The notes below the pieces were generated by a model. That model was not told the DNA's origin. It saw nothing but the letters and a program-made list of their open reading frames with translations, and ran no database searches. A program made the position numbers and the translations under genes. This document shows positions 1 through 64,000 of a DNA stretch of 64,000 nucleotides, in pieces (positions within the stretch are counted from its first letter, which is position 1; the number at the start of each line of letters is the position of its first letter). Source of the DNA: Nemertoderma westbladi (lineage: Eukaryota > Animalia > Xenacoelomorpha); the NCBI GenBank assembly GCA_032718475.1, contig JAUCBJ010002220.1, positions 1-64,000 of the forward strand. Direction: 5' to 3'.

Positions 1-1663
1 TAATACCAACTGGCGTGCGATATGTAGAGAACGGTTTAGCGATCCGTGTACTCGTAATAGCTGGACCGGGTATAGGAATTCTGGTCGTCGTCGACTCGCG
101 TATAGTCGGAGTTCTCGCTTCCTGTTCGGCCTTCTGCAGTGCGAACAGTTCTCGTAACTCTGTCCCTACACTCGCCCCACATTCTTCGATCATTCGCATC
201 CCCTTCTCGGCGATTTCGTTCGCCTTCCTAGTCCGTTCTTCGCTCTCTAAACTTAATCTCGCACTTTCCAACTGCGCCAGTTTACGTTCTTCTTCCTCCC
301 TTGCTCGTCTCGCTGCGCCCTCTTCTTCCACACGCGCCTTCTCTTCATACAACGCCCGTCGCTCCTTCTCGATCTCGAGTTCGCGTTCTTTGCGCTCGTG
401 TTCGAGTTGAAGTTCGTATTCCTTTTGTTCGCGTTCGAGCTGGAGTTCGCGTTCCTTGCGTTCGCGTTCGAGCTTGAGTTCGCGTTCCTTGCGTTCGCGT
501 TCCGCTTGCTCGCGCTTACCTTTCTCTTCCAACTCTCGCAACTTTGCGTCTAACTTACGTGTTCGCTCCCGTTCCCGCTCGGCTTCCTTCCGTGCTTCCG
601 ATGCACGCAAAACTTCCGCCTGTTGTTCGTCCAGTTGGCGTCTTCTCTCCTCCGCCGAGTTGTGAGAAACAAGGGATCTAGCACATATTACCTTACCTCG
701 CGCGTGACTAACCTGGGAATCGCCGCTGTCTCTAGATGCATCATCGGGTGGAGTCAACGTCCTCTGTTGGATGTTCTCCGTCGTCGGTAGCACCTGACCT
801 GGTACCACCACTCCATTCTGCATCAGCCAGCTAGTAACTTCCCTTTGATACCTGCGCTCCTCCTTGTCTTGGATCTCTTCTCGCTCCACTAACTCTCTCA
901 GCTCTGCGTCACTCACTTGAGTCGCCTGCGCTTGTGATGTCCATAGCAGCCAGTTCTCCGTCCTAACTCGTCGGAATCGCTCCGATAACTCGCGGTGCTC
1001 TAACAAGGCTGCTAAAACCCTGTCGTAAATCCTCGTTGCTACGTCGCTCGACTGAGACTCTACTGCCTTCTTCGCTAGGACTGCAAGCTCCTCCGTCTGC
1101 TTGAATAACGCTGAGTTATATCCTCTTCTAACCTCTACTAACTCTACCCTCCCGATGTTGGCTGAGTCAGCTAACATCTTCCTTACCTTGTCCGCCGTCC
1201 GAGTTATATGTCCGGCATGCGCGCGAAGTTTCTTCTTTATCGCAATGTCAAGTTCTCTATCACTTACCTGACTTACACTCGGTGGACTTGAAGGATTATT
1301 TCGGGAACTACGGGTACTCCTTACAGCCGTCGGGACCACGGCACTTACCATACCCACAGGTCTGGAAACCGGGCTCCGGGCTCTCGCTTCTGCTACACTA
1401 CCCTCCTTATCACTCACCTCTGGTCGGGTTGCTGTACAATCCTTCCTTACAGTAGCGGTAGGGGATCCTAATACTATTACCTGAGGTTGTTGTTCTTCCT
1501 CACTAGTCACTGTCTCGTCCTCCTGTTCACTTACGTCAGCGTCGCTCGCTGCGTCGTCATAGTCGGCATTGTCGTCAACAGTAATATTTACGCTATCGTC
1601 AGTCGGCGGTCCAGCCGCCGTCTCGTAGCTGTCCTCTAGTGCCTCTTTGTCTGAGACACTCAT
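1..1663 (-). CDS. gag: Gag(-pol) N-terminal region, at least 554 aa, open at the window edge (absent from the ORF track, presumably because no stop falls in the window)
   Basis: Hand translation from ATG at 1663 gives MSVSDKEALEDSYETAAGPP...KKKLRAHAGHITRTADKV..., followed by an ERERKERELEL coiled-coil. The HITR motif and coiled-coil parallel the element B gag (GGYMAHITR plus coiled-coil). Confidence 0.75.
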   Translation of the reverse strand, partial: MSVSDKEALEDSYETAAGPPTDDSVNITVDDNADYDDAASDADVSEQEDETVTSEEEQQPQVIVLGSPTATVRKDCTATRPEVSDKEGSVAEARARSPVSRPVGMVSAVVPTAVRSTRSSRNNPSSPPSVSQVSDRELDIAIKKKLRAHAGHITRTADKVRKMLADSANIGRVELVEVRRGYNSALFKQTEELAVLAKKAVESQSSDVATRIYDRVLAALLEHRELSERFRRVRTENWLLWTSQAQATQVSDAELRELVEREEIQDKEERRYQREVTSWLMQNGVVVPGQVLPTTENIQQRTLTPPDDASRDSGDSQVSHARGKVICARSLVSHNSAEERRRQLDEQQAEVLRASEARKEAERERERTRKLDAKLRELEEKGKREQAERERKERELKLERERKERELQLEREQKEYELQLEHERKERELEIEKERRALYEEKARVEEEGAARRAREEEERKLAQLESARLSLESEERTRKANEIAEKGMRMIEECGASVGTELRELFALQKAEQEARTPTIRESTTTRIPIPGPAITSTRIAKPFSTYRTPVGI

Positions 1664-2479
1664 AGTCTAATAATGTTTTGCCTTCCGGCAAAAATATCTC
1701 GCAAAAGTTCGAGATATAATTATAATTTAACCGAAATACGGTCAAATTATTTGTCAAATAATCAGTTGGTCCAAATGTCAAAATAAATTCGCAATGCAAT
1801 ATTGTGAATTTAATGGGGTATATAGTTATAGCAAATACTAGCACAATATTTAAACAAAAATATTATTATATAGCTACTATATAATATTAAATACCGGTAT
1901 AGCACAAAATAACTTTGAATCTAATACAAAATATTCAAAATATACTTGCCGCCCGAATATTTCTAATTTTATATATATATAGCTCTAATCAACGTAATTT
2001 TAATTTCAAATATTATTATGTATCCACTAGCGCGTGGCTACATCTTCGGGTTGCGACTCTCTCTAACTCTCTCTCTAACTTGAGCGATTCAAAACCATGG
2101 CCGGCTAAACCTAAATATCCTAACTAATAAATTGAGTTCAGCTTCGCAGTTAAACAACCGATAATTTTTTACTGCTTCCACAAACACACTGGTGCCAACA
2201 GAACAACTAACCTTGTTTGCTGTGAGATTCCACGTCCGCGTCCAAAGATTCAGGCCCTTCGCTGATTGCAAACCGAACCCGCAGACCCACACGAACCCCA
2301 AACTCAGAAGTTCCGTCTTGCCATGTATCTCCAGATGGTATAAAATAACTAAGCGGTTACCTAACATACCGGTACAAAACTCTAGAATTTTACGAAATAA
2401 TTTTGACCGAAAACTGAATTCTCGCAAACCTAGCTAAAAATTTCAAAAAACTTACTAATTACAATTTGCCCTAAGGCCT

Positions 2480-3060
2480 AAGGAACTGCTGTATTCGCAA
2501 TTAGCAAAAACGCACTACCGTACATCCACTGTATGCAGTACAGTAAGTAAAACAGTACACCAACCTAACAGCCTAATGATACTGTGTATGGTACGGCAAA
2601 ACAAATGTCCCTTCTACCGTACGCAGTAACAGCAATCAGCCTAATGTACTACTGTACTATCGTACGCAACTAGTGAATACAGTAATCTAAACTAACAACC
2701 TAATAGAATAAACTCAATGTCTTACTGTACGCTAGCCTATAGCCTACAGCAGACGATCACGTGCTCCAACTTATTACTTAATACTGTGATACTACTATCA
2801 GCCTAAGAATACACTATTGACTGCCGCAAGCAACAGCCAATAACTCGCGTATTACTGATACGAAGTATCAGTAATCTGAAGTAACGATAATCTAAGCTAA
2901 CAGCCTAAGAATACTCTATTTACTGTACGCTACAGCCTACAGCAAACAGATGCGCGTATTACTGATACGAAGTATCAGTAATCTAAACTAACAGCCTAAG
3001 AATACTCTATTTACTGTACGCTACAGCCTACAGCAAACAAGTGCGCGTATTACTGATAAA
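2480..3060. repeat. Degenerate ~85-105-bp tandem repeats in the element A leader, with perfect hairpins
   Basis: The blocks aacagcctaagaatactctatttactgtacgctacagcctacagc recur. ATTACTGATAC-GAA-GTATCAGTAAT occurs at 2851-2875 and 2958-2982. Confidence 0.8.
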
Positions 3061-4202
3061 CAACCGCGACCTCTATACTAACAGCAGAACTGTTGAACAG
3101 ACAAATACTGGTATACTTCTCTGCCAACCTAATAAGTTCCCGCCTAACCAATAAGACACGAAGACTGCTCTACTGTTAAGTAAAGGGGATCAGGAGCGTG
3201 CTATTACTAAATTGTAAGGGTTGCTAAATACAAAACCGCTACTTACCGTTAGATGGCGCTAATCTGCCGTCCACTAATATATTTTACTAATTTTACACAA
3301 CTCCTGCAAAATCGCTTGTTCCTTTCTCTACCGATCGCTCGATAGAGAGCTAACTGTTCGAATCTATGAGCCACGCGGGAATAACCAAAACAATAAACCC
3401 GAGTCGGCTCCCTAAGCTTACTTAAGACGAGTGCGAGAGGCCTTGCACTCAGAGTATTCTTACGCCTAATTCTATCACTTATTAAAGCACGCTATTACCT
3501 ACGTCTTTCTAATCGCGAATACTGGAGGTTCCCTAACGTAATGTGTGAATGCGAGAATATTTAAAATATCAAAACGGTACAGTATCTGTTTCTACGTGGA
3601 TAATACCACCCCGGGTCTAAAACTGCCCGCGACTGGCTTTAGGCCAGCAAAATTACTAGCGTATCGTGCGTACCGAATAGTGCGTTCTAGCTGATTGCCC
3701 GCTAATGCAAATAACCGCTCAGCGTGAATAGTTTACAGTATACTAATTATTACCTTAGCTACTCTCCGCTATGCTGCGTACTAATTCTTAATTTTTTACT
3801 AATTAATTACAGTCACGAATATTTAACAGCGTACTAATTACTAAGAGTTCCAGAATACGTAATTCTAATTTATCACGCAACAGGTTTCGATAGTAATAGC
3901 CTAATTTGCCGTATTACTTTGACCTAATCAATAACTAATTATTGTAACTAAGAAATAGAAATCAATCAAAGGAAAAGAGCGCCTATCTAAGCATTCGTAA
4001 TCTTAGGCACACTTCAATAACACACCAATCAGCGTTAGAAATCACAGTTTACAATTGTGCAATTCACTACTCGTACTCCACACTCAACGTTGTAATACGC
4101 GCAGGCCTCTCCCAGGTACATCTAGGACTCCTAACTAACCCAATTCCTGCCCCCCTAATACTAAATAGAGACAAAATCTGGATCATCAGCCCCCTAATTT
4201 GC

Positions 4203-5207
4203 TGTACCGGCGATCGGTCTGCGTGTCGCAGTGCAAGTTACCCGCCCGCAACGGTGACCCTGGCCAGCGTTGCTCGCTTTGAATCCTCCGCTCTCTCCTA
4301 GTCGCTCAACCCCCCGATGCGCCCACCGCCCACTGGCACCTTAGCTCTCCATGATGCTAATAGCTACCGTAGCGGCGCATGCAAATCACAAAGTCTGACA
4401 GTCTCAGAATCCCTTAGGATTATTGCGCAGAAAGAATCACATAGAACCATTAATCAAAGGTAGAAATCATAGTTCAATTGTAATTAGCAGCAATCAAAGG
4501 AATTATTGAGAAACACAAGCAAGTAATCGCACTAGCAAATCATTTCACGAAAATTAATCAAATTAGCAAATTGCAGAAAATATCAAGAAAAAACAGCAAG
4601 ACAGGTGCTAGGGCTAGGTGTCATGTGATGAGTAGAATTGTTGTTGCTCTACCGGCACACCGCCAATTTATAGGTGATCCGGATGGGGTGATGCAATAGG
4701 GTGACTCAATCGCTTTCCTATTGGCTCTCCAGTCCGTGCTAGCACTAGACCAACCTGGAAGCAGCTAGTCCAATAAGGAGGCCGGATTGTAGCCCTATTT
4801 GCTTCCCTTCCTCGAATTATTACCATATATGGTAATGGTTCACGTCTCTGGCTGCTGAATGGCCAGGACAGCGTCCCTATATGCTAGCCCTACTAAAGCT
4901 AATATCAGCAAGCACTGAATCCAGGGTCCGAATAAACTTACCCTGGAACTATCTACATATAACCTAATACAAAATTACGTAGGTAGGGCTACATACTATA
5001 CAAAATGGATGGTTTCAAATATATGGGCGTTTTGATTTCCCTACCTAAATACCACTGCGTTATTATGCCTTATCTAAAATATCATGCTGCACAACGGACT
5101 AATATTACGTACAGTATAACGAACTAATATTGCATACTGCATAACGGACTAATATTGCATACTGCATGATGACTAATATTATGGATACAGCGCCATATAC
5201 CGTAACA
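4203..5207 (-). repeat. Putative 5' LTR of element A (~1.0 kb; inner end uncertain, 4203 or 4195)
   Basis: Imperfect terminal inverted repeat TGTTACGG...CCGGTACA; TATA and CCAAT motifs; short ggactaatatt repeats at 5085-5180. The partner LTR is outside the window. Confidence 0.6.
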
Positions 5208-8200
5208 AAATAGCTGAGATACTTGAGGTGAATTGTTGCATTATATATTAACTTCAGCTCCAGTCTCTTTGGCAATACGATGAAACTATAATAAATATTC
5301 TAGAACACAACAATATTAACAGGGAGATAGGCTACTCATCTCTTCACTCTGACAGCCTCAAAAAGGGGGTGTTCCGACGCAATCAAAATTAATCCATCTC
5401 CAGGGGAAAGACGAAGCAAAGAACAGCTGATTACTTCTATAAATGTAAGTGTTACCTGTTCTTTTGACTTTCATTTAAGATTCGCTATCTCATTGAGTGG
5501 GTTAGAAGTTATAAATATAAAAATCGATGTGGTTTTTGAAAAAAATCGAAGGATATTTTGATTAATTATTGCTGAAAAACACCAAGGATTTTAACATGGC
5601 TTTAATACTTCATTATGTTCATGAAAAAACTGAGATATTTGAGGTGAATTATTGCATTACATAATAACTTTAACTGCAGCCACATTAGCAATACGATGAA
5701 ACTATAATAAATATTCTAGAACACAACAATATTAACAGGGTGATAGGCTACTTATCTCTCCACTCTGAGAGCCTCAAAAAGGGCGTGTTCCGACGCTATC
5801 AAAATTCATCCATCTCCTGGGGAAAGACGAAGCAAAGAACAGCTGATTACTTCTATAAATGAAAGTGTTACCTGCTCCTTTGACTTTCATTTAAGATTCT
5901 TTATCTTTTGGAGTGGGTTAGAAGTCATGAATATGAAAAACGATGTCGTTTTTTGTAAAAAATCTGAGGATATTTTGATAAATTATTGCTGAAAAAACCC
6001 AAGGATTTTGACATGGCTTTAATACTTCATTATGTTCATGAAAAAACTGAGATATTTGAGGTAAATTATTGCATTACATAATAACTTTAACTCCAGCCAC
6101 TTTAGCAATACGATGAAACTATACTAAATATTCTAGAACACAACAATATTAACAGGGTGATAGGCTACTTATCTCTCCACTCTGAGAGCCTCAAAAAGGG
6201 CGTGTTCCGACGCTATCAAAATTCATCCATCTCCTGGGGAAAGACGAAGCAAAGAACAGCTGATTACTTCTATAAATGAAAGTGTTACCTGTTCTTATGA
6301 CTTTCGTTTAAGATTCTCTATCTTGTGGAGTGGATTAGAAGTTATAAATATGAAAATCGATGTGGTTTTTGAAAAAAATCAGAGGATATTTTGATAAATT
6401 ATTGCTGAAAAACCCCAAGTATTTTGACATGGCTTTAATACTCATTATATTCATGAAATAGCTGAGATATTTGAGGTTAATTATTGCGTTACATATTAAC
6501 TTTGGCTCCAGCCGCTTTGGCAATACGATGAAACTATAATAAAAATTCTAGACCACAACAATATTAACAGGGAGATAGGCTACTTATCTCTTCATTCTGA
6601 AAGCCTCAAAAAGGGGGTGTTCCGACGCAATCAAAATTCATCCATCTCCTGGGGAAAGACGAAGCAAATAACAGCTGATTACTTCTATAAAGGAAAGTGT
6701 TACCTGTTCTTATGACTTTCGTTTAAGATTCTCTATCTCGTGGAGTGGATTATAAGTTATAAATATGAAAATCGATGAGGTTTTTGAAAAAAATCAGAGG
6801 ATATTTTGATAAATTATTGCTGAAAAACCCCAAGGATTTTGACATGGCTTTAATACTCATTATATTCATGAAAAAACTGAGATATTTGAAGTGAATTATT
6901 GCATTACATAATAACTTTAACTCTAGCCACATTAGCAATACGATGAAACTATAATAAAAATTCTAGTCCACAACAATATTAACATGGAGATAGGCTACTT
7001 ATCTCTTCATTCTGAGAACCCCAAGGAATTTGACATGGCTTTAATACTTCATTATGTTCATGAAAAAACTGAGATATTTGAGGTGAATTATTGCGTTACA
7101 TATTAACTTTGGCTCCAGCCGCTTTGGCAATACGATGAAACTATAATAAATATTCTAGAACACAACAATATTAACAGGGAGATAGGCTACTTATCTCTCC
7201 ACTCTGATGCTTCAAAAAGGGGGTGTTCCGACGCAATCAAAATTCATCCATCTCCAGGGGAAAGACGAAGCAAAGAATAGCTGATTACTTCTATAAATGT
7301 AAGTGTTACCTGTTCTTTTGACTTTCATTTAAGATTGTTTATCTTGTGGAGTGGGTTAGAAATCATGAATATGAAAATCGATGTCGTTTTTTGTAAAAAA
7401 TCTGAGGATATTTTGATAAATTATTGCTGAAAAACCCCAAGGATTTTGACATGGCTTTAATACTTCATTATGTTCATGAAATAGCTGAGATACTTGAGGT
7501 GAATTGTTGCATTATATATTAACTTCAGCTCCAGTCTCTTTGGCAATACGATGAAACTATAATAAATATTCTAGAACACAACAATATTAACAGGGAGATA
7601 GGCTACTCATCTCTTCACTCTGACAGCCTCAAAAAGGGGGTGTTCCGACGCAATCAAAATTAATCCATCTCCAGGGGAAAGACGAAGCAAAGAACAGCTG
7701 ATTACTTCTATAAATGTAAGTGTTACCTGTTCTTTTGACTTTCATTTAAGATTCGCTATCTCATTGAGTGGGTTAGAAGTTATAAATATAAAAATCGATG
7801 TGGTTTTTGAAAAAAATCGAAGGATATTTTGATTAATTATTGCTGAAAAACACCAAGGATTTTAACATGGCTTTAATACTTCATTATGTTCATGAAAAAA
7901 CTGAGATATTTGAGGTGAATTATTGCATTACATAATAACTTTAACTGCAGCCACATTAGCAATACGATGAAACTATAATAAATATTCTAGAACACAACAA
8001 TATTAACAGGGTGATAGGCTACTTATCTCTCCACTCTGAGAGCCTCAAAAAGGGCGTGTTCCGACGCTATCAAAATTCATCCATCTCCTGGGGAAAGACG
8101 AAGCAAAGAACAGCTGATTACTTCTATAAATGAAAGTGTTACCTGCTCCTTTGACTTTCATTTAAGATTCTTTATCTTTTGGAGTGGGTTAGAAGTCATG

Positions 8201-11200
8201 AATATGAAAAACGATGTCGTTTTTTGTAAAAAATCTGAGGATATTTTGATAAATTATTGCTGAAAAAACCCAAGGATTTTGACATGGCTTTAATACTTCA
8301 TTATGTTCATGAAAAAACTGAGATATTTGAGGTAAATTATTGCATTACATAATAACTTTAACTCCAGCCACTTTAGCAATACGATGAAACTATACTAAAT
8401 ATTCTAGAACACAACAATATTAACATGGAGATAGGCTATTTATCTCTCCACTCAGACAGCCACAGATAGGGAGGGGTGTTTTGACACAATCAAAATTCAA
8501 CCATCTCCAGGGGAAAGACGAAGCAAATAACAGCTGATTACTTCTATAAATGTAAGTGTTACCTGTTCTTTTGACTTTCATTTAAGATTCGCTATCTCAT
8601 AGAGTGGGTTAGAAGTTATAAATATGAAAATCGTTGTGGTTTTTGAAAAAAATCAAAGGATATTTTGATTAATTATTGCTGAAAAACACCAAGGATTTTA
8701 ACATGGCTTTAATACTTCATTATGTTCATGAAATAGCTGAGATATTGGAGGTGAATTATTGCATTACATAATAACTTTAACTGCAGCCACATTAGCAATA
8801 CGATGAAACTATAATAAATATTCTAGAACACAACAATATTAACAGGGAGATAGGCTACTTATCTCTCCACTCTGAGAGCCTCAAAAAGGGCGTGTTCCGA
8901 CGCTATCAAAATTCATCCATCTCCTGGGGAAAGACGAAGCAAAGAACAGCTGATTACTTCTATAAATGAAAGTGTTACCTGTTCTTATGACTTTCGTTTA
9001 AGATTCTCTATCTTGTGGAGTGGATTAGAAGTTATAAATATGAAAATCGATGTGGTTTTTGAAAAAAATCAGAGGATATTTTGATAAATTATTGCTGAAA
9101 AACCCCAAGTATTTTGACATGGCTTTAATACTCATTATATTCATGAAATAGCTGAAATATTTGAGGTTAATTATTGCGTTACATATTAACTTTGGCTCCA
9201 GCCGCTTTGGCAATACGATGAAACTATAATAAAAATTCTAGACCACAACAATATTAACAGGGAGATAGGCTACTTATCTCTTCATTCTGAGAGCCTCAAA
9301 AAGGGGGTGTTCCGACGCAATCAAAATTCATCCATCTCCAGCGGGAAAGACGAAGCAAATAACAGCTGATTACTTCTATAAAGGAAAGTGTTACCTGTTC
9401 TTATGACTTTCGTTTAAGATTCTCTATCTCGTGGAGTGGATTATAAGTTATAAATATGAAAATCGATGAGGTTTTTGAAAAAAATCAGAGGATATTTTGA
9501 TAAATTATTGCTGAAAAACCCCAAGGATTTTGACATGGCTTTAATACTCATTATATTCATGAAAAAACTGAGATATTTGAAGTGAATTATTGCATTACAT
9601 AATAACTTTAACTCTAGCCACATTAGCAATACGATGAAACTATAATAAAAATTCTAGTCCACAACAATATTAACATGGAGATAGGCTACTTATCTCTTCA
9701 TTCTGAGAACCCCAAGGAATTTGACATGGCTTTAATACTTCATTATGTTCATGAAAAAACTGAGATATTTGAGGTGAATTATTGCATTACATAATAACTT
9801 TAACTCCAGCCACTTTAGCAATACGATGAAACTATAATAAATATTCTAGAACACAACAATATTAACAGGGAGATAGGCTACTTATCTCTTCACTCTGAGA
9901 GCCTCAAAAACGGGGTGTTCCTACGCAATCAAATTTCATCCATCTCCAGGGGAAAGACGAAGCAAAGAACAGCTGATTACTTCTATAAATGTAAGTGTTA
10001 CCTGTTCTTTTGACTTTCATTTAAGATTCGCTATCTCATGGAGTGGGTTAGAAGTTATAAATATGAAAATCGACGTGGTTTTTGAAAAAAATCAAAGGAT
10101 ATTTTGATTAATTATTGCTGAAAAACACCAAGGATTTTGACATGGCTTTAATACTTCATTATGTTCATGAAATAGCTGAGATACTTGAGGTGAATTGTTG
10201 CATTATATATTAACTTCAGCTCCAGTCTCTTTGGCAATACGATGAAACTATAATAAATATTCTAGAACACAACAATATTAACAGGGAGATAGGCTACTCA
10301 TCTCTTCACTCTGACAGCCTCAAAAAGGGGGTGTTCCGACGCAATCAAAATTAATCCATCTCCAGGGGAAAGACGAAGCAAAGAACAGCTGATTACTTCT
10401 ATAAATGTAAGTGTTACCTGTTCTTTTGACTTTCATTTAAGATTCGCTATCTCATTGAGTGGGTTAGAAGTTATAAATATAAAAATCGATGTGGTTTTTG
10501 AAAAAAATCGAAGGATATTTTGATTAATTATTGCTGAAAAACACCAAGGATTTTAACATGGCTTTAATACTTCATTATGTTCATGAAAAAACTGAGATAT
10601 TTGAGGTGAATTATTGCATTACATAATAACTTTAACTGCAGCCACATTAGCAATACGATGAAACTATAATAAATATTCTAGAACACAACAATATTAACAG
10701 GGTGATAGGCTACTTATCTCTCCACTCTGAGAGCCTCAAAAAGGGCGTGTTCCGACGCTATCAAAATTCATCCATCTCCTGGGGAAAGACGAAGCAAAGA
10801 ACAGCTGATTACTTCTATAAATGAAAGTGTTACCTGCTCCTTTGACTTTCATTTAAGATTCTTTATCTTTTGGAGTGGGTTAGAAGTCATGAATATGAAA
10901 AACGATGTCGTTTTTTGTAAAAAATCTGAGGATATTTTGATAAATTATTGCTGAAAAAACCCAAGGATTTTGACATGGCTTTAATACTTCATTATGTTCA
11001 TGAAAAAACTGAGATATTTGAGGTAAATTATTGCATTACATAATAACTTTAACTCCAGCCACTTTAGCAATACGATGAAACTATACTAAATATTCTAGAA
11101 CACAACAATATTAACATGGAGATAGGCTATTTATCTCTCCACTCAGACAGCCACAGATAGGGAGGGGTGTTTTGACACAATCAAAATTCAACCACCTCCA

Positions 11201-14200
11201 GGGGAAAGACGAAGCAAATAACAGCTGATTACTTCTATAAATGTAAGTGTTACCTGTTCTTTTGACTTTCATTTAAGATTCGCTATCTCATAGAGTGGGT
11301 TAGAAGTTATAAATATGAAAATCGTTGTGGTTTTTGAAAAAAATCAAAGGATATTTTGATTAATTATTGCTGAAAAACACCAAGGATTTTAACATGGCTT
11401 TAATACTTCATTATGTTCATGAAATAGCTGAGATATTGGAGGTGAATTATTGCATTACATAATAACTTTAACTGCAGCCACATTAGCAATACGATGAAAC
11501 TATAATAAATATTCTAGAACACAACAATATTAACAGGGAGATAGGCTACTTATCTCTCCACTCTGAGAGCCTCAAAAAGGGCGTGTTCCGACGCTATCAA
11601 AATTCATCCATCTCCTGGGGATAGACGAAGCAAAGAACAGCTGATTACTTCTATAAATGAAAGTGTTACCTGTTCTTATGACTTTCGTTTAAGATTCTCT
11701 ATCTTGTGGAGTGGATTAGAAGTTATAAATATGAAAATCGATGTGGTTTTTGAAAAAAATCAGAGGATATTTTGATAAATTATTGCTGAAAAACCCCAAG
11801 TATTTTGACATGGCTTTAATACTCATTATATTCATGAAATAGCTGAGATATTTGAGGTTAATTATTGCGTTACATATTAACTTTGGCTCCAGCCGCTTTG
11901 GCAATACGATGAAACTATAATAAAAATTCTAGACCACAACAATATTAACAGGGAGATAGGCTACTTATCTCTTCATTCTGAGAGCCTCAAAAAGGGGGTG
12001 TTCCGACGCAATCAAAATTCATCCATCTCCTGGGGAAAGACGAAGCAAATAACAGCTGATTACTTCTATAAAGGAAAGTGTTACCTGTTCTTATGACTTT
12101 CGTTTAAGATTCTCTATCTCGTGGAGTGGATTATAAGTTATAAATATGAAAATCGATGAGGTTTTTGAAAAAAATCAGAGGATATTTTGATAAATTATTG
12201 CTGAAAAACCCCAAGGATTTTGACATGGCTTTAATACTCATTATATTCATGAAAAAACTGAGATATTTGAAGTGAATTATTGCATTACATAATAACTTTA
12301 ACTCTAGCCACATTAGCAATACGATGAAACTATAATAAATATTCTAGTCCACAACAATATTAACAGGGAGATAGGCTACTTATCTCTCCACTCTGAGAGC
12401 CTCAAAAAGGGCGTGTTCCGACGCTATCAAAATTCATCCATCTCCTGGGGATAGACGAAGCAAAGAACAGCTGATTACTTCTATAAATGAAAGTGTTACC
12501 TGTTCTTTTGACTTTCGTTTAAGATTCTCTATCTTGTGGAGTGGATTAGAAGTTATAAATATGAAAATCGATGTGGTTTTTGAAAAAAATCAGAGGATAT
12601 TTTGATAAATTATTGCTGAAAAACCCCAAGGATTTTGACATGGCTTTAATACTCATTATATTCATGAAATAGCTGAGATATTTGAGGTGAATTATTGCGT
12701 TACATATTAACTTTGGCTCCAGCCGCTTTGGCAATACGATGAAACTATAATAAAAATTCTAGACCACAACAATATTAACAGGGAGATAGGCTACTTATCT
12801 CTTCATTCTGAGAGCCTCAAAAAGGGGGTGTTCCGACGCAATCAAAATTCATCCATCTCCTGGGGAAAGACGAAGCAAATAACAGCTGATTACTTCTATA
12901 AAGGAAAGTGTTACCTGTTCTTTTGACTTTCGTTTAAGATTCTCTATCTCGTGGAGTGGGTTAGAAGTCATGAATATGAAAATCGATGTCGGTTTTTGAA
13001 AAAAATCAGAGGATATTTTGATAAATTATTGCTGAAAAACCCCAAGGATTTTGACATGGCTTTAATACTCATTATATTCATGAAAAAACTGAGATATTTG
13101 AAGTGAATTATTGCATTACATAATAACTTTAACTCTAGCCACATTAGCAATACGATGAAACTATAATAAAAATTCTAGTCCACAACAATATTAACATGGA
13201 GATAGGCTACTTATCTCTTCATTCTGAGAACCCCAAGGAATTTGACATGGCTTTAATACTTCATTATGTTCATGAAAAAACTGAGATATTTGAGGTGAAT
13301 TATTGCATTACATAATAACTTTAACTCCAGCCACTTTAGCAATACGATGAAACTATAATAAATATTCTAGAACACAACAATATTAACAGGGAGATAGGCT
13401 ACTTATCTCTTCACTCTGAGAGCCTCAAAAACGGTGTGTTCCTACGCAATCAAATTTCATCCATCTCCAGGGGAAAGACGAAGCAAAGAACAGCTGATTA
13501 CTTCTATAAATGTAAGTGTTACCTGTTCTTTTGACTTTCATTTAAGATTCGCTATCTCATGGAGTGGGTTAGAAGTTATAAATATGAAAATCGACGTGGT
13601 TTTTGAAAAAAATCAAAGGATATTTTGATTAATTATTGCTGAAAAACACCAAGGATTTTGACATGGCTTTAATACTTCATTATGTTCATGAAATAGCTGA
13701 GATACTTGAGGTGAATTGTTGCATTATATATTAACTTCAGCTCCAGTCTCTTTGGCAATACGATGAAACTATAATAAATATTCTAGAACACAACAATATT
13801 AACAGGGAGATAGGCTACTCATCTCTTCACTCTGACAGCCTCAAAAAGGGGGTGTTCCGACGCAATCAAAATTAATCCATCTCCAGGGGAAAGACGAAGC
13901 AAAGAACAGCTGATTACTTCTATAAATGTAAGTGTTACCTGTTCTTTTGACTTTCATTTAAGATTCGCTATCTCATTGAGTGGGTTAGAAGTTATAAATA
14001 TAAAAATCGATGTGGTTTTTGAAAAAAATCGAAGGATATTTTGATTAATTATTGCTGAAAAACACCAAGGATTTTAACATGGCTTTAATACTTCATTATG
14101 TTCATGAAAAAACTGAGATATTTGAGGTGAATTATTGCATTACATAATAACTTTAACTGCAGCCACATTAGCAATACGATGAAACTATAATAAATATTCT

Positions 14201-17200
14201 AGAACACAACAATATTAACAGGGTGATAGGCTACTTATCTCTCCACTCTGAGAGCCTCAAAAAGGGCGTGTTCCGACGCTATCAAAATTCATCCATCTCC
14301 TGGGGAAAGACGAAGCAAAGAACAGCTGATTACTTCTATAAATGAAAGTGTTACCTGCTCCTTTGACTTTCATTTAAGATTCTTTATCTTTTGGAGTGGG
14401 TTAGAAGTCATGAATATGAAAAACGATGTCGTTTTTTGTAAAAAATCTGAGGATATTTTGATAAATTATTGCTGAAAAAACCCAAGGATTTTGACATGGC
14501 TTTAATACTTCATTATGTTCATGAAAAAACTGAGATATTTGAGGTAAATTATTGCATTACATAATAACTTTAACTCCAGCCACTTTAGCAATACGATGAA
14601 ACTATACTAAATATTCTAGAACACAACAATATTAACATGGAGATAGGCTATTTATCTCTCCACTCAGACAGCCACAGATAGGGAGGGGTGTTTTGACACA
14701 ATCAAAATTCAACCATCTCCAGGGGAAAGACGAAGCAAATAACAGCTGATTACTTCTATAAATGTAAGTGTTACCTGTTCTTTTGACTTTCATTTAAGAT
14801 TCGCTATCTCATAGAGTGGGTTAGAAGTTATAAATATGAAAATCGTTGTGGTTTTTGAAAAAAATCAAAGGATATTTTGATTAATTATTGCTGAAAAACA
14901 CCAAGGATTTTAACATGGCTTTAATACTTCATTATGTTCATGAAATAGCTGAGATATTGGAGGTGAATTATTGCATTACATAATAACTTTAACTGCAGCC
15001 ACATTAGCAATACGATGAAACTATAATAAATATTCTAGAACACAACAATATTAACAGGGAGATAGGCTACTTATCTCTCCACTCTGAGAGCCTCAAAAAG
15101 GGCGTGTTCCGACGCTATCAAAATTCATCCATCTCCTGGGGAAAGACGAAGCAAAGAACAGCTGATTACTTCTATAAATGAAAGTGTTACCTGTTCTTAT
15201 GACTTTCGTTTAAGATTCTCTATCTTGTGGAGTGGATTAGAAGTTATAAATATGAAAATCGATGTGGTTTTTGAAAAAAATCAGAGGATATTTTGATAAA
15301 TTATTGCTGAAAAACCCCAAGTATTTTGACATGGCTTTAATACTCATTATATTCATGAAATAGCTGAGATATTTGAGGTTAATTATTGCGTTACATATTA
15401 ACTTTGGCTCCAGCCGCTTTGGCAATACGATGAAACTATAATAAAAATTCTAGACCACAACAATATTAACAGGGAGATAGGCTACTTATCTCTTCATTCT
15501 GAGAGCCTCAAAAAGGGGGTGTTCCGACGCAATCAAAATTCATCCATCTCCTGGGGAAAGACGAAGCAAATAACAGCTGATTACTTCTATAAAGGAAAGT
15601 GTTACCTGTTCTTATGACTTTCGTTTAAGATTCTCTATGGGGCCGTCCAAGTATGACGTCTGCACTTTTCCTCAAAATTTTGACCCCCTCCCTCCCCTAA
15701 ATCAGATGTCATCAGATAGACGTTGACACCCCCCCCCCCCCCCCCCCCACCCTAAATCAGATTAAAAAAAAATTTGTAATAAACTATTATCAGCAGGATA
15801 AAGGTATTATATTGCATTGGAGGGGGGGTGCACGGGGGCTGGCTGTTGTTACATAGCTTATCTATAGGAAGGTATAGAGTTGTAGTAGGATAGCCTATCG
15901 TTTACATACTTCTACCTGATGCGACAGCAGTTTATGAATGATAATAAACAAACAAGCTAATAATAGGCCTAAATGAACCAATCTGCCAATACTGCAGTCT
16001 TTAACAATCATTAGCTTAGGATTAATGTTTCATTTTCAGGCGAACCCCAGTACCTCAGTACCACAGTAGCACACGTCCTAATCACTGAAACATGGTGACT
16101 GGTAACTGAAACAGTAGGTCGTGCTACGGGCCTTCGGGGGCTTCGAACAATTAAAATAGGCAAGCTATTTACTCTTCTGCTAAATCTCTTCTGGCGCCTA
16201 TAAATGAACATGCTGACGTCAGATTTTGGCTGACCCCCTCCCCTCCCCTCATCAGCACGTCATCAGATTTTCCCAACCCCCCTCCCCCCCCCTAAAGTGC
16301 TGACGTCATACTTGGACGGCCCCTATCTCGTGGAGTGGATTATAAGTTATAAATATGAAAATCAATGAGGTTTTTGAAAAAAATCAGAGGATATCTTGAT
16401 AAATTATTGCTGAAAAACCCCAAGGATTTTGACATGGCTTTAATACTCATTATATTCATGAAAAAACTGAGATATTTGAAGTGAATTATTGCATTACATA
16501 ATAACTTTAACTCTAGCCACATTAGCAATACGATGAAACTATAATAAAAATTCTAGTCCACAACAATATTAACATGGAGATAGGCTACTTATCTCTTCAT
16601 TCTGAGAACCCCAAGGAATTTGACATGGCTTTAATACTTCATTATGTTCATGAAAAAACTGAGATATTTGAGGTGAATTATTGCATTACATAATAACTTT
16701 AACTCCAGCCACTTTAGCAATACGATGAAACTATAATAAATATTCTAGAACACAACAATATTAACAGGGAGATAGGCTAATTATCTCTTCACTCTGAGAG
16801 CCTCAAAAACGGTGTGTTCCTACGCAATCAAATTTCATCCATCTCCAGGGGAAAGACGAAGCAAAGAACAGCTGATTACTTCTATAAATGTAAGTGTTAC
16901 CTGTTCTTTTGACTTTCATTTAAGATTCGCTATCTCATGGAGTGGGTTAGAAGTTATAAATATGAAAATCGACGTGGTTTTTGAAAAAAATCAAAGGATA
17001 TTTTGATTAATTATTGCTGAAAAACACCAAGGATTTTGACATGGCTTTAATACTTCATTATGTTCATGAAATAGCTGAGATACTTGAGGTGAATTGTTGC
17101 ATTATATATTAACTTCAGCTCCAGTCTCTTTGGCAATACGATGAAACTATAATAAATATTCTAGAACACAACAATATTAACAGGGAGATAGGCTACTCAT

Positions 17201-20200
17201 CTCTTCACTCTGACAGCCTCAAAAAGGGGGTGTTCCGACGCAATCAAAATTAATCCATCTCCAGGGGAAAGACGAAGCAAAGAACAGCTGATTACTTCTA
17301 TAAATGTAAGTGTTACCTGTTCTTTTGACTTTCATTTAAGATTCGCTATCTCATTGAGTGGGTTAGAAGTTATAAATATAAAAATCGATGTGGTTTTTGA
17401 AAAAAATCGAAGGATATTTTGATTAATTATTGCTGAAAAGCACCAAGGATTTTAACATGGCTTTAATACTTCATTATGTTCATGAAAAAACTGAGATATT
17501 TGAGGTGAATTATTGCATTACATAATAACTTTAACTGCAGCCACATTAGCAATACGATGAAACTATAATAAATATTCTAGAACACAACAATATTAACAGG
17601 GTGATAGGCTACTTATCTCTCCACTCTGAGAGCCTCAAAAAGGGCGTGTTCCGACGCTATCAAAATTCATCCATCTCCTGGGGAAAGACGAAGCAAAGAA
17701 CAGCTGATTACTTCTATAAATGAAAGTGTTACCTGCTCCTTTGACTTTCATTTAAGATTCTTTATCTTTTGGAGTGGGTTAGAAGTCATGAATATGAAAA
17801 ACGATGTCGTTTTTTGTAAAAAATCTGAGGATATTTTGATAAATTATTGCTGAAAAAACCCAAGGATTTTGACATGGCTTTAATACTTCATTATGTTCAT
17901 GAAAAAACTGAGATATTTGAGGTAAATTATTGCATTACATAATAACTTTAACTCCAGCCACTTTAGCAATACGATGAAACTATACTAAATATTCTAGAAC
18001 ACAACAATATTAACATGGAGATAGGCTATTTATCTCTCCACTCAGACAGCCACAGATAGGGAGGGGTGTTTTGACACAATCAAAATTCAACCACCTCCAG
18101 GGGAAAGACGAAGCAAATAACAGCTGATTACTTCTATAAATGTAAGTGTTACCTGTTCTTTTGACTTTCATTTAAGATTCGCTATCTCATAGAGTGGGTT
18201 AGAAGTTATAAATATGAAAATCGTTGTGGTTTTTGAAAAAAATCAAAGGATATTTTGATTAATTATTGCTGAAAAACACCAAGGATTTTAACAAGGCTTT
18301 AATACTTCATTATGTTCATGAAATAGCTGAGATATTGGAGGTGAATTATTGCATTACATAATAACTTTAACTGCAGCCACATTAGCAATACGATGAGACT
18401 ATAATAAATATTCTAGAACACAACAATATTAACAGGGAGATAGGCTACTTATCTCTCCACTCTGAGAGCCTCAAAAAGGGCGTGTTCCGACGCTATCAAA
18501 ATTCATCCATCTCCTGGGGATAGACGAAGCAAAGAACAGCTGATTACTTCTATAAATGAAAGTGTTACCTGTTCTTATGACTTTCGTTTAAGATTCTCTA
18601 TCTTGTGGAGTGGATTAGAAGTTATAAATATGAAAATCGATGTGGTTTTTGAAAAAAATCAGAGGATATTTTGATAAATTATTGCTGAAAAACCCCAAGT
18701 ATTTTGACATGGCTTTAATACTCATTATATTCATGAAATAGCTGAGATATTTGAGGTTAATTATTGCGTTACATATTAACTTTGGCTCCAGCCGCTTTGG
18801 CAATACGATGAAACTATAATAAAAATTCTAGAACACAACAATATTAACAGGGAGATAGGCTACTTATCTCTTCATTCTGAGAGCCTCAAAAAGGGGGTGT
18901 TCCGACGCAATCAAAATTCATCCATCTCCTGGGGAAAGACGAAGCAAATAACAGCTGATTACTTCTATAAAGGAAAGTGTTACCTGTTCTTATGACTTTC
19001 GTTTAAGATTCTCTATCTCGTGGAGTGGATTATAAGTTATAAATATGAAAATCGATGAGGTTTTTGAAAAAAATCAGAGGATATTTTGATAAATTATTGC
19101 TGAAAAACCCCAAGGATTTTGACATGGCTTTAATACTCATTATATTCATGAAAAAACTGAGATATTTGAAGTGAATTATTGCATTACATAATAACTTTAA
19201 CTCTAGCCACATTAGCAATACGATGAAACTATAATAAAAATTCTAGTCCACAACAATATTAACATGGAGATAGGCTACTTATCTCTTCATTCTGAGAACC
19301 CCAAGGAATTTGACATGGCTTTAATACTTCATTATGTTCATGAAAAAACTGAGATATTTGAGGTGAATTATTGCATTACATAATAACTTTAACTCCAGCC
19401 ACTTTAGCAATACGATGAAACTATAATAAATATTCTAGAACACAACAATATTAACAGGGAGATAGGCTACTTATCTCTTCACTCTGAGAGCCTCAAAAAC
19501 GGTGTGTTCCTACGCAATCAAATTTCATCCATCTCCAGGGGAAAGACGAAGCAAAGAACAGCTGATTACTTCTATAAATGTAAGTGTTACCTGTTCTTTT
19601 GACTTTCATTTAAGATTCGCTATCTCATGGAGTGGGTTAGAAGTTATAAATATGAAAATCGACGTGGTTTTTGAAAAAAATCAAAGGATATTTTGATTAA
19701 TTATTGCTGAAAAACACCAAGGATTTTGACATGGCTTTAATACTTCATTATGTTCATGAAATAGCTGAGATACTTGAGGTGAATTGTTGCATTATATATT
19801 AACTTCAGCTCCAGTCTCTTTGGCAATACGATGAAACTATAATAAATATTCTAGAACACAACAATATTAACAGGGAGATAGGCTACTCATCTCTTCACTC
19901 TGACAGCCTCAAAAAGGGGGTGTTCCGACGCAATCAAAATTAATCCATCTCCAGGGGAAAGACGAAGCAAAGAACAGCTGATTACTTCTATAAATGTAAG
20001 TGTTACCTGTTCTTTTGACTTTCATTTAAGATTCGCTATCTCATTGAGTGGGTTAGAAGTTATAAATATAAAAATCGATGTGGTTTTTGAAAAAAATCGA
20101 AGGATATTTTGATTAATTATTGCTGAAAAACACCAAGGATTTTAACATGGCTTTAATACTTCATTATGTTCATGAAAAAACTGAGATATTTGAGGTGAAT

Positions 20201-23200
20201 TATTGCATTACATAATAACTTTAACTGCAGCCACATTAGCAATACGATGAAACTATAATAAATATTCTAGAACACAACAATATTAACAGGGTGATAGGCT
20301 ACTTATCTCTCCACTCTGAGAGCCTCAAAAATGGCGTGTTCCGACGCTATCAAAATTCATCCATCTCCTGGGGAAAGACGAAGCAAAGAACAGCTGATTA
20401 CTTCTATAAATGAAAGTGTTACCTGCTCCTTTGACTTTCATTTAAGATTCTTTATCTTTTGGAGTGGGTTAGAAGTCATGAATATGAAAAACGATGTCGT
20501 TTTTTGTAAAAAATCTGAGGATATTTTGATAAATTATTGCTGAAAAAACCCAAGGATTTTGACATGGCTTTAATACTTCATTATGTTCATGAAAAAACTG
20601 AGATATTTGAGGTAAATTATTGCATTACATAATAACTTTAACTCCAGCCACTTTAGCAATACGATGAAACTATACTAAATATTCTAGAACACAACAATAT
20701 TAACATGGAGATAGGCTATTTATCTCTCCACTCAGACAGCCACAGATAGGGAGGGGTGTTTTGACGCAATCAAAATTCATCCATCTCCTGGGGAAAGACG
20801 AAGCAAATAACAGCTGATTACTTCTATAAAGGAAAGTGTTACCTGTTCTTATGACTTTCATTTAAGATTCTCTATCTCGTGGAGTGGATTATAAGTTATA
20901 AATATGAAAATCGATGAGGTTTTTGAAAAAAATCAGAGGATATTTTGATAAATTATTGCTGAAAAACCCCAAGGATTTTGACATGGCTTTAATACTCATT
21001 ATATTCATGAAAAAACTGAGATATTTGAAGTGAATTATTGCATTACATAATAACTTTAACTCTAGCCACATTAGCAATACGATGAAACTATAATAAAAAT
21101 TCTAGTCCACAACAATAATAACATGGAGATAGGCTACTTATCTCTTCATTCTGAGAACCCCAAGGAATTTGACATGGCTTTAATACTTCATTATGTTCAT
21201 GAAAAAACTGAGATATTTGAGGTGAATTATTGCATTACATAATAACTTTAACTCCAGCCACTTTAGCAATACGATGAAACTATAATAAATATTCTAGAAC
21301 ACAACAATATTAACAGGGAGATAGGCTACTTATCTCTTCACTCTGAGAGCCTCAAAAACGGTGTGTTCCTACGCAATCAAATTTCATCCATCTCCAGGGG
21401 AAAGACGAAGCAAAGAACAGCTGATTACTTCTATAAATGTAAGTGTTACCTGTTCTTTTGACTTTCATTTAAGATTCGCTATCTCATGGAGTGGGTTAGA
21501 AGTTATAAATATGAAAATCGACGTGGTTTTTGAAAAAAATCAAAGGATATTTTGATTAATTATTGCTGAAAAACACCAAGGATTTTGACATGGCTTTAAT
21601 ACTTCATTATGTTCATGAAATAGCTGAGATACTTGAGGTGAATTGTTGCATTATATATTAACTTCAGCTCCAGTCTCTTTGGCAATACGATGAAACTATA
21701 ATAAATATTCTAGAACACAACAATATTAACAGGGAGATAGGCTACTCATCTCTTCACTCTGACAGCCTCAAAAAGGGGGTGTTCCGACGCAATCAAAATT
21801 AATCCATCTCCAGGGGAAAGACGAAGCAAAGAACAGCTGATTACTTCTATAAATGTAAGTGTTACCTGTTCTTTTGACTTTCATTTAAGATTCGCTATCT
21901 CATTGAGTGGGTTAGAAGTTATAAATATAAAAATCGATGTGGTTTTTGAAAAAAATCGAAGGATATTTTGATTAATTATTGCTGAAAAACACCAAGGATT
22001 TTAACATGGCTTTAATACTTCATTATGTTCATGAAAAAACTGAGATATTTGAGGTGAATTATTGCATTACATAATAACTTTAACTGCAGCCACATTAGCA
22101 ATACGATGAAACTATAATAAATATTCTAGAACACAACAATATTAACAGGGTGATAGGCTACTTATCTCTCCACTCTGAGAGCCTCAAAAATGGCGTGTTC
22201 CGACGCTATCAAAATTCATCCATCTCCTGGGGAAAGACGAAGCAAAGAACAGCTGATTACTTCTATAAATGAAAGTGTTACCTGCTCCTTTGACTTTCAT
22301 TTAAGATTCTTTATCTTTTGGAGTGGGTTAGAAGTCATGAATATGAAAAACGATGTCGTTTTTTGTAAAAAATCTGAGGATATTTTGATAAATTATTGCT
22401 GAAAAAACCCAAGGATTTTGACATGGCTTTAATACTTCATTATGTTCATGAAAAAACTGAGATATTTGAGGTAAATTATTGCATTACATAATAACTTTAA
22501 CTCCAGCCACTTTAGCAATACGATGAAACTATACTAAATATTCTAGAACACAACAATATTAACATGGAGATAGGCTATTTATCTCTCCACTCAGACAGCC
22601 ACAGATAGGGAGGGGTGTTTTGACACAATCAAAATTCAACCATCTCCAGGGGAAAGACGAAGCAAATAACAGCTGATTACTTCTATAAATGTAAGTGTTA
22701 CCTGTTCTTTTGACTTTCATTTAAGATTCGCTATCTCATAGAGTGGGTTAGAAGTTATAAATATGAAAATCGTTGTGGTTTTTGAAAAAAATCAAAGGAT
22801 ATTTTGATTAATTATTGCTGAAAAACACCAAGGATTTTAACATGGCTTTAATACTTCATTATGTTCATGAAATAGCTGAGATATTGGAGGTGAATTATTG
22901 CATTACATAATAACTTTAACTGCAGCCACATTAGCAATACGATGACACTATAATAAATATTCTAGAACACAACAATATTAACAGGGAGATAGGCTACTTA
23001 TCTCTCCACTCTGAGAGCCTCAAAAAGGGCGTGTTCCGACGCTATCAAAATTCATCCATCTCCTGGGGAAAGACGAAGCAAAGAACAGCTGATTACTTCT
23101 ATAAATGAAAGTGTTACCTGTTCTTATGACTTTCGTTTAAGATTCTCTATCTTGTGGAGTGGATTAGAAGTTATAAATATGAAAATCGATGTGGTTTTTG

Positions 23201-23236
23201 AAAAAAATCAGAGGATATTTTGATAAATTATTGCTG
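5208..23236. repeat. ~415-bp satellite array, left block, with a ~2690-bp higher-order repeat (6 monomers plus one ~200-bp deleted monomer)
   Basis: The monomer recurs every ~415 bp. The diagnostic deletion junction ctgagaa|ccccaagg occurs at ~7012, 9703, 13224, 16602, 19292 and 21151. Confidence 0.97.
15639..16323. mobile_element. PIF/Harbinger-like MITE (685 bp)
   Basis: TIRs GGGGCCGTCCAAGTATGACGTC... and ...GACGTCATACTTGGACGGCCCC; 3-bp TSD TAT; no transposase; interrupts one satellite monomer cleanly. Confidence 0.88.
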
Positions 23237-24497
23237 CAAACATTTTGACGTTAATTTAACGTTAATTTACGTTAATATTCTACCATTCCAACGTTATTTT
23301 TTAACGTGCCCTTACGTTAAATTAACGTATTATTGGCCGGGGTTACTACGTTAAAAATATACATAAATTGTACTCAAATCATACTAATTAACTCATGTCT
23401 GAAAATAACGTTAACTGCCGTATATTATGAACGTTATTTATGAACGTACCATTACGTTAAATTAACGTATTATTGGCCGGGGTTACTACGTTAAATAAAT
23501 ACGTTAAAAAAATACGTCAATAATACGTTAAAAAAATACGTCACTAATACGTTATTTGTTATTCAAAAGCATAAAAAATATCATGTTTAATTGAGATTTA
23601 CTTCATGGACCACAGCGGTAGTTACTTGGTGGACCTGCAAGGGACTGGGGGGGATCTAACACTAACCTACACAGCCTACGCCTACGCCCCTACACCTACT
23701 ACACCTTAGGAGTGGAACCTTCAATGCATTTAGGCAAAATAAATATCGGATTATTTCTGAGAAGAATTATGATGACTTTTGATCAATTGCTAAGAAATTT
23801 GTTTAGATTTATATAAAATACTATCACATACCTATTTGGCCTCTACGTTAGATAAATCATTTGATTAAATTATTTAAATTTATTAGTTATCAAACAATTT
23901 AATTGATAATTTAAAATTAAATTATAGGAAATTAATAACTATTTAGAGTCTGACGTCATTTAACGTTAGACTTGCGTTTTTTGCAGACGCTGGGGGTAGA
24001 ATGAAACCAATTTATTGTTTGTAATAACTACACTGTATATCAAACCTCACCAATAATTTAACGATGGTAACGAATGGTGTTTATTTTATTTAGCCACTCA
24101 CACTGAATAAACGTAGTGCCGTTTTTATATAAATAATTGGCAGTCGAAAATGAACTTATTTAACAAATTTTGCCCGGAATAAAAAATAATTCAAAGCTAA
24201 ATTTACGGTATATCGGTAATATAAATCGGCATAACGTACTGTACTATATACAGTATTAACTAAATAAACTTCAATAAACAAAAATATGAGAAATAAACAA
24301 AACTACAGTATAAAAAAATAATACCAAAATTGAAAGAAATATTCAATATTGCATCGTTATAAATTCAATAATAATGCACATCCACATCACAATAATATAT
24401 TGAAGAACATGTAAACTAATTAATATTGCAGTTACAGTAGTTATATTATCGGAGTACAAAATAATGACCTGCAGTTACAGTAGTTAGTTATATTATG

Positions 24498-25155
24498 GGA
24501 GTACAAAATAAAGACCTAAGACCCAAGACCCAACACCTTAAGACCAAAGACCCTACAAAAGTAAGACCCCCCCTTCCCCGCCCTGGTACAACCCCCCCCC
24601 CCCCCCAACAAGGTACAAAAGTAAATCCCCCTGGTACAAAAGTAAGACCCCCTGGTACAAACGTAAGGCCCCCAGGTACAAACGTAAGACCCACCCCAGG
24701 TACAAAAGTAAGACCCCCAGGTACAAACGTAAGACCCCCCCCCCCCAAGGTACAAAAGTAAGACCCCCTGGTACAAAAGTAAGACCCCCTGGTACAAACG
24801 TAAGGCCCCCCAGGTACAAACGTAAGACCCACGTGGCCCAGGTACAAAGGTAAGACTCCCCTGGAACAAAAGTAAGACCTCCAGGTACAAAAGTAAGACC
24901 TCTCCCCCTTAGGTACAAAAGTAGTGTAAGACCCCCAGGTACAAAAGTAAGTCCAAGTATGACCCCTCCAGGTACAAAAAGTAAGACCCCGCCAAGTATA
25001 AAAGTAAGACCCCCCTGGTACAAAAGTAAGACTCCCCTGAAACAAAAGTAAGACCCCCTAGTACAAAAGTAAGACCCCCCCCCCCCCCCCCAGGGAAAAA
25101 AAGTAAGACCACACCCCCTCCCCCCCAGGTACAAAAGTAAGACCACAAGGTACAA
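24498..25155. repeat. Minisatellite GGTACAAAAGTAAGAC(C)n, ~20-27-bp units
   Basis: About 25 visible copies with variable poly-C tracts; explains the low-complexity ORFs here. Confidence 0.95.
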
Positions 25156-25269
25156 CTTGAGTGATAGTTGCATGACACTGAATTACAACACTATATTCCC
25201 GGGGACCTGGTGCAATAAATATTAACGTGACTAAATAAAATTACAATTTTCTAATACAAGAATGATTCT

Positions 25270-25780
25270 ATTTCAACCAATGTCAGACGTTTTAAATTAA
25301 CATTAAAAATCGATGTTAAATTTCAACGTTTGTTTAATATTGGGTTTAGTGATTTATGTTCATGATTAAATTTAACCAATGTCTGACGTTTCAAAGTAAC
25401 GTTAAAAATCTATGTTAAAATTCAACGTTTGTTTAACGTTTGGGTTTAGTGATTTTTGTACATGATTAAATTTAACCAATGTCAGACGTTTCAAAATAAC
25501 GTTAAAAATTGATGTTAAAATTCAACGTCTGTTTAACGTTTGTGTTTAGTCATTTTTGTTCATGATTAAATTTAACCAATGTCAGACGTTTCAAAATAAC
25601 GTTAAAAATTGATGTTAAAATTCAACGTCTGTTTAACGTTTGGGTTTAGTAATTTTTTTTCATGATTAAATTTAACCAATGTCAGACGTTTAAAAATAAC
25701 GTTAAAAATTGATGTTAAAATTGAACGTCGGTTTAACGTTTCGGTTTAGTTGATTTTAGACATGTAGTTTTTAAACGATT
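25270..25780. repeat. ~102-bp tandem repeat (about 5 copies) rich in AACGTT
   Basis: aaccaatgtc(a/t)gacgttt recurs at ~25275, 25375, 25474, 25574 and 25675. Confidence 0.9.
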
Positions 25781-25830
25781 ATAAGACATTAGAAAACGTT
25801 TGTTCTAAGTTATTTTTATAACATTATTTG

Positions 25831-27749
25831 TATAGAATTATATTCCCTAAATGCCGTGGATTTTCAAAATTTTATTTTATTCGAATTAACTTTGTAAAGA
25901 TTGCTTTGAGTTCTCATTAGTATTGGTTCTATCTATTATGCATCTATCGATCAAGTGGTTCAGTAGCTCAGTTGGTAGAGCGTTGGAAATTATATGTGTA
26001 GTAGGTATCGAGTTCGAATCCTAGTAAGTGCGAATTATTTTTTGTGCAGAATTTCAACTCATTTAAATTAACCGCTACAAATTAATTGCATTTGTCTGTA
26101 CCAATAAGGCTGTAGTTATTTGATTGTAACCAATGTCGTGCAAGTTATATATTAGCTGGACCAATAAGCTATCTTTAAAACCTCGTTAGAACCCATAGAA
26201 CAATCGAGAATTTTCTCGATTGATTGCAGCACAAATTTAGTATATAAAGGTGCGATTCGTTCATTAGTTATCTCTCAATCTACTCAAGCCATCATTCACT
26301 TTCTGTCTTATTTCAGATTACATTGTTTATTGTATAATAGTTATTATATCTTTTGTAATAAAAGTCAGAAATACTAGTCACATCTCAGCCCTTTTCTATC
26401 TGTTTTACTATGGTTTCACTACGGTGAACAAACTCAGGGACAGGATGGCCGGCTAGAGATCGGGCCGCAGCAATGAACGGGAACATCACGGGAATGTAGA
26501 CGAGAGACAACCCGCAATACCATCTTAGAGTTATTCGCCCATCGCCTGAAAGGTTAGACAGCGTTCGATCCTTGCTACCTAAGTGTAAGACCAAAAGATC
26601 AAAGGTAGACGTAGTGACACGCTGCAAGCCTAAAATTACATCATAGGGACTGTACTGTCTTGATTCAGGGAAAACCGCAGTAGACCTTCATATTCCTACG
26701 GGGGGAGAGGGAGAGAGAGCAGATACTAGTACGCAGATAGGACGTAGGCACACCGGTACAAGGCATACACATTGGTTAGGGTGCAGCAAACTGTACGCTT
26801 AACTCTTGCTAAGTACAGGTGTGTGTGCGACTATTTGCCGTACAACGGTGTCCGTTACATCAGAACTTGTAGGCTAGGGGGGTTGCTGTGTTTTCACCTG
26901 AATTGGGATTGTACCGTTCAGGCGGTAGGGCAGTTTACGCTAGGCGCAAATAAATTGAGGCTATCAGGGATACTAACATCTACCGTGTCCCCGCCAACGC
27001 CCTAATAGGAAGTTACCCGGACTACCTGGGTGACTAAAATTCTAGATAGGAGCCAGGATAGCTATTAGTACCCGTACGCCTACAGTAGTAAACTAACACA
27101 TCTCTTCTTAGTATCAGGGACCTGGTACCTAAAATTGCCGAATTCTGGGCGTAGTATTAACCTTATGCCTGAATTTGAGTCCTGGAAATACGCAAGAGGG
27201 GAAGGAACCTTATCATTCGTGAGTATTGGACCTACAAGTTATAAAATTAGAATATTCGTAAAATGCACACCGTACCCAGTAATTATATATGTGAAGGAGC
27301 AAAACTGCTTTGACCGTTCAGAATTAACACATGCGCGTTAAAATTTATTTACACCTCGAAATATATAAAATTAACTTTCGTCCTTACTGCACTTTGCTCG
27401 CTAGTTAGACATCTCCAAATCTGCTCTATACCTAGCTAGCGTCCTTTTGCCCAACCATATAAATCACACCGCGGCAAAGTATACGAGCCTCTTAGTCCGT
27501 CAGTGAGTCAGCCTGATTTTAGGATTCGCTGCGCGGGATTTTGTTTTATCGAAGTTTGTCTGCTCGTAGACTGTTTTCTGCCTCACCGGTTAAAAGAGAT
27601 CGATACTGCAATATATTCGCTTACTTGGGGTTTACTGTTTTGGTGAGAAGGTCGGATTTATGATTTGATTTACAAACTTTACAGTAGGATATTGCAGGTA
27701 TTGTTACCGTCTCTTCCGATAGTAGGAATAGGCGTATCTCTCCAATTTA
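25831..27749 (+). repeat. 5' LTR of element B
   Basis: Matches 40471-42389 with only one difference seen by eye (27379 C vs 42019 T). CCAAT boxes at 26101-26165, TATATAAA at ~26241, AATAAA at 26357 and 26949. Confidence 0.95.
25957..26043 (+). ncRNA. tRNA-derived Pol III cassette (A box, B box, T6 terminator) inside the 5' LTR; not a functional tRNA
   Basis: GGTTCAG-TAGCTCAGTTGGTAGAGCG (D arm, A box) ... GAGTTCGAATCC (B box) ... TTTTTT. Acceptor and anticodon stems do not pair well. Confidence 0.75.
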
Positions 27750-27760
27750 GTAGGAATATG
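27750..27760 (+). promoter_or_regulatory. Putative non-tRNA primer-binding site GTAGGAATATG
   Basis: Abuts the 5' LTR end, lacks TGG, and is the exact reverse complement of CATATTCCTAC at 26689-26699. Confidence 0.5.
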
Positions 27761-28562
27761 TTTTACTGAACTACGGTTCGGTAGGACTAAAGTTATTTGA
27801 AAATTTTGTATTTTGAGGTAAAAATTTATATTTGATTAGCTAAGTGCTAATTTTTTGAAATAAAATTTGATTTGAACCGCGTGTAAAATATTTTTGGAAT
27901 TGAATACCGGTGTTTAAAAGGGTTTAAATACCATATTGTACCGGTACAAATTTTTTCGTAAAAGTAAAACCTAACTCTTTTGTTTTTTCAGGATTCAGAA
28001 CTCATTTCTAGACTGTAACGGGAGCAAGACCGTGTTTAGCAAGTTTGGGAGATAGATAACTCAACAACTTTGGTTGAGAAAATCGCGTTTCGTCCGCAAC
28101 GTTAAAAACGGAAAGGTTCACGTTCGGTTTGTATCTGGGAATCTGTTTTTCTGGAGAATTATTGGAGTGGGTGAGTTCGAAAAGTTGCATAAATAAGTTA
28201 GGCATTACCGTATTAGTTAAAAATTATTGTGGGTTCCACTGTCTCAAGTATTTATGCATTCCGTACGATTTCTTTGTTCATTGCTGAATTAGTCCGTATT
28301 ATTGTATTTAATTTACCTTTTGATAACGCATATCGTTATCCGATTTATTTGTTGTAAAATTGGCCGCTAGGCTAATTTTATTATATACTTATTCCGTGAC
28401 ATTTATTTGCTGTAAAATTGGCCGTTTTAGGCTAATTTTATCCATCTGCTATAAAATCAGCCGGTAGGCTAATTTTATAAGACTGTAATTAGTACCGTTT
28501 AGATATAAATACGGTAAACTCGATACTTTGACACTCACTTCACTTGACTTACAACTACCGAA

Positions 28563-31500
28563 ATGAGTGACAAACAAGACTATACGAAGAATACACAAAC
28601 CGACTATGACTCATGTGACGCGGATAAGTCAGCAGCGGAAGAACAACAGGGGAAGACTCGCGAGCCTACCGAACCTACACCGTGTGCGTCACCAGTACAT
28701 CCAACGGGAGTACCGGATGCCGTAGTACGAGGCGACGGCAGGACCGAGGACTTTCTAACTGTTCCGCAACCTAGATATAGGGAAACGGAAATGGTAAGTT
28801 CAGCAGGAAGCACAGAAAGTGTGGTTAGAAGCGTCGGAGGATACATGGCGCATATAACCAGGAGCATTGGAGAAGGCCAACGCATATTAGACGGGTTGAC
28901 CGCTCCGATGTCTCGATTCGAGTTCTACACCCTCCAGGTTAGAGTACAGAGTAAAGTATATAAGTCCGTAGATAATCTAGTTGGCCTACAAGATCTAGCT
29001 AGACAGAGACAGGACATGGATACTCAACTTAGAATCCTTGAGAAACTAATGATCACTAGAGAGAAACTGATTCAGTTTAAGTCGACGATTAGACAGATAC
29101 AACAGGAACAAGCGGACCAGTTGTTAGGTGAGTCAGTTTCGGACGAATTATTACAGCCCGAGGAAGAACAGGAACTGTACCGACTGGATGGACAATTGAA
29201 ACACCTGACGGATCACTTGCGCATGTGCGGCGAAGACGTCGGGGATTGGGAAACCGTGCCGGAGGCTACGAGGGAAACTTCACTCGCACAAATCGAATCG
29301 GCACCGGGAATACTAAATCAATCGCTGGTAAGTATTCGTAGCGAAATCTGCGAGGGAAGTATGGTCACGTCAGAAGTTGCTCGACAACAGCAAGAATTCT
29401 GCCGACAACGACGAGAAATGGAGGAACAAGCTCAACTTCTAGTGATGCAGGCAGCAGTAGAGGAAGAGAAGCTACGCGTTGCGAATATAGCGAGAATCTC
29501 TCATCTACAGGAACAAGCTGAATTAGAAGCAGCCGAAGTAGAAAGGTTAGAGCGAGACATTGCCCGACAAGCGGCAGCGGCAGCGGCCGAGTCAGAGCGA
29601 CAAGCGGCAGCGGCAGCGGCAGCGGCCGAGTCAGAGCGACAAGCGGCAGCGGCAGCGGCGGAATTAGAACGAGACAGGTTAGTTTCGGAAGCACGGGCCG
29701 AAATGAAAACACGGCAAATAAAGGCTCAATCCGCTATACGACAAGCAGAGTTTGAGGCGCAACAACGACAAACGGAACAACGAGAGAAGACAGCTAAACT
29801 TCATTTCGAACTCGAGAAGAAGGCGAGAGAATTAGCGAACGCCGAGGAAGATCTGGATCAAAAGGCCCGCGATCGATCGATGAGATCTCGAGACGGACAT
29901 GACTTGGACCAGATAGAGGTAAGAAATCGCCAAATTCAGGAACGAAAGAAGGAAGGAAGCGTAGGAGCACCCGGACGGGAACGACAATTAGTAAAGGACT
30001 TGTGTCAACGATTCCCACAGGTAACTCATATGTTTGCACCGGTTACGACTAAGGAACCTGTTTCGATTGCGGGTAGTAGTAACATTTCTCCTATCCATGG
30101 TGCGACGGAACACAGGTTTGTTATTCCGGACAAGTTTACACCGCCAAGAGCAACGTCGTCGCCTATTCCGAAAGTCAAGGTAAGTAACCCACCGATTACA
30201 GATCGTAGTAGTTTATTAGTCGGACCTGCACTACTGACGACAAAACAGGTGAGTCCACCTTTGACACCTAAACCCGTTACGCACTACGATTACCCAATGA
30301 CATTTCGGCCTACAAGGCCTTTGGATTCAAACGCGGTCGTCCGACCACCAGTTCAGTTTACGTCGCAATCTACGACTTCGAGGAAGACTTGTGAGCCTAC
30401 CGAACAACGGAGAACAGTGGAGACGCGACCGTTCAACCAGTTTACATCGCAATCTACGACTTCGAGGAAGACTTGTGAGCCTACCGAACAACGGAGATCA
30501 GTGGACGATGTTCCGAAACGAGCCGTTAGAATTCGAACGACGCAACGGACGCGAGCACGTCGACCACCATATCCAGATGATAGTAGTACTTCAAGCGAAT
30601 CGGATTACCCGAAACGCGAGGTATTTAGAACAGGGGCGGCCGACGAATATAAACGCGAGCGTTCAGACAACTCCTTTGCAGACAATCCTCCACAGAATAC
30701 ACCAACACAGAAGGCGTTACAACCAACGAACGCAATTAGTACACAACAGTTCGCCGACATTCTGCGACCAGTTGTCAATAAGTTGGCTCAGATCGAGGAA
30801 CGTCTGGAGGAAGTTCAAACCGACAGTTCGAGAAATTCCGAATTCGAACACAATAGACACCCGAAGGGACCACAAAGACCGGTACCTTCAAACCCCACAT
30901 CGTATCAGGGAAAAGCGCCAAGAAGGGAGAACATCAACCAGGTTACCAACCAAGGACGCGAAACTCTGAACGTTGCCGAGGAGATAGCGAAATTCGCAGC
31001 CAGACAGGGATTGCCGGTACAACAACCACCGAAGTTCTCCGGTAGCTCAAAACACTGGCATACCTTCGTAGACTATATTGAATCCCAGATCGCCGTGTGC
31101 GCCTTTACATCACGAGAGAAGTTCAATTACTTGCTCCAAACGTTGTCAGGAGAACCTAAACGTTTGGCGGAGACTTTCGTCGGTGTACCAGACGCTTTCG
31201 AACTAGCGTACGATCGTTTGACTTCGATATACGGAGGTACAGTGAGTATGGCCAGGTCAGTAATAGAAGAACTCTGTAAGGGAGGGGCTATCACTAAACC
31301 CGTCGACTTACTAAAACTGGCTGACGAGATTAAGAACGCTATCACTACCTTAAGATCAATTGGACAACTTGATTACGGGAATACACCTACAGTCCTATTA
31401 AAGATAATAGGACGACTCCACCATCGACTTCGTCGGGAGTGGAGGAAGGTCGAATATCAGCGAGAGGAGCGAGGAGGATTCCTAAAATTAGAAGATGTGT

Positions 31501-34500
31501 ACCTTTTAATATCCAGGGAGGCGGTAGTAGAAACTCGATCTAACTATACCGACCAGCACATCGTGGCAGAAGGGATCACACTGCCATCCTCCAACCGACA
31601 AAAACCCCAGACAACATCCACAAAGACGGCCACTTACGCCACACCGACGGAATCACGACAATTCTCAGACGGTAATAGAGTATCTGCGCCCATTGGGACG
31701 AAACAGACGAGACAGCAACTCAGCGCTGACTTCAACGGCTGCCAATACTGCGAACATTTAGGTAAGCGGTATATTGGTCACAAGTTACGAGGTTGTCGAC
31801 AATTTCGCGAGTTGAACTCAGAAGAACGACGGCTGCAGATACGGCCACTGGACTCTTGTTGGCGGTGTACGCGACACGGACACGTCCGTAAGGATTGCCC
31901 AAATACCGACACTTGTCCATCCTGTGGACGCAACCACGACGGTCTGCTCCACACAGACAGCCACACGCCGACGAAACGCTTCGCCAGGGAACACCCGGAA
32001 GCAGCAGCGAGATGTGATGCGGCTTACCGAAAACGAGAATCGAAAACGACTCCGACTTTCGTGACCCATATAGAGGATTGCTTTTCAGAACAATCCGGAT
32101 CGTCGGACGAAGAATCAGACGACGACGAATATTCTAATGGAGACGAACAACCGTCAATCGCGCTCCTGACCACTGACCAACTGAAGGGATTCAGTGTAAT
32201 CCCGATTAAAGTTACTGGCACAAAAGGGAGTAAGAGGATTTACGCGATTCTAGACTCAGCCTCATCTCACAGTTACGTGGATGAAAAGATAGCTGACGTC
32301 GTAACGGATCTCAGACAAGGTAAACACGTCAGTTATACAGTAAGTAGTATGCACGGCCAGCGTGCAATACCAGTGACACGAGTTAAGTTGGACTTAGACT
32401 CTCTTCTTCCAAAATCGCAACACAGCGAGAGGGAGAGGTCTTTGTTGCCCTTTAGAGATCTAACCTTTGCGGCCACGAAGGACTTTAGTAACCTACTAGG
32501 TCCAGTGCCGGAACAATCTCTGGAGGACCGTAAGTATTTCAGACACCTTGGTGTACCCGAATGTCCTGTCAATTATAGATCGGTAGCAATGCTGATCGGG
32601 ACGGACCAATTCAACCTACATCAGGTGTGGGAAACCAGACCATCGGCAGTTGTAGCAGGAAACGCATACGCCTGCAGAACGCCGATAGGGTGGTATACTC
32701 GAGCGCCTGTGCGCACACTAGACGTAAGTGACGAGGAAGACGACGTACAGAGTACATGTAGTTTATTGACTACAAACTCAATTCATTCCTTTTCACACGA
32801 CGTGAACCATACTACGCTACAGTCGACAAAACATCACAGACGTGTAACTAGTATGATAAGTCACAAGGAGCAGCTAACCCACAAGGTGAGTTTAGAACTT
32901 GGGGAGAAGACGAATCAGCTAGAGATTCCATCGACGACAGATGATAGGCTTGCGAGTCTACCTACCCCAATAACTTCAACAGTGCCCATCGATATCGACG
33001 ATGACGCGTTGAAAATTCATCAGTTGGAACAAGCCGCCTTGGACAAAGAATTAACGGAGAAGACTATCAGGTGGTTAGAACAAGATACAGCTGAACCTGG
33101 TAGCTACGACCCTTGTATGTCGGAACAGGAGAAACAATCTCTAAAGATCATGGAGGATACTATCCGACAGACGGAGGACGGACATTACGAGGTGGGTATG
33201 TTATGGCGTAGCCAAAGTCCTAAACTTATAAATAACTACCCACTGGCTTTAAGACGTCTACACTCAATCCGACAACGTCTATTAAAGGACGAGAAAGCCC
33301 ATCTGCAGTACAACACTCAGATGAAGACATATTTGACAAAGGGATACGCTATCCGAATGACTAACCCGGAGCGAGTGACAGACCAGACGTACTACTTGCC
33401 ACATCACTATGTGAGACATCCCGACAAACCAGATAAAGTACGCGTAGTCAATGACTGTGCGGCTCTGTTTGAGGGAATGTCCCTCAATAGTGAATTGATG
33501 GATGGACCGAACATGAATAATTATCTTATGGGGGTGATTATGCGCTTCCGTCAGCGTCAAGTAGCCTTTACTTGCGACGTTGAAGCGATGTTTCACCAAG
33601 TGAAAGCGTTAGAGCGAGACAGAGACAGTTTGCGGTTTCTCTGGTATCCGGAAGGGGACTTAAGTCTACCACCAGCGACTTACCAAATGCAAGTTCGCGT
33701 TTTCGGTGCCAGAGACAGCCCAAATTGTACGATGTACGCCTTGAAGCAAGCCGCTAGAGATCAGAAACATCTGTATGACCCAGAGATAATTAGAATTGTA
33801 GAACGTGACTTTTACGTTGATGACGGTTTACAAAGTTGCGACACAGTAGAACGTGCTACAACAGTAGCACATCAATTACGGGACTGCTTGGCGGGCGGAG
33901 GTTTTAACCTCACCAAATTCGCCTCAAACAGTGCCGAATTAGTTGACTCATTCGGAACTACTGAGCGTGGAGGTGGTGACATAGACCTAGAGTTCGAACC
34001 ACTACCGACGACTAAGGTGTTGGGGCTCTTTTGGGACCCAAACACAGACAACTTTCGAGTGAAGGTGAGACTGGACAGTCAAGGAGACACACTGACCAAG
34101 AGATCATGCTTGTCAAAGTTGAGCCGATTGTTCGATCCGTTAGGATTCATCAGTCCAGTAATACTGCAAGCTCGCATTTATATGCGCAGTATATGGAAGG
34201 ATGGACTAACATGGGACGAGCCGATCTCATCAGACCAAGTGGACTTATGGAAGACCTGGGAGGCGGAATTGTCTTCGTTAGAGGATTATTCCATACCCAG
34301 GGTTTACTTTCCATTACAGAGTACATTTCCTGACAACTTGGAACTACACTGTTTTTCCGACGCCAGTGACAACGGGTTTGGTGTGGCAGCGTATTTGCGC
34401 AGACAAGTAGAATCAGACGAGTTCGATGTTTCGCTCATTACTTCCAAGGCTAAGACCATGCCTACTAAGTATATGACGACACCACGAGCCGAGCTACAAG

Positions 34501-37205
34501 CCGCGACCCTGTCAACCACCATCGTGAACCTCATACAGACAGAACTACAGTCGAGTTTACAGATATTTTATTGGACTGACGCGACGTTGGTTTTATTTTA
34601 CATAAACAACGACACACTCGAATTCAAGACATTCGTAGCTAACCGTCGCGCAGAGATTCTAGACCGTTCGATAAAAGAGGATTGGCGACATTGTCCCGGA
34701 CCACAAAACCCAGCTGATATTGCGTCGCGAGGAATGATGCCTGAGGAATTCTGTAAACCGGAGAACAAAGAGTTTTGGCAACACGGACCCCAGTTCTTGC
34801 AGAAATCGACACAAGATTGGCCTCCGTTATACGACAACAAGTCCAACACCATTCCTAAGGACGCCGAAATCAAGAAACCAAAAAAGGGGAAGACAAAGAA
34901 AAAGACAACGGCGGCAAAACTCAAGAAAAAACCGAAGGCGAAATGGAAGGATATAACTTCAAAGGTCAAGAGAGGAAGACTTGCGAGCCTTTCTACACCA
35001 GACATATTGCCAGACGGTCAACCAGACACGTTACCAGACGGTCAACCAGACATGTTACTAGACAGCCAACCAGACATTTTGCCAGACATATCACAAAATG
35101 TTCCATCAGACGCTAGTAACACACTGACAAACAGTAAAGCCGCAGTTTCCCTATTGGAGCGGCCTTCTATTGACAAACAACCAGATACGTTACCAGACGT
35201 ATCGCCAGACACATTACTAGACAGTCGACTAGACATTAGTAATGTATCGACTAACAATAAAGCCGCAGTCTCCCTATTGGAGCGGCCTTGTATTGACAAA
35301 CTACCAATTTTGACACACTTGAGCAACCATAAGCATGGTGAAACCTCATGTATTGCAGATGTGGGTAGTACCTACGCTAATGTAAATACAGGTGTTACTT
35401 TGCGCTCAAGAGACATACCGAACTTACAACCTGTGGTGAGACCTGGGATTAATGTCGGCAGAAAAATAAGTTTACCGAAACCTGCTGACCCCATAGAGTT
35501 CAAACCACCATTAACGATCGACTTACAAAGTACCGACAATCAAGGTAAGAAGACGAAGAAGGACAAATTACTTGTAGACCCGGATGGATCAACAGTCAAC
35601 AAGGGAATACTTACCGGCGGACCCGTGGGCCCTTCTAGTAATTCAAAACCTTCCAAAATCTCCATTGACTTACCTGATGACGTCACAAATACTTACGTCG
35701 ACCGATTTGTAAACTTAACAGACTCTTGGTCGAACGCTTGCCGAAAATTAGCGTGGATTGTACGTTTCGTACAATACGTTAAAGGCAAACGTGACTTTAC
35801 ACGTCGACTTACATTGGCTGAGATTGACAGGTGTGAGATTAAATTAATTCGCCATTACCAACTGCGATATTTCGCGCGCGAATTCACATCCATAAATCAA
35901 GGTCAACCAATCAAGTCGTCACCGATACTGAGTTGGAGTCCGATTATTTATAATGGCTTAATTTGTCATAAATCTCGGCTTCAAAACATTGACTTTAACA
36001 CAAACTTTAGGTACCCAATAATAATACCGCAACACCACGAACTACAACGTGCAATGATACTGGACGCACATTTACATCTGAAACACGCTGGAAGACACCA
36101 CTGTCTTTCCTACTTACGTACTAGATTTGTATTAATTAGACCCAGTAAAGCATTGAGTTCAGTGACACGTACGTGTATTATTTGTAAAAAGGTACATTCT
36201 AGAATAGGTACCCAAGAAATGAGTGAACTACCACAAGCACGACTTCAAGCATTCAGACCACCTTTTACAGAGACTGGAATTGATTGCTTTGGTCCCATAC
36301 ATACTAAACGTGGACGTATACTAGTAAAACGCTGGGGACTGATTTTCACATGTATGTCCAGTAGGGCAGTTCACATTGAACGTGTGATGGATCTTTCCAC
36401 CAACGCGTTTATACTAGCACTGCGGCGATTTATCGCTAGACGCGGACTAGTAAAATGCTTGTACTCAGACCAAGGGACAAACTTCGTTGGTGCTCGGAAT
36501 GAGATCGCTAGAGCCTTTAAGAAATTAGATCACGATCAAATCTCGAACGAACTACAACCTCACAAGATTGTTTGGAAGTTTAATCCTCCAGATAGTCCTT
36601 GGAGAGGCGGAGTCTGGGAGAGATTGATTAGATCTATAAAAACGGCCATGGCAAAGGTCATTCCAGTAAACCACATATTAACAGACGACCAACTGACAAC
36701 ATTGTTTGTTGAAATCGAGGCAATACTAAATACTAGACCAATAGTATTAGTACCCGATGACAAACAATCTCAGTTCGCTTTAACACCAGCACACCTGCTT
36801 ATGCAGGCACCGACAACTTTGACACCTATTTCTATTCCAATAGAAAGCGACAGTTACGGTAGAAAAGCGTGGAAAATCACGCAACTACTGGCTAACAAAT
36901 TCTGGGAAATATGGCAAAACCATTATTTGCCCTCTATTTCTGCCAGAACAACATGGTACAATAACACCCGCGCATTAAAGCCGGGAGATCACGTGCTGTT
37001 GGCAGAAGTGAATCTGAAAAGACGCTTCTGGATAACAGGTGTCATTTTAGCCACACATCCATCTATGGATGGAGTGACAAGAACTGTGACGGTACGGACA
37101 ATTGACGGTCGTACAGTAGACAGACCGACTCAACGTCTCGTACTTCTTGAAGAGACTCGTAACGAGTCTGGAGACTACAAATCTCCACCTAATACTAGTA
37201 AATAA
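28563..37205 (+). CDS. gag-pol: BEL/Pao Gag-Pol polyprotein, 2880 aa (Gag, 3 zinc knuckles, aspartic protease, RT, RNase H, integrase)
   Basis: PPKFSG gag motif; CWRCTRHGHVRKDC and CPSCGRNHDGLLH; LDSAS protease; YYLPHH, KVRVVND and FYVDD in RT; LHCFSDAS RNase H; HHCC, GIDCFGP, SDQGTNF and GGVWERL in integrase; PR-RT-RH-IN order. Confidence 0.97.
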   Translation: MSDKQDYTKNTQTDYDSCDADKSAAEEQQGKTREPTEPTPCASPVHPTGVPDAVVRGDGRTEDFLTVPQPRYRETEMVSSAGSTESVVRSVGGYMAHITRSIGEGQRILDGLTAPMSRFEFYTLQVRVQSKVYKSVDNLVGLQDLARQRQDMDTQLRILEKLMITREKLIQFKSTIRQIQQEQADQLLGESVSDELLQPEEEQELYRLDGQLKHLTDHLRMCGEDVGDWETVPEATRETSLAQIESAPGILNQSLVSIRSEICEGSMVTSEVARQQQEFCRQRREMEEQAQLLVMQAAVEEEKLRVANIARISHLQEQAELEAAEVERLERDIARQAAAAAAESERQAAAAAAAAESERQAAAAAAELERDRLVSEARAEMKTRQIKAQSAIRQAEFEAQQRQTEQREKTAKLHFELEKKARELANAEEDLDQKARDRSMRSRDGHDLDQIEVRNRQIQERKKEGSVGAPGRERQLVKDLCQRFPQVTHMFAPVTTKEPVSIAGSSNISPIHGATEHRFVIPDKFTPPRATSSPIPKVKVSNPPITDRSSLLVGPALLTTKQVSPPLTPKPVTHYDYPMTFRPTRPLDSNAVVRPPVQFTSQSTTSRKTCEPTEQRRTVETRPFNQFTSQSTTSRKTCEPTEQRRSVDDVPKRAVRIRTTQRTRARRPPYPDDSSTSSESDYPKREVFRTGAADEYKRERSDNSFADNPPQNTPTQKALQPTNAISTQQFADILRPVVNKLAQIEERLEEVQTDSSRNSEFEHNRHPKGPQRPVPSNPTSYQGKAPRRENINQVTNQGRETLNVAEEIAKFAARQGLPVQQPPKFSGSSKHWHTFVDYIESQIAVCAFTSREKFNYLLQTLSGEPKRLAETFVGVPDAFELAYDRLTSIYGGTVSMARSVIEELCKGGAITKPVDLLKLADEIKNAITTLRSIGQLDYGNTPTVLLKIIGRLHHRLRREWRKVEYQREERGGFLKLEDVYLLISREAVVETRSNYTDQHIVAEGITLPSSNRQKPQTTSTKTATYATPTESRQFSDGNRVSAPIGTKQTRQQLSADFNGCQYCEHLGKRYIGHKLRGCRQFRELNSEERRLQIRPLDSCWRCTRHGHVRKDCPNTDTCPSCGRNHDGLLHTDSHTPTKRFAREHPEAAARCDAAYRKRESKTTPTFVTHIEDCFSEQSGSSDEESDDDEYSNGDEQPSIALLTTDQLKGFSVIPIKVTGTKGSKRIYAILDSASSHSYVDEKIADVVTDLRQGKHVSYTVSSMHGQRAIPVTRVKLDLDSLLPKSQHSERERSLLPFRDLTFAATKDFSNLLGPVPEQSLEDRKYFRHLGVPECPVNYRSVAMLIGTDQFNLHQVWETRPSAVVAGNAYACRTPIGWYTRAPVRTLDVSDEEDDVQSTCSLLTTNSIHSFSHDVNHTTLQSTKHHRRVTSMISHKEQLTHKVSLELGEKTNQLEIPSTTDDRLASLPTPITSTVPIDIDDDALKIHQLEQAALDKELTEKTIRWLEQDTAEPGSYDPCMSEQEKQSLKIMEDTIRQTEDGHYEVGMLWRSQSPKLINNYPLALRRLHSIRQRLLKDEKAHLQYNTQMKTYLTKGYAIRMTNPERVTDQTYYLPHHYVRHPDKPDKVRVVNDCAALFEGMSLNSELMDGPNMNNYLMGVIMRFRQRQVAFTCDVEAMFHQVKALERDRDSLRFLWYPEGDLSLPPATYQMQVRVFGARDSPNCTMYALKQAARDQKHLYDPEIIRIVERDFYVDDGLQSCDTVERATTVAHQLRDCLAGGGFNLTKFASNSAELVDSFGTTERGGGDIDLEFEPLPTTKVLGLFWDPNTDNFRVKVRLDSQGDTLTKRSCLSKLSRLFDPLGFISPVILQARIYMRSIWKDGLTWDEPISSDQVDLWKTWEAELSSLEDYSIPRVYFPLQSTFPDNLELHCFSDASDNGFGVAAYLRRQVESDEFDVSLITSKAKTMPTKYMTTPRAELQAATLSTTIVNLIQTELQSSLQIFYWTDATLVLFYINNDTLEFKTFVANRRAEILDRSIKEDWRHCPGPQNPADIASRGMMPEEFCKPENKEFWQHGPQFLQKSTQDWPPLYDNKSNTIPKDAEIKKPKKGKTKKKTTAAKLKKKPKAKWKDITSKVKRGRLASLSTPDILPDGQPDTLPDGQPDMLLDSQPDILPDISQNVPSDASNTLTNSKAAVSLLERPSIDKQPDTLPDVSPDTLLDSRLDISNVSTNNKAAVSLLERPCIDKLPILTHLSNHKHGETSCIADVGSTYANVNTGVTLRSRDIPNLQPVVRPGINVGRKISLPKPADPIEFKPPLTIDLQSTDNQGKKTKKDKLLVDPDGSTVNKGILTGGPVGPSSNSKPSKISIDLPDDVTNTYVDRFVNLTDSWSNACRKLAWIVRFVQYVKGKRDFTRRLTLAEIDRCEIKLIRHYQLRYFAREFTSINQGQPIKSSPILSWSPIIYNGLICHKSRLQNIDFNTNFRYPIIIPQHHELQRAMILDAHLHLKHAGRHHCLSYLRTRFVLIRPSKALSSVTRTCIICKKVHSRIGTQEMSELPQARLQAFRPPFTETGIDCFGPIHTKRGRILVKRWGLIFTCMSSRAVHIERVMDLSTNAFILALRRFIARRGLVKCLYSDQGTNFVGARNEIARAFKKLDHDQISNELQPHKIVWKFNPPDSPWRGGVWERLIRSIKTAMAKVIPVNHILTDDQLTTLFVEIEAILNTRPIVLVPDDKQSQFALTPAHLLMQAPTTLTPISIPIESDSYGRKAWKITQLLANKFWEIWQNHYLPSISARTTWYNNTRALKPGDHVLLAEVNLKRRFWITGVILATHPSMDGVTRTVTVRTIDGRTVDRPTQRLVLLEETRNESGDYKSPPNTSK

Positions 37206-38052
37206 TTAGGAGTTTACAAATAGATTTCCACGTACCTGTACACCGTAGTAAGGACAGCGGTAGAATTCCATTGTCTTTATATGTGAACATTGAGGGTAGT
37301 ACCCTTATGTGTCACATAGGAGCGGGATTTGTAGGTATAAGAAATGGAATTCTACTTGGAACTCACAATATTGAGACATTTTCGAAATTTTAGACAATCC
37401 ATTTGGATTTGAAAAATTTTTAAAAATTTCTCCAGTGAATAGATTTCAGGGTACAGTCGGGTGGAACTTAAAATTAGAGAAACAAGTAGATGGAAGACTT
37501 GCGAGCCTTTCTTAAAATTTTAATTAAATTTTACACGGTCTTGATTCAATAAGTTACGTCAAATAGACTCCCCTATATTTATTACTAATTCTTGATTGCT
37601 TATTTTCTGATAATAGTTTGGGATCAAAAAATGAGTATTTTAGACTCACGGCCAGTTTAGCCCAAATTCGTTTTTACTTCGGCAAAAATTTTAGATAAGA
37701 AGCAGCGTGTCATTAAAGAAACCTTAGATCTTAGGCTATGGGTAGGAGGTTAGAGCGTTGTCGAAGCCCAAAGGGCAGACGAAACTCTCACGTCTCCTCA
37801 CAACTAACCACAAACTCTGTTGTATTCCCTCTAGTAGTAATGATTATGTAACTACACCCTAATTATGGAGAAAGGGATATAAGGAGAGCCGAGATGGGGA
37901 TATGATATCCAAGAGGAAGCGGCAGCTTCATTCGAACGATTTGGAGCAAAAGATTACACTATATTCGGTATAAAGGAATTATCAGAAAGTACAGCGAAGC
38001 TCGCAAAGACAGCAATGCCTTTACTCGAGCAGGATTTAGTATATTTCGAGAC

Positions 38053-38931
38053 GTGTATCTTCGCTGTGCGGGATCTCTTATCGAAAGACCATCTATGTTT
38101 ACATTGTTACCCTATGAAGGAGAACGTATCGTGGAAATTACGGATGAATCACGGCAGACGCGCGCGCCTATCGGTCACCTTGGTGATGAATTCGAAGTAA
38201 CTACTACGATCGCCGACGATCCTTTAGAGGAACTTCTTGAGATAGAAAGGAACCTCCCGAAGAAATCTCAGACGGAGATTCGACAACTTGAAGCAACAGA
38301 TGCTATAGTTTGTATACAACCTTCAGAAACCTACCAACCCATAGACCCAGATGATTACGATTATAGTATGGGAGGAAGCGCTCGACCGATTGGAGATCTT
38401 ATATACGAACGAGTGTGGTACCCTGCTAATACGATGTGTAGTAAATGTGGCGTCGCTGGACATCATATGGCAAAGTGCAGTGGAAAGCACATTACTACGA
38501 CTCAGCTAATCTGTGGATGGTGTGGGGATCAAGGGTCTCATACCTTTTATACTTGCTGGAGATTTATGGCTCAGTGTACTTACTGCAATATAAAGGGACA
38601 TCGAGCATCTGAATGCCAACTGAGAGATATACCTTATGAACACGAATCTGTAAAACTCGTGAGGAAGTTATTTGATGAGTGGGAAGATTTAGCCGACGAA
38701 CATGTATCGGCACAGAGAAGACGGTTTCCGATGAGAGCGCATCTCGGATTTTGGGCGGTAAATCCCCAGACGATGATGTCGGAAGGATACATCTCCGCTA
38801 TGCCCCAATATGACGAACTTATCGAGGTTGTTGATATTTTGCCCCACGACAGCGGATTCCGAGTGGTGCGCGAGTATCTGTTACAGATTCACCCAGATAA
38901 CAAAACACGTGGAATTTTCAGAAAGTCGTAA
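38053..38931 (+). CDS. Accessory ORF with three CCHC-type zinc knuckles (true start uncertain; frame open from 37906)
   Basis: CSKCGVAGHHMAKC, CGWCGDQGSHTFYTC and CTYCNIKGHRASEC; lies between pol and the 3' LTR. Confidence 0.7.
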   Translation: MYLRCAGSLIERPSMFTLLPYEGERIVEITDESRQTRAPIGHLGDEFEVTTTIADDPLEELLEIERNLPKKSQTEIRQLEATDAIVCIQPSETYQPIDPDDYDYSMGGSARPIGDLIYERVWYPANTMCSKCGVAGHHMAKCSGKHITTTQLICGWCGDQGSHTFYTCWRFMAQCTYCNIKGHRASECQLRDIPYEHESVKLVRKLFDEWEDLADEHVSAQRRRFPMRAHLGFWAVNPQTMMSEGYISAMPQYDELIEVVDILPHDSGFRVVREYLLQIHPDNKTRGIFRKS

Positions 38932-39164
38932 ATCGTATCACGTATGGTGAATTTGATCGTTTCCGAACCGAAAAGCGGAATAAATGAGCTTGGTTAACCG
39001 TCGCATGGGCGTACCGAGCCGCGTTTTACCATAAACGTATACGAGCGAGCGTATTCGAGGAAGAAGAGGTCCTAGAGGCGACGAATATATCAGCCACTCC
39101 GGTTGCGCCGTCTGCACGTCACCCTCGGGAGGACGGGCAGGGTAGGATCATACGGGTCCAGAAA

Positions 39165-39566
39165 GTGGGCCAACAATTGAAGAAAATTATTAATGTGGAA
39201 GAACGCAAGGGAGTTGAGCCGACTATTCGAGTTACTCGGGATACGGTATCACTTCCAAGAGAACCGGTAGGAGGATCGGGACATACACCAGCTGATCAAC
39301 AGGGGGCGCAAGCTACTCTTGGGTCTGCGTCGTCCACTCCTCGCGCGTTCCCAGACGTTCTACCAACTGTAGCGACAACTGATCGGTCACGAGGAATTGG
39401 TCGAGGTTTTGGGATGCCAAATAGACGAATTTGCGAGGAAATAGTCGCACCGTCTCTCAACGTCCCAAGTAAACCAGTGACTCGCCCCACCAGTCCCATA
39501 TCGCGAGCAAAGTCACCTGTGCGCAGTTTTCGAGGACGCGGCAGGGCTCGATCTACTAAGCGATAA
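39165..39566 (+). CDS. Second accessory ORF or exon, Pro/Ser/Arg-rich with RG-rich C-terminus (frame open from 38988)
   Basis: GC-rich, coding-like composition; ends RSFRGRGRARSTKR just before an AT-rich 3' UTR. Confidence 0.45.
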   Translation: MGQQLKKIINVEERKGVEPTIRVTRDTVSLPREPVGGSGHTPADQQGAQATLGSASSTPRAFPDVLPTVATTDRSRGIGRGFGMPNRRICEEIVAPSLNVPSKPVTRPTSPISRAKSPVRSFRGRGRARSTKR

Positions 39567-39689
39567 AAGGGAGGGCAAGGGTGGACGGAAGACTCGTGAG
39601 CCTTTCTTATGATTTGTGATTTATTTGAATTATATGTTTTATATTTAGAAAGTTTTGTATTCTGAAAGGGACTCATATTTAGTAAAAAC

Positions 39690-40240
39690 TTATATTTTAT
39701 ATTTGTGCTTATTCCAAACTTATGCAATTTGTATTGTTCCGAATTTATGAAATTTAGAAAGTTTATATTTAGAAGGAACTTATATTTGAAAGATTTATGT
39801 TTCATATTTGAAGATGCAAAGGAGTTTATATTATTCTAAACTTATGCAGTTTATATCTATATTTAGTAAGACTTATATTTGTAAGAATTTATATTTTATA
39901 TTTGTGATTATTCCGAACTTATGCAATTTATATTATTCCGGACTTATGCAATTTATATTGTTCCGAATATTATGCAATTTATATTTTATAAGCAGTATTT
40001 GTATTTACAGTGAAATTGAAAGTTTTATAGATAGAAAATTTGTGCTCAGAAAGACTCATATTTGTAATTATTCCGAACTTATGCAATCTACATTTAGGTA
40101 CGAAAGTATTTGTAATTACTTGAATTTATGCAATATTTGAGATGCAATAGTAGATGGAAGACTCGCGAGCCTTTCTTATTGTTTTCATTTATTTGTATTT
40201 GTAATTGTTTGAATTTATGCAATATTGAGATGCAATAGAT
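39690..40240. repeat. AT-rich degenerate repeats (ttccgaacttatgcaattta) in the element B 3' UTR
   Basis: ttatgca and ttccgaa recur many times. Confidence 0.7.
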
Positions 40241-40470
40241 TTATATTGGTGAATTTAATTTAGATTTATATTGTACTTACTTAGTAAAGCCTTAAATACG
40301 TAAAGTTTGAATTTGTAATTATTTTGTATCGAATCATTACGTAGAAAGGAAGTATCGTTTGAAATTTAATTGTAAATATGTAAGTACGCCCTAAGTATTC
40401 TATAGTTTGATTGATTATTGGTGAAAACCGTATATTTTATGCACGATAATATCCTGTTTTCATGGAGCGG

Positions 40471-42389
40471 TATAGAATTATATTCCCTAAATGCCGTGGA
40501 TTTTCAAAATTTTATTTTATTCGAATTAACTTTGTAAAGATTGCTTTGAGTTCTCATTAGTATTGGTTCTATCTATTATGCATCTATCGATCAAGTGGTT
40601 CAGTAGCTCAGTTGGTAGAGCGTTGGAAATTATATGTGTAGTAGGTATCGAGTTCGAATCCTAGTAAGTGCGAATTATTTTTTGTGCAGAATTTCAACTC
40701 ATTTAAATTAACCGCTACAAATTAATTGCATTTGTCTGTACCAATAAGGCTGTAGTTATTTGATTGTAACCAATGTCGTGCAAGTTATATATTAGCTGGA
40801 CCAATAAGCTATCTTTAAAACCTCGTTAGAACCCATAGAACAATCGAGAATTTTCTCGATTGATTGCAGCACAAATTTAGTATATAAAGGTGCGATTCGT
40901 TCATTAGTTATCTCTCAATCTACTCAAGCCATCATTCACTTTCTGTCTTATTTCAGATTACATTGTTTATTGTATAATAGTTATTATATCTTTTGTAATA
41001 AAAGTCAGAAATACTAGTCACATCTCAGCCCTTTTCTATCTGTTTTACTATGGTTTCACTACGGTGAACAAACTCAGGGACAGGATGGCCGGCTAGAGAT
41101 CGGGCCGCAGCAATGAACGGGAACATCACGGGAATGTAGACGAGAGACAACCCGCAATACCATCTTAGAGTTATTCGCCCATCGCCTGAAAGGTTAGACA
41201 GCGTTCGATCCTTGCTACCTAAGTGTAAGACCAAAAGATCAAAGGTAGACGTAGTGACACGCTGCAAGCCTAAAATTACATCATAGGGACTGTACTGTCT
41301 TGATTCAGGGAAAACCGCAGTAGACCTTCATATTCCTACGGGGGGAGAGGGAGAGAGAGCAGATACTAGTACGCAGATAGGACGTAGGCACACCGGTACA
41401 AGGCATACACATTGGTTAGGGTGCAGCAAACTGTACGCTTAACTCTTGCTAAGTACAGGTGTGTGTGCGACTATTTGCCGTACAACGGTGTCCGTTACAT
41501 CAGAACTTGTAGGCTAGGGGGGTTGCTGTGTTTTCACCTGAATTGGGATTGTACCGTTCAGGCGGTAGGGCAGTTTACGCTAGGCGCAAATAAATTGAGG
41601 CTATCAGGGATACTAACATCTACCGTGTCCCCGCCAACGCCCTAATAGGAAGTTACCCGGACTACCTGGGTGACTAAAATTCTAGATAGGAGCCAGGATA
41701 GCTATTAGTACCCGTACGCCTACAGTAGTAAACTAACACATCTCTTCTTAGTATCAGGGACCTGGTACCTAAAATTGCCGAATTCTGGGCGTAGTATTAA
41801 CCTTATGCCTGAATTTGAGTCCTGGAAATACGCAAGAGGGGAAGGAACCTTATCATTCGTGAGTATTGGACCTACAAGTTATAAAATTAGAATATTCGTA
41901 AAATGCACACCGTACCCAGTAATTATATATGTGAAGGAGCAAAACTGCTTTGACCGTTCAGAATTAACACATGCGCGTTAAAATTTATTTACACCTCGAA
42001 ATATATAAAATTAACTTTTGTCCTTACTGCACTTTGCTCGCTAGTTAGACATCTCCAAATCTGCTCTATACCTAGCTAGCGTCCTTTTGCCCAACCATAT
42101 AAATCACACCGCGGCAAAGTATACGAGCCTCTTAGTCCGTCAGTGAGTCAGCCTGATTTTAGGATTCGCTGCGCGGGATTTTGTTTTATCGAAGTTTGTC
42201 TGCTCGTAGACTGTTTTCTGCCTCACCGGTTAAAAGAGATCGATACTGCAATATATTCGCTTACTTGGGGTTTACTGTTTTGGTGAGAAGGTCGGATTTA
42301 TGATTTGATTTACAAACTTTACAGTAGGATATTGCAGGTATTGTTACCGTCTCTTCCGATAGTAGGAATAGGCGTATCTCTCCAATTTA
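40471..42389 (+). repeat. 3' LTR of element B
   Basis: Direct repeat of 25831-27749, preceded by the short purine-rich GGAGCGG. Confidence 0.95.
40597..40683 (+). ncRNA. tRNA-derived Pol III cassette, 3' LTR copy
   Basis: Identical to 25957-26043. Confidence 0.75.
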
Positions 42390-42459
42390 ATTTGTCTAAC
42401 CTAAAACAGACTAAAGTCTAACGTTAGATTAGCGTAATTAACGTAAAATGTTTGCAGGG

Positions 42460-44037
42460 CTGGTTCCTTTATGGATAAATCACTGGGCGAGTTACTGACA
42501 TTAGAAAGTTATCCAGTATCAGTTAAACTAAACACCCTACTTTCACAGGAAGGAAAAGAACTTCAACAGACGTCTTGTCTAATTAGTTCTATAATGCCAG
42601 ATAGTAATATTACATTACATGCCAGTGAACTACTATTAATTCAAAATTTGCATTTGAACTATACTAGACCGTCCCAATGGTCGTTAGATCGTCTACCTTA
42701 TTTGAAGAATTTAAATTTGGAATATCCAACGGTGGACGTCAATCGGATTTCTATGCTAATTGGCTTGAATAATCCACGTGCCCATCGCGTCTATAAGACT
42801 GTATGGGGACCAACCCCTTACGACGAAGAAAATAATCCACACGCGATTAAGACTCCCTTTGGATGGACAATAGTGGGTCCAATCACTGACTGTAGAATAA
42901 AACCCTCACTGCCTACATCGAGTATAAAACCAGTTGTGGAAACAAACCCCGATATAGATCTAGAAATACATACCTGCGTGCCAATGGTAAGTGAGAAGTA
43001 TGACTTTGTAGAGCAGATGGAGAATGTGGAGCAGCCATGCACATGGCGTTTACAGAATGATGGCGAACATGATGTTTTCCATAACGAAGTCGCAACAATA
43101 GACATAAATCATGTACAATGTTGTCCATGGAGACTTGATACGAGTACAGGGGACGAAGCAACCCATGATTTGTTAAAGAAATTTTTTGATTCGGAAGCAT
43201 TTGTTTGTCCTACCCGCATTGTCAATAAATCTATACAAGATCATAAATGCAAGAAAATTTTGAAAGAAAGCACTCGTTTCATCAATGGACACTACCACGT
43301 AGAAATGTTATGGCTTGATAAAGACAAACCACTGATTAATAATAAATATTTAGCCCTGACCCGCTTAAGATGGATAAAGCGTAAATTGATTAAAATGCCT
43401 GACGAACATAATAAATACCAAGCAATACTAGACGATTATGAAAAAAAGGGTTATGTCAGACGCCTTTCCTTGGTGGAAAAGTTGTTACCGGATGGTCCTA
43501 GGAAATATTACCTCCCAACTCACCCCGTATGGGATCCAAATAAACCAGGTAAGTTACGCATTGTACTTAATGCTGCAGCGCAATATAAAGGGATGAGTTT
43601 AAATTCAGAGCTCATGGAAGGACCCAATATATACACATCTATTGTTGATGTCCTCCTTAAGTTTCGTCAACATCGTGTGGTGTTTGGATCAGACGTGGAA
43701 GGTATGTTTCACCAAGTATGGACATTCGATAGAGATTCGCAATCCCAGAATATTATTTGGTGGGAGGGGGACACTGAGCCAAGTGAGTTACAGGACTTAA
43801 TTGTGTATCAAATGCTAGTGCATGGGTTCGGGAAAAAGGATTCTCCATGCGTTGCAACGCACGCATTGCGTCAGTCGGCGTACGACCATCGTGAAGAGTA
43901 CCATCGTTCTGTTATAGAAGCGATTACAAGAGCATTTTACGTAGACGACTGTTATACTGGAGCAGAAACTGTAGATGAGGCAGTTAGATTAGCCCATGGT
44001 ATCACCAATTATTTAAAAATGGGGGGGTTTAATTTAA
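42460..44037 (+). pseudogene. pol: Element C pol, N-terminal fragment (protease remainder and RT)
   Basis: GSFMDK, MLIG, KTPFGW, YYLPTH, KLRIVLN, FYVDD and MGGFNL; the frame is broken at TTAA by the insertion. Confidence 0.9.
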
Positions 44038-46834
44038 GGGGGGAGGATAATAAAAGACAATACATATTTGAAATGTAAAGCTAGACTGAAGTAATAAATG
44101 TATTACTTTGAGATTTTGACATATCTTGTATAAAAGGTCGGAATTGACGAAAAAGGAAAAAAAAATTGAAAATTTTAAATATATACAAAATTTTGGCAAA
44201 AAATGCGGAATCTCTAAAAATCACTAAGGCTTCTATAAAAAATATTGCACAAGGACAAAAATTCGGTGAGCTCTTATTTAGGTCACCCTAAACAAGCTGT
44301 ACAGACAAAATTTTAATATTTTGTCAAAAAGTGTAAAAACACCAAAAGGGACCATTTTCGCACGAAAAAAAGTGAAAAAGTCGAAAAAATGAGATATTTT
44401 TCAAAATAAATCAAGAACTTGTGAGGAAATAGAAATTCTGTCTGTAGGATTTGTAGACGACAACCTAGGCATCATGTGTACAAAAAATCAGCTTGTTACA
44501 TTGATTTTTGGCAAAGCCTTAGCATTTTTCATTTGAAAAAATCAATATTGAAATAAATGCTATTTTATGTTATACTTTAATATTTTATTACAAAAAAATT
44601 TCTTAAATTTCAATTTAAATCGCTTGCTGTTGACGATTTTTAATAATTTTTTTTTCCCAAATATTCTACACTTTCCACAGAATGCAAATATGATAATGGT
44701 AACTGGAATAACCACAGTAAAAACTCGAATATTCGAAATATAAAATTAGTTATATTTAAAAATATGGAACATAAGATCTAAAAAAATTGAAAATACAGCC
44801 TATAAATTACGTCATAATCTAAATCTAAAAGGTTAAAAGGATCCCGATGAATAGTTTTTTGGGTCAGGTGCCTCCCACTTTTTTGAGTGCTTGAGCTCTG
44901 CACTCTTCGACCTCCTTCTATTGTTTGCCGCCTCTGCTCTTTCAGCCATGTCACCATCGTCTTCTTCCAGTCCGAGTTTCTTCAATATCAATTGCTCGGC
45001 ACTGCAACCCCTATTGTGGATCAGAACAGCATACGACACATGAAACATAAGGGTTTTTAGGCCCACAAATGACTCCTTAGAAAGGCGAGTCCACAATCTG
45101 GAATGTATTGACTCATTCCGATTCTGAGTCAGGCCAGGAATACAGCGTTCTAGAAGCTGATCTGTTGTAAGGCGTTGGTACACTTGCAAGATAAATTTCA
45201 AGTTGATTTCCTTTACTATAGTAACTACCTTATAACTGGGATCCTTGTTCCGAAATTTACACCACTTATTGTTAGGGCAGAACTGATGACGTTTCTCAAT
45301 ATTATTATCGCCGTAGTCACAATAATGATGGGCAGCTGCAATCACTTCTGTTCGTATAGTTTCTATTAGATTGGATTTCTCATTATCGGTAAGATTATCT
45401 ATATCAACTCCAGATATATTATTTACTATTGCGTTTCTATAAAACGATTGAAGCTGGTGGCACCGCTTATCAGTAAGACCTCCTCTCCCCCCGAGCTTGT
45501 GTGTCTTACGTACATTGGAAAGACCGGTAAATAAACGCTTGGAGACATGGTTTATGCATTCCTTCTTCTCAACGGTTACATTCTGGTCCTTATATGGATC
45601 AGACTCTAATATGGCCTTCAGCACACTGCTGTCACCATCCGACACAATGGACCCATACACCAAGCCATTGGTTACTACAGATCTACCAAACATCTGGACT
45701 GCCAACTGCGGCTCCATCCCTGAACTTGATCCGGTATAATTTATATTGCAGTCATGTCCCTCTTCGACAACCTGTTGGCGGCAACATACACTACAGTACT
45801 TGGAGCAAACATCAAAATCAAGTACATGGCCTGTACTTTCTGATATAATAAAGGCAACTCCATATAGTGATTGGTGGCCACGTCGCATCCAGGTTCCATC
45901 GAAAGAGACACATATCACGGTATCCGATTCCTTCTGCGCGCAATTTAGAGCGTTTCCACGGGCCAGAGCTTCTGTTGTTTCGGATATAGCATCAACTTTC
46001 AACCGCCACGCTCGTTTAGCCACTGGCGATGGCAGTGACATAACTCGGGAGAAAGTTTCAGCGTCCCACTGAGTTCCTCCAATGCAAAGCCAGGCTTAAA
46101 CTGATCTGAGATTCACATCGGCAGTTATCCGGCCCGATCCAGGTTTGGGTACGTCAACAACGCTGCTTGTGTCTGTTGAATAAATCCAACCACAACAATC
46201 ACACATGCCCTCATATTTGACACTGTAACCACGATGAGAAGTTTCGCTAACTTCCACTGTACCGCCACAATGTGTAGATGAATGTATATCAGCAATCAAT
46301 TTCTTTATAATTCCAGTTCCTACAATATCGTAACCTTCCATGCCACCGGTTGATGGTAGAACAGTTAAATTAGCTGCTATCTCAGATGGTTTGGATTGTT
46401 TCGCTTCTATCTTATTTTGTTTCTGCGTTCCTCCTCGCAAACCTTCCTTTTTTCTTTTTTGAGGCCTCGGCATGACAATAATCTTAGGTAACGGTAAATT
46501 TACAAATTTTAAATAGCCTATAACAGTACAAGATGACAGACAGTGTTAATCTTTATAGTAATTTCACCTTCAAATTTCCCTCCAAAAAACAAATGATATT
46601 GAGAGTACTGTTACTGTGTAATAAGTAGAGTACAGTACTTATGTTCAACCCAAACCATTATTTTTTACCGTAGGTAGTCCTTTTGCCAAAATATTGAAAC
46701 TTTTTAATTAAAACACTTTTTTATATGCCACACAGGTCGAGCACTATACAAGCTACGGACAATCTGACACCAGATTTGAAATCCTCATAAAATTTGCAAC
46801 AAAATAGCATCAAAACATTTATTATCCTCCCCCC
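44038..46834 (-). mobile_element. Kolobok-type DNA transposon (2797 bp)
   Basis: 17-bp TIRs GGGGGGAGGATAATAAA; TTAA TSD (44034-44037 and 46835-46838). Its removal restores GGFNL-TKFVSN in pol. Confidence 0.9.
44833..46473 (-). pseudogene. Kolobok DDE transposase (~546 codons) with a single in-frame TAA at 46096-46098
   Basis: The two tracked ORFs are in frame and linked by DVNLRSV*AWLCIGGTQWDAETFSRVM. Motifs SFDGTW..RGH.S, SKYC..C, GSSSGME, SDGDS, KECINHVSKR and TQNRNES. Confidence 0.88.
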
Positions 46835-46838
46835 TTAA

Positions 46839-49426
46839 CTAAATTTGTATCCAATTCGAGGGAATTTTTAAAGTTAATCCCTGAAGAGAAGCGAGCCCAG
46901 AGAGATCTCGATTTGAACTTTGATGAACTGCCAGTGACCAGAGCTCTGGGGACTCTTTGGTCCCCCGAAAGTGATATTTTTACGTTCACAACGTCCACTA
47001 AGGAACACCCAGCATCTAAACGTGGTTGTTTGAGTGCGGTAGCATCCATCTATGACCCAATTGGTCTAGTGGCACCGGTAGTCTTACAAGGCAAACAATT
47101 CCTACAAAAATTGTGGGCAAATAAAGTAACCTGGGATGGTATATTATCATCTGACATGTCTTTAGAATGGGCTCAGTGGTATGAGCAATTAACACTCCTC
47201 TCTAAACTCTCAATACCGCGACATTATTTCCTCAATGAGATTTCCCATCCTGATGATATTTTGCAGTTACATCACTTTTGTGATGCAGGCTTAAGTGGTT
47301 ACGGATGTGTCTCTTATCTGCGTCGGGTGTCTACCATAGGTCTCATTTCATGTACATTGGTATTTGCAAAAACCCGTACAGCACCTTCGAAGGGAATTTC
47401 TATCCATAAACTAGAATTACAAGCAGCGGTATTGCTTTCCCGTAGCCATGTTCAGATTATGTCCAGCATCACCCTGCATATCCAACCTAACAACATAATC
47501 TGTTGGTCGGATTCTACGGTTGTTTTGTGTCAAATAGCTAATGAGGCACGTAGATTTGAAACATACGTAGCAAATCGCACTGTTGAGATTGGTCGACATT
47601 TAAACCCAGAACAGTGGCGGTATATTCCCGGAACTCAAAATCCCGCCGACATTGCCAGCCGAGGTTCTACACCTTCAGAATTTGTCACTAAATACCAAGA
47701 TTGTTGGTTTAATGGACCCAAATTTTTGAGGCGACCTGAGATTGAATGGGATGAATCTCTTAGACTTTCTAACCCTATGAAAGATCAAGTAATTCCCCAA
47801 GACGCCGGATTAAAATCAGAAAAATCTACTAAACCAATTAAATCGAAGGTGATTGCTGCGGTAATAACTGGAAATCACTTTAGAGGGATACATAATTTAC
47901 TTCATCGGTTTAATTCTTTCGAAATGTTAGTAAAAGTGGTAGCTCGCTTTCTTGTAAAGTTTCACTACAATAGGTGCCGGTTGAGCGTTCAAACTGACCA
48001 ATTAATTGATGTGATAAATCCAGAAACACTTTACAAGACATGTAACCAACAAGCTCAAGTAAGAGTACTCGCCTTAGTACAGAAAGATGTCTATGGAGAT
48101 ATAATTAGATCGATGTTAAACAAACAAACTACCCGCTTACCCAGATCTCTAGCTATTCTTAACCCATTCATCGGCAAGGATGGTTTGCTCCGAGTTGGTT
48201 CTAGAATACCACTAATAGACTCCTCAGAATATGACTTTATATTTCCCATCATATTACCTGCCTCGCATCACGTATCTATGGTAATTGTAAGAGATATTCA
48301 TATAAATACTGGACATTTAGGAATCGACTATACAGTTCAAAAGGTACGTAAAACTTACTGTATAAATTCGTTACACCGATTAGTTAAGGCGATTCAACGT
48401 AAGTGTATATTCTGCCGCAAGAAATACGCCCAGCCACTTACACAGATGATGGCACCCCTTCCGGCAGTACGAACAATTGGTTATGTTCCTCCCTTTTCCA
48501 GAACTGGAGTAGATTTATTCGGACCTATGTATGTTGTTCGGGGGCGTGGGTCAGAGAAACGCTACGGTGTACTATTAACATGTATGATATCACGTGCCAT
48601 AGTATTAGATCTATCTATGAATTATAGTGCAGATGCATTGTTGTGCGTCCTCAGACGCTTTATTTGTAACCATGCTGGCGTCGAACGTATTTATTCTGAC
48701 CAAGGCAGCCACTTTGGAGGCAGTAAAACAGAACTTGACAATTTACTTATCCAAGCCAAAGAACTTGGCATACCTGATGAAGTAATTGGAAAAATCGAAT
48801 GGGAGTTTCAAACACCAACCGCAAGCCATCACGGGGGCGTCTGGGAACGTCTAATTAGGACCACAAAAGATACACTAAACGCCTTATTAACTAAACGACA
48901 TTCTCAACATAAACTTGTTACTGAAGAGGTGCTACGTACTACGTTGTCTGAGGTACAATATTTAATTAATGACCGCCCATTGTGTGCATTGAATGACGAT
49001 GTAACTTCTACTGAGGCTCTTACTCCCAATCATTTGCTGTTGCGTCGAACAACAGCACTCCCGCAGTCTATTAAATTGATACATGAGATGTATGACGGTA
49101 ATGAGAATGAAGTGCAGTACAGATCTATGTGGCGCAAATCGCAGCATATTGCAAGTCAATTCTGGAGAATATGGCGGAATACTTATATCCAACTCTTAAT
49201 CTCACGACAAAAATGGTTCAAACCAAGTCGAAATTTAGCAGTTGGAGATTTAGTTTTGGTTACTGATCCGGATACTAAACGGTTTAAATGGAAACTCGGA
49301 AGAATTGAGAGTGTATTACCTAGTTCTGATGGATTCGTGCGATCAGTACATGTAAGAACAGGTACTTCAGTTCTATGTCGCCCCGTTCAGCGTTTATGTC
49401 TGTTAGAGATGGCTGTCGATGGTTAA
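46839..49426 (+). pseudogene. pol: Element C pol, C-terminal fragment (RNase H and integrase)
   Basis: YDPIG, LHHFCDA, NPADIASRG, GVDLFGP, SDQGSHF, GGVWERL and RPVQRLCLLE; the frame is intact. Confidence 0.92.
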
Positions 49427-49517
49427 AAATTAATAATTATTTAGTAAAATAAATAATAATAAATACACTGGGACTGAGTGTTGTATGTGTGATGAACTAA
49501 ATACATTGTTTGGAGTA

Positions 49518-51408
49518 TGTAGAATTATTATTTCACATTAACGAACATTTTCCTGCAAGTTACTTACTCGTTATTTATTTCATTTTTATGAAATTATAGA
49601 GTTTATAAGTCTGTAATGATCGACGCATAATTTGTTTGCCTTCAATACAAACACATATGATTAATACAATACACTAATAGAATTGATTTCAATGTTTTCA
49701 CCTTAAAAATGTAAACATAAAAAATAAACCTATTAAATAATCCAATAACAAGGCTTCATTTAACAAAGTTAGATCGATGTGTTGTGGCTGGCCTGTGATT
49801 GGTCAAAATATTTATTTGATAAATAGTGAGAATACTACAGATTTGTGTAACAGTGCAATGTGCTATTGGCAATGTACTATAATGTGCTATATAGTTGGCT
49901 TTGCATAAAATAGCGAATTCCTAATGTGTTTGTTAGCCTGCTCAGTCTGTAGGTAATTAATCAGATCAAAAATGTATGTAAGTTAAATTAATCTACGTTG
50001 AATTAATAAGGTATTAATTGCTTTATGGTAGAGCGAAGAAAACAGGTAAACATTTCTTCCAAATGCCTAGGTATCGCCGGAGATGTATCACGCCGTTTTG
50101 CAGCCGAAACAGGTATGTTAAATATTTAGCAATTCTACTGCATGGCCATGGGCTGCTTCCTCAACTTCTCCCAACGGAGACAATTAATCGTTTTTTTTTA
50201 TTCGCGTTATAATTCACAACATCCACCCACCGTTGTTGCGCCAAACAGGGCTCGCTTGGATTTCAACCAGCGCTAATGCGGCCGGCTCGCGTTTGAGGGT
50301 ATTTCTCCACATGTTCCCCAGGCGTCAAAGATATGATAACGGTTTCCGGAATGTAAATTATAATAATTTTTAACATTGGACCTACGTGAAAAAAGGTTTC
50401 AGTTCACACTCAGTTGTCTTACAATGTGCATTATCTTAACATATCTCAAAACGTCTTTATTATTGTTGCTATTAAAACTGATTTTTTCAAATATTACCAA
50501 TGCCATAACATCTGGCTTTTGAGTGTTTTGTTTCAATTAAGTGTAAATATTTCTTAATCGAAGGAAATAGTTATATATAGTCGACTTTGCTATTTTTTAG
50601 AGATTTATAGTATGTAAGATTCAAGTTTGTACATATATTGAAAGATTTATAGTATGTAAGATTCAAGTTTGTACATATATTGAAAGATTTATAGTATGTA
50701 AGATTCAAGTTTGTACATATATTGAAAGATTTATAGTATGTAAGATTCAAGTTTGTACATATGTTGAAAGATTTATAGTATGTAAGATTCAAGTTTGTAC
50801 ATATATTGAATGATTTATAGTATGTAAGATTCAAGTTTGTACATATATTGAAAGATTTGTAGTATGTAAGCTTCAAGTGCCTTCACTATTTTTGGTGTAA
50901 TTTTCAATTATTTTTGTAATTTTTTGATAGGGCAATGAAAAAATTAGGGGACTGTGCACGTATCCGTGAATCTTCAATATAATTTCTATAGTAGAGTGAG
51001 TATAAGGAGCAATCGGTTAATAATAATAATATCTTGCTTACTACACACAACCCTTGTTAGTTAGGTGATAAATAAATTTGGTCCTTCAGCTGTTTGTAGT
51101 TAGTTAGCCTGCGGTATCATCCTACGATTGTTTGATGGGCTATTGTCTGTGCTCTATATATAATATTGGCATTATTCATTTAAGGTGACTTCTCTATCTG
51201 GGTACAAATGTCTACTGGTGTATTAGGTTGTATTATATAGTAGTTATATTGGGCAGTAGGAAATATTATTTAACAAGTTGAATGAACATTATACAGTTTC
51301 TCTGACAATATTATAGATTTCAACTTCGTAATAAGAACATATTTCCCCTAATAAATCAGCGTCTTCCGCCTAAAAATATTCCTAAACAGACGGGGACAAT
51401 CGTCTACA
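49518..51408 (+). repeat. Putative 3' LTR of element C (~1.89 kb)
   Basis: Starts GGAGTA|TGTAGA (BEL-like PPT junction) and ends TCTACA at the satellite junction (6-bp inverted termini). No partner LTR remains. Confidence 0.75.
50600..50878. repeat. 42-bp tandem repeat (~6.6 copies) within the element C LTR
   Basis: Unit agatttatagtatgtaagattcaagtttgtacatatattgaa, near-identical copies. Confidence 0.95.
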
Positions 51409-54400
51409 GAAATAGCTGAGATATTTGAGGTTAATTATTGCGTTACATATTCACTTTGGCTCCAGCCGCTTTGGCAATACGATGAAACTATAATAAAAAT
51501 TCTAGACCACAACAATATTAACAGGGAGATAGGCTACTTATCTCTTCATTCTGAGAGCCTCAAAAAGGGGGTGTTCCGACGCAATCAAAATTCATCCATC
51601 TCCTGGGGAAAGACGAAGCAAATAACAGCTGATTACTTCTATAAAGGAAAGTGTTACCTGTTCTTATGACTTTCGTTTAAGATTCTCTATCTCGTGGAGT
51701 GGATTATAAGTTATAAATATGAAAATCGATGAGGTTTTTGAAAAAAATCAGAGGATATTTTGATAAATTATTGCTGAAAAACCCCAAGGATTTTGACATG
51801 GCTTTAATACTCATTATATTCATGAAATAGCTGAGATATTTGAGGTGAATTATTGCGTTACATATTAACTTTGGCTCCAGCCGCTTTGGCAATACGATGA
51901 AACTATAATAAATATTCTAGAACACAACAATATTAACAGGGAGATAGGCTACTTATCTCTCCACTCTGAGAGCCTCAAAAAGAGGGTGTTCCGACGCAAT
52001 CAAAATTCATCCATCTCCAGGGGAAAGACGAAGCAATGAATAGCTGATTACTTCTATAAATGTAAGTGTTACCTGTTCTTTTGACTTTCATTTAAGATTG
52101 TTTATCTTGTGGAGTGGGTTAGAAATCATGAATTTGAAAATCGATGTCGTTTTTTGTAAAGAATCTGAGGATATTTTGATAAATTATTGCTGAAAAACCC
52201 CATGGATTTTGACATGGCTTTAATACTCATTATATTCATGAACAAACTGAGATATTTGAAGTGAATTATTGCATTACATAATAACTTTAACTCTAGCCAC
52301 ATTAGCAATACGATGAAACTATAATAAAAATTCTAGACCACAACAATATTAACAGGGAGATAGGCTACTTATCTCTTCATTCTGAGAGCCTCAAAAAGGG
52401 GGTGTTCTGACGCAATCAAAGTTCATCCATCTCCTGGGGAAAGACGAAGCAAATAACAGCTGATTAATTCTATAAATGTAAGTGTTACCTGTTTTTTGAC
52501 TTTCGTTTAAGATTCTTTATCTTGTGGACTGGGATAGAAGTCGTGAATATGAAAATCGTTGTCGTTTTTTGAAAAAAATCAGAGGAGATTTTAATAAATT
52601 ATTGCTGAAAAAAACCAAGGATTTTGACAAGGATTTAATACTCATTATATTCATGAAATAGCTGAGATATTTGAGGTGAATTATTGTATCACATATTAAC
52701 TTCGGCACCAGCCGCTTTGGCAATACGATGAAACTATAATAAATATTCCAGAACACAACAATATTAATAGGGAGATAGGCTACTTATCCCTCCACTCTGA
52801 GAGCCTCAAAAAGGGGGTGTTCCGATGCAATCAAAGTTCATCCATCTCCTGGGGAAAGACGAAGCAAATAACAGCTGAATACTTCTATAAAGGAAAGTGT
52901 TACCTGTTCTTATGACTTTTGTTTAAGATTCTCTATCTCGTGGAGTGGATTAGAAGTTATAAATATGAAAATCGATGTGGTTTTTGAAAAAAATCAGAGG
53001 ATGTTTTGATAAATTATTGCTGAAAAACCCCAAGGATTTTGACATGGCTTTAATACTTCATTACGTTCATGAAAAAACTGAGATATTTGAGGATTATTAA
53101 ACTATAATAAATATTCTAGAACACAACAATATTAACAGGGAGATAGGCTACTTATCTCTTCACTCTGAGAGCCTCAAGAACGGGGTGTTCCGACGCAATC
53201 AAATTTCATTCATCTCCATGGGAAAGACGACGCAAAGAACAGCTGATTACTTCTATAAATGTAAGTGTTACATGTTCTTTTGACTTTCATTTAAGATTCT
53301 CTATCTCGTGGAGTGGATTAGAAGTTATAAATATGAAAATCGATGTGGTTTTTGAAAAAAATCAGAGGATATTTTGATAAATTATTGCTGAAAAACCCCA
53401 AGGATTTTGACATGGCTTTAATACTCATTATATTCATGAAATAGCTGAGATATTTGAGGTGAATTATTGCGTTACATATTAACTTTGGCTCCAGCCGCTT
53501 TGGCAATACGATGAAACTATAATAAATATTCTAGAACACAACAATATTAACAGGGAGATAGGCTACTTATCTCTCCACTCTGAGAGCCTCAAAAAGGGGG
53601 TGTTCCGACGCAATCAAAATTCATCCATCTACAGGGGAAAAACGAAGCAAAGAACAGCTGATTACTTCTATAAATGAAAGTGTTACCTGCTCCTTTGGCT
53701 TTCATTTAAGATTCTTTATCTTTTGGAGTGGGTTAGAAGTGATGAATATGAAAAACTATGTCGTTTTTTGTAAAAAATCTGAGGATATTTTGATAAATTA
53801 TTGCTGAAAAACCCCAAGGATTTTGACATGGCTTTAATACTTCATTATGTTCATGAAAAAACTGAGATATTTGAGGTGAATTATTGTATTACATATTAAC
53901 TTCGGCTCCAGCCGCTTTGGCAATACGATGAAACTTTAATAATATTCTAGAACACAACAATATTAACAGGGAGATAGGCTACTTATCTCTTCATTCTGAG
54001 AGCCTCAAAAAGGGGGTGTTCCGACGCAATCAAAATTCATCCATCTCCTGGGGAAAGACGAAGCAAATAACAGCTGATTACTTCTATAAAGGAAAGTGTT
54101 ACCTGTTCTTATGACTTTCGTTTAAGATTCTCTATCTCGTGGAGTGGATTATAAGTTATAAATATGAAAATCGATGTGGTTTTTGAAAAAAATCAGAGGA
54201 TATTTTGATAAATTATTGCTGAAAAACCCCAAGGATTTTGACATGGCTTTAATACTCATTATATTCATGAAATAGCTGAGATATTTGAGGTGAATTATTG
54301 CGTTACATATTAACTTTGGCTCCAGCCGCTTTGGCAATACGATGAAACTATAATAAATATTCTAGAACACAACAATATTAACAGGGAGATAGGCTACTTA

Positions 54401-55589
54401 TCACTCCACTCTGAGAGCCTCAAAAAAGGGGTGTTCCGACGCAATCAAAATTCATCCATCTCCAGGGGAAAGACGAAGCAAATAACAGCTGATTAATTCT
54501 ATAAATGTAAGTGTTACCTGTTTTTTGACTTTCGTTTAAGATTGTTTATCTTGTGGAGTGGGTTAGAAATCATGAATTTGAAAATCGATGTCGTTTTTTG
54601 TAAAGAATCTGAGGATATTTTGATAAATTATTGCTGAAAAACCCCATGGATTTTGACATGGCTTTAATACTCATTATATTCATGAACAAACTGAGATATT
54701 TGAAGTGAATTATTGCATTACATAATAACTTTAACTCTAGCCACATTAGCAATACGATGAAACTATAATAAAAATTCTAGACCTCAACAATATTAACAGG
54801 GAGATAGGCTACTTATCTCTTCATTCTGAGAGCCTCAAAAAGGGGGTGTTCCGACGCAATCAAAGTTCATCCATCTCCTGGGGAAAGACGAAGCAAATAA
54901 CAGCTGATTAATTCTATAAATGTACGTGTTACCTGTTTTTTGACTTTCGATTAAGATTCTTTATCTTGTGGACTGGGATAGAAGTCGTGAATATGAAAAT
55001 CGTTGTCGTTTTTTGAAAAAAATCAGAGGAGATTTTAATAAATTATTGCTGAAAAAAACCAAGGATTTTGACAAGGATTTAATACTCATTATATTCATGA
55101 AATAGCTGAGATATTTGAGGTGAATTATTGTATCACATATTAACTTCGGCACCAGCCGCTTTGGCAATACGATGAAACTATAATAAATATTCCAGAACAC
55201 AACAATATTAATAGGGAGATAGGCTACTTATCCCTCCACTCTGAGAGCCTCAAAAAGGGGGTGTTCCGACGCAATCAAAGTTCATCCATCTCCTGGGGAA
55301 AGATGAAGAAAATAACAGCTGAATACTTCTATAAAGGAAAGTGTTACCTGTTCTTATGACTTTTGTTTAAGATTCTCTATCTCGTGGAGTGGATTAGAAG
55401 TTATAAATATGAAAATCGATGTGGTTTTTGAAAAAAATCAGAGGATGTTTTGATAAATTATTGCTGAAAAACCCCAAGGATTTTGACATGGCTTTAATAC
55501 TTCATTACGTTCATGAAAAAACTGAGATATTTGAGGATTATTAAACTATAATAAATATTCTAGAACACAACAATATTAACAGGGAGATA

Positions 55590-56632
55590 TAACGCCAAGC
55601 TGCGCAGTGTACTCGCCGAGAGCTGCGTCTCAGGACGCAGCTTACAAGGAGAAGCGGGAGGCGGCCCTGGGGGCGCTACCAGCCGACCGACGGCGAACCG
55701 CGACCCGGGTGGTTCTCAATAAGACTGGGGGCTGGCTGACCGCACAACCGAGCGTCCTCGACTCCACCGACCTCAGTCCGGAAGAGTTCCGGGACAACCT
55801 GTCCCTCTGGTACGGCCTCACGCCGCCAGGTCTCCCCGAGAAGTGCGAGGGTTGTGGGGGTCATTTCTCTACCACCCATGCACTGAGCTGCAAGTCTGGC
55901 GGGCTGATCGTGAAACGCCACGATGAGATTCATGAGGTATTCGGGGACCGTTTGGCTTCCGTGTTCGGGAACTCGAACGTTGAACGGGAGGTGACCCTGT
56001 CCCGGGGTTACCTTGACAGAGAGGGTCGGGAGGTAGGGGGAGTGCGGGCGGACTTGGTCGCGCGGGGGGTCTGGGCTAATCAGAGAGTGGCGTCGTTTGA
56101 TATCGCGGTTATAAACGCTGACGCCACCTCCTACGCCCAGACCAACCGTTCGACCGAGTCGCTATTGGAGCAGCGGTGCAGGCTGAAGAAGCTGCACTAC
56201 CGCACCGTATGCGAGGACCGGAGGATGGCTTTCACCCCATTGGTCGGCACCACTGATGGAGTATGGTGCGATGAGGCCCAGATCCTAATCCGCCATCTCG
56301 CCGAGACACTTGTGTCGAGGCGGGATGGTATGAGAGAGAGGGGCCTCGCGTGCGTTCTGGGGGGTGTTCGCCGGCGGCTGCAGTTCGCGCTCCTCCTGTC
56401 CAACTCCCTCTGCCTCCGAGGGGGACGTCGGTCTTGGCGGGCTCTCGGATTTGGTGACGGGGCGGGTCTGCGCGGTGTTGGGCTGGCAGACGAATTTTAA
56501 CTCTTTGTTGTTTCCCATTGTCAGTGCTGTTTTTGTGTTGCTTTGTTCGTTAATTGTATTATGTCATGTATTTTATTATTATTATTATTTAAATGTGCAT
56601 TAAAAAAAAACTATGTAAATTTACTATGGATC
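55590..56632 (+). mobile_element. 5'-truncated non-LTR retrotransposon with restriction-like endonuclease (CRE-clade-like)
   Basis: GC-rich island in the satellite; RLE ORF; T-rich 3' UTR; A9 tail at 56602-56610 plus ~22 nt of extra sequence; no TSD. Confidence 0.85.
55607..56500 (+). pseudogene. C-terminal CCHC zinc finger and RLE domain of a non-LTR retrotransposon ORF
   Basis: GGWLTA.P, CEGCG..HALSC, KRHDEI, RADL, FDIAV, KKLHY and FTPLV; RT is missing. Confidence 0.85.
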
Positions 56633-58630
56633 CTTATCTCTTCATTCTGAGAACCCCAAGGAATTTGACATGGCTTTAATACTTCATTATGTTCATGAAA
56701 AAACTGAGATATTTGAGGTGAATTATTGCATTACATAATAACTTTAACTCCAGCCACTTTAGCAATACGATGAAGCTATAATAAATATTCTAGAACACAA
56801 CAATATTAACAGGGAGATAGGCTACTTATCTCTTCACTCTGAGAGCCTCAAAAACGGTGTGTTCCTACGCAATCAAATTTCATCCATCTCCAGGGGAAAG
56901 ACGAAGCAAAGAACAGCTGATTACTTCTATAAATGTAAGTGTTACCTGTTCTTTTGACTTTCATTTAAGATTCGCTATCTCATTGAGTGGGTTAGAAGTT
57001 ATAAATATGAAAATCGACGTGGTTTTTGAAAAAAATCAAAGGATATTTTGATTAATTATTGCTGAAAAACACCAAGGATTTTGACATGGCTTTAATACTT
57101 CATTATGTTCATGAAATAGCTGAGATATTTGAGGTGAATTATTGTATTATATATTAACTTTGGCTCCAGCCGCTTTGGCAATACGATGAAACTTTAATAA
57201 TATTCTAGAACACAACAATATTAACAGGGAGATAGGCTACTCATCTCTTCACTCTGACAGCCTCAAAAAGGGGGTGTTCCGACGCAATCAAAATTCATCC
57301 ATCTACAGGGGAAAAACGAAGCAAAGAACAGCTGATTACTTCTATAAATGAAAGTGTTACCTGCTCCTTCGGCTTTCATTTAAGATTCTTTATCTTTTGG
57401 AGTGGGTTAGAAGTGATGAATATGAAAAACGATGTCGTTTTTTGTAAAAAATCTGAGGATATTTTGATAAATTATTGCTGAAAAACCCCAAGGATTTTGA
57501 CATGGCTTTAATACTTCATTATGTTCATGAAAAAACTGAGATATTTGAGGTGAATTATTGTATTACATATTAACTTCGGCTCCAGCCGCTTTGGCAATAC
57601 GATGAAACTTTAATAATATTCTAGAACACAAAAAATCGATGTGGTTTTTGAAAAAAATCAGAGGATATTTTGATAAATTATTGCTGAAAAACCCCAAGGA
57701 TTTTGACATGGCTTTAATACTTATTATATTCATGAAATAGCTGAGATATTTGAGGTGAATTATTGCGTTACATATTAACTTTGGCTCCAGCCGCTTTGGC
57801 AATACGATGAAACTATAATAAATATTCTAGAACACAACAATATTAACAGGGAGATAGGCTACTTATCTCTCCACTCTGAGAGCCTCAAAAAGGGGGTGTT
57901 CCGACGCAATCAAAATTCATCCATCTCAAGGGGAAAGACGAAGCAAAGAATAGCTGATTACTTCTATAAATGTAAGTGTTACCTGTTCTTTTGACTTTCA
58001 TTTAAGATTGTTTATCTTGTGGAGTGGGTTAGAAATCATGAATTTGAAAATCGATGTCGTTTTTTGTAAAGAATCTGAGGATATTTTGATAAATTATTGC
58101 TGAAAAACCCCATGGATTTTGACATGGCTTTAATACTCATTATATTCATGAACAAACTGAGATATTTGAAGTGAATTATTGCATTACATAATAACTTTAA
58201 CTCTAGCCACATTAGCAATACGATGAAACTATAATAAAAATTCTAGACCACAACAATATTAACAGGGAGATAGGCTACTTATCTCTTCATTCTGAGAGCC
58301 TCAAAAAGGGGGTGTTCAAACGCAATCAAAGCTCATCCATTTCCTGGGGAAAGACGAAGCAAATAACAGCTGATTAATTCTATAAATGTAAGTGTTACCT
58401 GTTTTTTGACTTTCGTTTAAGATTCTTTATCTTGTGGACTGGGATAGAAGTCGTGAATATGAAAATCGTTGTCGTTTTTTGAAAAAAATCAGAGGATATT
58501 TTGATAAATTATTGCTGAAAAACCTCAAGGATTTTGACATGGCTTTAATACTTCATTATGTTCATGAAAAAACTGAGATATTTGAGGATTATTAAACTAT
58601 AATAAATATTCTAGAACACAACAATATTAA

Positions 58631-60220
58631 CCCTATTACCACTGGGGTGTTTTGACCATTAGCACCACTGGGGGGGGGGGGGGGGGCGATTCGGCCCACC
58701 CACTATATTTTTGTAGTCGTCCAATGAAATCCTACAAAATTTGGGCTGTTGGTGAAACAACTATAGATGAACACTACCAAACCTTAAAAAGTTAAAATTT
58801 TATAAGCAGGGACTCATAATTTTGATGAAAAATAAAAGTAGTCCCAGGACAAAATTACAAAATTTTTCGTTTTCTAAAAACTAATAGTGTGGCAGTGTTG
58901 GCTAAATTTAGTATGTTTTTCAAGACGCTTAATCGAATGTGATTATATTCCACTTCCAAAAATTGTAGTGGATGCTATTTTTCGTGCACCTAAGAAGTGG
59001 GCGTGGCACTTCAAATTTTGAAAAATTAGATATTCAGAAAATGCCCCTAATTTTTTTATTTAAACGCATCTTTATGGGTTTTCTGGGCCGCTGAATCGAT
59101 TGAAAGTAATATAGAAGCCTGAAGACTGAGTGGTTCGCCATTTTTGGTGCACAAAAATTAGGGCGTGGCACTTCAAATTTTGAAAAATACGAGATTCGGA
59201 AATTAAACCAAAATTGAAATTTTAACGAATTTATATAGGTTTTCCAGACCGCTGAATCGATTGAAAGTAATATAGAAGCCTGAAGACTTAGAAGTTAGCA
59301 ATTTTTTGAAATCAAAACTTTAGTGTTTTTTCCGAATAAAGTAATTTTGAAAATTTGAAGTGCCATGCCCTAATTTTGGTGCACCGAAAATTACGTACAC
59401 AAAGGATTTGAGGATTCTATATTACTTTCAATCGATTCAGCGCTCCAGAAAACCTATAAAATTAATTTGAAATCAAAACTTTAGTGAATTTTCCGAATCT
59501 CGCATTTTTCAAAATTTGAAGTGCCACGCCCTAATTTTGGTGCACCAAAAATGGCGAACCACTAAGTCTTCAGGCTTCTATATTACTTTCAATCGATTCA
59601 GCGCTCCAGAAAACCTATAAAAATGCTTTGCAGATCAAAACTTTAGTGTATTTTCCGAATCTCGTATTTTTCAAAATTTGAAGTGCCACGCCCTAATTTT
59701 GGTGCACCAAAAATGGCGAACCACTAAGTCTTCAGGCTTCTATACTACTTTTAATCGATTCAGCGCTCCAGAAAACCAATAAAAATGCTTCGAAATCAGA
59801 ACTTTAGTAAATTTTCCGAATAAAGTAATTTTGAAATTTTAAAGTGCCACGCCCTAAATTTGGTGCTCCAAAAATGACGTACCACTACACTTACATACTT
59901 GTATAGAGCATTAGAGTGATCCAAACCAATAAAAATAAATAAAAATAGCCCAAACATAAATAATTACTAAATCACGAATGACTTTGTAAAATTCGAAAAT
60001 TTCAAAAAATTTGGTGCTGGAGACCAAATTTTGAGTTGGCACCCACATCGAAAAATAGAAATCCAATTGCAACGGCGTTTTTTGGAAAAGATGCGGCATT
60101 AAATTTGGCTAATTCTCACAAAAAAATTGGGCCGGTACGTAATGTGGTTGCATAGTTACAGCAACTAAAAACTAGGAAGGGGCCGATTCGGCCCCCCCCC
60201 CCCCCCCAGTGGTAATAGGG
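58631..60220. mobile_element. piggyBac-like non-autonomous element (1590 bp)
   Basis: TIRs CCCTATTACCACTGGGG; TTAA TSD (58627-58630 and 60221-60224); internal ~165-bp repeats in both orientations; no ORF. Confidence 0.9.
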
Positions 60221-63200
60221 TTAACAGGGAGATAGGCTACTTATCTCTTCACTCTGAGAGCCTCAAGAACGGGGTGTTCCGACGCAATCAAATTTCATTC
60301 ATCTCCATGGGAAAGATGACGCAGAGAACAGCTGATTACTTCTATAAATGTAAGTGTTACCTGTTCTTTTGACTTTCATTTAAGATTCTCTATCTCGTGG
60401 AGTGGATTAGAAGTTATAAATATGAAAATCTATGTGGTTTTTGAAAAAAATCAGAGGATATTTTGATAAATTATTGCTGAAAAACCCCAAGGATTTTGAC
60501 ATGGCTTTAATACTCATTATATTCATGAAATAGCTGAGATATTTGAGGTGAATTATTGCGTTACATATTAACTTTGGCTCCAGCCGCTTTGGCAATACGA
60601 TGAAACTATAATAAATATTCTAGAACACAACAATATTAACAGGGAGATAGGCTACTTATCTCTCCACTCTGAGAGCTTCAAAAAGGGGGTGTTCCGACGC
60701 AATCAAAATTCATCCATCTCCAGGGGAAAGACGAAGCAAAGAATAGCTGATTACTTCTATAAATGTAAGTGTTACCTGTTCTTTTGATTTTCATTTAAGA
60801 TTCGCTATCTCATTGAGTGGGTTAGAAGTTATAAATATAAAAATCGATGTCGTTTTTTGTAAAAAATCTGAGGATATTTTGATAAATTATTGCTAAAAAA
60901 CCCCAAGGATTTTGACATGGCTAATACTTCATTATGTTCATGAAAATACTGAGATATTTGAGGTGAATTATTGCGTTACATATTAACTTTGGCTCCAGCC
61001 GCTTTGGCAATACGATGAAACTATAATAAATATTCTAGAACACAACAATATTAACAGGGAGATAGGCTACTTATCTCTCCACTCTGAGAGCCTCAAAAAG
61101 GGGGTGTTCCGACGCAATCAAAATTCAACCATCTCCAGGGGAAAGACGAAGCAAATAACAGCTGATTACTTCTATAAATGTAAGTGTTACCTGTTCTTTT
61201 GACTTTCTTTTAAGATTCTCTATCTCGTGGAATGGGTTAGAAGTTATAAATATGAAAATCGATGGGGTTTTTGAAAAAAATCAGAGGATATTTTGATAAA
61301 TTATTGCTGAAAAACCCCAAGGATTTTAACATGGCTTTAATACTCATTATATTCATGAAAAAACTGAGATATTTGAGGTGAATTATTGCATTACATAATA
61401 ACTTTAACTCCAGCCACATTAGCAATACGATGAAACTATAATAAAAATTATAGACCACAACAATATTAATAGGGAGATAGGCTACTTATCTCTTCATTCT
61501 GAGAGCCTCAAAAAGGGGGTGTTCCGACGCAATCAAAATTCAACCATCTCCAGGGGAAAGACGAAGCAAATAACAGCTGATTACTTCTATAAATGTAAGT
61601 GTTACCTGTTCTTATGACTTTCGTTTAAGATTGTTTATCTTGTGGAGTGGGTTAGAAGTCATAAATATGAAAATCGATGTCGTTTTTTGTAAAAAATCTG
61701 ATGATATTTTGATAAATTATTGCTGAAAAACCCCAAGGATTTTGACATGGCTAATACTTCATTATGTTCATGAAAAAACTGAGATATTTGAGGTGAATTA
61801 TTGCGTTACATATTAACTTTGGCTCCAGCCGCTTTGGCAATATGATGAAACTATAATAAATATTCTAGAACACAACAATATTAACAGGGAGATAGGCTAC
61901 TTATCTCTCCACTCTGAGAGCCTCAAAAAGGGGGTGTTCCGACGCAATCAAAATTCAACCATCTCCAGGGGAAAGACGAAGCAAATATCAGCTGATTACT
62001 TCTATAAATGTAAGTGTTACCTGTTCTTTTGACTTTCTTTTAAGATTCTCTATCTCGTGGAGTGGGTTAGAAGTTATAAATATGAAAATCGATGGGGTTT
62101 TTGAAAAAAATCAGAGGATATTTTGATAAATTATTGCTGAAAAACCCCAAGGATTTTGACATGGCTTTAATACTCATTATATTCATGAAAAAGCTGAGAA
62201 ATTTGAGGTGAATTATTGTATCACATATTAATTTCGGCTCGAGCCGATTTGGCAATACGATGAAACTATAATAAATATTCTAGAACAGAACATTATTAAC
62301 AGGGAAATAGGCTACTTATCTTTACACTCTGAGAGCCTCAAAAAGGGGGTGTTCCGACGCAATCAAAATTCATCCATCTCCAGGGGAAAGACGAAGCAAA
62401 GAACAGCTGATTAATTCTAGAAATGTAAGTGTTACCTGTTCTTTTGACTTCCATTTAAGATTGTTTATCTTGTGGAGTGGGTTAGAAGTCATAAATATGA
62501 AAATCGATGTCGTTTTTTGTAAAAAATCTGAGGATATTTTGATAAATTATTGCTGAAAAACCCCAAGGATTTTGACATGGCTAATACTTCATTATGTTCA
62601 TGAAAAAACTGAGATATTTGAGGTGAATTATTGCGTTACATATTAACTTTGGCTCCAGCCGCTTTGGCAATATGATGAAACTATAATAAATATTCTAGAA
62701 CACAACAATATTAACAGGGAGATAGGCTACTTATCTCTCCACTCTGAGAGCCTCAAAAAGGGGGTGTTCCGACGCAATCAAAATTCAACCATCTCCAGGG
62801 GAAAGACGAAGCAAATATCAGCTGATTACTTCTATAAATGTAAGTGTTACCTGTTCTTTTGACTTTCATTTAAGATTCTCTATCTCGTGGAGTGGGTTAG
62901 AAGTCATAAATATGAAAATCGATGTCGTTTTTTGTAAAAAATCTGAGGATATTTTGATAAATTATTCCTGAAAAACCCCAAGGATTTTGACATGGCTTTA
63001 ATACTCATTATATTCATGAAAAAACTGAGATATTTGAGGTGAATTATTGCATTACATAATAACGTTAACTCCAGCCACATTAGCAATACGATGAAACTAT
63101 AATAAAAATTCTAGACCACAACAATATTAATAGGGAGATAGGCTACTTATCTCTTCATTCTGAGAGCCTCAAAAAGGGGGTGTTCCGACGCAATCAAAAT

Positions 63201-64000
63201 TCATCCATCTCCAGGGGAAAGACGAAGCAAAGAATAGCTGATTACTTCTATAAATGTAAGTGTTACCTGTTCTTTTGATTTTCATTTAAGATTCGCTATC
63301 TCATTGAGTGGGTTAGAAGTTATAAATATAAAAATCGATGTCGTTTTTTGTAAAAAATCTGAGGATATTTTGATAAATTATTGCTAAAAAACCCCAAGGA
63401 TTTTGACATGGCTAATACTTCATTATGTTCATGAAAATACTGAGATATTTGAGGTGAATTATTGCGTTACATATTAACTTTGGCTCCAGCCGCTTTGGCA
63501 ATACGATGAAACTATAATAAATATTCTAGAACACAACAATATTAACAGGGAGATAGGCTACTTATCTCTCCACTCTGAGAGCCTCAAAAAGGGGGTGTTC
63601 CGACGCAATCAAAATTCAACCATCTCCAGGGGAAAGACGAAGCAAATAACAGCTGATTACTTCTATAAATGTAAGTGTTACCTGTTCTTTTGACTTTCTT
63701 TTAAGATTCTCTATCTCGTGGAATGGGTTAGAAGTTATAAATATGAAAATCGATGGGGTTTTTGAAAAAAATCAGAGGATATTTTGATAAATTATTGCTG
63801 AAAAACCCCAAGGATTTTAACATGGCTTTAATACTCATTATATTCATGAAAAAACTGAGATATTTGAGGTGAATTATTGCATTACATAATAACTTTAACT
63901 CCAGCCACATTAGCAATACGATGAAACTATAATAAAAATTATAGACCACAACAATATTAATAGGGAGATAGGCTACTTATCTCTTCATTCTGAGAGCCTC

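Follow-up and report, generated by a model that had tools for sequence, protein, structure and literature searches.

The retrotransposon and its surroundings

The window (the whole 64-kb stretch of DNA analysed) contains a BEL/Pao retrotransposon of 16,559 bp with both long terminal repeats (LTRs) of 1,919 bp; all features of this element given below are on the plus strand. Self-alignment pairs 25830-27749 with 40470-42389 with a single mismatch, at 27379. The G at 25830, common to both copies, is part of the target-site duplication ATTTG (25826-25830 on the left, the same five letters at 42390-42394 on the right), and thus the 5' LTR is set at 25831-27749 and the 3' LTR at 40471-42389. This agrees with the contigs of one sequencing run (X4, see below), which switch to an unrelated flank just before 25831. 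The LTRs both begin and end with TA (TA..TA) instead of having TG..CA termini, and the duplication is 5 bp long. Ends of the TG..CA type were considered and rejected, as the ATTTA following CA is common to both LTRs and the 3' LTR has no TG.

The internal region contains a single open gag-pol frame with the start codon at 28563 and the end at 37205 (2,885 aa from stop to stop, counted from 28548). It encodes three Cys-His boxes, protease, reverse transcriptase (YVDD), RNase H and integrase in this order, with intact catalytic motifs. DUF1759, Peptidase_A17 and DUF5641 score above the Pfam cut-off, whereas no chromodomain match was found by Pfam in the proteins of the element. Among the 120 of 544 matches listed, the relatives are 37-44% identical and have the same Pfam set, and those that are named come from marine invertebrates and fish. 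The domains above the cut-off and the order of the motifs bear out the initial annotation, which had called this a BEL/Pao element, and by its proteins it is assigned to Belpaoviridae. With one mismatch in 1,919 bp between the LTRs and the motifs of reverse transcriptase, RNase H and integrase in place, the element is both young and intact. It is also high-copy in two runs labelled DNA. A young, intact, high-copy element must possess a working primer.

Pol is followed by two extra open reading frames, both located before the 3' LTR. The first one (37906-38931, 341 aa) encodes zinc-knuckle-like motifs, which are below the Pfam cut-off and have a best Atlas score of 0.86, to be taken as a lead only. 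The second one (38988-39566) has no Pfam match. The 3' LTR is preceded by a short purine-rich tract GGAGCGG (40464-40470), a weak candidate polypurine tract compared to the tract of about 10 nt in the description of BEL/Pao.

The 5' LTR contains a canonical promoter at 26101-26248, with three CCAAT boxes (26101, 26130, 26161) followed by TATAAA (26243), from which transcription would start near 26265-26275. The proximal AATAAA is at 26357-26362, which together with the promoter makes up a set of LTR transcription signals of the ordinary kind. A distal candidate AATAAA occupies 26949-26954. The candidate primer described in the next section lies about 420 nt downstream of this promoter, 330 nt downstream of the proximal AATAAA and upstream of the distal one. 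The initial annotation had mentioned an upstream TATA box as a caveat; the caveat is real and stronger than stated there, given the three CCAAT boxes before the TATAAA and the AATAAA after it.

Further upstream, in U3, the segment 25958-26044 contains tRNA-like A and B boxes with a T-run. It does not have a tRNA fold: no tRNA was found in this segment by ARAGORN or Rfam, and the z-score of its folding is -1.17. It is possibly a Pol III promoter or a boundary element. The Cer7 element of C. elegans may encode its own tRNA primer, which plays no part in the argument below.

Directly after the 3' LTR there is a second, broken BEL/Pao pol (42447-49426), 23-41% identical to the first one depending on the segment. 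It is interrupted by a Mutator-like transposase ORF on the minus strand (44833-46095), and it has no LTR pair in the window. Satellite arrays of approximately 416-bp units with a higher-order period occupy about 5200-24400, 51409-55589, 56633-58631 and 60221-64000, and an inverted-repeat nest was observed at 58961-59905.

The 11-nt match and its predicted folding

The segment CATATTCCTAC (26689-26699, with the 3' LTR copy at 41329-41339) is a candidate self-primer, and GTAGGAATATG (27750-27760), abutting the LTR end, is the candidate primer-binding site (PBS). As had been noted initially, the latter is the exact reverse complement of the former, and the last base at the 3' end of the primer segment faces the first base past the LTR; the match ends at 11 nt. 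The absence of a TGG-type PBS and the Inr-like TCATATT, reported at the same time, are likewise confirmed: the first TGG past the LTR is at 27895, 145 nt away, and TCATATT occupies 26688-26694. The primer segment is contiguous in DNA. The 18-nt PBS for tRNA-Arg or tRNA-Gly known from the description of BEL/Pao is absent after the 5' LTR. In the available text of a survey of plant elements, self-primers are defined by complementarity of at least 10 nt starting 0-5 nt from the LTR (PMC6317226), and the 11-nt match falls within this definition.

In 14 of 20,000 cases, an LTR shuffled by dinucleotides contains the 11-mer, and in 50 of 20,000 if the start is allowed to be 0-3 nt from the LTR end. 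For comparison, at 21 of the 12,710 positions in the interior, the LTR offers a complement of at least 11 nt. The chance is about 1 in 400 to 1 in 1,400, slightly weaker than the earlier estimate of about 1 in 2,000. The 11-nt feature is real and beyond easy chance.

The GTAGGA motifs at 27684, 27722 and 27781 are in the positions reported earlier, but the one at 27781 is the 3' arm of a hairpin with a UNCG loop. Nor is the cluster a set of spare primer-binding sites throughout: the motif at 27722 pairs with 9 nt (-11.0 vs. -14.5), and the others with less.

The LTR-PBS junction pattern has no match in the genome contigs or viral contigs searched. No related loci were found in viral contigs, and metagenome contigs yielded one fragment with 28% identity and no LTR. 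No second LTR pair exists within 42390-64000. Rfam finds no ribozyme, intron or tRNA in 25700-28600, only one chance miRNA match (E-value 0.81), and thus a primer end made by a ribozyme or resembling tRNA is unsupported.

RNA folding was predicted from several starts; folds longer than 1 kb are rough. In all folds to 27800 that begin at nine starts within 26669-26691, the eight 3' bases of the primer pair with the PBS with probability at least 0.97, over a distance of 1,060 nt. This pairing is kept if the first two bases of the primer are removed. The probability of the primer-PBS pairing decreases to 0.29 when the fold starts at 26650, and in the folds starting at 26270 or 26600 a local hairpin with 26866-26882 takes up the primer.

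The base after the PBS begins an 11-bp hairpin with a cUACGg (UNCG) loop (27761-27786; -11.6 kcal/mol, z-score -4.89, 0 of 200 shuffles), which was selected for the shuffle test after it had been seen in a fold, so the test is post hoc. On the other side, the purine tract immediately after the primer (26700-26729) is the predicted partner, with modest support, of the pyrimidine tract at the LTR end (27725-27749). For the 25 nt before the PBS it is the best partner in the LTR (-16.4), as none of 1,800 non-overlapping windows is as good. However, this flanking helix is weak: it is equalled by 364 of 3,000 shuffles of the 30-mer, and 226 of 300 shuffled LTRs contain an equally good window somewhere. 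A third duplex of the Tf1 pretzel type is not predicted; that side folds on itself into the UNCG hairpin.

Pairing is also possible between the U3 segment 25941-25963, located at the 5' side of the tRNA-like box, and the hairpin region 27762-27787 (7 and 12 bp, -26.0 kcal/mol). This pairing was found post hoc and is equalled in 5 of 300 shuffled LTRs. In genomic RNA it would mean a contact between the 5' and 3' ends through the 3' LTR.

A likely intron and sequence variants

Nine public sequencing runs are listed, six of them contain a part of the window, and the contigs of four (X1, X3, X4, X5) were compared. One X4 contig (depth 249.8) contains a joint between 26552 and 27992, which indicates a likely GT-AG intron of 1,439 nt (26553-27991). 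The donor boundary is 26552/26553; the acceptor, at 27991/27992, is preceded by a branch-like CTAAC and a pyrimidine tract. The joint is absent from the X1, X3 and X5 contigs. It removes the primer, the PBS and the UNCG hairpin together and leaves the gag-pol start codon at 28563 intact. The upstream exon of the spliced form begins at least 26 nt before 26550, that is, before the primer, and thus the spliced RNA does not start at 26689. A second X4 contig departs at the same donor and continues with sequence absent from the stretch compared, so the LTR donor may be spliced to other exons as well.

The X4 run is labelled "DNA?". Substitutions A>G account for 131 of its 196 variant places, the corresponding counts being 31 of 139 (X1) and 38 of 149 (X3). 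Given this excess and the joint, X4 is probably RNA. Its contigs span 26699/26700 and the distal AATAAA, and hence the sequence past the primer is present in X4, although contigs reveal neither ends nor strand. Relative to X3, the depth of X4 drops past about 26400 and once more past about 26600, as would be expected of a poly(A) end around 26380 and of the donor at 26552; as contig depth shows neither ends nor levels, these drops are not counted as evidence. The gap in X4 at 27289-27430 has no proof value.

Two X4 contigs over 26530-27578 are heavily divergent (49 differences in 348 nt and 90 in 701 nt). Of the 160 variant places in X4 alone, 122 are A>G, a pattern like that of A-to-I hyper-editing acting on sense RNA of the long 3' part of the LTR.

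Over the primer, one X4 contig predominates (depth 774.6 of 820.3). Its substitution T26691C breaks one of the 11 pairs and leaves the eight pairs at the 3' end of the primer. No change at the partner position 27758 occurs among the variants listed for X4 (40 of 160, down to approximately half share). Thus the substitution is uncompensated, or a change at 27758 is rarer, or this position is uncovered. The same contig carries A26674C, which accounts for 17% of the summed depth in X1 and 21% in X3, and since it recurs in these runs, the contig with T26691C is likely a real subfamily. In a low-depth variant from X1 and X3, 27659-27748 is replaced by 26 other letters. It rejoins the sequence at 27749 and then matches at least 25 letters across the PBS, which speaks in favour of constraint on the PBS.

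Priming routes and known systems

Self-priming, with the cis and trans routes taken together, is the best reading of this element, and we hold it to be somewhat better than an even bet. In this respect the initial proposal of tRNA-independent self-priming stands, given the exact placement of the match, the absence of TGG, the predicted duplex and the abutting hairpin. In contrast, the layout of Tf1 that had been assumed, with the primer formed by the first 11 nt of the mRNA, finds no support here, as the promoter is far upstream and the exon at the splice joint precedes the primer. The test proposed to refute self-priming, the lack of an RNA start near 26689, was also the wrong one: the primer may carry a 5' extension, and what priming in cis needs is an RNA 3' end past 26700.

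For cis priming taken by itself, on unspliced RNA and with the spliced form serving as message only, we see slightly less than even chances. The unspliced RNA would fold 26689-26699 onto the PBS at 27750-27760 and, by analogy with Tf1, would be cut just after 26699 by the RNase H of the element. The cut would leave all upstream sequence on the primer, and thus the strong-stop DNA could copy only from 27749 back to 26700. By the logic of strand transfer, the jump would then need an RNA with its 3' end in the 3' LTR, beyond both the proximal AATAAA and 26700; an RNA ending only at this AATAAA could not complete the transfer in cis. The 5' start would be free, as a longer primer would still function, and self-priming is therefore compatible with the TATA box. 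As a best guess, the copied RNA probably begins at a second start near 26670-26690, apart from the TATA promoter. The spliced RNA, having lost the primer and the PBS, could be translated but not copied. Against the cis route are the substitution T26691C, the upstream position of the promoter and AATAAA, the existence of at least one RNA (the spliced form) that does not begin at the primer, the folds from upstream starts, the weakness of the flanking helix, the third duplex missing from the predictions, and the fact that the joint is known from one contig of a run labelled "DNA?".

A more speculative extension, which we regard as doubtful, is that a single intron contains all parts of the priming machinery (the self-primer, the PBS and the UNCG hairpin), so that splicing is a transposition switch. 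The spliced RNA driven by the TATA promoter would encode the complete Gag-Pol and yet would never be copied, whereas the unspliced RNA, perhaps made from a second LTR start and a second poly(A) site, would cut out its own primer. If so, splicing may control the ability of the element to copy itself.

The pairing could also occur in trans. Genomic RNA would start at the TATA promoter and end near the proximal AATAAA, and the primer would be a 5' fragment cut after 26699 from a second co-packaged copy or from a short LTR transcript, annealing to the PBS of an uncut copy. The sequence evidence for this, the 11-nt match and the hairpin, is identical to that for the cis route, while neither a second start nor read-through is required and the layout of the promoter, the poly(A) signal and the upstream exon fits. 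Strand transfer between co-packaged RNAs has been described for Ty-type elements, in the part of the literature available. However, in the folds with upstream starts the primer is buried in a local hairpin, nothing accounts for the predicted cis duplex and its flanking helix, and the self-priming literature examined, available in part, contains no described case; overall we consider the trans route quite unlikely. A pure coincidence in a long LTR, with something else acting as the primer, seems very unlikely. Matches of 11 nt do occur at interior positions, very many elements have been scanned, and an abundant variant lacks one of the 11 pairs, but the site was fixed beforehand by the LTR end, the match is rare in shuffled LTRs even with the slack of 0-3 nt, the hairpin adjoins it at one end, the best flanking partner at the other, and there is no tRNA site.

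Priming by a host RNA, either a tRNA half or another small RNA, has a low but appreciable probability. The LTR match would then be a structural or regulatory helix, closing a long 5' domain or covering the PBS until packaging. Such a helix would tolerate the uncompensated T26691C, and the contigs rich in A>G over 26530-27578 suggest that double-stranded RNA forms there; on the other hand, a structural helix need not stop exactly at the LTR boundary. Half-tRNA priming without TGG was reported for about 2% of plant elements, but, in the available text of that survey, only for Ty1/copia lineages (PMC6317226). The segment 26689-26699 resembles the anticodon loop TT-CCT-AC of tRNA-Arg, and arginine is an amino acid named for BEL/Pao (PMC8742986). 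The tRNA-like segment in U3 would not provide the primer easily, as it has no PBS complement at its end and its pairing is weaker (-18.3 vs. -30.6). Moreover, tRNAs with U36-A37 normally have A38 rather than C, which counts against a host tRNA.

The closest analogy for self-priming is the Tf1 group. Its members, Tf1 and Tf2 of S. pombe, Tj1, Tosmo1-3 and other Tf1/sushi elements (Ty3/gypsy chromoviruses), have, as far as the available texts describe them, an 11-nt PBS that abuts the LTR and is complementary to an LTR segment, a helix between the sequence after the primer and that before the PBS, and no tRNA site, and the element studied here shares this arrangement, the helix being a predicted one. 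RNase H cleaves the Tf1 RNA behind its base 11 (PMC7175516, available part), and two further helices, formed by PBS-adjacent sequence with LTR sequence after the primer, are required (bioRxiv 10.1101/2022.12.06.519325, available part). Here a local UNCG hairpin is predicted in place of the third duplex. Unlike Tf1/sushi, the element encodes BEL/Pao proteins without a chromodomain match; its LTR ends with TA and not CA; its candidate primer is 1,060 nt from the PBS and far downstream of the canonical promoter, where Tf1 has its primer at the mRNA 5' end; and the primer and the PBS are inside a likely intron. Thus the element resembles Tf1 in the central duplex and is not a member of Tf1/sushi. 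In Tf2, one RNA made from alternative start sites can be reverse transcribed and another, without the self-primer, cannot (PMC5341516, available part); there the latter form arises by a start downstream of the LTR, whereas here it would arise by splicing.

By its proteins the element is similar to Belpaoviridae, with a single gag-pol frame, triple Cys-His boxes, protease, reverse transcriptase (YVDD), RNase H, integrase, Peptidase_A17, DUF1759 and DUF5641 (PMC8742986). The ICTV description of the family gives an 18-nt PBS for tRNA-Arg or tRNA-Gly, LTRs of 0.2-1.2 kb and genomes of 4.2-10 kb, and treats host tRNA priming as a family trait while calling the replication poorly understood (PMC8742986). 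The element differs from it by the LTR of 1.9 kb, the length of 16.6 kb, the lack of such a PBS and the extra ORF with zinc-knuckle-like motifs after pol.

A published report of self-priming in BEL/Pao was not found in a search covering mainly freely available literature, with some sources available in part. The main text of the BEL/Pao survey PMC3118150 has no mention of primer, PBS or tRNA, and the examined text of PMC6317226 has no BEL/Pao self-primer; the supplements of both may list PBS types. Self-priming is established in Tf1; for Tcn1, the copia lineage TAR and the Tf1/sushi elements, whose hosts range from fungi to vertebrates, it has been proposed (PMC6317226; bioRxiv 10.1101/2022.12.06.519325; both in their available parts), so that self-priming in an animal is not in itself new, and the new point is the BEL/Pao superfamily. 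Prediction of self-priming in more than one superfamily has a precedent in the plant survey: Tcn1 (gypsy) and TAR, Houba and Osr-1 (copia) were predicted by the same sequence definition as applies here, in other superfamilies and another kingdom, and BEL/Pao is not among the self-primers in its available text (PMC6317226).

Elements of this kind would be missed by programs demanding TG..CA ends and a tRNA site. As the primer is far from the main promoter, one mapped RNA 3' end would separate cis from trans priming, unlike the situation in Tf1. If the reading is true, self-priming would have arisen independently once more, in an intact, high-copy BEL/Pao element, besides its origins in Tf1/sushi, Tcn1 and TAR.

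Follow-up and report, generated by a model that had tools for sequence, protein, structure and literature searches.

Why does one short quasi-palindrome recur eight times through a single retrotransposon of Nemertoderma westbladi? We analyzed a window of 64,000 nt (contig JAUCBJ010002220.1, positions 1 to 64,000, forward strand) that contains this retrotransposon, element B, together with parts of two further elements, A and C. With a probability of about 0.5, we propose that the repeated unit is a candidate site in double-stranded DNA at which a dimeric factor would bind and act on the chromatin of the element, a reading derived from sequence comparison.

An earlier note on this DNA had placed a 17-bp motif at eight positions, and its coordinates hold: the seven forward copies are exact, and the inverted copy, with 2 mismatches, lies at 32946-32962. 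Under a null model of dinucleotide shuffles, the 17-mer gave a mean of 0.02 matches per shuffle, and eight matches were reached in 0 of 100 shuffles. In full, the repeated unit spans 20 bp and forms a dyad, GRWAGRCT-YGYG-AGYCTWYC (GRWAGRCTYRYRAGYCTWYC), which all eight copies match without a mismatch, so that the inverted copy 4 still fits the pattern (Table 1). When read as inverted, copy 4 has 3 differences from copies 1 and 8, compared to 5-8 from the exact copies when read directly. The TTCT extension ascribed to the last four copies is present, its first three letters being part of the dyad. All eight exact copies lie within element B, with none in the remaining 51 kb of the window; the number expected by composition in the 12.7-kb interior is 1e-5, a significance that is overstated because the pattern was derived from the same copies. 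The motif was, as claimed previously, not found in elements A and C, but this is a weak control, since of A the window covers no more than 5.2 kb at the 5' end, and C is present in fragments.

Element B is assigned by its domains to the BEL/Pao LTR retrotransposons, with a single gag-pol carrying three diagnostic families (DUF1759, Peptidase_A17 and DUF5641 above the Pfam cut-off; Integrase_H2C2 below it). There are 1882 relatives at E 1e-60 or better, with the same families among those listed, and identity to relatives over RT/RNase H is 39-44%. The gag-pol product is longer than those of the 120 relatives listed (1586-2229 aa), and for Gag residues 1-760 a comparison with 7976 candidates yielded no relative. 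The two long direct repeats share a 1920-bp match of 99.95% identity, with one internal difference and a differing first base; the 5' repeat contains a TATA-like signal (26241), AATAAA (26357) and TGG at 26411, the 3' copy starts with GG, a clear target duplication was not seen, and position 26410 may lie close to the end of the LTR proper. The observed/expected CpG ratio of element B is 1.0-1.5, compared to 0.6-0.9 in its neighbours, that is, without depletion; this is common to element A, which is motif-free in the part present, and counts against a motif-linked explanation.

Table 1. Features of element B in the window (positions in nt; str., strand)
Feature	Position	Str.	Remarks
5' long direct repeat	25829..27749	+	LTR, possibly LTR plus leader
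Candidate first leader intron (GT...AG)	26553..27991	+	loose end at 27990 in run X3 equals window 26525-26550; one contig
Candidate gag-pol intron	28171..37834	+	contains 6 of 8 motif copies
gag-pol ORF, BEL/Pao	28563..37205	+	uninterrupted, 2880 aa
Dyad copy 1	28651..28670	+	centre CGCG; at the Gag N-terminus; translated as KTREPT; aligned by 0 of 120 relatives
Dyad copy 2	30382..30401	+	centre TGTG; Gag extension; reads KTCEPT
Dyad copy 3	30466..30485	+	local duplicate of copy 2, 84 bp downstream; 68-bp match, 97%
Dyad copy 4	32943..32962	-	inverted relative to the others; protease-RT linker; sense strand reads DRLASL; relatives' coverage 0.09
Dyad copy 5	34974..34993	+	RNase H-integrase linker; reads GRLASL
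Dyad copy 6	37492..37511	+	non-coding; between pol stop and splice acceptor
Accessory ORF2	37906..38931	+	341 codons between stops; 278 aa from the first in-frame ATG (38095); three CCHC-type knuckles
Degenerate ninth copy	38153..38172	+	within ORF2; 3 mismatches, of which two mirror each other (positions 8 and 13)
Arg-rich ORF3	38988..39566	+	192 codons; sole Met in last third; coding status uncertain
Dyad copy 7	39587..39606	+	centre CGTG; 3' non-coding
Dyad copy 8	40156..40175	+	centre CGCG; 3' non-coding
3' long direct repeat copy	40470..42389	+	adjoins BEL/Pao pol fragment of element C

The motif looks to be maintained at the nucleotide level, as the earlier note had supposed, given its sharp 20-bp boundary, dyad symmetry, presence in several frames, linker placement and even spacing. 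In seven independent copies, 14 of 20 columns of the dyad are invariant, compared to 0 of 60 in the flanks, and 14 of 14 half-sites match GRWAGRCTYR, with five positions invariant. A half-site is also present in a 416-bp satellite (45 copies), where it occurs as one 8-mer per unit without a partner half and was taken as chance. Frame independence was recovered as well: three copies read KT[RC]EPT, two read [GD]RLASL and three are non-coding. An origin as a peptide repeat is ruled out by the two reading phases and the non-coding copies, the RLASL reading being present in 2 of 8 only. Local duplication accounts for copies 2 and 3 and, in agreement with the earlier statement, for no other pair; flank identity elsewhere does not exceed 7 nt per side (36 pairs), and thus segmental duplication does not explain the set. 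The copies stand about 2 kb apart, through genes and spacers alike. All five gag-pol copies lie in linkers where 0-9% of the 120 relatives align (P 0.034 for 4 of 4 independent sites), and the largest inter-site gap is 2519 bp (P 0.014 for uniform and 0.004 for linker-only placement, the statistic having been picked after the data were seen). The invariant columns, the symmetry, the sharp edges, the placement in linkers and spacers and the even spread support the reading as a DNA site.

If the dyad is such a site, a two-fold symmetric protein would dock at eight 20-bp sites along the integrated element, and this docking might keep the long element body open or otherwise aid its expression. Short copying events within the element could have spread the copies, with selection then keeping them, and the target would be DNA rather than RNA. 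Dispersed imperfect palindromes read by a dimer have a precedent in the baculovirus hr/IE1 system, which, as portrayed in the available text of the source, has imperfect palindromes throughout the viral genome that a dimeric protein reads as enhancers; the likeness is one of arrangement, and the viral repeats differ in being 28 bp long, in having a known binder and in belonging to a DNA virus of 134 kb (PMC4019511). The A6/C15 asymmetry of the dyad is constant and never drifts to symmetry, which counts against a simple homodimer site, where symmetry would be allowed. The LTR and leader of element B contain no motif copy, and activator sites would be expected there.

As for the predicted binder, we lean toward a host factor, an element-encoded protein (ORF2 via a likely spliced mRNA, or the orphan Gag extension) being the less probable of the two. 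Known sites for p53 (quarter-sites separated by 4 bp), the heat-shock element, Smad and nuclear receptors were considered and set aside on the basis of their consensus sequences. The BANP motif TCTCGCGAGA, as given in the accessible part of its source, has an 8-bp core, CTCGCGAG, that is found in copies 1 and 8; however, its flanking T and A are absent in all eight copies, intact CGCG is absent in 6 of 8, and the invariant letters of the dyad are in the arms (PMC10206803).

The zf-CCHC match of ORF2 has E 0.0013, below the curated cut-off, and six ATGs precede its first in-frame ATG. No specific relatives were found among 801 candidates; of four phmmer matches, three arose via the knuckles and one was a repeat-protein artefact. 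An Atlas search gave a best score of 0.86, a lead only, and nothing for the C-terminal part, whereas the single-sequence model (pLDDT 33) was unusable. The domain search, which gave weak zf-CCHC matches for ORF2, gave none for ORF3. The proposal that an accessory protein is the factor for the dispersed sites did not gain support: no motif-protein link emerged, ORF2 having generic CCHC knuckles and ORF3 lacking a Met near its start. Zinc knuckles usually bind single strands.

The ORF2 region probably has its own spliced mRNA, as indicated by one contig of one run (X3, the kind of which was guessed as DNA), where a GT..AG joint connects 28169/70 to 37834/35 with 29 letters on the short side; the joint was not seen in runs X1, X4 and X5, and a search of sequencing runs listed no RNA run with this DNA. 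The candidate intron has a canonical donor and a pyrimidine-rich acceptor, and its removal would likely yield a subgenomic mRNA for the accessory region. Contig depth in run X3 is higher over the accessory region, a quantity that cannot rank expression.

A more specific proposal is that an orphan zinc-knuckle protein from its own spliced mRNA recognizes a private 20-bp dyad, present every 2 kb in the element and also within the polyprotein gene, and shields or licenses only its own family, as an animal retroelement counterpart of VANC; we consider this doubtful. The VANC analogy of the earlier note fits in outline. In Arabidopsis VANDAL21/VANC21, according to the available text, a family-specific motif lies within one transposon, mostly in one orientation and beside an accessory gene, and was gained rapidly by copying, as may be the case for the dyad (PMC5735166); family-specific enrichment of this type is seen in our window. 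The details differ: the VANC motifs described there are non-palindromic, 8-9 bp long, non-coding and densely clustered in tandem repeats, whereas here 20-bp dyads stand singly, 5 of 8 in coding sequence, and the host is a retroelement (PMC5735166). Neither ORF2, with its weak zf-CCHC only, nor ORF3 matches VANC or the plant mobile domain. Spm TnpA and AtMu1 are similar in that an element-encoded factor binds family motifs and activates cognate copies; they differ in being plant DNA transposons with 8-10-bp motifs clustered at the termini, single motifs being reported as insufficient, and the available text of that preprint does not contain the word "retrotransposon" (bioRxiv 10.64898/2026.08.24.746577).

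The alternative that survives best, although we consider it unlikely, is that the motif acts in genomic RNA, either as a single-stranded knuckle site (for ORF2 or the Gag nucleocapsid) or through self-complementary contacts aligning two packaged RNAs every 2 kb, and aids export, stability or packaging. The three knuckles of ORF2, with best PDB matches, non-significant, to retroviral nucleocapsid knuckles, are consistent with this, as are the shared orientation of 7 of 8 copies and sense self-duplexes of -17 to -24 kcal/mol in 6 of 8, although pairing is weak (-8 kcal/mol) for the two copies with a TGTG centre. All eight copies have YGYG as their sense-strand centre, a sequence that preserves G-U pairing and that is constant even though G>A changes were at least as frequent as C>T in 3 of 4 runs, a hint of an RNA role; however, as few as about three independent changes may underlie this bias (P roughly 0.1). 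Conversely, a sense hairpin is not predicted in context (pair probability at most 0.18 for 7 of 8 copies), which was counted in favour of a DNA site, whereas the antisense strand folds in 6 of 8; neither the constant A6-C15 mismatch nor the A3-A18 mismatch seen in three copies is ever repaired; and Rfam gave no match. ARAGORN returned nothing. Spliced and unspliced RNA share an exon that contains two of the eight copies, and the motif is thus not a mark of the genomic RNA. The Rev/RRE analogy suggested earlier fits poorly on these two grounds, hairpin and exon. A likely choice between spliced and unspliced RNA recalls Cer1 of C. elegans, an animal LTR retrotransposon in which a Cys-rich accessory protein, CERV, is made from a spliced mRNA; CERV acts on unspliced RNA export, and a repeated cis motif is not named in the available text (PMC10309623). 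The searches for ORF2 relatives gave no match to CERV. The 17-nt SPRE core of endogenous retroviruses is another brief, conserved cis motif of LTR elements, one that acts although no RNA fold is predicted for it consistently, but it has another sequence, is 3'-biased, occurs in 378 families and is not presented, in the part of the source available, as a dyad or as multi-copy (PMC8579622).

Next in rank, and again unlikely, is the absence of any function: a quasi-palindrome that promotes template switching in reverse transcription would be copied and homogenised, surviving where insertions are tolerated. Small local repeats are abundant in element B, any tolerated insertion is expected in linkers, and the flanks show mosaic short patches, copy 6 sharing with copy 8 here and, in other family members, having the left flank of copy 5. 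The latter indicates that inter-site copying is ongoing and could keep the sites alike without selection. Joints in other members also move motif-adjacent DNA to new 3' places (40011 to 30465, 40023 to 40149, and 40184 back to 39633). Such copying does not account for homology that ends sharply at the dyad edges, without fading, for the lack of copies outside the element in 51 kb, for spacing that is evener than random also among permitted positions, or for the absence of a second recurring dyad family in A, C or the LTR; target-site duplications are absent at 7 of 7 copies tested. A miniature inserted element (micro-MITE) was rejected, as no 4-8-bp flanking repeat is present at 7 of 7 copies and the motif has no copy elsewhere in the window.

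Variation among family members was followed at copy 6, covered by 169, 54 and 8 contigs in three runs and by none on this short stretch in run X5. Changes at a frequency of at least 1% occur within the motif only at degenerate position 9 (T/C), a signal that may come in part from copy 8 contigs, while indels are found just beyond the motif, at 37487, 37489, 37491 and 37513. Among 151 flank bases, one clear substitution (37544) is listed; owing to the youth and uniformity of the family, this comparison has little power. Contigs of a relative about 80% alike align through copy 6, end at 37513 and are then unlike for 186 letters, in terms of alignment extent only. Viral contigs gave 0 matches in a motif scan and no related locus, and no distant relative with DNA was found in viral and metagenome contigs. 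There were 26 single matches in metagenome contigs; these were treated as chance, given that none of the 26 was accompanied by another copy at up to 2 mismatches and none encoded a gag-pol relative.

Another reader of the motif, that is, a host repressor or insulator, a small RNA, a recombinase or internal plus-strand DNA priming, appears highly improbable. A length of 20 nt suits a small-RNA target, and the 12 nt upstream are purine-rich (8-10 of 12) in 5 of 6 forward copies checked, but the sequence before the 3' repeat is unlike the motif, and priming needs neither an inverted copy nor a full dyad. Recombinase sites have an arms-plus-spacer shape, which the dyad resembles; however, recombinase exchange would be blocked by differing centres, which the copies have, and no joint links two copies among the 15 listed of 71.

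For plant DNA transposons it is established, as the available texts report, that transposon proteins regulate their own elements in a sequence-specific manner (PMC5735166; bioRxiv 10.64898/2026.08.24.746577). In BEL/Pao elements no such case was apparent in the open-access main texts searched, covered partly by titles and abstract openings. With one oligonucleotide the candidate DNA site could be tested directly, given that a defined 20-bp site lies beside a likely separately spliced orphan gene in a young family of many copies. An LTR element with evenly spaced sites in its coding linkers would be unusual in design, even with a host protein as the binder.

Element B is a BEL/Pao retrotransposon, with an uninterrupted gag-pol frame of 2880 aa that contains the Pfam families DUF1759, Peptidase_A17 and DUF5641. 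Gag-pol is flanked by 1920-bp direct repeats that differ by a single internal base, and this near-identity of sequence suggests a recent insertion. Identity to the closest relatives is 39-44% across RT/RNase H, and most of those with a name come from marine invertebrates, which makes an animal host likely; the numbers of contigs aligned to the interior (17,103 and 7,362 in two sequencing runs) indicate a many-copy family. An LTR of about 580 bp, ending near 26410 and followed by a leader, may make up the 1.9-kb repeat, in which case the right-hand repeat would be the LTR and leader of a truncated tandem copy.

The earlier note described a 17-bp quasi-palindrome in element B, and all eight sites, seven forward and one inverted, were found where it had placed them; eight matches were reached in none of 100 shuffles of the sequence. 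The motif is real and non-random, but its unit is longer than claimed, namely, a 20-bp dyad with the consensus GRWAGRCT-YGYG-AGYCTWYC, exact in 8/8 copies. All 14 half-sites fit GRWAGRCTYR, and the copy at 32943 differs by 3 changes from inverted copy 1 or 8, and by 5-8 from any direct copy. Apart from these copies and a degenerate ninth, there is no match at up to 3 mismatches elsewhere in the window. When recurring 16-mers and recurring dyads were searched for de novo, the motif family ranked top in the element B interior, whereas nothing was returned in its LTR or in elements A and C, in agreement with the reported absence of the motif from A and C, which lie only partly in the window.

Features of the window and associated observations
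Feature	Position	Observation
Motif copies 1-8 (starts)	28651, 30382, 30466, 32943, 34974, 37492, 39587, 40156	32943 inverted
Motif copy 9	38153	degenerate, three mismatches
Element B repeats	25829-27749; 40470-42389	right-hand repeat runs directly into element C; no clear target duplication
LTR stretch	25955-26035 (second copy near 40595-40675)	tRNA-like, A-box- and B-box-like words; no call by ARAGORN or Rfam
Element B leader, just 5' of gag	28343-28480	three short repeats with TAGGCTAATTTT; one matches motif half-site
Second frame overlapping ORF2 start	37883-38200	105 codons; protein-like in first part; no Pfam match
3' non-coding region	39631-40184	length differs between family members; joints skip or repeat DNA between copies 7 and 8
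Element A leader, AGCCTA words	most in 2570-3030	ten words; possibly own cis elements
Element A leader, palindrome	2851-2982	25 bp, near-perfect, two copies; possibly own cis elements
Satellite around elements	5190-24000; 49430-64000	416-bp unit, higher-order repeat structure
Insertion in satellite	15639-16323	30-bp inverted ends
Mutator-like transposase gene (PF20700)	44029-46843	26-bp inverted ends; nested in element C pol
Foldback-like element	58627-60224	21-bp perfect terminal inverted repeats, internal inverted arrays

With the tandem pair 30382/30466 taken as one copy, 14/20 motif columns are invariant among seven copies, versus 0/60 flank columns, which supports the proposed maintenance at the nucleotide level. 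Flank identity between copy pairs is at most 7 nt except in 30382/30466; thus, local duplication accounts for that pair only, as the earlier note had anticipated. The five coding copies fall into two reading phases, again as claimed, and all sit where 0-9% of 120 relatives align; such low coverage applies to 43% of the protein, which gives P = 0.034 when four sites are counted as independent. Neither local duplication nor protein sequence is a sufficient explanation of the motif. The largest gap between sites is 2519 bp; assessed post hoc, this has P = 0.014 under uniform placement and P = 0.004 once conserved domains are left out.

Downstream of pol lie ORF2, with three CCHC-type knuckles, and the Arg-rich ORF3. 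In sequencing run X3, a GT..AG joint connects 28170 with 37835 in one contig, whose shorter arm spans 29 letters, and a second contig connects LTR sequence with 27992. Both joints have canonical donor and acceptor sites, which points to the coexistence of unspliced and spliced RNAs as in retroviruses, on the evidence of single contigs of one run whose type is only guessed to be DNA. The first in-frame ATG of ORF2 is the seventh past the acceptor, ORF3 lacks an early Met, and the structure model of ORF2 was unusable. The proposed link between motif and accessory protein comes down to proximity, sequence searches with ORF2 having returned no relatives beyond generic knuckles.

A 20-bp dyad tolerating inversion is the usual site shape for a dimeric DNA-binding protein. 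We consider the copies candidate double-stranded DNA sites of a two-fold symmetric factor, with a probability of roughly 0.5. The hr/IE1 system is a case of dyad sites bound by such a protein and resembles element B in site shape (PMC4019511). The VANC analogy drawn earlier holds in outline but fails on motif architecture and protein family features (PMC5735166), and TnpA motif systems are likewise similar in outline and different in motif architecture and protein family (bioRxiv 2026.08.24.746577). Cer1 and, likely, element B have a spliced accessory gene in common, whereas a structured, intron-confined RNA element is not among the features that Cer1/CERV and element B share (PMC10309623). 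The BANP motif (PMC10206803) and SPRE (PMC8579622) were rejected as identities of the motif. No comparable BEL/Pao system was apparent among the papers listed in literature searches, although repeat-library entries in supplements could describe such a family.

Foremost among the alternatives, yet unlikely, is an RNA signal for the knuckles, or RNA pairing. All eight copies have a YGYG centre when read in the sense direction, despite G>A being no rarer than C>T in three of the four runs; six of the copies form stable sense self-duplexes, and single strands are the usual targets of CCHC knuckles. However, the sense hairpin is weak and, in context, not predicted for 7/8 copies, the antisense strand folds in 6/8, and Rfam gave no match. 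Two copies lie in the exon common to both RNAs, so the motif alone cannot mark genomic RNA; this and the missing hairpins also make the suggested Rev/RRE-type export analogy a poor fit. The A6/C15 asymmetry, which never varies, is a poor match for a plain homodimer and for RNA pairing alike.

Neutral copying of a switch-prone palindrome is doubtful as well. The left flank of copy 6 is like that of copy 8 here, and like that of copy 5 in most other family members; this switching indicates that short copying between sites is ongoing and counts against pure selection. The match of one X3 contig ends exactly at the final base of copy 1, suggesting that the motif also occurs beside other flanks. 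In family contigs over copy 6, position 9 is the sole motif position varying at at least 1%, with indels on both sides, and a relative ~80% alike aligns to 2 nt past the copy, then diverges; this test is weak, given a uniform family, one clear flank substitution listed and no display of that relative's letters in the motif. That the sites serve other readers is very unlikely.

CpG o/e is 1.0-1.5 in element B and 0.6-0.9 in its neighbours; element A, which is without the motif in the part present, reaches 1.19, so the CpG level does not support a chromatin role. Such a role for the candidate DNA sites is suggested by their layout and by analogy. A two-fold symmetric factor would bind the sites as double-stranded DNA, one site per linker would provide coverage of the 12.7-kb body, and the covered body may thereby stay expressed or insulated amid satellite-rich DNA.
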